Program-made: the position numbers and the translations under genes
Notes under the pieces: generated by a model
Seen by the model: the letters and a program-made list of their open reading frames with translations, nothing else
Told to the model about the DNA's origin: nothing
Databases searched by the model: none
Assembly: GCA_003144275.1 (NCBI GenBank)
Contig: NJBF01000007.1
Coordinates: 1-32,000 of the forward strand
Reading direction: 5' to 3'
Source of the DNA: Candidatus Heimdallarchaeota archaeon B3_Heim
Lineage (GTDB): Archaea; Asgardarchaeota; Heimdallarchaeia; Hodarchaeales; Hodarchaeaceae
DNA: 32,000 bases
Part shown: positions 1-32,000 of the stretch, piece by piece
Position numbering within the stretch: the stretch's first letter is position 1
How the letters are laid out: the number at the start of each line of letters is the position of its first letter

Positions 1-2
1 AT

Positions 3-1097
3 CAACGCTATCAGCAATTGCTCAGCCAGGGTCGGGCGGTGGATTTCGACGACTTGCTGATGAAGACGGTGCAGTTGTTCCAGGACCAGCCTCAAATTCT
101 TAACAGCTACCAGTCAAAGTATGTTCACATTCTGGTTGACGAATTTCAGGACACCAACATCGTCCAGTATATGTTGATGAAGCAGCTAGCAGGAAAATAC
201 CGGAATCTGTGCGTGGTCGGTGACCCTGACCAATCTATTTATTCCTGGAGATTTGCTGATTTACGTAATATCCTGAGTTTTGAGAAGGATTATCCCGAAG
301 CCAAAGTGGTGTTTTTGGAGCAGAATTATCGCTCCACCAAGACAATTTTAGAGGTAGCCTCAGACGTTATCTCAGCCAATGTGCAACGTAAGCCTAAAAA
401 GCTATGGACGGGAAACGAAGACGGAGCGCCGGTAACCGTTATCGAAAGTTATAATGCCGAGGAAGAAGCTCAATCCGTGGTCAACGAGATCGAGAAGCTC
501 ATCGGCCAGGAGCAAATATCCCTCAAAGATTGCGCCGTCATGTATCGGGTTAATGCTCAATCACGGGCCTTAGAGGAAACTTTCTTAAGGTACGGTGTGC
601 CTTATAAGCTTGTTGGTGGCACGCGTTTCTACCAGCGGAGAGAGGTTAAGGACATTATTGCTTACCTCAGACTCATTCACAACCCCCAGGACAATGTCAG
701 CCTTGTCCGGATAATAAACGTTCCTGTAAGGGGCATTGGGCAGCGTACCCTAAGCCATCTTCAGGATTGGGCAAAGGCTCATGATATCTCCCTTTTCGAG
801 GCTTTAAAACAGGTGAGTCACAATCCTGCTGCGAGCGAAGCGAAGCAATCTCTTCCTCCACGCATTATTCAAGCCCTGGCCGGATTTGATGCTGTTATGG
901 TTGGGCTCACCGCCCAAAGCCGTGAGCTAAGTTTTTCTGGTCTAGTGGATGAGATACTGGGGCATACCGGATATAGAGAATATATTCTGGACAAGGAGGA
1001 TGGGGAGGAGAGATGGGAGAACATCATGGAGCTGCGCAGCGTTGCCAGCGAATATGATGAACTCGACACTGAAGAGGCTTTAACCACATTTTTGGAA
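3..1097 (+). CDS. pcrA: PcrA/UvrD/Rep superfamily-1 DNA helicase, partial (open at window start; native sequence ends at ~1097, the ORF runs on to 1178 through antisense gmhA sequence)
   Basis: SF1A motifs VDEFQDTN, VVGDPDQSIYSWR, LEQNYRST, YRVNAQSR, FYQRREVKD. The frame is open back to base 3. After EEALTTFLE the translation (LPLPLIPTT...) is the reverse strand of gmhA. GC visibly higher than in the rest of the window. Confidence 0.9.
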
Positions 1098-1474
1098 TTG
1101 CCACTTCCGCTTATTCCGACAACAACATCTCCAGGCTCCATGAGATTTTTCAGCTGTTCGATAAAAATGTCCTCGTAACCTGAATCGTTCCCCCATGCCA
1201 ACATATTGGGAACATTGTCAGTCAGTGCTATAGTTTTAAATCTTGGAAAGCCTTCAACTATAGTACCTTTAGAAAGATCACCAACAAAATGAGAAGCGGT
1301 TGCAGCACTTCCTCCGTTCCCCATGAAAAAAATAGTATTCCTATTTTTGCGTGCTTCATATAGAATTTTAACAAATCTATCCATTTTTATAACAAACTCT
1401 TTCTCCATCTGATTTAGAAGGTCTGTTACTTCTTGCAAGTAATTTTTTGTATAGTTTTCTCTAAAATTTTCCAT
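1076..1474 (-). CDS. gmhA: Sedoheptulose-7-phosphate isomerase (SIS domain), 3'-truncated at the junction
   Basis: GNGGSAATASH, ALTDN, WGNDSGYEDIF and GISGSGNSKNVVKA motifs. After KNVVKA the ORF reads antisense pcrA. AGGTG Shine-Dalgarno-like motif 7 nt before the ATG. Confidence 0.88.
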
Positions 1475-1498
1475 AATTGTACACCTGCAAATTAACGT

Positions 1499-2479
1499 TC
1501 ATCGATCATTGTACACAATTCTACTCCCTTTATGGTCAAACTCAAAGTCAACTTCTTGAAGGTTTGCTAAAGATTTCCGTACTTCACGTTGTTTATTTTC
1601 AGGACAGTATAGAAGTAAAAAGCCTCCCCCACCTGACCCCAATATCTTACCACCAATGGCTCCTGTTTCTCTGGCATTTTCGTAATACGAATTAATCAAT
1701 GGATTTGTAATTTTACTTGCTAATTTCTGTTTATATAGCCATCCTTGATGCAATATTGTGCCAAATTCGGTTAGATCATTGTTTCCTAAAACTCTACGGA
1801 GATCAGCAGCTAAAGCTACCATTTTATCTAATACTTCAAGATTCTTCTTAGTCTTCTCTCTTTGTTCAGGCAATACATCAGATGTTCTAGAAATCATTCC
1901 TGTATAAAACAAGAGGAGATTTCGATTTAGTTCCGCCTTGATTTCTGGTTTACAACCGACAGGATAGACAATTACACTTTCATCGGCATTAAACTGAATC
2001 CAATTTAGTCCCCCATATGCTGCAGCATATTGGTCCTGTTTACCAATTGGATTACCCAAGATTTCAATTTCTATCTCACATGCTTCTTGAGCTAATTGCT
2101 TTGAGGATACATCTTCACCTTTAAAGGCGTGTAACGCATGTAAGATCCCTACAAGTATACTGCTTGAAGCTCCTAACCCTGATCCTTTTTGTGTGGGTAG
2201 AATATCAGTCATAAGATTTATTTCAACTTTTTCAGTGACATCCACGAATTTCATTACCTCTCGTACTAAATCATGCTCAATCTCATCTACATTGTCAACA
2301 TGTTCTACCTGGGAGTATCCAATACGTATGTGTTTTGTGAATCTGTCATTAATCATGACATACATGTATTTATCAATTGTGGTACTTGTAACAGCTCCGT
2401 AACCATGCTGATAATAAGCATGAAGGTCGGATCCCCCTCCTGCGAAGCTCATCCTAAGTGGGGTCTTAGAAATTATCAA
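1499..2479 (-). CDS. hddA: GHMP-family sugar kinase, D-glycero-alpha-D-manno-heptose-7-phosphate kinase-like
   Basis: KTPLRMSFAGGGSD, KGSGLGASS, GKQDQYAAAYGG and GGKILGSGGGGF motifs; directly upstream of gmhA. Confidence 0.85.
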   Translation of the reverse strand: MIISKTPLRMSFAGGGSDLHAYYQHGYGAVTSTTIDKYMYVMINDRFTKHIRIGYSQVEHVDNVDEIEHDLVREVMKFVDVTEKVEINLMTDILPTQKGSGLGASSSILVGILHALHAFKGEDVSSKQLAQEACEIEIEILGNPIGKQDQYAAAYGGLNWIQFNADESVIVYPVGCKPEIKAELNRNLLLFYTGMISRTSDVLPEQREKTKKNLEVLDKMVALAADLRRVLGNNDLTEFGTILHQGWLYKQKLASKITNPLINSYYENARETGAIGGKILGSGGGGFLLLYCPENKQREVRKSLANLQEVDFEFDHKGSRIVYNDR

Positions 2480-2583
2480 AATAAATCCTCTATCTAATAG
2501 TTCAAAAGTACTCTAACTGTCAACAGTTTTTCTTTTTGTTTTAAGGAGATAATTGTTATTTGAATATTCAAATCCCATTTTTC

Positions 2584-2595
2584 TATAAGACTTTC
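2584..2595 (-). promoter_or_regulatory. Putative archaeal BRE/TATA promoter element (GAAAGTCTTATA) upstream of hddA
   Basis: Intergenic; purine run followed by a TTATA box; an identical 12-mer lies upstream of neuB at 7663-7674. Confidence 0.4.
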
Positions 2596-2685
2596 ATTAA
2601 TATACCTTATTCAAATTGCTTAAGTAGAACATAAATACAAGAGATTGTTGCTGTTTATCGATTTATTGTAAGTGAGATCAATAAA

Positions 2686-4914
2686 ATGAAAGCTGGAAAA
2701 CCTATTTTAATCGCATTTTCATTAATTTTCCTCGTTCTGAGTTTGGGTCCTATTATTAACCGACCGAATTCGATTCAAATCAAATCTACAATATTTACTC
2801 CAACAGAAATGCCTACTAATTATACTATGACTGGTTATTATACAAATTCAAATAGTACCTATTCTAATGCAGCTTTTCATTTATTAAAACATGGAGCTAT
2901 TGGAAATTCCCTTACCCCTTTCTCCACTTTTTCAAATTTATCTCAATTTTCCTTAATTATTGTACCATATAAGCTAACTTGGACTCCAATGGAAATTTCC
3001 TTACTCGAAACTTTTGTTTCTCAAGGCGGATTAGCCTTCTTGACTGCTTCTATACCATCAAGTCTTTTTGATCTATCAGTTTCAAGTAATGATGATTTTT
3101 GGATTATTCCTACAGACATACTCGCTCAATCGATTAGTGATAAAACACATCTTAAACGTCAAATAAGCTACTACAGGGCTGCACAAGACGTATCACTTAA
3201 TCTTTATCCTTTTGATATTGTACGGGAATTGAAATATATCTCCAATATTGATGAACCAAATTATGAGATACTCCATACCGCCTCACTTGATTCAGGCGGA
3301 ACGGAACCACTTGGTTATGCGACAGTTGCTAAAAAAATGGGGTTGGGAAGGTTAGTATTTTCCACAATTCCTTTTTTCGATTTATGGGGAATGTCAGCAA
3401 CAGGAGGCCCTACAGTTCCTTCAAGTGCTAGATTGGGATTGTTAACGGGATTATTAAGTACTATGGTAAACCAATTTGTTACACAACTATTTCTTATGCA
3501 CGGAACGATGGTTCCTTTACGTTGGCATACCCCTTACGGCAAATTAGGTTTAATAAATTCACGTGATGATATAGATGCTTATAAAAAAAGTACAGTATTA
3601 GCACGGGGGACAGTGGATAGAGCTCATGGTATTCCCTCAATTTTCTATGAACTCAGAGATGATGTTCCAAGTGGAGACTGGCCAGAAGTTCTTGATATTT
3701 CGAGCGAGTTCCCTGAAGGTTACCATATTCCAGGGTACCATCGACATACAGCTTTTGAAATTACGGCCCAGCAATATCTAGATGTAATTCTCGACATTGA
3801 GCAGGAATCTGGGACTAGAGTGTATTTTGAGTGTCACCATGGGGCAGGATCTGGATTCTTTGGTCAAAACTATGTACGATCAGCTATTGAAGCAACTGAC
3901 AGCTTAGATCACTTTGTGTTATATACTTCGAGTGAAGGGGGGAACGGAAATGAGTACGTTGAACCTTATCTATATCTTCTTCCAAATGGAACAATTATTA
4001 GGGCGAAAAACTACTATTCTCTTCCAAAAGTGGCAACAATCGATCGCCAGGTATCATCCAATGATGTCCCACGATTTAAGGAAATCGTTACACAAGCTGT
4101 TTTTCAGCATGAATACCTTCGTCATGTCCATTATTTACTCCATAGTCAAAATGTTTGGTCGAGCCTTTCGACATATTACGATAACCTTCTTACGTATGGA
4201 GTAGATCCAATCTATGAATATTTATATAGTGATCCTATTTCGTTTGTCGAATTGAATCGTGCATACGTTGAAAACGTAACAACTAAATTCAAATCGAATA
4301 CCTCTCAACTAATTGTAGAAATCCAAGCAAATCAAGATATAAATGGATATACTTTCCTCATTCCTTATAATAGATCAATTTTTCTTTCGGATATCTTAAT
4401 CAATAATGTCCCAGTGGATCTAAATACCATTAAGATTCTTCATAATGGGAATTCAGGCTTCTTATTATTTTCCACGGATTTAGTAGAAGGAACACAGGAA
4501 GTAATAATAAAGTTTCAGGGTGAAATCAATCCTTTGCCAATCGATCAAGATTTTGATGGAATTCAAGATGAATTTGAGGTGAAATTCTTAGGTACGTCAT
4601 CTTCAAAATATGATACAGATAATGATGGGATTAGTGATGGGGACGAACTTTTTGTCCTTGATACAAACCCTCTAAATGGAAATGATATCACGTTTACGTC
4701 GACTAGCGTAGGAACTTCAACTACTTCAACTTCAAGCGATACAACTTCAATTTCGAGCAATCCTTCTTCTGATCCATCATCAGAAACAACTCCTTCTTTT
4801 ACCTCCACACCAGATGATACAACAACTATTGATTCGACCTCATTTGCGCTCGGTAGTATACTAATTGGACTAATAGCTTTAGTGGTTGTTCAATATCGCA
4901 AGAAAAAGTATTGA
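2686..4914 (+). CDS. Secreted, C-terminally membrane-anchored surface protein with possible polysaccharide-deacetylase-like domain, DxDxDG Ca-binding repeats and S/T-rich stalk
   Basis: N-terminal hydrophobic signal; WHTPYG...SRDDID segment resembling NodB/CE4-type starts; DQDFDG and DTDNDG repeats; S/T-rich linker; terminal TM helix followed by RKKKY. Confidence 0.7.
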   Translation: MKAGKPILIAFSLIFLVLSLGPIINRPNSIQIKSTIFTPTEMPTNYTMTGYYTNSNSTYSNAAFHLLKHGAIGNSLTPFSTFSNLSQFSLIIVPYKLTWTPMEISLLETFVSQGGLAFLTASIPSSLFDLSVSSNDDFWIIPTDILAQSISDKTHLKRQISYYRAAQDVSLNLYPFDIVRELKYISNIDEPNYEILHTASLDSGGTEPLGYATVAKKMGLGRLVFSTIPFFDLWGMSATGGPTVPSSARLGLLTGLLSTMVNQFVTQLFLMHGTMVPLRWHTPYGKLGLINSRDDIDAYKKSTVLARGTVDRAHGIPSIFYELRDDVPSGDWPEVLDISSEFPEGYHIPGYHRHTAFEITAQQYLDVILDIEQESGTRVYFECHHGAGSGFFGQNYVRSAIEATDSLDHFVLYTSSEGGNGNEYVEPYLYLLPNGTIIRAKNYYSLPKVATIDRQVSSNDVPRFKEIVTQAVFQHEYLRHVHYLLHSQNVWSSLSTYYDNLLTYGVDPIYEYLYSDPISFVELNRAYVENVTTKFKSNTSQLIVEIQANQDINGYTFLIPYNRSIFLSDILINNVPVDLNTIKILHNGNSGFLLFSTDLVEGTQEVIIKFQGEINPLPIDQDFDGIQDEFEVKFLGTSSSKYDTDNDGISDGDELFVLDTNPLNGNDITFTSTSVGTSTTSTSSDTTSISSNPSSDPSSETTPSFTSTPDDTTTIDSTSFALGSILIGLIALVVVQYRKKKY

Positions 4915-4954
4915 TCACCCTAATTCCAGATTACTACTTGGATTGATGATCATT

Positions 4955-6406
4955 ATGATGGATCGTATAAAGGAGCTACAGTATTATCAAAGAATCAGAA
5001 GTACAGACATTTTTCGTACTTTGATTCATTCTCAAAACTACTTCTTAGCGAGAATTGTCACTGTAGGATTAGCTTTTATTTCGTTACCTGTTTTCACACG
5101 CCTTTTTACTCAAGAAGATTATGGAATCGTGTCTGTATATAATGCATACGCTGGAATTGTAGTTATCCTTTTAACAGCGAACATTCATGCTTCAGTCGGC
5201 CGATATTATTTTGAGAAAACAACAGATTTCGATGAATTTCTTGGAACAACCTTAATTTTTACATGTATTACCTTTATTGTTAATACTCTTGTATTTCTTT
5301 TATTTATTGATCAATTTGCCAGTTTACTAAATCTACCTGGACTTTTACCAGTCTTACTAATCTTTTCAAGCCTTTTTTCAACTTTTAATCTGATATATTT
5401 TCAAATTATCCAAGCTCAACAAAAGAGTCTGGAAGCTGCATTTGTTAGTATATTTAGTGGAGGTTTTTCACTCGGTCTTGCTCTTCTCTTTGTATTATTA
5501 TTAGAAGAAAATCGGTATTTGGGACAAATATGGGCGTATCTTATCATTGGATTTGGATTCTCTTTATACTTCCTCTTTAGAATATTGTCTATGACTAAGT
5601 TCGCTTTTAAAAAAGAACACGTAAGATATATTATTAATTTTTCCGTTCCACTTATTCCATATTACTTAAGTAGCACGATACTAGCATTTTTTGATCGTAT
5701 AATGATTAACAATACGGTAAATCCTGCAGCAGCTGGTGTATATAGTTTAGGTTATAATATCGCGATGTTATTATCCATAGTTATCACGGCTACTCAAACC
5801 GCTCTCATGCCGGATTATTATGAATTTTTAAATACCAAACAGTTTTCAAGAGTCGATGCATTAATCAAGAAAGTTTTCTCTTTAATTACTCTTGCAGCCT
5901 TAGGACTGATTCTTTTTACTGATGAAATAGTTAAAATCCTTGTAGATGAGAAATTTCATGAGGGGCAGGTTGTTGTGCCAATTGTAGTATTTGGTTACAT
6001 TTTTTATGGCATGTTTACAGTTTATGGTCGCTATATTGGATATGTGAAAAAAACCTTATATTCTTCTCTAGTCTTAATCCTCTCTGGATTATCAAATATT
6101 GCTCTAAATATAGTCTTTATTCCCCTGTATGGATATATCGCTGCAGCTTACTCAACAGCAATATCTTACTTCCTCCTTTTCTTATTAGCATGGATAATTG
6201 CAAAATTCGTATTGAAACAAACATTAACACCCTTATGGGCTGTATGGAAACCTACAATTCTATTAATTTGTGTTCTTACAGTATTTCCCTTAATTGCAAC
6301 AGTTATTACTAATTTTCTATTACTATTTATGATAAAAATTGTACTTTGGGTTGTGTACGGAATTATCCTTTATACTCGTGAGCTTAAGAAATTGCTTTCT
6401 ACTTAA
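4955..6406 (+). CDS. wzx: Wzx-type oligosaccharide flippase (MOP superfamily)
   Basis: Many hydrophobic segments; LPVFTRLFTQEDYG, FDRIMI and AGVYSLGY motifs. Start probably one of the ATGs at 4946-4958; the track start 4886 overlaps the upstream gene. Confidence 0.85.
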   Translation: MMDRIKELQYYQRIRSTDIFRTLIHSQNYFLARIVTVGLAFISLPVFTRLFTQEDYGIVSVYNAYAGIVVILLTANIHASVGRYYFEKTTDFDEFLGTTLIFTCITFIVNTLVFLLFIDQFASLLNLPGLLPVLLIFSSLFSTFNLIYFQIIQAQQKSLEAAFVSIFSGGFSLGLALLFVLLLEENRYLGQIWAYLIIGFGFSLYFLFRILSMTKFAFKKEHVRYIINFSVPLIPYYLSSTILAFFDRIMINNTVNPAAAGVYSLGYNIAMLLSIVITATQTALMPDYYEFLNTKQFSRVDALIKKVFSLITLAALGLILFTDEIVKILVDEKFHEGQVVVPIVVFGYIFYGMFTVYGRYIGYVKKTLYSSLVLILSGLSNIALNIVFIPLYGYIAAAYSTAISYFLLFLLAWIIAKFVLKQTLTPLWAVWKPTILLICVLTVFPLIATVITNFLLLFMIKIVLWVVYGIILYTRELKKLLST

Positions 6407-6431
6407 TCTTGCAGAAAAAACAAGTATGTTT

Positions 6432-7562
6432 TCAGCCTGTTTCTCTCCCATAATTCTCAGTAAGAACACTATTTCGTATTTGTTTAAATTCCCCAAGATA
6501 TTTAGACGGAGGATCATTAAGATTCCATTTTCTTAGATCGATTTGCTTTCTAAGAGAAATCATTCGATATTGAGTTAAGTTAATCTGAAAAAAGTATACT
6601 GAACGACGGAATGATCTAAATAATTGTTTAATTCTTGAACTGGAAATGTTCCCGATAGATCTCTTGAGGTAGAAATTCATTCCTTGATCTATGACGTTAT
6701 TTGATTCTTGGTCACTTATCCCACCTTCTTGGCTTAGGTGTTTCACAAGACAATTTTTGAATTTTCCATAATAATAATTATAGGTGCCGTCTTTAATTGG
6801 TTTAATAACCCCCGCATATTTCGAATACAAAACCTTCGTGGTAGGGACGGATTCACGAGCACCATAAAATATGTCTAAAGTTTTAATCTTGCCATAGATT
6901 ATGGTTAGCATGTCAAGCAATAATTCACCAAAACTTGCTGCGAAGTTTAATTCTTTTATATACGGTAGCGATTCTTTTTGAATCATTCTTAGGAAATTTG
7001 TTTCATGAACATAATACAAGGTTGGAATGTAGAATGATAAATGACTAATTAAACGAGATTTAGGATCAGATGAAGTAAGTGATGCATATGCCTTAATTTG
7101 GTTAATAGAGGAAAGATATTCCTTCCAATAAAACTTCTTTTTATTTGATCTGTTAACCTTCGTTAAAAACGATAGATAATAACCACCAACCGCTGTATAA
7201 TCTGAATTCTTTTCTAAAAAAGCGATACTTTGATCCAACGCTTTAGGTGTGATATAATCATCATCTGCACATAGTACGGTGTATTTCATATCAAGAAAAT
7301 CTACTGTCTGGGCAATTTTATGATAAAAATTAGTTTCAGATGAAAACTGATCAAGATGATTTATTCTCAATTTTGAGAAAGTGGAGATTATTTTTTCATT
7401 ACTTGCTTTTATTTCATCAGAACTCGAATCTGGTACTAATATTTCATAATTTACATTTTGCTTATCAAAATAGGTGAGAAGGCGCTGAAGATGACTAGGC
7501 CTATTGTATGTGGGAATAACAAGAGATAAATTATTTGCACTGCTCAACCATGAAACCTTCAA
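6432..7562 (-). CDS. GT2-like glycosyltransferase (resembles TIGR00180 family)
   Basis: LVIPTYNRP N-terminus and CADDDY DxD motif; this type is commonly seen in nonulosonate clusters. Confidence 0.7.
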   Translation of the reverse strand: MKVSWLSSANNLSLVIPTYNRPSHLQRLLTYFDKQNVNYEILVPDSSSDEIKASNEKIISTFSKLRINHLDQFSSETNFYHKIAQTVDFLDMKYTVLCADDDYITPKALDQSIAFLEKNSDYTAVGGYYLSFLTKVNRSNKKKFYWKEYLSSINQIKAYASLTSSDPKSRLISHLSFYIPTLYYVHETNFLRMIQKESLPYIKELNFAASFGELLLDMLTIIYGKIKTLDIFYGARESVPTTKVLYSKYAGVIKPIKDGTYNYYYGKFKNCLVKHLSQEGGISDQESNNVIDQGMNFYLKRSIGNISSSRIKQLFRSFRRSVYFFQINLTQYRMISLRKQIDLRKWNLNDPPSKYLGEFKQIRNSVLTENYGRETG

Positions 7563-7662
7563 AGGCTTAGGTTTGCAATCGCGAATATATTAATTAACTT
7601 GTTGTAGCATCCATAGTTTTAACTAAAGTGGATTTTTTCAAGATTATGCTAGTTATAAGCAA

Positions 7663-7676
7663 GAAAGTCTTATAAG
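7663..7676 (+). promoter_or_regulatory. Putative archaeal BRE/TATA promoter of the neuB-neuC operon
   Basis: GAAAGTCTTATAAG about 36-45 bp before the start; identical 12-mer upstream of hddA. Confidence 0.45.
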
Positions 7677-7711
7677 ATTCAATTAAAAAGGCAGTACAAT
7701 TATCTAACTAG

Positions 7712-8770
7712 GTGAAATTATTGTTAGAAAAATTTTTCATTGAAGATTTTGAAATTGGAGGAGATAGAACTTTTATCATTGCAGAAGGTGGCGTTAATCA
7801 TAATGGTAACATCGATATAGCCAAGGATTTGATTGATGAAGCTGTAAAATCCAAAGTTGATGCAATTAAGTTCCAAACATTTGTAACAGAAGAGTTGGTC
7901 ACAAGTTATGCTCCTAAAGCAAAATATCAAGAAATTAATACTGCAAAGAATGAATCCCAGTATGAAATGATTAAAAAACTTGAATTATCTTTCGAGAGCT
8001 TCCAAGAATTGAAAAGCTATGCTGACAACAAGGGAATATTGTTTTTTTCTACTCCTTTTGATCTTAAAAGTGCTGAATTCCTAAGTAAGATAAGTTTACC
8101 AGCCTTTAAGGTAGGATCAGGAGATATGAATAATGTTCTTCTATTGGAAAGAATAGCATTCGAAAAGAAACCAATTCTTCTTTCTACAGGCATGGCTACT
8201 CTTGAAGAAATAACAGAAATCTTTGAATTCTTGAAACAAGAGAGAGTCATTAAATTATTACTATTTCATTGTATCACAAGCTACCCTGCATCAGTAAGTA
8301 AATTGAATCTCAACATAATTTCAACACTCAAGAATCTGTTCAATGTTCCTATCGGTTACTCAGATCATAGTATTGGAATAGAAATTCCTCAATTAGCGGT
8401 GGCTGCAGGAGCAAAAGCTATTGAAAAGCATTTCACACTTGATAAGAATCTTCCAGGACCTGACCATAAAGCTTCTCTTGAACCAGAGGAGTTGAAAGAG
8501 ATGGTTAATAGGATTAGATTTACTGAAAAAGTCCTTGGAAGTTCAACAAAACAGATAGACGAAGTAGAAAAACAGAATCGTGTTGTTGCCAGAAAAAGTA
8601 TTGTTGCAATGCGGAACATTCCAAAAGGGGCAATTTTATCAAAAGAAGACCTAGGAGTAAAACGACCTGGCAATGGATTACCTCCTGTTAAAATACTTCA
8701 TTTAATTGGAAAAGAAACTAAAGTTTCAATAGATAAAGACGTTCAGCTGCGTTTAGATATGCTTCACTAA
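7712..8770 (+). CDS. neuB: Nonulosonate synthase (NeuB/LegI family) with C-terminal SAF domain
   Basis: IIAEGGVNHNG, IKFQTF, FSTPFD, KVGSGD, STGM, GYSDH, IEKHFTLD, GPDHKASL and KRPG motifs. Real start may be TTG 7721, 6 nt after AGGTG. Confidence 0.95.
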   Translation: MKLLLEKFFIEDFEIGGDRTFIIAEGGVNHNGNIDIAKDLIDEAVKSKVDAIKFQTFVTEELVTSYAPKAKYQEINTAKNESQYEMIKKLELSFESFQELKSYADNKGILFFSTPFDLKSAEFLSKISLPAFKVGSGDMNNVLLLERIAFEKKPILLSTGMATLEEITEIFEFLKQERVIKLLLFHCITSYPASVSKLNLNIISTLKNLFNVPIGYSDHSIGIEIPQLAVAAGAKAIEKHFTLDKNLPGPDHKASLEPEELKEMVNRIRFTEKVLGSSTKQIDEVEKQNRVVARKSIVAMRNIPKGAILSKEDLGVKRPGNGLPPVKILHLIGKETKVSIDKDVQLRLDMLH

Positions 8771-8787
8771 TATTTACCATAATAATC

Positions 8788-9978
8788 ATGGAAAAGGGAT
8801 TAGAATTGAGAAAAGTCGCTGTAATCACGGGAACACGAGCAGAATATGGATTATTAAAGCCAGTTATCCAAAAAATCATTGAAGACTCTGATTTAGAGTT
8901 AGATTTAATCGTTACAGGTACCCATTTGTCAGAGGAATTTGGATATACAATTAACGACATTGTACAGGATAAGATTCCAGTAACAGCGAAAATCAAAGCT
9001 TATCCGCTGACAGATGATGGATATGCAATGGCTAAAGCCATTAGTAGATTATTGGATAAATTGATTGATGAATTAGCGCAAAACAGACCAGATTTCATCT
9101 TGATTCTTGGGGATAGAGGAGAACCACTTGCTGCTGCAATAGCAGGGACCTATTCAAATATCCCTGTGGCCCACATACATGGAGGAGAAGTTTCGGGAAG
9201 TGTTGATGAACCAGTACGTCATGCAATATCTAAATTAGCTCATATCCATCTTCCTGCAACACAATCAGCCGCAGAAAGACTAATAAAAATGGGAGAATCG
9301 GAAAATAGAGTTTTCATTACAGGAGCTCCTGGTTTAGATTCCATCCTTCATGAAAATTTTCTCACAAGAGACGCCTTAGCAGAAAAAATTGGTTTAGATC
9401 CATCTAAAAACTTTATAGTTGTACTACAACATGCTGTTACAACGAAATATACACCGAAGGAATCAGCGGATCAAATAAAAATCACATTGCAGGCAGTAGC
9501 TCGCTTAAATTCACAAAACGTTGTTATTTATCCTAATTCAGATGCAGGAGGGCGAGAAATGATTCAGGAGATAGAAAAAATTGCGAAAGAACCCAATTTC
9601 CACGTGTTTAAGAATTTACCCTCAATGCTGTACAGAAGTTTATTAAAGCACGCCACTCTTTTGATTGGAAATTCGAGTAGTGGAATTATTGAAGCTCCAT
9701 CTTATAATCTTCCAGTAATAAATATCGGTTCACGTCAAAACAAAAGAGAAAGAGCAGGTAACGTAATTACCGTAGATTATGATGAGCAGGAGATATATGA
9801 TCTAGCTACTCGGATATTGACTGATCAGAAGTTCAGACAATCTTTAGAAGATGTAATAAATCCATATGGAGATGGAACCGCAGCTGAAAAAATAGTAGAA
9901 GTACTTACAGCAGTTGAGATTACTCCGGAATTTCTACAAAAAACAATGACCTATTCATTTCATTTTTTGGTGTTTTAA
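8788..9978 (+). CDS. neuC: Hydrolysing UDP-N-acetylhexosamine 2-epimerase (NeuC/LegG family)
   Basis: TGTRAEYGLL, LGDRGE, HIHGGEVSGSVDE, GNSSSGIIEAP, NIGSRQ and NPYGDG motifs. Confidence 0.93.
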   Translation: MEKGLELRKVAVITGTRAEYGLLKPVIQKIIEDSDLELDLIVTGTHLSEEFGYTINDIVQDKIPVTAKIKAYPLTDDGYAMAKAISRLLDKLIDELAQNRPDFILILGDRGEPLAAAIAGTYSNIPVAHIHGGEVSGSVDEPVRHAISKLAHIHLPATQSAAERLIKMGESENRVFITGAPGLDSILHENFLTRDALAEKIGLDPSKNFIVVLQHAVTTKYTPKESADQIKITLQAVARLNSQNVVIYPNSDAGGREMIQEIEKIAKEPNFHVFKNLPSMLYRSLLKHATLLIGNSSSGIIEAPSYNLPVINIGSRQNKRERAGNVITVDYDEQEIYDLATRILTDQKFRQSLEDVINPYGDGTAAEKIVEVLTAVEITPEFLQKTMTYSFHFLVF

Positions 9979-11648
9979 TGACCTTAGTTGACTTCCAAGA
10001 ACGTCTTATCTGGAATAAATTGGAGATTGGCAAGAATTTACTTGAATTAACTACTTATGAGGGGATTTCCTTCTGGTGGAATATCGACCATCTTTTCTAT
10101 CACTTCTTATTATCCACCCTAGAGAGTAATGGAAAAGTCCCTAGTGTAACTAGAAGGAATTTCCTTACCGTTAGACTATTTGGAACGAGAATAGGATTAT
10201 TAATTTTCTTAATACTTGATATCCTTTTATTTTTGTTCGGTAAACTAATCATTTTAATTGCTAAGGTAAGTAAAAACGAAAAAAAATTAGACTATAGAAA
10301 AAAACCTATTTTCCTTGTTATTAGCTATGATGCAGCTTGGGTTGCAACACCTAGTTATTTATCTGGATTAATAAGAAAGTCAGATCATCTTAAAGACTCT
10401 GTGATGGAGACACTTCAGCACAAAGCAGATTTTTTGGGAACTTCATCATTTCGATACCGCAAAGCAAGCTTTAAAATTGCACTAGAACGATCCCTTTTCT
10501 GGAATCATTCTTATAACTTACTGAACGTATACTGGTCACCAAAGAGCTGGTTAAAACAGGTTTATGCTTTTAACTTCTTTAAAAGAAAATTGAAAATGAT
10601 AAAAAATGATTCTAAATTTCGTAAACAATGTCAACAAAATAATAACGATTTCTACGACATTCTTATTCAGGAATTTGATTATTATTTTTGTTTCTTATTA
10701 CCACTTTGCGTCAGCTGGGTAGAGACATTCACATCTCTAATTGACAAAATAAAACCCTCTCTTGCACTTATCTCAAATGAAACTGGACATTCGGAAAAGA
10801 GTCTGATTATTGCTTCAAAAAAACATAAGGTTCCTGTATTAGCAATGCAACATGGGGTTATTGACCCCACAAATCGTGGATATATTTTTTCTAAAAAGGA
10901 TATTAGTAAAAGTGGATCAATTCACTCACCATATAATCCAATTACTGATAGAACCGCAGTATTTGGTACTAAGTACAAGAATTTCATTGATAAAAACAGT
11001 AATTTCCCTGAAGGCAGTGTGGTAGTAACTGGCAACCCAAAATTTGATAAATTATTTCAAATGGTTAACAAATTTAAAAATCGGGGCCATATTCGACGTT
11101 GGTTGAACATTCCAGAGGATAAACCCATTCTGCTCTGGACCACACAAACGCATTGGCTTTCTACCGAAGAAAACCGTAAGAACGTTGATGCAGTCTATTC
11201 TGCTCTGGAAGAATTGAATGATGACATTACACTAATTGTGAAACTTCATCCTAATGAGGACCAAAGAGCTCCTTTTTATCAAGAAGATTCTCGCATTAAA
11301 CCTATCTATCTGGGAAAAGAAGTTGATATCCTCCAACTGATTTACGTTTCAAATATTATATTAACGAAACACTCAATGACGGCAACCGAAGCTGTTGCAC
11401 TTGACAAACCTGTTATAATTTTAAATCTCAGTGGAAATCCAGATATTATTGACTGCGTTGATGAAGGAGTAGCTGTTGGAGTTTATAAGAAAGATGATCT
11501 AAAACAAGCTATCCTTTCACTACTAGTTGATGATTCTAGAATCGCTAAAAATCGGTCTCGATATGTGGAAGCTGAATACTATTTAATTGACGGAAAATCT
11601 TCAGAAAGAATGGCCCGTCTGATGGAATCAATGATCAAAAAAAATTAA
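9978..11648 (+). CDS. GT-B fold protein, candidate nonulosonate transferase (CDP-glycerol glycerophosphotransferase-like C-terminal domain)
   Basis: MQHG, VTGNPKFD, VKLHPNE, STATEA-like SMTATEA and DGKSSER motifs; start overlaps the neuC stop. Confidence 0.6.
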   Translation: MTLVDFQERLIWNKLEIGKNLLELTTYEGISFWWNIDHLFYHFLLSTLESNGKVPSVTRRNFLTVRLFGTRIGLLIFLILDILLFLFGKLIILIAKVSKNEKKLDYRKKPIFLVISYDAAWVATPSYLSGLIRKSDHLKDSVMETLQHKADFLGTSSFRYRKASFKIALERSLFWNHSYNLLNVYWSPKSWLKQVYAFNFFKRKLKMIKNDSKFRKQCQQNNNDFYDILIQEFDYYFCFLLPLCVSWVETFTSLIDKIKPSLALISNETGHSEKSLIIASKKHKVPVLAMQHGVIDPTNRGYIFSKKDISKSGSIHSPYNPITDRTAVFGTKYKNFIDKNSNFPEGSVVVTGNPKFDKLFQMVNKFKNRGHIRRWLNIPEDKPILLWTTQTHWLSTEENRKNVDAVYSALEELNDDITLIVKLHPNEDQRAPFYQEDSRIKPIYLGKEVDILQLIYVSNIILTKHSMTATEAVALDKPVIILNLSGNPDIIDCVDEGVAVGVYKKDDLKQAILSLLVDDSRIAKNRSRYVEAEYYLIDGKSSERMARLMESMIKKN

Positions 11649-11663
11649 GAAAAATAGCTGATA

Positions 11664-12854
11664 GTGAATTCAATGGGAAATAATTCAATTATCTTCTTGG
11701 CGACATATGCTTACTTAGCAATTCCTCAGTACCTCTCAATAACTCCTAACCTAACAAATTACACAAAAATATTGTTTAACACAAGAGATCTACTCTCTAC
11801 GAAATACGACAGCAAATTTATTACCCAAGACATTAAAAAGAATTATTTTGATGATTTTTTTGAACTAAAAGATTTTTCTTTCAATGTAAAAGGTCCATGG
11901 AAAAAGTATCAAGCTTTCAGAAGATGGAAACGAGCAATAATCTTATATATGAACCAGATTTTCCCCCAAGTCGTTGTTAGCTGTTCAGATCAGTCAATGA
12001 CTGATAAAATTATCAGTTCTTGGTGTAAAAAGAATAAAAAAGCATTCATTGTCTTGCAACCCTCGTTTATTAGTGGGATGCATTATAAAAAATATGGAAT
12101 CAGTCACAAAATTAGGTATCTCATTTTTAATAAACTTTTAAATCTGCCTAGGTATCGTAAACAGCATTTATTTGGTAATGAAGAACATTGGACTCACTTA
12201 CTTCTTTGGAGTCAGTATTTTATTGAAGATCCTAAAAGACCGAACATGTATTTCGTTGGCAATCCTGCTTTTGATGTGCTTTTTAGTCAATTTACTAGCA
12301 AACGAACACTGAAAAACAATGTTTTAATATGTACACAAAATATTAAGGCAATGGTGGGAAAAGAAGCGTTTGATCAAGTTATCGATATGTACATTCAAGC
12401 AATTAATGCAAAACCTGATCTTACATTCTACATCAAAGTCCATCCAAGAGAATCAATTGAGAAGTATGAATTATTATTCCCCAAAGACCATTTTCCAAAT
12501 GCTAAAGTGGTTCAAGAGGATAACTTGTATGATCTCTTCAGAATTAGTGATGTTCAGATATCAGTATCTTCTTATACTTCCTTTGAAGCAGTAGCAACGG
12601 GATTACCAATTATTATTGTGAATCCTAATAATATGTTCGATTTTATTGATCATTTTAGGCAAGAAATAGAGATAAAGGTTACAGATCTGGAGAAAATCGC
12701 AAAGGCTATTGATTTAGCTAGGTCTGAACATTATTGGATGGAGTTTGTCAAAAAGAGGGAAAAATATTTTGACTATATGGTCCATTCCACTGATGGAAAG
12801 AGCGGAAAGCGAGCTGCAGAGAAAATGGAAGAGATTATCAATTTTAGTGGATAA
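11664..12854 (+). CDS. GT-B fold protein, second candidate nonulosonate transferase
   Basis: VGNPAFD, IKVHPRE, SYTSFEA and DGKSGKR motifs, similar to the C-terminal half of the upstream ORF. Confidence 0.55.
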   Translation: MNSMGNNSIIFLATYAYLAIPQYLSITPNLTNYTKILFNTRDLLSTKYDSKFITQDIKKNYFDDFFELKDFSFNVKGPWKKYQAFRRWKRAIILYMNQIFPQVVVSCSDQSMTDKIISSWCKKNKKAFIVLQPSFISGMHYKKYGISHKIRYLIFNKLLNLPRYRKQHLFGNEEHWTHLLLWSQYFIEDPKRPNMYFVGNPAFDVLFSQFTSKRTLKNNVLICTQNIKAMVGKEAFDQVIDMYIQAINAKPDLTFYIKVHPRESIEKYELLFPKDHFPNAKVVQEDNLYDLFRISDVQISVSSYTSFEAVATGLPIIIVNPNNMFDFIDHFRQEIEIKVTDLEKIAKAIDLARSEHYWMEFVKKREKYFDYMVHSTDGKSGKRAAEKMEEIINFSG

Positions 12855-12909
12855 TGTGTCAATTATAAAATATGTTATCTGTTAAACAAACAATTATGGA
12901 CGTTAAAAA

Positions 12910-13662
12910 ATGAAAACAGGATTTCTAATAACTGCACGAATGAAATCAACTAGACTACCCAAGAAATTGACCCTAAAAATCAATGATCGTGAAATAATTG
13001 CCTGGTTGATTGATAGATTGAAACAATGCCAGAACTTGAACGAAATTGTAATAACCACCTCTTCAAATCCACAAGATAAAATACTCTGTCAGATAGCAAA
13101 ACGGGAGAATGTTAAATGTTTTGAAGGGAGTGAAATTGATGTTCTTGAACGATTATACATGGCTGCAAAAAAATATGAATTAGATTATATTATTAATATT
13201 ACTGGTGATTGTCCTTTAGTTTCTTTCGATTTTATTGACCAAATTCTAGCAGCATATGAAAAAACCAATGCTGATCTAATTACGACGTTTAAATTACCCC
13301 ATGGCTTCTATATTTATGGGATAAAGATCTCTGCATTAGAAAAAGTGTTAGAAATTAAAAATGAGGTTGATACTGAAATTTGGGGAGCATATTTCACCGA
13401 AACAGGACTATTCAATGTTGTAGATTTAGATATTCCTTCTGATTTGCACCGGAAAGACTATCGCTTAACCCTTGATTATCCAGAGGATTTTGATTTCTTC
13501 AAAGCTATTTTTGCGGGGCTTGGAAGAGACACATTTAAGAAATCGACAAAAGAGATTATCGAATTCCTAGATACTCATCCTGAAATTGTACATCTCAACT
13601 CGCATTGCGAAGAGCTTTATCAAAAACGATATGATCAGCAAAGGAAATTAGAGCTAAAATGA
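12910..13662 (+). CDS. spsF: Cytidylyltransferase, SpsF/NeuA-like (CMP-nonulosonate synthetase candidate)
   Basis: TARMKSTRLPKK, GSEIDVLER, ITGDCP and RLTLDYPED motifs. Confidence 0.8.
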   Translation: MKTGFLITARMKSTRLPKKLTLKINDREIIAWLIDRLKQCQNLNEIVITTSSNPQDKILCQIAKRENVKCFEGSEIDVLERLYMAAKKYELDYIINITGDCPLVSFDFIDQILAAYEKTNADLITTFKLPHGFYIYGIKISALEKVLEIKNEVDTEIWGAYFTETGLFNVVDLDIPSDLHRKDYRLTLDYPEDFDFFKAIFAGLGRDTFKKSTKEIIEFLDTHPEIVHLNSHCEELYQKRYDQQRKLELK

Positions 13663-14642
13663 AGATTGGAATCATAGGTTTAGGATCAATTGGTCGACGA
13701 CATGCACGATGCCTTCACAAAATTGGAGTTACCGACATTGTTGCCTTAAGAACAGGGAAGGGTACGAAAAAGGAACTATCTGAAGACCTAAAAAACATTA
13801 AAGAAGTTTTTGATAGAGAGGATTTCTATTCTTTGAACCTAGATGGACTTATTATTTCAAATCCCACATCATTTCATGTAGAGTCTATGAAAACTGCTTT
13901 AGAATATGAAATCCCAATTTTGATTGAAAAACCGATAGCCTCATCCCTAGAATCGATTGAAAAATTAAAAATTCATGATTTATCTAAAATTTTGGTAGGT
14001 TACTGTCTTCGATATGATGAAATAATAAATGTGGTAAAAGAGTTCATTGATTCCAACAGATTGGGGAGAATTTTCAAAGCTCACCTTTTTTGTGGACAGT
14101 ATCTACCTTTATGGCACCCATATGCTGAATATAGAACAGAATATTATTCCCGTAAGGATTTAGGGGGTGGAGCCCTTCGTACGCTTTCTCACGAGATTGA
14201 CCTGATGCATTATTTTTTTGGTAATGTTGACGAACTCTTTGCTAGCGTAGAGAAACTTTCTAACTTAGAAATCGATGTAGATGATAATGTTCACATTTTT
14301 TGCAGGATGAAAGGGGGTTCAAGGATTCATGTTGAATTAGATTACCTAAACCCGACATATCAGAGAACAGGAAGAATTCTAGGCGAGGTAGGAGAATTAA
14401 CATATTCCTTTTCAAATAAGAAGGTATCTTTTACTGATTTTAAAGGTAAAACAGAAATAGTCTACGAAAATCTTGTGTTAGATCCAAATGGAATGTATCT
14501 CAACCAAATTAAAGACTTTATCAATTTAATTAAAGACCAAGTCAGAGTTCGTTGCACATTTAATGATGGGGTAGAAGTGATGAAAATTATTAAAACTTCC
14601 GAAGATTCATCGCGATTGAAATCGTGGCAAAAAATTGAGTAG
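13659..14642 (+). CDS. Gfo/Idh/MocA-family NAD(P)-dependent oxidoreductase
   Basis: IGLGSIGRRH, IEKP, GGGALRTLSHEID and LDYL motifs; 4-nt overlap with the upstream gene. Confidence 0.88.
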   Translation: MKIGIIGLGSIGRRHARCLHKIGVTDIVALRTGKGTKKELSEDLKNIKEVFDREDFYSLNLDGLIISNPTSFHVESMKTALEYEIPILIEKPIASSLESIEKLKIHDLSKILVGYCLRYDEIINVVKEFIDSNRLGRIFKAHLFCGQYLPLWHPYAEYRTEYYSRKDLGGGALRTLSHEIDLMHYFFGNVDELFASVEKLSNLEIDVDDNVHIFCRMKGGSRIHVELDYLNPTYQRTGRILGEVGELTYSFSNKKVSFTDFKGKTEIVYENLVLDPNGMYLNQIKDFINLIKDQVRVRCTFNDGVEVMKIIKTSEDSSRLKSWQKIE

Positions 14643-14650
14643 GGTTAATT

Positions 14651-15478
14651 ATGAGAGATCTGTTTAATTTAGATTCAAAAGTCGCAGTAGTAATTGGTGG
14701 TAATGGGTATTTAGGAATTGAATTTTGTAAAACTTTATTAGAATATGGAGCAGTGGTCTATTGCTGTGATGCAAGTATTCAAGAATCAGAAGAAACAAAC
14801 GCAATTAAGAAGAAATTTCCTGATAAATTTAAGATGATAAAAACTGATGCGACTAATAAAGAAAGTCTTGAAACCCTGAGAAATGATATATTAGGAACAG
14901 AAAAAACGGTTGATATCCTGGTCAACACAGCAACAATGAAAGGTAATGATTTCTACTTACCTTTCGAAGAAGTCTCACTGGAAGGATGGAATATTGGTAT
15001 TTTGGGAAATCTAACCATACCATTTCTAACAATACAAACATTCATTCCTTTGATGAAAACACAGAGAAAAGGCTCTATTATTAACATTTCCTCGCACTAT
15101 GGAATAGTTGGAAATGATCAACGGATCTATGTTGGTAGCAATTTACACGAACTCTATGTGAAGGACTCCCCTAACATTGAACAAGTATACTCACATGGAG
15201 TTTATAATGCTTCAAAAGGTGGGATTATTAACTTCACCCGATATCTAGCCGCTTATTATGGTGAGTACAACATTCGAGTGAATTGTATCTCACCAGGAGG
15301 AATTCATTATGAGGATGAGAATGAGACTTTTGTACAAAAGTATTCAGAGAAAGTCCCACTTGCAAGAAAAGCCAGGAAAGCCGAAATCAATGGAGCGCTG
15401 ATCTTTCTAGCATCTAATGCATCTTCATATGTTACTGGTCATAATCTTGTTGTAGATGGGGGATTTACAATCTGGTGA
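14651..15478 (+). CDS. SDR-family oxidoreductase (PtmA-like)
   Basis: GGNGYLG Rossmann motif, ISSHYG, YNASK catalytic YxxxK, RVNCISPGG and VDGGFT. Confidence 0.88.
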   Translation: MRDLFNLDSKVAVVIGGNGYLGIEFCKTLLEYGAVVYCCDASIQESEETNAIKKKFPDKFKMIKTDATNKESLETLRNDILGTEKTVDILVNTATMKGNDFYLPFEEVSLEGWNIGILGNLTIPFLTIQTFIPLMKTQRKGSIINISSHYGIVGNDQRIYVGSNLHELYVKDSPNIEQVYSHGVYNASKGGIINFTRYLAAYYGEYNIRVNCISPGGIHYEDENETFVQKYSEKVPLARKARKAEINGALIFLASNASSYVTGHNLVVDGGFTIW

Positions 15479-15645
15479 TAATCTTCTTAGCCAGAAATTA
15501 CAGAAGTAAAAATGCTGGGCTATATCACATTTCAAACTGAATTAACTATTCAATCTTCTTCTCAAAATCACAACACATCAATTATAATATAGTTTAGATA
15601 ATTTGAAATCATTGAATTTACCCTCTGGAACATGGAAGAAAAAAC

Positions 15646-16755
15646 ATGAGATATTGTAAAAAATGCGTAATGCCTGACACAAGGCCTTACATGAAATTTA
15701 ATGAAGAAGGGGTTTGTTATCCCTGTATCCATTATGAAAACAGGAAAAATGTTGATTGGGACGCAAGATGGAAAGAGTTAGAAGCTCTTGCTGACAAACA
15801 TCGCGGTCGGAATGGGAACTATTACGATGTTATTATAACTGCCAGTGGTGGTAAAGATAGTCATTACCAAGTAGATGTATTTAAAGAAAAATTGAACATG
15901 AATCCTTTGTTGGTGTCTATTGATAACTTTAGCTGGACCAAAACTGGTCGAGAAAACTACGAGAATTTGGGGGATAGATACGGTGTGGATATTCACCTGA
16001 TTACCTTAAATCGTAAGGTTGCCAGAAGAATGCTCAGTAAGGGTCTTGATAAAGGTCTTTATCCAACATGGATATGGGATAGAGCAGTCTATGCTTATCC
16101 CTTACAAATGGCCATTAAATTAAACATTCCCCTAGTTATTTGGGGTGAAAATACAGCCTATGAACGCGGAGGCCCTATACTTGAGGACACTCCTGATGCA
16201 ATGGTTCAATTGAAGAATGATGTTGTTAAACCGATTCCATTAGAAGAATGGGTAGATGAGGAAATTACCTTGAAAGATTTAAATCCCATTATCTATCCAT
16301 CAATGGAGGAAATTGAAAAAGCGGGAGTTGAAGCTAGATTTTTGAGTTATTATGATCCTTGGAGTGACCATGGACATTACGAATACGCCATCAAGAACGG
16401 TTGGAAGACATTGGAGGAAGAATGGGTACGAGAGGGGCTTCCAGGCTTGCATTACTTACAAGTTGATACCATTGGATATCTTGTCCATAATTGGGTTAAA
16501 TTCGTGAAAATGGGTCATTGGGCTTTGACAGATTACTGTAGTTTAGATATTCGTGAAGGAAGAATGACCCGGGAAGAAGCCGTGAAGCTAATCAATCAGG
16601 AAGAGTATAAATTGGACCCAAAAATGCTCAAGGATTTTCTAGATTTTACAGGTGTTTCTGAAGAAAGATTTTGGGCTCTTGTTGATAAATTTGCCAATAA
16701 AGATATTGTTGAGAAGCGCAACGGTATATGGAGATTAAAACAACCTCTGATGTAG
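15646..16755 (+). CDS. N-acetyl sugar amidotransferase (WbuX/PseA-like, PP-loop)
   Basis: MRYCKKCVMPDTRP start, SGGKDS PP-loop, WGEN and DIREGRMTREEA. Confidence 0.85.
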   Translation: MRYCKKCVMPDTRPYMKFNEEGVCYPCIHYENRKNVDWDARWKELEALADKHRGRNGNYYDVIITASGGKDSHYQVDVFKEKLNMNPLLVSIDNFSWTKTGRENYENLGDRYGVDIHLITLNRKVARRMLSKGLDKGLYPTWIWDRAVYAYPLQMAIKLNIPLVIWGENTAYERGGPILEDTPDAMVQLKNDVVKPIPLEEWVDEEITLKDLNPIIYPSMEEIEKAGVEARFLSYYDPWSDHGHYEYAIKNGWKTLEEEWVREGLPGLHYLQVDTIGYLVHNWVKFVKMGHWALTDYCSLDIREGRMTREEAVKLINQEEYKLDPKMLKDFLDFTGVSEERFWALVDKFANKDIVEKRNGIWRLKQPLM

Positions 16756-16814
16756 GTTTACTTCCCTCTCCCTTATTTTTCTCTCTTTCTAATATTTCAG
16801 TAAAGACTATTTTC

Positions 16815-17900
16815 TTATTTGAATTCCAGTTGTATTCCCAAGAGATCTTGAATTACTTCTTGAATTAACACCTTTATTTGTTCTTTAGTCAAGATTGAAG
16901 CATTTTCTGATGAGTATAACGCTTCATTATTTTTTGGTTCTATCTTGACTGCTAGATTATCATAATAATTTATCAGATTTTCAACTAATTCAGGATGATA
17001 AAAGGGATTATTGGGAACTAAAATGAAGATCTTGTCCTTTTTGTAGATGTTTGAAGTTTGCGTTTCATAATCGCTTAATAATTCCTCGTATTTCTTTTCT
17101 CCAATGCGATCTCCAATAGTCTTGATCTGTATTTCTTTTGGCTCGAGTTTAAAATATGGAGCTACAACTTCAATCATAGCTTCAACTAGGTCGCCTGTAT
17201 AGATCGCTGGCATTTCTAGAATGAAAATCTCTCCACCTTTCGCAAATGTTGCTGTGTTTAAAACCAGACTGACGGCCTCTTCCATTTTCATAATGAATCG
17301 AGTCATTTTGGGATCAGTAACTGTAACTGGTTCTCCTTTTTGTATCTGCTTGAAAAAAATTGGGATAACCGAACCTCGTGAACCTAGCACATTCCCAAAT
17401 CGAACGGCAGAAAAGGAAATGTCTTTTAAACCAACATATAAATTGGCTGCAATGGTTAGCCTTTCCGCGAGTAGTTTAGTAGCACCCATAACATTTGTAG
17501 GGTTAATAGCTTTATCTGTACTAATAGTAATGAATTTCTTCACATTATTGGTCAGTGAAGCTTGGATTAGATTTTGTGTACCTACTATATTTGTTTTTAT
17601 TGCCTCAAATGGGTTATACTCGCATAAAGGAACATGTTTCAATGCACCAGCATGGAAAACTATATCTACATTTTCTAAAGCAAATTTCACTCTTTTCGAA
17701 TCACGAATATCTCCAATAAGTACTCTTAATCTTTCTGATTCAATCAGCTGGTCTAAATAGAACAAACCAGTTTCATCTATATCTAAAGCTCTAACTACTT
17801 CTGCTTCTAGGTTAATAAGCTGCCTTACGAGTTCTTTTCCAATCGATCCTGCAGCTCCAGTTACTAAAACGGTTTTATCTTTAAAGTAATCAGTATCCAC
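16815..17900 (-). CDS. UDP-N-acetylglucosamine 4,6-dehydratase (CapD/PglF/PseB-like)
   Basis: TGAAGSIG, KHVPLCEYNP, STDKA, MGATK, RFGNVLGSRGSV and MTRF motifs; AGGTG 7 nt before the GTG start. Confidence 0.9.
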   Translation of the reverse strand: MDTDYFKDKTVLVTGAAGSIGKELVRQLINLEAEVVRALDIDETGLFYLDQLIESERLRVLIGDIRDSKRVKFALENVDIVFHAGALKHVPLCEYNPFEAIKTNIVGTQNLIQASLTNNVKKFITISTDKAINPTNVMGATKLLAERLTIAANLYVGLKDISFSAVRFGNVLGSRGSVIPIFFKQIQKGEPVTVTDPKMTRFIMKMEEAVSLVLNTATFAKGGEIFILEMPAIYTGDLVEAMIEVVAPYFKLEPKEIQIKTIGDRIGEKKYEELLSDYETQTSNIYKKDKIFILVPNNPFYHPELVENLINYYDNLAVKIEPKNNEALYSSENASILTKEQIKVLIQEVIQDLLGIQLEFK

Positions 17901-17911
17901 TTGTCTTCACC

Positions 17912-19045
17912 TTATTTTTTTGATTCAAAAAATTCATAGATTTTCTTAATGACATATTCTTGTTCTTCTTGAGTCATCGTTGGATAAATCGGTATGCTCA
18001 GTATTTCCTGAGAAATATTCTCGGTTACGGGTAGATGTATGCTATACTTCATTTGTTCTTTGTAGAAGTAAGTGAGGTGGATAGGAAAGAAATATACTTT
18101 AGAAGAAATTCCATTTCGCTTAAGAAAATCTACAAGTTCATCTCGAAAACCATGTTTAATTCTGATGGAAAACAGTTGAAACACATGCCTTCCATCTGGA
18201 GGTGTAAAAGGGAGTATAAGTCCGTCTATCCCTTTTAATTTTTTAATGTAGTTATTTGCAACCCTTAAACGTTTTTTAATAATTGTTTCTACCTTTTCTA
18301 TCTGTGAAACTCCTAAGGATGCATTAATATTAGATAAACGTAAATTATACCCAAGTTTCACATAATTACTAGAAAAAGCGTCTGTAAAATAACCTTTGTC
18401 ATCTTTTCTCCCATGGGATCGTATAAGCAATAATTTTTCATAGATTTCTTTGGAATCGGTGACAATAGCTCCACCTTCTCCAGTCGAGATTACTTTGTTT
18501 TGACAAAAACTCAGCATTCCACTATGACCAAAAGATCCTGTCATTTGGTCTCCTAGCTTTGCCCCAAAAGATTCTGCAGCATCTTCAATGAGTATTAGAT
18601 TATGATCAGTAGCAATTTCTTTTAAGGCACGAATTTGAGCAGGGCAACCTCCATAATGGACTGGCATAATTAATTTTGTTTTTGAAGAAATCTTTTCTTT
18701 TACATCTTCAGGAGCTAACCCCAATGTTTTTTCTTCGATATCAGCAAATATAGGTTTTCCCTGCACGAATAATGGTGCATTAGCAGTAGCAATAAACGTC
18801 AAAGAAGGTACTATTACCTCATCATTTTTTCGAACATCATAAGCAACCATAATGGCATGCAATGCGGACGTTCCTGAATTAAAGACAGCACAATAACGAG
18901 TTCCGATGTACTCAGCAATCTTCTGTTCAAATGTACTTACTTCTGAACCAATTGCCCAATTCATCCCAGATGTAATGACTTTTTTTATTGCCTCAACATC
19001 TTGGTCATCGGAATAGATCTTGAATAGAGGTACATTGGGTGCCAT
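17912..19045 (-). CDS. DegT/DnrJ/EryC1/StrS PLP-dependent sugar aminotransferase (PglE/LegC-like)
   Basis: NSGTSALH, EDAAESFG, SFCQNKVISTGEGG (PLP lysine) and GYNLRL motifs. Confidence 0.92.
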   Translation of the reverse strand: MAPNVPLFKIYSDDQDVEAIKKVITSGMNWAIGSEVSTFEQKIAEYIGTRYCAVFNSGTSALHAIMVAYDVRKNDEVIVPSLTFIATANAPLFVQGKPIFADIEEKTLGLAPEDVKEKISSKTKLIMPVHYGGCPAQIRALKEIATDHNLILIEDAAESFGAKLGDQMTGSFGHSGMLSFCQNKVISTGEGGAIVTDSKEIYEKLLLIRSHGRKDDKGYFTDAFSSNYVKLGYNLRLSNINASLGVSQIEKVETIIKKRLRVANNYIKKLKGIDGLILPFTPPDGRHVFQLFSIRIKHGFRDELVDFLKRNGISSKVYFFPIHLTYFYKEQMKYSIHLPVTENISQEILSIPIYPTMTQEEQEYVIKKIYEFFESKK

Positions 19046-19107
19046 TTTCTCAATACCTACCGTAGAATTTCAATTCTGTTTCTGTTATCTATCTTTATAT
19101 TTTATTG

Positions 19108-19575
19108 TTAAAATCCTTCTGTCTCTGCTTCCATATTTTCTATTTCTTCCTGAGACAAATTCCTCTTTACCTCAACTGGAACACCAAACGCGACAACATT
19201 ACTTGATACATCTTTGTTCACCAGGCTGAATGCTCCAATTATTGTATTTTCCCCTATTGTTACGCCTGGCATTACAAGAGAATGGCTCCCTATTCTGGCG
19301 TTTCTTTTAATTTCTACTTTTCCAGATTTCCCATCGATAGTCGATTCGGAATAGATAGAACAATGAGAACCGACCTGGACAAAATCTTCGATTTCTACAC
19401 CAAATTTAGCATTGATATAGGTAAAAGCGCCTAAATCTGTATATTTTCCTAATTTGAGTGTGTCTGGATATTGAACTAACCAATTCCATTGTGTTAATTG
19501 TCCATGTTGAATTTCAGGGGTCTTCCAATCTTTGAAGTTTTCTCTTTTCATTAACTTGTAACCATCCTGAATCAT
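19108..19575 (-). CDS. Hexapeptide-repeat (left-handed beta-helix) acyltransferase
   Basis: Repeating [LIV]Gxxxx pattern (IGSHSLVMPGVTIGENTIIGAFSLV); upstream of the aminotransferase. Confidence 0.85.
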   Translation of the reverse strand: MIQDGYKLMKRENFKDWKTPEIQHGQLTQWNWLVQYPDTLKLGKYTDLGAFTYINAKFGVEIEDFVQVGSHCSIYSESTIDGKSGKVEIKRNARIGSHSLVMPGVTIGENTIIGAFSLVNKDVSSNVVAFGVPVEVKRNLSQEEIENMEAETEGF

Positions 19576-19783
19576 AAAATTCCAGAGAGACTAATCAGTA
19601 TGAACTACGGCTCATTCACAAGAATGATAGTGCAAATAACCAATCATGAGAGCCTATTTAGAACTTCGACTAATACTTTTTGTCTTGAAGAATATTACTT
19701 CAAATAAATATAGTTTGGTACACTTTTAACTAAATTAATGAATACGTACATGAATATGTCTTAAATGTGGAGAACTGATACTA

Positions 19784-20872
19784 TTGCAAATTAATGATCC
19801 TAAAAGGAATATTCCGTATATAATTGGCGAAACAGCCTATAATCATGAAGGTGATATCAATTATTTATTTAGAATGATTGATGAGATAGCAGAGTTACAA
19901 TTAAATGCTGTAAAGTTTCATTTATTACTAAATTTAGAAAGTTATATTCAAAAAAATCATCCACTCATTGCAACTTTAAAAAAATGGATTTTTAATCAGT
20001 CCCAATGGGATGAAATTATCGATTATTCTATTGAAAAAGGGTTGGACGTCATTGCTCTTTGTGATGATGTTGAAAGTTGTGAATATCTTATAAATACTGG
20101 AAAAAAGATCGATTCGCTCGAACTACATCCAGTAAGCATTAATGATCACTTCTTGCTGGATTCTATTTCAAATTTCGATGGTCGAATCATTCTCGGAGTG
20201 GGAGGGGCATCCTTAGAGGAAATACGATATGCAATAGATTTTCTGACGAATCGAGGGAGGAATAACATTCTCTTGATGTTTGGCTTCCAGAGCTATCCTA
20301 CAAATTATCAAGAAATAAATTTATCAAAAATGATTAAAATTAGAGATCTTTTCGATCTTCCAGTTGGATATGCAGATCATACAGCGTACAATGACCCTGA
20401 TAATACGTTTATTAGTATTTTAGGGGCTGCCATGGGCTTTGAAATTCTTGAAAAGCATTATACTCTCAATGTCGGACAGGAGAGAATTGATTATCATGCA
20501 GCGATTGGGAAGAAACAGATGAAAGAGATAAATCGATTAATGAAGCTCGTTCTAGATGTGTACGGGATTGGATCAATAGAAATGAGTAAAGCAGAGCTAA
20601 ATTATGGGAATATTGGGCCTATGAAGAAAGCTATCGTGGCAAAAACGGATATTTCTAAGGGAACACAATTATCTCTTGATAATTTATGGTTTAAAAGAAC
20701 TCAAGAGGAGAGCTACATTGAACAAAATCAATTTCTTAAATTATTAGGATTAGAAACCACTGTTAATATTAATAGTGATGAGATAATAGATTATTCTAAG
20801 ATCAAATATCAGTTTCAGAAGATGAGTGAAAAGGACTTTACAAATATAGGTAAGAATGAAGAGAAAGATTAA
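19784..20872 (+). CDS. Divergent NeuB/SpsE-family synthase paralogue with SAF domain
   Basis: IIGETAYNHEGD, KFH, SYP, GYADHT, LEKHYT and FKRT motifs; several canonical motifs altered. Confidence 0.8.
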   Translation: MQINDPKRNIPYIIGETAYNHEGDINYLFRMIDEIAELQLNAVKFHLLLNLESYIQKNHPLIATLKKWIFNQSQWDEIIDYSIEKGLDVIALCDDVESCEYLINTGKKIDSLELHPVSINDHFLLDSISNFDGRIILGVGGASLEEIRYAIDFLTNRGRNNILLMFGFQSYPTNYQEINLSKMIKIRDLFDLPVGYADHTAYNDPDNTFISILGAAMGFEILEKHYTLNVGQERIDYHAAIGKKQMKEINRLMKLVLDVYGIGSIEMSKAELNYGNIGPMKKAIVAKTDISKGTQLSLDNLWFKRTQEESYIEQNQFLKLLGLETTVNINSDEIIDYSKIKYQFQKMSEKDFTNIGKNEEKD

Positions 20873-21375
20873 GTCTGTTTTCTCTGTTTTGGAGAAGAAA
20901 ATTCCCAGATATGATCACAGTAAGCACTCCCTGTTACGATCTCATGATTTCTAGAAAATTGAACGCCTGGGAGAACATTTTCCGTAAAAGTTTGATCTGA
21001 GATACAGTATGCATAGGCCAAGTCAGCTAATCCTTCATCGGTTAGAATTTCATAGAATGGACAGCGAGTGAATTTCACCTTCAAAATTGTTGATGCAGAC
21101 TCTATAATTTCACAATATGGTGTTTCGCTTGCAAATTGTACATATGACTCACGAAAACGATTAAAACGTTCTTGAGAACCAGGTTCGAAATCTGAGAGTA
21201 TGTTCCTGTAATAGGTGGTCATGAATTTGCCAAACGCATCTGAAGCCACCTTAAATGCCATTTCTTTGTTTAGATTTTCATTTATCGATGTTAAAAATGA
21301 AACAGTGGCTAAAGACTGCAGTTTTTTTTGCGTGTAAATTCGATCTTTTTGAGGCGATTTCCTGTTCTTTCTCAA
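20869..21375 (-). CDS. ATC-hydrolase-like / V4R-related Cys-containing protein
   Basis: FTRCPFYE...YCISD...FSRNHEIVTGSAYCDH pattern recalls the L-2-amino-thiazoline-4-carboxylate hydrolase-like family. Confidence 0.6.
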   Translation of the reverse strand: MRKNRKSPQKDRIYTQKKLQSLATVSFLTSINENLNKEMAFKVASDAFGKFMTTYYRNILSDFEPGSQERFNRFRESYVQFASETPYCEIIESASTILKVKFTRCPFYEILTDEGLADLAYAYCISDQTFTENVLPGVQFSRNHEIVTGSAYCDHIWEFSSPKQRKQT

Positions 21376-21413
21376 GTGAATTTATCTCCTAAATTTAGAA
21401 AAATATTTTTCTT

Positions 21414-22280
21414 CTAAAAATGAAGAAAGAATTTCCAACCAAAATAAGCTCTAACCTCTTTGTCTTTTAATTTCCACTTCTCTTTCCGGGCACTCCAATA
21501 GCCCTTTAAAATTTTAATCCCATTAAATCCCGCAAGAATTGTTTTTAATAGCAATAGGATCGGATTGTAGCCAAAGTGGTATGTTAACCGTCCATTTCGA
21601 AATAAATCCTTCTTAGCAACTCTTGTAGTAGGTCGTTCTTGGATCATATAAACCTCTGATAGTTCACGAGCTTTCATTTTTCTTATTTTTGCCCGAGTAT
21701 TAATCCAAGTATCCCAATCAACCTCTGGGAAATATTCCGAAGGCGTTGACTCAAGGAGTGAGCTCCGGATGACTTTACCGGATCCCCGTGCATCTTTTCT
21801 GCCAAATTTCGCGCCAACATTAATTTGCTCTACATATTCGTTCAATTGATCCTTTACTACAATAATCCCCGACACACACCCTAAAGAAGGAGTGTTACCC
21901 ATTGTTGTAATGATTTTTTCATAATAATAAGGTTCTAGACGGGTGTCTGCATCAAGAGTCGCGACATAGTCATATCTTGCGGCTTTTGCTAATTCAAACC
22001 AAGCAGTATTAAATGTACGTCCAACCGTGTCCAAATTTGGTACTGTTTTTATTGATAATTGGAGCAATTTCAAATTTAAACTCGGATATTTGTTAATCAG
22101 TCTTTCAATTTCAACTCTAACGTTTGGATCAGGAGACCCATCATCAATAATTATCACTTCATCAGGTACTAAAGTCTGTTCTAATAATGATTTTACTAAT
22201 TCTTCCAACATTTCATACTCATTATAGACCTTTACGAATACACAGAATTTTGTACGCAAGCTCTGATCCTTTTCAATCAT
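21414..22280 (-). CDS. GT2-family glycosyltransferase
   Basis: VKVYNE, IIDDGSPD and LDADT motifs. Confidence 0.85.
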   Translation of the reverse strand: MIEKDQSLRTKFCVFVKVYNEYEMLEELVKSLLEQTLVPDEVIIIDDGSPDPNVRVEIERLINKYPSLNLKLLQLSIKTVPNLDTVGRTFNTAWFELAKAARYDYVATLDADTRLEPYYYEKIITTMGNTPSLGCVSGIIVVKDQLNEYVEQINVGAKFGRKDARGSGKVIRSSLLESTPSEYFPEVDWDTWINTRAKIRKMKARELSEVYMIQERPTTRVAKKDLFRNGRLTYHFGYNPILLLLKTILAGFNGIKILKGYWSARKEKWKLKDKEVRAYFGWKFFLHF

Positions 22281-22410
22281 GATTCTTACCTTTCAGGAAA
22301 TAACATCTTATGATTGCCCAATGCCACGATATTTAATACCTAATTCTTTAATTTTTTCACTATCCAATATGCCCTATATACCCTAACCCGATTATTGCTA
22401 CTTTTTTCAT

Positions 22411-23412
22411 TTAATTATTTCCTTTATGTATTCTCTCATGATTTCCTGTAAGTTCCCGTGTTGTCCATAACAAGAAGAGCAATCCAAGGCCCACTCCAAA
22501 CCATAGAGTTGTGAAACGAATAACTAAGGTCAAAGCAACTGATTTTGTATATTTTACGTTAAGAAGATCGATAACCAGGAATTCTAACCCGCCTTCCATT
22601 AATCCTAACCCGCCTGGTAGGAATGAAATAGCACCTATAATGGAGGAAGTGGCATAAATAAACATAGCCATTTGGAAACTCATTTGTATGCCCAAGCTTT
22701 GCGCCACCAGCATAAAAGCTAAGCATTCACAGGCCCAACCTACCATTCCGAGGAGGAGTGCTCCAGTGAATACTGGTAAGCGAAAGGTGACAATGACATC
22801 TGCACGAAAATTATCAACATATCCACCTAATTTCCGCCATGGTCCAAAGATAAGAATTCGTGAAAAAAAGTGATAGAGAGGATCGAATAAAAATGTGATC
22901 ACACCAATCATTACCAGAAAAAGAATTATTAGAAGGATAAAAAGATAATCTGAACTGAAACCCATTATAATAATACCAATTATTGATAATAGTGTGACGG
23001 CCAGTAAATCTATCAATCGTTCAGAGAAAGTTGATGCAAGCCCCTTTGAAATATCTATATTACTCCTTTTTTTCAGTAGTAAAGCACGGATTGCTTCTCC
23101 AGCTTTTGCGGGAGTTATTGCCAAAGCTAAACCAGCCATAAAGACTTTGAAGTTATATAGAGGGGGAATTTCTAATTTTAAACTCCTTGTAAATAGAACC
23201 CATTTTAGAAATCTACATAGATAATTGAGAAAACTTAGGCCAAGTGCAATGAAAACTACTTCAACTGGAATCCCAGCTAAGTAGATAAGAAGTTGGTTCC
23301 GATTACTGATAAATATCAGAACTAAATAAACTCCTGCTCCCAAAATTAACCCAAATACAAAATTACGGAATGTAAAGATCTTACTATAAAAAGATTCACT
23401 CTTTAATTCCAT
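22411..23412 (-). CDS. Lysylphosphatidylglycerol-synthase TM / flippase-like membrane protein (UPF0104, AglD C-terminal-like)
   Basis: RFLKW, TPAKAGEAIR, ERLIDL, PGGLGLMEG and RFTTLW motifs; multi-TM. Confidence 0.85.
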   Translation of the reverse strand: MELKSESFYSKIFTFRNFVFGLILGAGVYLVLIFISNRNQLLIYLAGIPVEVVFIALGLSFLNYLCRFLKWVLFTRSLKLEIPPLYNFKVFMAGLALAITPAKAGEAIRALLLKKRSNIDISKGLASTFSERLIDLLAVTLLSIIGIIIMGFSSDYLFILLIILFLVMIGVITFLFDPLYHFFSRILIFGPWRKLGGYVDNFRADVIVTFRLPVFTGALLLGMVGWACECLAFMLVAQSLGIQMSFQMAMFIYATSSIIGAISFLPGGLGLMEGGLEFLVIDLLNVKYTKSVALTLVIRFTTLWFGVGLGLLFLLWTTRELTGNHERIHKGNN

Positions 23413-23419
23413 AAGCTTC

Positions 23420-23608
23420 CCGTTCTGAAAGACTTACCCAAATCGGACATTTAGGGACAATTAAGATTTTTATGTTAATGATGCTAATTATCACCAGTCG
23501 GTATTGGTGCTATTCTTCCTGCTTCCTCGACGCGTGCCTGTTGGTACACAGGTCTTACCGCCTCTCCACAGGCATTTAAGGTCTCCGCGGAACTCTCGGC
23601 GACAGGAA
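23420..23608 (-). ncRNA. Second, stand-alone copy of the tnpB 3'/right-end region (predicted omegaRNA scaffold B)
   Basis: Diverged direct repeat of 23643-23814, with a 24-bp identical end (23420-23443 = 23643-23666) and a 29-bp identical core (23575-23603 = 23781-23809). Confidence 0.6.
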
Positions 23609-23642
23609 TTATTAGGGGTTCCTTCTTTATAAAATCATCAAA

Positions 23643-23814
23643 CCGTTCTGAAAGACTTACCCAAATAAGACAGTTAAAAATAATTAGGAACAATTATTAC
23701 AAACCGTCCTTGGAGCTGTTCTTCCTGATTCATCGACGCGAGCCTGCTCAGATGCAGGTTTTACCACCTCTCCACAGGCGTTTAAGGTCTCCGCGGAACT
23801 CTCGGCGACCGGAA
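23643..23814 (-). ncRNA. Predicted TnpB omegaRNA scaffold A, overlapping the tnpB 3' end and element right end
   Basis: Known TnpB architecture places the omegaRNA over the 3' end and right end; hairpin CCTGC-N6-GCAGG at 23743-23758; ends ...TCTTTCAGAACGG. The 5' boundary is taken from the repeat limit. Confidence 0.6.
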
Positions 23815-24964
23815 ATAGTCGGAACCGATAGATAACATAATAATTGGCTACATTGCACGCAGCATTCTGATCACGATCTAATACCAACCCACATAACGGG
23901 CAATGAAAAACCCGATCAGCTAACGTTAGATCCTGCTGGTAATACAGGCAATTAGAGCATAATTTCGAGGAAGGAAACCAGCGATCGATCTCAATCAACG
24001 TAGAACCATAGAAAGGTGCCTTATATGCGAGGAAACGCTGAAACAGACCATGTGAAAGATCGGCCCAATATTTACTCAGCTTCTTATTTTGCATTAATCC
24101 TTTGACATATAAATCCTCGGTAACTATCACGCTGTGGTTTTTAGCCAGATAGGTAGAGGTTTGATGCAAAAAATTATGCCGTTGGTTTGTAATTCGACGA
24201 TAGAATTGCGCTAAGCGGAGGGCAGACTTTCGTTTATTATTTGAGCCGTTCTCTTTCCGTGAATGAGCTTTTGATAATCGACACTGTTTCCGAGCTTGAC
24301 GGAGGAGGAAATTAGGTCGTGCGATGGGGATTCCAGAAGATAAGGCGGCAAAGACGGATAATCCTTTATCCAACGCAACGAGTGGGCCACCGTTTGGTTT
24401 ACGATCCGGTTGTTCCTCTTTCACGGTAAGAGCCACAGACCAGCGATCCGCAGTCCGAGAGATCGTGGCACTCAGTATCCGTGCCGATACAGGTAAATTT
24501 GGCGTTTCTTTTAGCCGTAATTTCCCCAAACGAGGTAATTGGACCTGTTTTACCGCTGGAAAAAGGCGAACCACTCCCGTCAATCGAAAGCTGTCCTTAC
24601 ACTTGCCTTTTTTCTTGAATCTGGGCAATCCGACATAGCGGATGGTTCGGTTCTTTTTTCTTTGTTGATGATTGGTGAAGAAATTCTGATAGCCACGATC
24701 TAAGTCGCGGAGGGCCTCTTGCGGGACACATTTCGAGACCTCATACATCCAGGGAAAATCAGTGTTTTTCAAGCGATTTAATTCTTTATGTTGTTTTATA
24801 GCATCGGTATAACGAGCTGTACCTGTTTGCGTGCGATAACGTTGTTTTCGACTGGCTAATCCCCAGTTCCAGGTAAATCGTGATATACCTGCACATTTGG
24901 TCAGTAGCGTCCGTTCCTTGTTATTTACACATAATTCGTACTTATATCCTCGTGTACGGAGCAT
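23684..24964 (-). CDS. tnpB: TnpB RNA-guided endonuclease
   Basis: N-terminal HTH-type start (CAGISRFTWNWGL); RuvC acidic residues in ALDKG, TEDL and DRDQNA; zinc finger CSNC...CPLC; FPSSKLCS. Confidence 0.95.
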   Translation of the reverse strand: MLRTRGYKYELCVNNKERTLLTKCAGISRFTWNWGLASRKQRYRTQTGTARYTDAIKQHKELNRLKNTDFPWMYEVSKCVPQEALRDLDRGYQNFFTNHQQRKKNRTIRYVGLPRFKKKGKCKDSFRLTGVVRLFPAVKQVQLPRLGKLRLKETPNLPVSARILSATISRTADRWSVALTVKEEQPDRKPNGGPLVALDKGLSVFAALSSGIPIARPNFLLRQARKQCRLSKAHSRKENGSNNKRKSALRLAQFYRRITNQRHNFLHQTSTYLAKNHSVIVTEDLYVKGLMQNKKLSKYWADLSHGLFQRFLAYKAPFYGSTLIEIDRWFPSSKLCSNCLYYQQDLTLADRVFHCPLCGLVLDRDQNAACNVANYYVIYRFRLFPVAESSAETLNACGEVVKPASEQARVDESGRTAPRTVCNNCS

Positions 24965-25402
24965 CCCTGACCATCCTTACTAGCACTCACTAACATAACA
25001 TAGCAATACTGATTGATTACGCGCTTTTCTTCTTATAAACCTACGAGGCCACGTGATCTAAATCAAAATTGCTAATATTCCGTTATTTTATTGTTAAAAG
25101 GTTAATTAGGTCATCACTGGAACTATAATCTCATGAGATCTGTTTATTTCTCTATTAATTATATCTTTTAGTCTCTCCTCCCTCTTCCTAAGTTCCATTG
25201 CTTTTTGTTTCCCTTTTCCCCTTGAAATTCACTTTTCCTATTTGTCTATAAATGTCTATATTTGGCTATTATTCAATAGATAGTTTACAACCCTACATTC
25301 CAGATCAAACGGGGTTCCTTTCCCTCATTTTAGCGTTAATAGGTTAACTAGCCCATCGTTTTATCTATAATCCAATGAGACAAATTAAATCCCCAGTCAT
25401 TA

Positions 25403-25651
25403 TTATAATTCATGTTCTGTCCCCGTTTCTTTCGTTGTTCTGTATGCTGTCTTAAACTTCCTCTTCGTCCTGTGTGTCCATAAATGTCGATATCTATCCA
25501 TTGATTCGCTAGCTATTATCAACCCTTTGAGTATCACTTTTAAAATGCAGATCAATGAATCACCATCAATAACCACTAAAAAATCCCTTCTGAGTTCTAC
25601 CAGTGCATCATTTAGAAAGGATTTCTCTGACCTAGCAAATTTTTTTACCAC
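25403..25651 (-). CDS. Hypothetical small protein
   Basis: 82-aa ORF only; no motif recognised. Confidence 0.25.
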   Translation of the reverse strand: MVKKFARSEKSFLNDALVELRRDFLVVIDGDSLICILKVILKGLIIASESMDRYRHLWTHRTKRKFKTAYRTTKETGTEHEL

Positions 25652-25692
25652 AACCTACATCAAACATCATTTTTTTTGTCTCCTGATCGTCT

Positions 25693-26073
25693 TTGTTGCG
25701 AGAAAAAGAATGTCTTGAATGTAAACAACATTTTCCTGTACCGTCTATGATTAGAGGTGTAAAGACTAACCAATATGGGGATAAGGAAAAATATGGTTAT
25801 CTCTGCGGAAGATGTTATCGGAATAGCGTGGAAAAACGATCAAAAATCCTCCTCTTTTTCACTGTGGGTTCTGGGGTTATAGGATTTATTTTCTTTAGTC
25901 TAATCTTGTATATGTATCTATTTGTCAAAACTCTTTTAGCTGATCAGTTCATATCTACAGTAGAAACTTTTTCATCCTTGGGTATTATTTTCATTTTATT
26001 TTCTTTGGTCTTGTTTTACATGCGTCACAAAGAGTTGTCTAAAATGCGGAAGCAAATTAAAACTCTTCGTTAG
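25693..26073 (+). CDS. Hypothetical zinc-finger plus two-TM membrane protein
   Basis: CLEC...CGRC followed by two hydrophobic helices and a basic tail. Confidence 0.6.
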   Translation: MLREKECLECKQHFPVPSMIRGVKTNQYGDKEKYGYLCGRCYRNSVEKRSKILLFFTVGSGVIGFIFFSLILYMYLFVKTLLADQFISTVETFSSLGIIFILFSLVLFYMRHKELSKMRKQIKTLR

Positions 26074-26088
26074 TTTTTTATCCGTACA

Positions 26089-27156
26089 TTATGAGGAGAA
26101 ATCATTATAATTAAGAAGCTTATTCATAGTTGGATGTTCTTCAAGTTTAGTAATTATTTTCTTTATTTCGTGAGCTCTCCCCTTTTTACACACAAAAATG
26201 CAATCATTTGTATCAATTATGACCAAATCTTCAATACCCAGTCCGACGATTGGTTTTTCTCCGAATATTATACTATTTTTCACATCGACACCTAGGAAAT
26301 CTGATTGAATTATATTACCTTCATTATCTCTGTCCATGATTCTGTCTAGAGAATCCCAAGTTCCAATATCATCCCATTCAAAATCTCCTTTAACGACTAC
26401 CAGATCACTTGACTTTTCCATAATTCCATAATCTATCGAAACTTTCGATAACGGTTCAAATACTTTTTTTGCTACCTGTGGATCAAAATTTTCTTTTCGA
26501 ATTGTTTCTAATCCCTCATAAAGAGTTGGCATGAATTTTTTATAGCTCAGATATAGAAAAGAGGGTTTTACAATGAACATTCCTGAATTCCACAGATATC
26601 CAAGACGTATATACTCTCGGGCTGTAGAAGATGTGGGTTTTTCTTTGAAAGAATTCACTTCAAATGTATTTTCTGTTGTAGCAGTCAATCTATTTCCTGG
26701 TTCGATATATCCAAAGCGGGTTTCAGCTCTACGTGGTTTTATACCTATTAGTGCAATCTTATTTTGTTCAGCTAATTTGACGGCGGGGTTTATCGCAAGT
26801 TTAAATTTTGTTAAATCTGGTATAAAATAATCTGCTCCCATAAAAATGGTTACATCATTCTGATCATCATTCAATAAGTGTGAACAAGCATAACCAATGC
26901 CTGCGGCTGAATCTCGACCTAAAGGTTCGACGATTAGATTTACATCTGGCAATTGTTCTCGAATTAGCTGTTTAAGACTATCCCGCGTCGAAATATGAAT
27001 TTTTTTTGAATCAACAATCTTACAGGCATTATGATACGTCTGTTGGATCAATGAAACGCCTCTATCAAGGGAAATACATTGTTTAGGTTTGTTTTTACGT
27101 GATTTTGGCCATAAGCGTTCCCCTCCGCCTCCTGCTAATATCACAATATTGACCAT
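26089..27156 (-). CDS. manC: Mannose-1-phosphate guanylyltransferase
   Basis: ILAGGGGERLWPKSR, EPLGRDSA, ETRFGYI, FKEKP, WNSGMF, SIDYGIME and WDDIGTW motifs. Confidence 0.92.
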   Translation of the reverse strand: MVNIVILAGGGGERLWPKSRKNKPKQCISLDRGVSLIQQTYHNACKIVDSKKIHISTRDSLKQLIREQLPDVNLIVEPLGRDSAAGIGYACSHLLNDDQNDVTIFMGADYFIPDLTKFKLAINPAVKLAEQNKIALIGIKPRRAETRFGYIEPGNRLTATTENTFEVNSFKEKPTSSTAREYIRLGYLWNSGMFIVKPSFLYLSYKKFMPTLYEGLETIRKENFDPQVAKKVFEPLSKVSIDYGIMEKSSDLVVVKGDFEWDDIGTWDSLDRIMDRDNEGNIIQSDFLGVDVKNSIIFGEKPIVGLGIEDLVIIDTNDCIFVCKKGRAHEIKKIITKLEEHPTMNKLLNYNDFSS

Positions 27157-27243
27157 CCTAGTTTCCTCTAAATTTACCCTGCGTGTTATTTCAATTGAAA
27201 ATTTCTATGGACCAAGAATAAAAAGCTTACTCGAATATTCGAA

Positions 27244-27624
27244 TTAATTTTTATGCAAATATTTCCCGATTATTCGAAGTAATTCCGCAGAACTGAATGG
27301 CTTTGTCACATACTCTTCCGCCCCTGCTTGAAACCCCTCTTCGATATGATGATCAAGAACCTTTGCTGAGAAGATGATAATAGGAATAGATTTATGTATA
27401 GGATCGGTTTTTAATCGTTTACAAACCTCTATACCATTTAATTCTCCAGGCATTCTGATATCAAGAAGAATTAAATCGGGTTTCTGCTTAACTTCCTCTA
27501 AGGCTTCCGAACCATTTAGGGCCTTGAGTACATCGTAACCTTCATGTCTTAAGATTGTCTGCATTAATTCAAGAGTATCAGGTTCGTCATCAACTACTAA
27601 AATACTTTTTTTCTCCGAAACCAT
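27244..27624 (-). CDS. Stand-alone response-regulator receiver domain (CheY-like)
   Basis: ILVVDDE, LLDIRMP, FSA and YVTKPF motifs. Start placed at MVSEKK; the track start is 27648. Confidence 0.9.
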   Translation of the reverse strand: MVSEKKSILVVDDEPDTLELMQTILRHEGYDVLKALNGSEALEEVKQKPDLILLDIRMPGELNGIEVCKRLKTDPIHKSIPIIIFSAKVLDHHIEEGFQAGAEEYVTKPFSSAELLRIIGKYLHKN

Positions 27625-27776
27625 TCGAAAAACCCGTGGATAATGCAATATAAGCAGAATTTGTAACTTTTTACAGGCTAACTTAGTTAGTTTAATAATT
27701 TTATTTCAGAGTCTATCGGCTTGTAAGATTCTTACTCTTATTTCTGATGAATTATATTGAATAGACCATCCTTTAT

Positions 27777-28385
27777 TTAATTAAAGATCTGTTCAAGAAA
27801 TTTTTTATAATTTTCAGGTTCATTCACAGATGACAGATGATTTTGGAGATACTTAACATCGGTGGGAGTGTCTAAATCTCTTGCGCATGGATCTAAATCT
27901 AATATTTCAAATTCTATATGATTCATTTGTGCAGATTGGACATATCTATTTTTACTCTTCAACCCAAAACTGAATGGAAGTAATTCAGGATGTCTCATAT
28001 AAAGCATAGCAGTCCCCTTTTTCTCTCCTATCCCCGAAATTGAGGGAACTATCAATAATTCTACATTCTGAGCGCGTTTCAATAATACGTGAAGACATTT
28101 GACAGAAAAAAACGGAAGATCTGGCATTATAATAAGTACTGCTTGTGTCGGGGGTAGTTTTTTACTTGCTTGAGAAAGGGCCTTGTTTAAATCTGTGCCT
28201 TCATCAATATAAGTGAAGTCAGCCCCTAGTTCCAAGCTAAGATCTATTATTTCCTGTGATGGGGAAATTACGCCGAAAGATATACCCCTCCTTTGAACGA
28301 CTCTCATTGTCTGCTTGAATATAGCTTTTACTAAGCTTTCAATCGCGTGATTTCGTGTTGAGGCCAGCGTGGATTTAATACGCAT
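27777..28385 (-). CDS. cofC: 2-phospho-L-lactate guanylyltransferase (F420 biosynthesis); true N-terminus seems to extend to ~28442
   Basis: DLNKAL, IIMPDLP, GTAML, FSFGLKS and RDLDTPTD motifs; in-frame upstream VLIPIKE motif; same operon as cofD. Confidence 0.75.
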   Translation of the reverse strand: MRIKSTLASTRNHAIESLVKAIFKQTMRVVQRRGISFGVISPSQEIIDLSLELGADFTYIDEGTDLNKALSQASKKLPPTQAVLIIMPDLPFFSVKCLHVLLKRAQNVELLIVPSISGIGEKKGTAMLYMRHPELLPFSFGLKSKNRYVQSAQMNHIEFEILDLDPCARDLDTPTDVKYLQNHLSSVNEPENYKKFLEQIFN

Positions 28386-28489
28386 TTTTGTTCTTGTAAT
28401 TTCCTTAATGGGAATTAAAACTAAAACATCTGAAGCCGTTTGCTACTCAACACCTATTATCTGTTGATTTGGGAGAATCGAATAGATTC

Positions 28490-29245
28490 CTAAAAATCTT
28501 TTACCAAGGAGCAAAAAAAACTATTGTTCTTTGTTGCAGCTCGAGCTACTGAAAAATAATCGGCACCTGTTTTTAAAATAGCCTCAGCACTCTCTAGGTC
28601 AACTACTGAATTATTACCAATCACTTCAGTTTGGCTGAATCGCACAAAGCTGGTTAGAAGATTTAAATCTGTACCGGCCATTCCAGTTTGATAAGAATCT
28701 ACGTGCAAGTAATCTACTCCCCAATTATTAACCAATTGAGCGAATGAACGGGGATCTACAGTATTCCCACGAATTTTTAAAGAAATAGTAAAATCCTTGG
28801 ATTTAAAAATTGATAGAACGTGAGATAATATTTCAGGCCGATAAATCAAACTTTGGCCTCCTCCGTTTTCTACAAATTCTTGTTGTCTACAATGAGCATT
28901 TACTTCGATAATTGGACTGGAGGAAATTCTTTCTGAGAGCTCTCTAGCAAAAGATTTAGTGTCTTCTGGATCATTTATCCTTACATTTACAATTGTATTA
29001 GATATTGATGTAAGATTTTCTAATTCATGAGCAATGTAATCTGCCTCTTCTCCCAATTGCATCATAAATTCAGTACGTCCCCGTTGAGTTGATTTAACTG
29101 CAGCATTTATCATTTCTTTACCGATTGAATATCCCCCAATTGTCACCTTTCCTAAACAGCCTGTGTCATAAAACCTAGCGGCAAACTCTCCATTTGTAAT
29201 CCCAGCCATTCCTGCTAATATCACTTGTGAAGGGGAAATTTTCAT
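28490..29245 (-). CDS. Archaeal Dus-like TIM-barrel flavoprotein (MJ0144/TIGR00736-like)
   Basis: LAGMAGIT, TIGGYS, EVNAHCRQ, LKIRG, GNNSV and FSVARA motifs. Confidence 0.75.
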   Translation of the reverse strand: MKISPSQVILAGMAGITNGEFAARFYDTGCLGKVTIGGYSIGKEMINAAVKSTQRGRTEFMMQLGEEADYIAHELENLTSISNTIVNVRINDPEDTKSFARELSERISSSPIIEVNAHCRQQEFVENGGGQSLIYRPEILSHVLSIFKSKDFTISLKIRGNTVDPRSFAQLVNNWGVDYLHVDSYQTGMAGTDLNLLTSFVRFSQTEVIGNNSVVDLESAEAILKTGADYFSVARAATKNNSFFCSLVKDF

Positions 29246-29246
29246 T

Positions 29247-30179
29247 CTAAAACTCTTCCAATAAGATGTTTAGAATTTGCTGTGCATCAGTTTGAGTTTT
29301 AATGATAATATTGCCAAATAAGGCTTTAACTCCTAATTTTTGGGTCGCACTTTCAAGATTACGGTCAGATTCATGTAAGAGAATGCCATCTAAAAAGTCG
29401 TGAAAAAGTTTAACGACTACAATCGGAGAAGTTTCATAATTCCATGCATGAAGAAATTTGGCAGTAGGGCCAGAAAGGGCCGCATTTCCAATAATTGGGC
29501 TAATCGCAAATTTTTGGGCTTTTGAGGTTCGGAGGGCATCACGAATAGGGGAGATTGCAACAATTGGTCCTAGGGAAGAAACGGGATTGCTAGGGCCTAA
29601 AATTATGCAATCAGCTGATTCAATTGCAGTAATGACTTCAGAAGTAGTAATGCTCAAATCACCCTCAAAAAAGACATTGAGTACATCTAAATCTCCCTTG
29701 TGTCTTACCCAGTATTCTTGAAGATGTAAAATCTCATTTTCAGTACGAATAATTGTTCTAATTGGCTGGTTAGCCATTGGAAGAATTCTTGATTTGATAT
29801 TCAAACGGTTTGCAAGTTGTTTTGTTGCCTCAGTCAAAGACAAACCTTGGTTTAATAACCACGTCCGAAATAGACATAGACCTGCATCCTGATCTCCAAG
29901 ATTGAACCAAACATCCTCTTTTAAGTTATTTTGTAACATTTTTACCATATTAAATGTATCATTATGAATACCCCACCACTTTGTTGAATCTATCAGGTTT
30001 GCCAAGGTAAATAATATACTGTCAATATCAGGAGAGACATAAAGACCATAATATCGCCAATCATCCCCTGTATTTCCAATAACTGTAATATCTCGAGGAT
30101 CAATAAGAGAATTGATACCTTGTAGTAATTTTGGGGTACCAGTCCCACCTGATAAAAAAACAATCTTTAATGAGCCCAT
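29247..30179 (-). CDS. cofD: 2-phospho-L-lactate transferase (F420 biosynthesis)
   Basis: SGGTGTPKLL, NTGDD, SPDIDS, WFNLGDQD, GPSNPVSS and SPIIG motifs. Confidence 0.93.
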   Translation of the reverse strand: MGSLKIVFLSGGTGTPKLLQGINSLIDPRDITVIGNTGDDWRYYGLYVSPDIDSILFTLANLIDSTKWWGIHNDTFNMVKMLQNNLKEDVWFNLGDQDAGLCLFRTWLLNQGLSLTEATKQLANRLNIKSRILPMANQPIRTIIRTENEILHLQEYWVRHKGDLDVLNVFFEGDLSITTSEVITAIESADCIILGPSNPVSSLGPIVAISPIRDALRTSKAQKFAISPIIGNAALSGPTAKFLHAWNYETSPIVVVKLFHDFLDGILLHESDRNLESATQKLGVKALFGNIIIKTQTDAQQILNILLEEF

Positions 30180-30267
30180 ATTGTCCCACTTTTATCACAA
30201 AGTCTTTACCTCATAAATTCCTAATGACATTTAACTTGATTGTATGAAGTACATTATCTGACCTGTA

Positions 30268-31383
30268 ATGAATCAAACTATTCCAGAATGGGACTTAATA
30301 ATCCTTAGAGAGAATGATAGCTTAAATACACAAGTAGTTTGGCATGCTGCTGCATTAGCTAGAAGTCGGGGGATACAAACTCGTGATCTTATCATTATCG
30401 ATTGGCCCACTGATCCAATCGTGGTATGTGGGTTTCATCAAGTTATTGAGCGTGTGGTTGATATTGATTATTGTAAGAAACATGGAATTCCTATTAGTCG
30501 CCGTGCTTGTGGAGGAGGGGCTGTTCTTTTAGATTCAAATCAGCTTTTTTATAATATCATTTCCCATATTGATTCCACGATTATTCCCAGGAATATAACT
30601 AAGTTCTTCGAAAGAACACTTGAACCAGTGGCTCAAACCTACCGCCATTTCGGTATAGATGCGGAGTACAAACCTGTTAACGATATAATTGTCAATAATC
30701 GTAAAATTTCTGGTAATGGTGCCGGCTTACTTGAAAATGCTCAAATCTTAGTTGGTAATTTTATCTTAGACTTTCCTCGGAAAGAAATGGCCCAAATTTT
30801 AAAAGTTCCCAATGAGAAATTCCGCGATAAAGTAATTAAATCTTTGGAAGCAGGTATTAGCTCATTTCAAGACGAATTAGGATATATTCCCCCTCGTGAT
30901 TCGATCATTAAGGAATATATCAAACAGGTTGAAACAGCTTTTAATATTCGTCTTGTTGAAACTCAGTTTGAACCAGGCACTCTTGAGCTTATAGAGGATC
31001 TTAGAAAAACTTACTTAACCGATGATTGGCTTTACCAAGTGAAGGCCCGAGGAAAACAACTTACTAGTAAAGTAAAGATACACGGATCTGCACATGTGGT
31101 TGAGGGGATGTATAAATCTATGGGCGGGTTAATAACGGTGATTTGTGAGTTTAATGATACTATACTCACAGACATTCTCATTAGTGGTGATTTTTGGATT
31201 CTTCCAGACACGGTTCTGCCCAAGCTTGAAAAATCGTTATTAAATCATGATCTAAAAAAAGGAGATCTTATTGATCAGATTGGTTCTTTCTTGGATGACA
31301 ATGAATGTGAAACTCCCGGTACATCTGCCTCCGATCTGGCTCAGGCTATTCAGAACGCATTTGACAGTATTTCTAAATTATAA
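30268..31383 (+). CDS. lplA: Lipoate-protein ligase A family protein with fused C-terminal domain
   Basis: RRACGGGAVLLD, VNDI, RKISGNG and YKSMGGLI motifs. Confidence 0.85.
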   Translation: MNQTIPEWDLIILRENDSLNTQVVWHAAALARSRGIQTRDLIIIDWPTDPIVVCGFHQVIERVVDIDYCKKHGIPISRRACGGGAVLLDSNQLFYNIISHIDSTIIPRNITKFFERTLEPVAQTYRHFGIDAEYKPVNDIIVNNRKISGNGAGLLENAQILVGNFILDFPRKEMAQILKVPNEKFRDKVIKSLEAGISSFQDELGYIPPRDSIIKEYIKQVETAFNIRLVETQFEPGTLELIEDLRKTYLTDDWLYQVKARGKQLTSKVKIHGSAHVVEGMYKSMGGLITVICEFNDTILTDILISGDFWILPDTVLPKLEKSLLNHDLKKGDLIDQIGSFLDDNECETPGTSASDLAQAIQNAFDSISKL

Positions 31384-31495
31384 AAGTCAATGACTTTTAC
31401 AGATAATTTCATCCGTTTCCTTAAATATCTAAGTTCCATTTCACTCAATAACAAGATTTATCATGTCTATATTGATCATTGAGTGCGTAAGAACC

Positions 31496-32000
31496 ATGAA
31501 ATTTTCCAAGATAAATCCAAATCGTATCGGACACTATTCAGGGAGTGAAAGGTTAGAAGATCCAACCTTAGAGGAGCCTGATGAAGATACAGAGGAAGTT
31601 GCTCATCGTTGGCATGACGATCCTGAAACTAAAAATAAAATGATTAAGGAAATGAACAATAAACTCAAAAAATGGGATCAAGACATATTTGGAAAGTATC
31701 CTCATTCCAAAATGTCGTTTCATTTAGTGGGACAGTCACACATTGATATTGCATGGTTGTGGAGAATTGAACAAACAAGGAAAAAATCAATTGTAACCTT
31801 CAAAAAAGCGGTTTTTCATACTAATCGTTTTCCAAAATCATATTGCTTTGCTCTTAGTGAACCAATTCTACTTGAGTGGATTTTAGAAGATGATCCTGTA
31901 TTGTTCAAAGATATTCAAAGAAGTGTTGAGAAAGGAGGAATAGAATTAGTTGGTGGATCTTACGTCGAACCTGATTGTATGATGCCCTGTGGAGAGGCAA
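31496..32000 (+). CDS. GH38 alpha-mannosidase, N-terminal part (runs off the window; absent from the ORF track)
   Basis: My translation from ATG 31496 is open to the window end and contains HLVGQSHIDIAWLWR and ELVGGSYVEPDCMMPCGEA, the GH38 N-terminal motifs. Confidence 0.88.
   Translation, partial: MKFSKINPNRIGHYSGSERLEDPTLEEPDEDTEEVAHRWHDDPETKNKMIKEMNNKLKKWDQDIFGKYPHSKMSFHLVGQSHIDIAWLWRIEQTRKKSIVTFKKAVFHTNRFPKSYCFALSEPILLEWILEDDPVLFKDIQRSVEKGGIELVGGSYVEPDCMMPCGEA

Follow-up and report, generated by a model that had tools for sequence, protein, structure and literature searches.

A surface-glycan island with a predicted legionaminic acid-family pathway in a Hodarchaeota-related Asgard archaeon

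The window, a stretch of 32,000 nucleotides from contig NJBF01000007.1 of Candidatus Heimdallarchaeota archaeon B3_Heim, carries a cell-surface glycan island extending from about 2686 to 23412. As read from its sequences, the island probably specifies a UDP-linked pathway that yields a CMP-activated 5,7-diamino-3,5,7,9-tetradeoxy-nonulosonic acid (NulO) of the legionaminic (Leg) family. Such a product is favoured because the phylogeny of NeuC and of the aminotransferase, together with gene linkage, ties the front end (dehydratase, aminotransferase, acetyltransferase) to NeuC and NeuB. The Leg-type sugar proposed in the first-pass annotation finds support in the same evidence; stereochemistry, substrates, step order and final acceptor are predictions.

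Layout of the island and predicted route

The genes neuB1-neuC-GTB1-GTB2-CT-Gfo-SDR (CT, cytidylyltransferase) form a tight operon with gaps of -4 to 55 nt (Table 1). The acetyltransferase, aminotransferase and dehydratase genes form a second operon on the opposite strand. Every enzyme class listed in the first-pass annotation for 7712-20872 is present with strong profile scores; the flippase placed there is not, flippase genes lying outside that range at 4886-6406 and 22411-23412. Curated NeuB, NeuC and amidotransferase models are passed above cut-off. The cytidylyltransferase, Gfo, SDR and both GT-B proteins fall under the curated cut-offs of every named equivalog.

Table 1. Genes of the island, with profile scores in bits.
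Feature	Position	Strand	Profile evidence
Candidate surface (glyco)protein, 742 aa	2686-4914	+	Overlaps start of wzx
Wzx-like flippase	4886-6406	+	Polysacc_synt 71
GT2 glycosyltransferase	6432-7562	-	TIGR04440 164 (cut-off 70)
NeuB1, nonulosonate synthase (predicted step 5)	7712-8770	+	NeuB 307; TIGR03569 433 (cut-off 399.65)
NeuC/LegG-type hydrolysing UDP-sugar 2-epimerase (predicted step 4)	8788-9978	+	TIGR03568 439 (cut-off 235.9)
GTB1, TagB/BFO_1060-like GT-B	9978-11648	+	Glyphos_transf 56; BFO_1060_trans 87 (cut-off 200)
GTB2, BFO_1060-like GT-B	11664-12854	+	BFO_1060_trans 80 (cut-off 200); TIGR04396 60
SpsF-like cytidylyltransferase (CMP-nonulosonate synthetase; predicted step 6)	12910-13662	+	CTP_transf_3 84
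Gfo/Idh/MocA oxidoreductase	13659-14642	+	GFO_IDH_MocA N- and C-terminal domains
SDR oxidoreductase	14651-15478	+	adh_short_C2 155; NF006619 (PRK09186) 161 (cut-off 255)
N-acetyl sugar amidotransferase, WbuX/PseA/PtmG type	15646-16755	+	TIGR03573 319 (cut-off 203)
UDP-GlcNAc 4,6-dehydratase, CapD/PseB/SpsM family (predicted step 1)	16815-17900	-	Polysacc_synt_2 342
PLP sugar C4-aminotransferase, DegT (predicted step 2)	17912-19045	-	DegT 355
Hexapeptide N-acetyltransferase, left-handed beta-helix, 155 aa (predicted step 3)	19108-19575	-	Hexapep 52
NeuB2, divergent NeuB-family paralog	19784-20872	+	NeuB 105; TIGR03569 155 (far under cut-off, ~400)
GT2 glycosyltransferase and LPG_synthase_TM 'flippase-like' membrane protein; right island edge	21414-23412	-	Glycos_transf_2 71; LPG_synthase_TM 141; TIGR00374 91

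The route would open with 4,6-dehydration of UDP-GlcNAc, followed by C4 amination and N-acetylation to UDP-2,4-diacetamido-2,4,6-trideoxyhexose. NeuC would remove UDP and epimerise C2, NeuB1 would condense the hexose with PEP, and the cytidylyltransferase, the one CTP_transf_3 protein above cut-off in the genome, would form the CMP-sugar.

The Sps system of Bacillus subtilis (SpsM/C/D/G/E/F), a UDP-linked route to CMP-legionaminic acid (PMC7439481), shares with the window the start from UDP-GlcNAc, a CapE/PseB-like Polysacc_synt_2 dehydratase with a T-x9-M-x3-K triad, a DegT aminotransferase, an acetyltransferase, a NeuB-family synthase and an SpsF-type cytidylyltransferase. The likeness is one of description, apart from the SpsE structure (1vli), which matches NeuB1 at 188 bits. 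Unlike Sps, the window holds a NeuC-type hydrolysing 2-epimerase, Gfo and SDR oxidoreductases, an amidotransferase, two GT-B transferases and NeuB2. The Leg (ptm/nab) loci of Campylobacter, Plesiomonas and Vibrio, with LegB, C, H, G, I, F and PtmF, PtmA, PtmG (PMC4481668), have in common with it a LegG/NeuC-type epimerase, a LegI/NeuB-type synthase, an acetamidino-making amidotransferase, and a trio of cytidylyltransferase, 326-aa oxidoreductase and ~254-aa SDR (250, 327 and 275 aa in the window). They differ in GDP-linked LegB/LegC-type front ends with PtmE, the window dehydratase (LegB 79 bits) and aminotransferase (separate clade) being of other types, and in a NeuA/LegF-like rather than SpsF-like cytidylyltransferase. 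Halorubrum sp. PV6 is an archaeal precedent, with clustered LegB, C, H, G, I and F homologs and Leg in an N-linked glycan on surface proteins (PMC6137143); compared by description, it differs in being a haloarchaeon, in a formyl modification and in that no Gfo/SDR/amidotransferase/NeuB2 set is reported.

Synthases, front end and alternative products

NeuB1 possesses all canonical motifs, with D at the E134 position, a variant that is not domain-specific. It is 71% identical to a Ca. Hodarchaeota protein. NeuB2, the most novel element of the island, forms a separate clade (support 99) in the NeuB tree. Its family has the invariant changes K129E, STGM to G(I/V)GG and S213A, and the altered residues surround PEP in NmNeuB (K129 to E, S154/T155 to G-I/V, S213 to A). 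Metal ligands, E25, K53, D247 and the SAF-domain Arg are retained. The gene stands directly upstream of the cytidylyltransferase gene in 16 of 18 metagenomic loci. NeuB2 is thus one of a conserved subfamily whose PEP-phosphate pocket is remodelled, and it belongs to the island's system as an extra enzyme. Canonical PEP condensation by NeuB2 is doubtful because the residues around PEP are invariantly replaced. That replacement, and a window in which no further hydrolysing epimerase or enzyme for aldose supply is present, weigh against two CMP-ulosonic acids being made, by NeuB1 and NeuB2 from different aldoses with one shared cytidylyltransferase. This arrangement is rather unlikely but carries some weight: NeuB2 keeps the residues just listed, its gene is linked to the cytidylyltransferase gene, and Leptospira and C. 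jejuni have several NulO synthases and several NulOs (PMC3438082; PMC7371886).

Less probable still is a division of the island into two separate pathways, NeuC, NeuB1 and the cytidylyltransferase making CMP-Neu5Ac from UDP-GlcNAc, and the front end making a bacillosamine-like UDP-sugar for another glycan residue. NeuB1 and NeuC score above cut-off on the curated 'N-acetylneuraminate synthase' and NeuC models, the front end is an operon of its own on the opposite strand, and Neu5Ac specificity is compatible with the NeuB tree, where E. coli Leg and Neu5Ac anchors interleave and the two specificities are not separable. The NeuB placement proposed in the first-pass annotation does not tell Leg from Neu5Ac synthases. 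The E. coli Neu5Ac NeuCs sit in another clade; window NeuC falls in a 16-member clade in which the window-type front end is present wherever flanks allow. Besides window NeuC the clade has 15 members: 11 share their locus with a window-type aminotransferase, and of the four that lack it, three come from loci no longer than 5.7 kb. The aminotransferase resembles neither LegC (253 bits, cut-off 420) nor PglE and lies in a 10-member clade (support 100) distinct from the PseC and LegC clades; each of the ten shares its locus with NeuC and NeuB1. The two window-type clades co-occur in Asgard, DPANN, CPR, Chloroflexi and Bacteroidia. Known examples of the LegF/PtmF/PtmA-like trio and of the PtmG-like amidotransferase come from Leg/Pse loci and not from Neu5Ac loci (PMC4481668). 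The acetyltransferase matches the NeuD/PglB/VioB subfamily (63 bits, C-terminal half only), and its PDB relatives include NDP-aminosugar N-acetyltransferases. Adjacency of the three front-end genes is kept in L022, in L085-L087 and in loci of the same genus, at 56-75% identity.

A pseudaminic acid (Pse) product appears unlikely because NeuB1 and the aminotransferase fail the PseI (288 bits, cut-off 340) and PseC (301, cut-off 423.5) models, PseG is not found in the genome, where a NeuC-type epimerase stands instead, and same-genus genomes have true PseI/PseC sets (G004/G007, 472-510 and 493-501 bits). Inversion of C5 by a PseB/CapE/Pen-like dehydratase, leading to Pse or another L-configured isomer, is accordingly given very little credence. 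PseB and PseC are the best NCBIfam matches of the dehydratase (290 bits, cut-off 408) and aminotransferase; the dehydratase scores on the PseB model about as high as those of the genus's true Pse loci, and the solved structures closest to it belong to inverting or ene-forming enzymes (Pen 265, CapE 225 and PseB 218 bits; WbjB), not to PglF (196 bits). However, SpsM shows that a Leg pathway can be served by a CapE-like dehydratase: it opens the UDP-linked Leg pathway and has the triad (PMC7439481) found here as T128-x9-M138-x3-K142. In the dehydratase tree the window protein groups with G016/G005 (support 99); the Pse-linked dehydratases of G007/G004 fall elsewhere. NeuB1 is not a Pse synthase; it has a Gly-type K-V-G-S-G-D motif, with Gly not Phe at the Pse-discriminating position (PMC7371886).

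Tailoring, transfer and surface genes

The Leg-family product is probably acetamidino-modified, the amidotransferase converting an N-acetyl to an acetamidino group, the role of PtmG (bioRxiv 10.64898/2026.04.20.719630). The best PDB match of the cytidylyltransferase is 6oew ('cytidylyltransferase', 97 bits). Its gene, Gfo and SDR are tightly coupled (-4 and 8 nt) and have the order of ElaB-ElaA-ElaC (CTP-transferase, Gfo/Idh/MocA, SDR), the CMP-Leg5,7Ac2 8-epimerase module of Acinetobacter baumannii KL49 (PMC13656337); the likeness is one of enzyme class and gene order. In this comparison Gfo takes an ElaA/PtmF-like and SDR an ElaC/PtmA-like position. By analogy with ElaA/ElaC, Gfo and SDR would oxidise and re-reduce a hydroxyl, and the product is possibly epimerised. 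Epimerisation at C8 is put forward as a hypothesis, because homologous trios also occur in makers of Leg, not 8-epi-Leg.

GTB1 and GTB2 are candidate nonulosonate transferases, which would add the sugar to a lipid-linked glycan. BFO_1060 orthologs (Tanf_01245, TFUB4_00887) of Tannerella forsythia are validated Pse/Leg transferases of TagB-like GT-B fold (PMC5420450). Both window proteins have this fold, a C-terminal half fitting the BFO_1060 model, an HP motif (KLHPNED in GTB1) and a gene inside the NulO locus. GTB1 also has a D-E-G motif; in GTB2, D/E-D/E-G was not seen at the aligned site. They differ from the T. forsythia enzymes in scores far below the cut-off, unrelated N-terminal halves, occurrence as two tandem copies, and membrane anchoring of GTB1 (hydrophobic segment, residues 62-100); GTB2 is soluble.

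The GT2 enzymes, Wzx and AglB, present in the genome, would build and flip the glycan and attach it to surface proteins. The Wzx-like protein has about 12 hydrophobic segments; a homolog, 62% identical, adjoins NeuB/NeuC in a Hodarchaeota contig. The 742-aa protein has an N-terminal hydrophobic signal, a C-terminal transmembrane segment (714-738), 20% Ser+Thr and seven N-X-S/T sequons; profile search gave a weak TSP3 repeat match and no other.

Host lineage, distribution and significance

The host is a genuine Asgard archaeon, related to Hodarchaeota, as the first-pass annotation had supposed; the contig is not bacterial. The 16S gene scores 1400 bits on the archaeal and 1092 on the bacterial model. 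The genome encodes actin (441 bits), two tandem ESCRT-III (Snf7) genes and 51 Arf/Ras small GTPases, one of them (Arf-family) on the contig of the island. Identity of the window CofD falls with kinship (98%, 57-60%, 45-49%, 38-45%). Genome G012, from the same genus, gives an identical match to a contig of 'Ca. Hodarchaeota archaeon YT5_056'. A mis-binned bacterial fragment, suggested by a UvrD/PcrA-type helicase fragment as first ORF and by bacterial proteins as closest non-Asgard NeuB relatives (52-56%), is scarcely credible, since the GC content of the 105-kb contig (0.357) matches that of the genome (0.361), the GTPase and CofD agree with the host, G013 shares 29,056-32,000 at 97%, NulO genes and cofD lie ~16 kb apart on one contig in G011, and the best matches of NeuB1, NeuC, Wzx and NeuB2 are Hodarchaeota/Hodarchaeales MAGs (62-91%).

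Among 151 sampled Asgard genomes, 12 have a NeuC that scores above cut-off; the trait is therefore patchy but recurrent. In Asgard genome G033 the full set of genes is found again in a different arrangement (cytidylyltransferase 67%, Gfo 57%, SDR 73%, amidotransferase 69%, GTB2 42% and the GT2 at 6432-7562 45% identical). The relevance to sialic-acid evolution first suggested for the locus is weak. The pathway is of a bacterial type for diamino sugars; it is patchily distributed in Asgard and has relatives in CPR, Chloroflexi and DPANN. Among the archaeal and bacterial proteins compared, nothing pointed to a connection with eukaryotic sialic acid. The island represents a surface-sugar pathway of an expected kind, here in a new lineage, with NeuB2 as a conserved additional enzyme.

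Gene island and host lineage

The window covers the opening 32 kb of contig C96, which is 105 kb long and belongs to a genome of 3.95 Mb, 94% complete. The glycan island extends over ~2.7–23.4 kb once the gene of a 742-aa protein with signal and anchor and a pair of GT2 genes are counted in, and its right boundary is a TnpB element. Operons were delimited by gene spacing. The plus-strand operon has the order neuB1-neuC-GT-B-GT-B-CT-Gfo-SDR (CT, cytidylyltransferase; Gfo, Gfo/Idh/MocA oxidoreductase), with intergenic gaps of −4 to 55 nt. The minus-strand front-end operon, acetyltransferase-aminotransferase-dehydratase, runs convergent to it. Pfam and NCBIfam scans of the window confirmed each of the enzyme classes that the first-pass annotation had listed between neuB1 and the gene of the second NeuB-family protein, NeuB2; the flippase listed with them does not belong there, both flippase candidates lying outside that stretch.

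Features of the glycan island and its surroundings (window coordinates)
Feature	Coordinates	Strand	Remark
UvrD/PcrA-type helicase fragment	3-1178	+	5' end lost at contig start
SIS-domain gene	869-1474	-	convergent to helicase fragment
SIS_2 (GmhA-like) protein and GHMP kinase	within 869-2479	-
742-aa protein	2686-4914	+	signal plus anchor
Wzx	4886-6406		flippase
neuB1	7712-8770	+	first gene of plus-strand operon
neuC	8788-9978	+	second gene of plus-strand operon
GTB1 gene	9978-11648	+	GT-B, plus-strand operon
GTB2 gene	11664-12854	+	GT-B, plus-strand operon
Cytidylyltransferase (CT)	12910-13662	+	plus-strand operon
Gfo/Idh/MocA oxidoreductase	13659-14642	+	plus-strand operon
SDR	14651-15478	+	last gene of plus-strand operon
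N-acetyl-sugar amidotransferase	15646-16755	+	167 nt beyond SDR gene
4,6-dehydratase	16815-17900	-	front-end operon
Aminotransferase	17912-19045	-	front-end operon
Acetyltransferase	19108-19575	-	front-end operon
NeuB2 gene	19784-20872	+	divergent from front-end operon, 208-bp spacer
ATC_hydrolase-domain protein	20869-21375	-	168 aa
LPG_synthase_TM protein	22411-23412		flippase-like
TnpB/IS605 OrfB element	23684-24964	-	right boundary of island
ManC-like nucleotidyltransferase	26089-27156	-
cofC, Dus-like flavoenzyme gene, cofD	27777-30179	-	in a row
cofD	29247-30179	-	lineage marker

The helicase fragment covers profile positions 171-530 of 725. It overlaps the SIS-domain gene by 310 nt and may thus be a truncated remnant at the left island edge. 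The SIS_2 protein, the GHMP kinase (158 bits on the HddA model, under cut-off) and the ManC-like protein, which is separated from the island by the TnpB element, could be parts of a GDP-heptose route feeding the same glycan. The 742-aa protein begins with a signal-like segment and ends in a TM anchor; Ser and Thr make up 20% of it, and it has 7 sequons. Its gene extends 29 nt beyond the wzx start, and the product is a candidate for a surface glycoprotein or for a factor in glycan assembly. The ATC_hydrolase-domain gene overlaps the NeuB2 stop tail-to-tail by 4 nt; no homolog was found in any compared nonulosonate locus.

The Asgard assignment, on which the first-pass annotation had made its reading conditional, holds on archaeal 16S, eukaryotic signature proteins and contig-level consistency. 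Against the archaeal model the 16S gene of the genome reaches 1400 bits, vs 1092 against the bacterial one. Also encoded are actin (441 bits) and a tandem pair of Snf7/ESCRT-III genes exceeding the Pfam cut-off; of the 51 Arf/Ras-type GTPases in the genome, one lies on C96. cofD, used as a lineage marker only, becomes less similar as kinship loosens: one same-genus genome matches at 98%, the remaining genus at 57-60%, the order at 45-49% and the class at 38-45%. The contig of one same-genus genome, G012:C493, is the reverse complement of JAEOTY010000087.1 from 'Candidatus Hodarchaeota archaeon YT5_056', placed in Promethearchaeati by the NCBI taxonomy. Best matches of the island proteins are in Hodarchaeota/Hodarchaeales MAGs or close metagenome sequences (NeuB1 and NeuC 71-73%, Wzx 62%, NeuB2 77-91%).

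NeuC over the curated cut-off is present in 12 of 151 sampled Asgard genomes, from at least five families; of 21 same-genus genomes, 12 have NeuB homologs, which are 33-71% identical. The distance from island to cofD is ~16 kb in the same-genus genome G011 vs ~21 kb in the window. In comparison with the Asgard genome G033, CT, Gfo, SDR and amidotransferase are 57-73% identical vs 43-48% for NeuB1, NeuC, aminotransferase and dehydratase; within the genus the ranking of these two modules is reversed, a mosaic pattern typical of surface-glycan loci. The closest genome, G013, matches window positions 29,056-32,000 at 97% and was examined for the island. Its contig begins at window position 29,056 and cofC is missing too, which indicates an assembly gap and gives no evidence of turnover. 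Many contigs of G013 carry TnpB/IS605 OrfB copies, dozens in all, full or partial, with 68-92% identity.

Front end, NeuC and the legionaminic-type reading

Dehydratase, C4-aminotransferase and N-acetyltransferase are all present in one operon. The aminotransferase tree has three clades: PseC (support 97), LegC (99, including E. coli O161) and the window type (100). All 10 members of the window-type clade adjoin NeuC and a NeuB1-type synthase. NeuC matches TIGR03568 at 439 bits (cut-off 235.9) and falls in a 16-member clade. Of its 15 fellow members, 11 carry the window-type aminotransferase at their locus, and of the remaining four, three are loci of ≤5.7 kb. The persistence of this coupling in Asgard archaea, DPANN, CPR, Chloroflexi and Bacteroidia speaks for a front end that feeds NeuC and NeuB1. 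As read from gene content and phylogeny, it would supply a 2,4-diacetamido-trideoxyhexose, giving a 5,7-diamino sugar of the legionaminic (Leg) family.

A pathway to sialic acid (Neu5Ac) only is at odds with the diamino-sugar front end linked to NeuC in this clade. Trees were read against E. coli anchors set by locus type: K1 and O145 as Neu5Ac, the O161-family O-antigen locus and the NT1F31 Leg-type locus as Leg-type. Placement of NeuC and NeuB among known clades, which the first-pass annotation had proposed, was of uneven use. NeuC is informative: that of the window is separated from the Neu5Ac NeuCs of K1 and O145, which fall in the other NeuC clade (support 95), one of 25 members that includes both anchor kinds. 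In the NeuB tree NeuB1 lies outside the E. coli-anchor clade, within a small Asgard clade; the synthases of K1, O145 and O161/NT1F31 interleave in one bacterial clade, and the tree is uninformative between Leg and Neu5Ac. From PMC7371886 only the Gly/Phe rule was applied; its position-184 rule was dropped, failing on the E. coli anchors in the alignment. E134D, proposed as an archaeal/eukaryal signature (PMC8208679), is not domain-specific in the compared set, since D is found also in bacteria (Paceibacterota, Bacteroidia) and E in other Asgard genomes.

A pseudaminic (Pse) product is unlikely. NeuB1 passes TIGR03569 (433 vs cut-off 399.65), falls below PseI (288 vs 340.25) and has the motif K-V-G-S-G-D, with Gly where Pse synthases are marked by Phe (PMC7371886). 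It is thus not of the Pse type that the first-pass annotation had held to speak against a Leg-type route. The aminotransferase is under the PseC cut-off (301 vs 423.5), and PseG (TIGR03590) has no match in the 94%-complete genome. Two same-genus loci, L075 (G007:C52) and L076 (G004:C55), pass both PseI (472-510 bits) and PseC (493-501 bits), and NeuC is absent from both genomes. Within the genus, islands of Pse type thus alternate with islands of NeuC/NeuB type, as is also seen in bacterial pathogens.

Dehydratases divide within the genus like the aminotransferases, that of the window standing apart from the Pse-linked ones in the dehydratase tree. The PseB model score, ~290 bits in both island types, was discarded as a discriminator. 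Closest solved relatives of the window dehydratase in a PDB search are Pen, CapE, WbjB and PseB, not PglF; with 218 bits to PseB and 196 bits to PglF, it stands about equally far from both. Taken alone, this kinship is a concern for the Leg-type reading, yet SpsM of B. subtilis, likewise CapE-like, has the same T-x9-M-x3-K triad (T128/M138/K142 in the window enzyme) and opens a UDP-linked Leg pathway, its loss being complemented by PglF and not by PseB (PMC7439481). The Leg-type interpretation of the first-pass annotation is supported, with putative destination and stereochemistry; a Leg product would call for a dehydratase that keeps the C5 configuration (gluco-configured product) and for the D-glycero-D-galacto configuration of the final sugar. 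Although uncharacterised, the cluster can be recognised as a variant of known Leg-type clusters, here in a new lineage.

Predicted activation, tailoring and transfer

The CT, a candidate CMP-nonulosonate synthetase, is SpsF-like and the sole such gene in the genome (CTP_transf_3, 84 bits vs 22.6); it matches no NeuA, LegF or PseF equivalog. CT, Gfo and SDR form one run (12910-15478) whose gaps measure −4 and 8 nt; their order is found also in G033 and in at least six metagenomic loci. In enzyme class and gene order the run resembles ElaB-ElaA-ElaC, which activates Leg and epimerises C8 of CMP-Leg via oxidation and re-reduction (PMC13656337). The SDR scores 161 bits vs 255 on NF006619/PRK09186. 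Leg loci of Plesiomonas and Campylobacter contain a trio, LegF/PtmF/PtmA, which the three genes also match by class and size (PMC4481668). As these organisms make Leg, the trio marks Leg-family loci; ElaBAC-like C8 epimerisation by the window Gfo and SDR is hypothesised by analogy only. The amidotransferase scores above the cut-off of the WbuX/PseA-type model (319 vs 203); PtmG-type enzymes turn N-acetyl into acetimidoyl on Leg (bioRxiv 10.64898/2026.04.20.719630).

GTB1 and GTB2, candidate transferases, align only to the C-terminal, CMP-binding half of the BFO_1060 family (87 and 80 bits vs a 200-bit cut-off), with no full-length match above cut-off for either. In T. forsythia, proteins of this family have been validated by genetics as transferases of Pse/Leg derivatives (PMC5420450). 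GTB1 has an N-terminal membrane segment and both sialyltransferase motifs, HP (KLHPNED) and D/E-D/E-G (VDEGV); GTB2 keeps HP (KVHPRES), D/E-D/E-G missing at the aligned site. AglB/STT3 is encoded elsewhere in the genome, which makes an N-glycan a plausible destination of the sugar.

The NeuB2 module and significance

NeuB2 is not a decaying duplicate. Its family counts 710 proteins at E≤1e-10, reaching over both bacteria and archaea at 60-66% identity, with Methanobacterium paludis among the sources, and forms a separate clade in the NeuB tree (support 99). The metal-binding and core positions (E25, K53, H215, E234, H236, D247, R314; N. meningitidis numbering) are retained across 121 members. 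Residues surrounding PEP are swapped: K129 to E, STGM to G(I/V)GG, S213 to A and GPD to RID in 100%, and Q55 to H in 99%. A metagenome scan gave 18 loci with enough flank, some near-duplicates, and CT is directly downstream of NeuB2 in 16 of them. The NeuB2-CT operon extends into Gfo and SDR in at least six loci, as in G033, and 11 metagenomic loci contain a NeuB1-type synthase and NeuC as well. The window is a rearranged version, NeuB2 having moved beside the front-end operon. A 584-aa ORF of Dehalococcoidales (L024:1321-3075, +) fuses a NeuB2-type domain to CT, the sole example in a search for long fused NeuB2 forms; NeuB::CT fusions in general exist (Atlas).

No characterised member of the family was found. 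Tentatively, and at rather low probability, NeuB2 could represent an uncharacterised widespread subfamily, with metal site and acid-base core of NeuB retained and the PEP-phosphate pocket replaced, whose chemistry, new to nonulosonate pathways, would yield an undescribed nonulosonate derivative. In this reading NeuB2-CT(-Gfo-SDR) is a conserved module inside this Leg cluster type in Asgard and other archaea, Chloroflexi and candidate phyla. Such chemistry might be PEP-independent and of aldol type, an aldol/retro-aldol step (e.g., C4 epimerisation), or might use another donor for condensation; a second synthase activity is the other hypothesis for the enzyme.

Other NeuB-like proteins were seen in the compared loci. 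A third clade occurs in the same-genus genomes G011, G014 and G009 (L068:4934-5821, L072:2005-2913, L077:9408-10316), with 295-302 aa, no SAF domain and the motif K-I-P-S-(A/P)-Q; Gfo- and SDR-like genes lie within the same fetched loci. An unclassified archaeon (L022:3285-5144, +) has a NeuB1-type synthase of 619 aa with an extra ~270-aa domain.

Halorubrum already provides an established case of Leg in archaea (PMC6137143), and a survey of archaeal NeuB genes exists (PMC8208679); the literature searched yielded no account of nonulosonates from Asgard archaea. The suggested relevance to sialic-acid evolution is slight: a bacterial-type diamino route, patchy (12/151) and with relatives scattered over bacteria and DPANN, has little bearing on the origin of eukaryotic sialic acid, and no support for a special link was found in a comparison set of bacterial and archaeal synthases. 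The third aminotransferase clade, the SpsF-like CT and the conserved NeuB2 module define a cluster type that is testable in vitro, the NeuB2 module being the part most worth experiment. A complete, tailored nonulosonate (sialic-acid-like) surface-sugar pathway is now placed in Hodarchaeota-related Asgard archaea. It provides concrete targets for glycoproteomics of the Asgard cell surface, which plays a part in contact between cells and in recognition by viruses in this lineage.

Follow-up and report, generated by a model that had tools for sequence, protein, structure and literature searches.

A tnpB element nested in a gene-less relative very probably accounts for a tandem of two omegaRNA-type modules in a heimdallarchaeal genome

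Introduction

Behind an intact tnpB gene on contig C96 of a heimdallarchaeal genome (3.95 Mb in 103 contigs, 94% complete), the structured right end of the element is found twice, in the same orientation and separated by a few dozen nucleotides. The question that this locus raises is whether a single nuclease is served here by two scaffolds and two guides, or whether the pair came about by another route. An earlier note on this DNA had favoured the first reading, a scaffold-guide-scaffold-guide cassette resembling a minimal proto-CRISPR array, and had named as the alternative a newer element inserted next to the relic of an older relative. The window, that is, the whole stretch of DNA analysed, comprises 32,000 nt of contig C96.

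From sequence comparison it is argued here that positions 23420-25522 (minus strand) very probably represent two mobile elements of a single TnpB family, one nested in the other. The inner partner is a tnpB-only element, designated element A. The outer one is a gene-less mini-element, designated PATE-B, palindrome-associated transposable elements (PATEs) being gene-less IS200/IS605 derivatives (Meers et al. 2023, PMC10055086).

The Repeated Right-End Module

On the minus strand, copy A of the module extends over positions 23643-23818 (176 nt) and copy B, 34 nt downstream, over positions 23420-23612 (193 nt); these limits were set by a covariance model and are wider than those given in the earlier note. 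The "spacer" of 34 nt between the copies occupies positions 23609-23642. Copies A and B are approximately 80% alike, with 81-83% identity in the ungapped blocks, and in a BLAST self-comparison 23420-23611 matches 23643-23817 with 74% gapped identity (E 8e-31). The terminal 24 nt, ATTTGGGTAAGTCTTTCAGAACGG, are exact in both, as is a 29-nt core that begins GTCGCCGAGAG; the remaining differences are scattered substitutions and one 17-nt insertion in copy B. The repetition of the right end, as reported earlier, is borne out by the self-match and by the exact end and core.

A common fold of seven helices was obtained from 17 aligned module copies of this genome with RNAalifold, extended by hand with one variable hairpin. 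Counted on that alignment, 96.4% of the cells are paired and both sides have changed in 7 of the 42 pairs; the covariation score was reached by none of 500 shuffles, and slid controls pair 39-50% of the cells. Helix 3 is the hairpin in which a compensatory change had been noticed before. It reads CCTGC-N6-GCAGG in copy A (23743-23758) and CCTGT-N6-ACAGG in copy B (23537-23552), with a stem exchange from C-G to U-A and four of the six loop bases differing; this change is confirmed, two independent compensatory events are seen in the helix, and covariation also holds across the 17 copies. Copy B retains all seven helices, its 17-nt insertion lying in the apical loop of helix 7, where the closing pair has changed from A-U to G-C. 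From the frequency of G-U pairs, the strand that folds is seen to be the tnpB-sense strand. The z-scores of single-sequence folds are weak (-1.8 for copy A and -1.0 for copy B), so that the structural argument rests on the alignment. As modelled, the structure fits an omegaRNA, the counts being of a kind that does not separate RNA folding from folding of the top-strand DNA. Support is thus given to the view that the locus holds two structured omegaRNA-type right-end modules, each followed by a sequence of its own in guide position.

A hit to the Rfam family RAGATH-18 at 23722-23778 (minus strand) stays below threshold (24 bits versus a gathering score of 44.9, E 0.34) and was dismissed as chance or uninformative. 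Scans for promoters and terminators returned sites no more numerous than those in shuffled sequence, and no terminator-like site lies on the minus strand between the two scaffolds. Their proximity would allow a single transcript with both scaffolds.

Element A and Its Nuclease

Element A is composed, on the minus strand, of a non-coding left end of 326 nt (24965-25290), an intact tnpB gene coding for 426 amino acids plus stop (23684-24964) and the right-end/omegaRNA-type module of copy A (23643-23818), which scores 209 bits with the covariance model R1, overlaps tnpB in its final 45 codons and has ...CAGAACGG as its terminus. The reading of the gene as tnpB draws on Pfam and NCBIfam models, on the catalytic triad and on dN/dS. 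Above cut-off, its product, TnpB-A, contains the Pfam domains HTH_OrfB_IS605 (PF12323), OrfB_IS605 (PF01385) and Cas12f1-like_TNB (PF07282), and it reaches 247 bits with the NCBIfam model guided_TnpB (cut-off 100). Alignment with ISDra2 TnpB (E 9e-47) spans the protein from one end to the other. In this alignment D199, E283 and the aspartate of the DRD motif correspond to D191, E278 and D361 of ISDra2, and both CxxC pairs of the zinc finger are present; the three RuvC acidic residues are accordingly kept, as had been stated. Six TnpB paralogs with open reading frames are found in the genome. With 79-90% amino-acid identity and pairwise dN/dS values of 0.14-0.26 among them, the nuclease is maintained under purifying selection.

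The borders of element A are sharp. When positions 23300-25500 were compared with the genome by BLAST, at least six other copies (79-91% identity) aligned, with homology that starts at 25290-25294 on the left-end side and stops at 23643. The right ends of these copies all stop at CAGAACGG and continue into unrelated DNA, and their left ends are all preceded by RGGG, with unrelated DNA before that. From these borders and flanks, element A is taken to span 1648 bp (23643-25290) and to have RGGG as the motif behind which it inserts.

As to family assignment, TnpB-A passes the general NCBIfam TnpB model and not the IS200- or IS607-specific models, and, as in the IS200/IS605 family, a fixed sequence of four or five nucleotides stands 5' of the insertion, with no duplication of the target site. 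Subterminal hairpins at the element ends were seen by eye only. A Y1 (HUH) TnpA is not represented in the 94%-complete genome by any match to PF01797, the controls being positive. An IS607-type serine-recombinase TnpA, which would have a MerR-like HTH at its N-terminus, was not found in the genome either; its one resolvase-domain gene, on contig C2, scores 28.6 bits with the IS607 transposase model (cut-off 110) and adjoins no tnpB. This gene codes for a small serine recombinase of 183 aa and is arranged tail to tail with a gene for a reverse transcriptase of the group II intron type (416 aa; G000:C2, 98-1908). No transposase to which either insertion could be ascribed was thus found; it may sit in the unassembled 6% of the genome, or it may have been lost.

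The Interrupted Mini-Element

The sequences on either side of element A, 25291-25522 and 23420-23642, make up one gene-less element of 455 bp with left and right ends, PATE-B, in which a 266-nt left end is joined to a 189-nt right-end module; all of its parts are read on the minus strand. The outer 232 nt of the left end (25291-25522) are colinear with positions 8635-8871 of contig C82 of the same genome (90%) and with the copies on G013:C174 and G004:C55; they resemble element A in its left end, and their last 5 nt (25291-25295) are TAGGG, the target/TAM motif of element A. The inner 34 nt of the left end (23609-23642) are the "spacer", which in C82, G013 and G004 follows the outer left end without a break. 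The right-end/omegaRNA-type module is copy B (23420-23612), with 179 bits in R1 and 96% identity to C82:8902-9094. The left border is marked by AAGGG (25523-25527), the target/TAM motif of PATE-B; RGGG stands before all four PATE-B copies and before every other left end of the genome, and the DNA further upstream is unrelated.

The evidence that carries this reconstruction comes from copies without the insert. In a BLAST comparison within the same genome, C82:8635-9094 was seen to join a homolog of 25528-25291 (90%) directly to a homolog of 23644-23417 (96%), which means that the "spacer" and copy B continue the sequence on the far side of element A. Uninterrupted PATE-B occurs in two other species of the genus as well (G013:C174, 90%; G004:C55, 88%), and if 23643-25290 is removed in silico, the window becomes colinear with all three uninterrupted copies, with neither gap nor duplication at the join. 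The site of element A in the PATE-B left end, TAGGG, reads TAGGG, TGGGG and TGGGG in the other three copies. Contigs of four public metagenome runs, with a likeness of 90% or more, show the halves joined, passing from 23641 to 25291/25292, and hence uninterrupted PATE-B exists as DNA elsewhere.

PATE-B aligns with the left and right ends of element A and is devoid of the approximately 1.2 kb between them; copy B still translates to a TnpB C-terminal-like peptide, a 40-aa relic with 65% identity to amino acids 383-422. Four copies are known from three genomes; RGGG stands 5' of each, and on either side the flanks differ from copy to copy. Parental ends joined without the gene, and multiple copies at unrelated sites, are what would be expected of a PATE. 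The loose contig ends at position 23420 differ between the metagenome runs, which fits mobility of PATE-B.

Insertion Site and Host Genes

Upstream of the nested elements lies a gene for a mannose-1-phosphate guanylyltransferase-like (manC-like) protein (26089-27156, minus strand; Pfam NTP_transferase and ManC_GMP_beta-helix), and downstream of them a membrane-protein gene of the LPG_synthase_TM family (22411-23412, minus strand; Pfam PF03706, E 9e-41). The gap between these genes amounts to about 30-50 bp in six other species of the genus and to 2.7 kb here; from the short gap in the relatives it follows that a conserved gene pair was split by the mobile elements. The ATG of the LPG_synthase_TM-family gene is located 8 nt past the right end of PATE-B, and the AAGGG target probably belonged to the ribosome-binding region of this gene. 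The downstream genes share the strand with tnpB and both scaffolds. With the gene pair split and the element ending 8 nt before the start codon, expression of the downstream membrane-protein and glycosyltransferase genes would probably depend on transcription out of the elements. Between the manC-like gene and PATE-B, a frame of 126 aa is present on the plus strand (25693-26073), with a weak match to DUF2207_C that stays below cut-off (E 0.002); one relative (G010) has a frame of 42% identity at the equivalent place.

Family Census and Search for Other Tandems

The covariance model R1, built from right-end modules, was run on the genome itself and on 60 related genomes. It detects 19 modules in the genome, nine at a tnpB 3' end (six with an intact gene and three cut by contig ends), nine gene-less and one cut by a contig start; R1 modules were present in 13 of the 60 related genomes. 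RGGG precedes 14 left ends. Gene-less elements with left and right end are found on contigs C54, C64 and C68, where a left end of about 260 nt is combined with a module of about 175 nt, those on C62/C24 are cut by contig ends, and C101 and C93 carry solo right-end modules. The left-end/right-end junctions differ among the gene-less copies, with at least four kinds, and all of them retain the module from GTCGCCGAGAG onward. This suggests that the whole scaffold of about 175 nt, and not just the short terminal hairpin, is needed by the mini-elements.

Copies A and B are the sole close tandem among the 19 modules. A search of relatives for multi-unit versions, as proposed in the earlier note, did not bring up any comparable tandem with R1 in the 60 related genomes or in 21 other species of the genus. 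In 22 genomes of the genus, the junction pattern TTTCAGAACGGTTTGATGA, with up to two mismatches allowed, turned up nothing but unrelated sites or right ends that are flanked differently; for the exact junction 20-mer, two public collections of metagenome and genome contigs returned 15 matches, alike over 22-23 nt and unrelated to the element. The junction was thus found neither in the genus nor in these collections.

Three candidate loci were rejected. The pair at G007:C59 (350-2448) is a full TnpB element followed by a separate mini-element 660 bp downstream. This TnpB belongs to a sister subfamily (60% amino-acid identity), and the mini-element, of about 210 bp on the same strand, has its own AAGGG, a very short left end and a module 96% identical to that of its neighbour. 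The apparent tandem at G007:C39 (1120-1520) has perfect repeats surrounding a masked stretch of N and looks like a problem of assembly or masking; the last ~130 nt of tnpB and the first part of the module are present there in three perfect repeats. A 193-nt module of G024, considered as a possible full-length parent of the B-type scaffold, has its extra length elsewhere and is therefore not that parent.

Origin of the Tandem

The arrangement would be explained by two insertions. In the first step, PATE-B would have inserted 3' of AAGGG, 8 nt upstream of the start codon of the membrane-protein gene and within the conserved manC/LPG-synthase-like gene pair. In the second, the 1648-bp tnpB-only element A would have inserted without a footprint 3' of TAGGG in the PATE-B left end, whereby its right end came to lie 34 nt upstream of the PATE-B right-end module. 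PATE-B first and element A later is the order with the fewest steps; alternatively, the composite moved as a unit and element A was later lost from the other copies, the tandem being due to nesting either way. The succession of scaffold, 34 nt, scaffold and flank would thus be a by-product of two target-specific insertions, and with element A inside the PATE-B left end, the "guide 1" of the tandem is the conserved interior of that left end.

A selected two-unit omegaRNA cassette, in which one TnpB with two scaffolds and two guides is kept for wider targeting, would agree with an intact TnpB and with two scaffolds that retain all predicted helices, run on the same strand 34 nt apart and have no terminator-like site between them. 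Yet the supposed 34-nt guide is left-end interior present in every PATE-B copy, and the remainder of the same left end is found beyond element A. Moreover, the arrangement is unique among the 19 modules and was met neither in the 60 relatives nor in the junction scan of the two public collections, and orthologous conservation is lacking, the relatives being without an insert at this locus. The cassette reading is considered very unlikely and, as far as the sequences go, already largely refuted by the uninterrupted paralogs: what had been taken for a proto-CRISPR array has the inner 34 nt of the PATE-B left end as its spacer and the right end of the same mini-element as its second unit. Of the alternative formulated at the outset, the older related element and the newer one are both present, but the newer one was inserted into the older one and not beside it.

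Two further explanations have to be weighed against the nested insertion. The residual coding capacity of copy B, with its 65% identity to amino acids 383-422 of TnpB, would be expected if it were the remnant of a full-length tnpB element that decayed in place and beside which element A inserted. This is extremely improbable: the same 455-bp structure with the same left/right junction is intact at three other loci in three genomes, from which it follows that loss of the gene predates the insertion here and that PATE-B moved as a gene-less unit; element A is situated inside the left end of PATE-B rather than beside it; and tnpB-derived sequence between 23609-23642 and the left-end half does not occur in any PATE-B copy. 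The suggestion that copy B is a tnpB decaying on the spot is therefore replaced by that of a mobile gene-less derivative. Finally, an assembler of metagenome data could have joined repeats of different loci or strains, a concern raised by the metagenome-type assembly of 103 contigs with its many 80-90% similar copies and by the contigs listed from four metagenome runs, none of which bridges the junction of the A right end and the spacer (the best run contains 0.21 of the sampled words). Such an artefact has hardly any probability, since two independent wrong joins would have had to yield an exact, footprint-free insertion 3' of RGGG, with the PATE-B halves in correct order and orientation and with junctions that share no repeat longer than a few bases.

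Guides and Element Retention

In the nested arrangement, the two omegaRNAs would carry guides of different kinds. The predicted guide of omegaRNA A, TTTGATGATTTTATAAAGAA (23623-23642, minus strand), is interior to the PATE-B left end in the uninterrupted copies, and its 20-mer represents the consensus of the PATE-B family (20/20 in G004, 19/20 in G013 and 18/20 in C82). The predicted guide of omegaRNA B, GAAGCTTATGGAATTAAAGA (23400-23419, minus strand), is host DNA and includes the downstream start codon at 23410-23412. The flank from which it derives is unique to this locus, other PATE-B copies being flanked otherwise, and no other RGGG-preceded match to it was found in the genome. With element A residing in a multi-copy mini-element, guide A thus matches a repeated sequence and not a unique site.

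Following established TnpB biology (Karvelis et al. 2021, PMC8612924; Meers et al. 2023, PMC10055086), TnpB-A together with omegaRNA A would cut the vacant site TAGGG+TTTGATGATTTT..., that is, the unoccupied left end of PATE-B. Were the PATE-B scaffold to be transcribed and then taken up in trans by one of the TnpB paralogs, the target of cleavage would be the empty host site AAGGG+GAAGCTTATGG...; transcription would probably occur by read-through, because 1.65 kb now separate the scaffold from its own left end. By either activity the elements would be retained or would home, as has been described for TnpB of the IS605 family.

In the C82 copy, which is the sole further PATE-B of this genome, the paralog of 25295-25291 plus 23642-23623 (C82:8866-8891) mismatches guide A at positions 1 and 4. 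Private substitutions of C82 number 15 in 455 columns, and two of them are these guide positions, adjoining TAGGG; the Poisson probability that two of the 15 fall within the first 6 nt of the protospacer is ~0.02 (~0.06 for a 12-nt seed), calculated post hoc. As a hint, the seed changes are suggestive of escape from self-cutting. One might go further and assume that TnpB-A cuts unoccupied RGGG copies of PATE-B, that repair templated by the occupied copy spreads element A without a transposase, that scaffold B guards the outer site and that C82 has escaped. This extended scenario is unlikely. If it were true, there would be two tiers of retention, with element A spreading via the PATE-B family. 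The genome offers a natural set for work on guide RNAs acting in trans, with six intact TnpB paralogs, nine gene-less modules and the RGGG motif, and this set includes one nuclease with a guide that matches a repeated mini-element.

Comparison with Known Systems

In its nuclease, element A resembles the ISDra2-type TnpB and the tnpB-only elements of the IS1341 type in the IS200/IS605-IS607 group, as is evident from the full-length alignment, the RuvC triad and the zinc finger. Like the reRNA of ISDra2, its module of about 176 nt overlaps the 3' end of tnpB and stops at the right border, so that the next bases occupy the guide position. Another trait in common with ISDra2-type elements is insertion behind a short, fixed motif with no duplication of the target, whereas the motif itself, TTGAT in ISDra2, is RGGG here. 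Unlike ISDra2, the present family is found in a genome in which no tnpA of either type was detected.

With type V CRISPR arrays and TranC, the locus has the superficial layout alone in common, namely a TnpB-family nuclease and two repeats with different following sequences. The known route from TnpB to type V CRISPR (TranC; Jin et al. 2025, as cited in PMC13565253) is a functional split of the omegaRNA into tracrRNA and crRNA and does not consist in doubling entire scaffolds. At the present locus, there is no sign of RNA splitting, of adaptation genes or of further units. CRISPR repeats are short, while the units here are whole scaffolds of 176-193 nt, and the "spacer" is transposon-end sequence common to all PATE-B copies. 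Neither a unique spacer originating outside the repeat-bearing element nor recurrence of multi-unit versions, as would be expected of a CRISPR array, was observed.

The closest likeness is to PATEs, which often encode omegaRNAs to be used in trans by the TnpB of other elements (PMC10055086). PATE-B and the elements on C54, C64 and C68 are likewise gene-less and multi-copy, with distinct flanks and a complete omegaRNA-type module. In contrast to the PATEs described, this copy of PATE-B was itself the target of a full-length relative, and a nuclease gene is now contained in the mini-element. To the known PATEs with trans-used omegaRNAs, one more such member would thus be added, with a full-length relative nested in it. 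A proto-CRISPR-like layout can therefore arise trivially, by nested target-specific insertion, and it is advisable to look for paralogous empty sites before calling such a layout an evolutionary intermediate.
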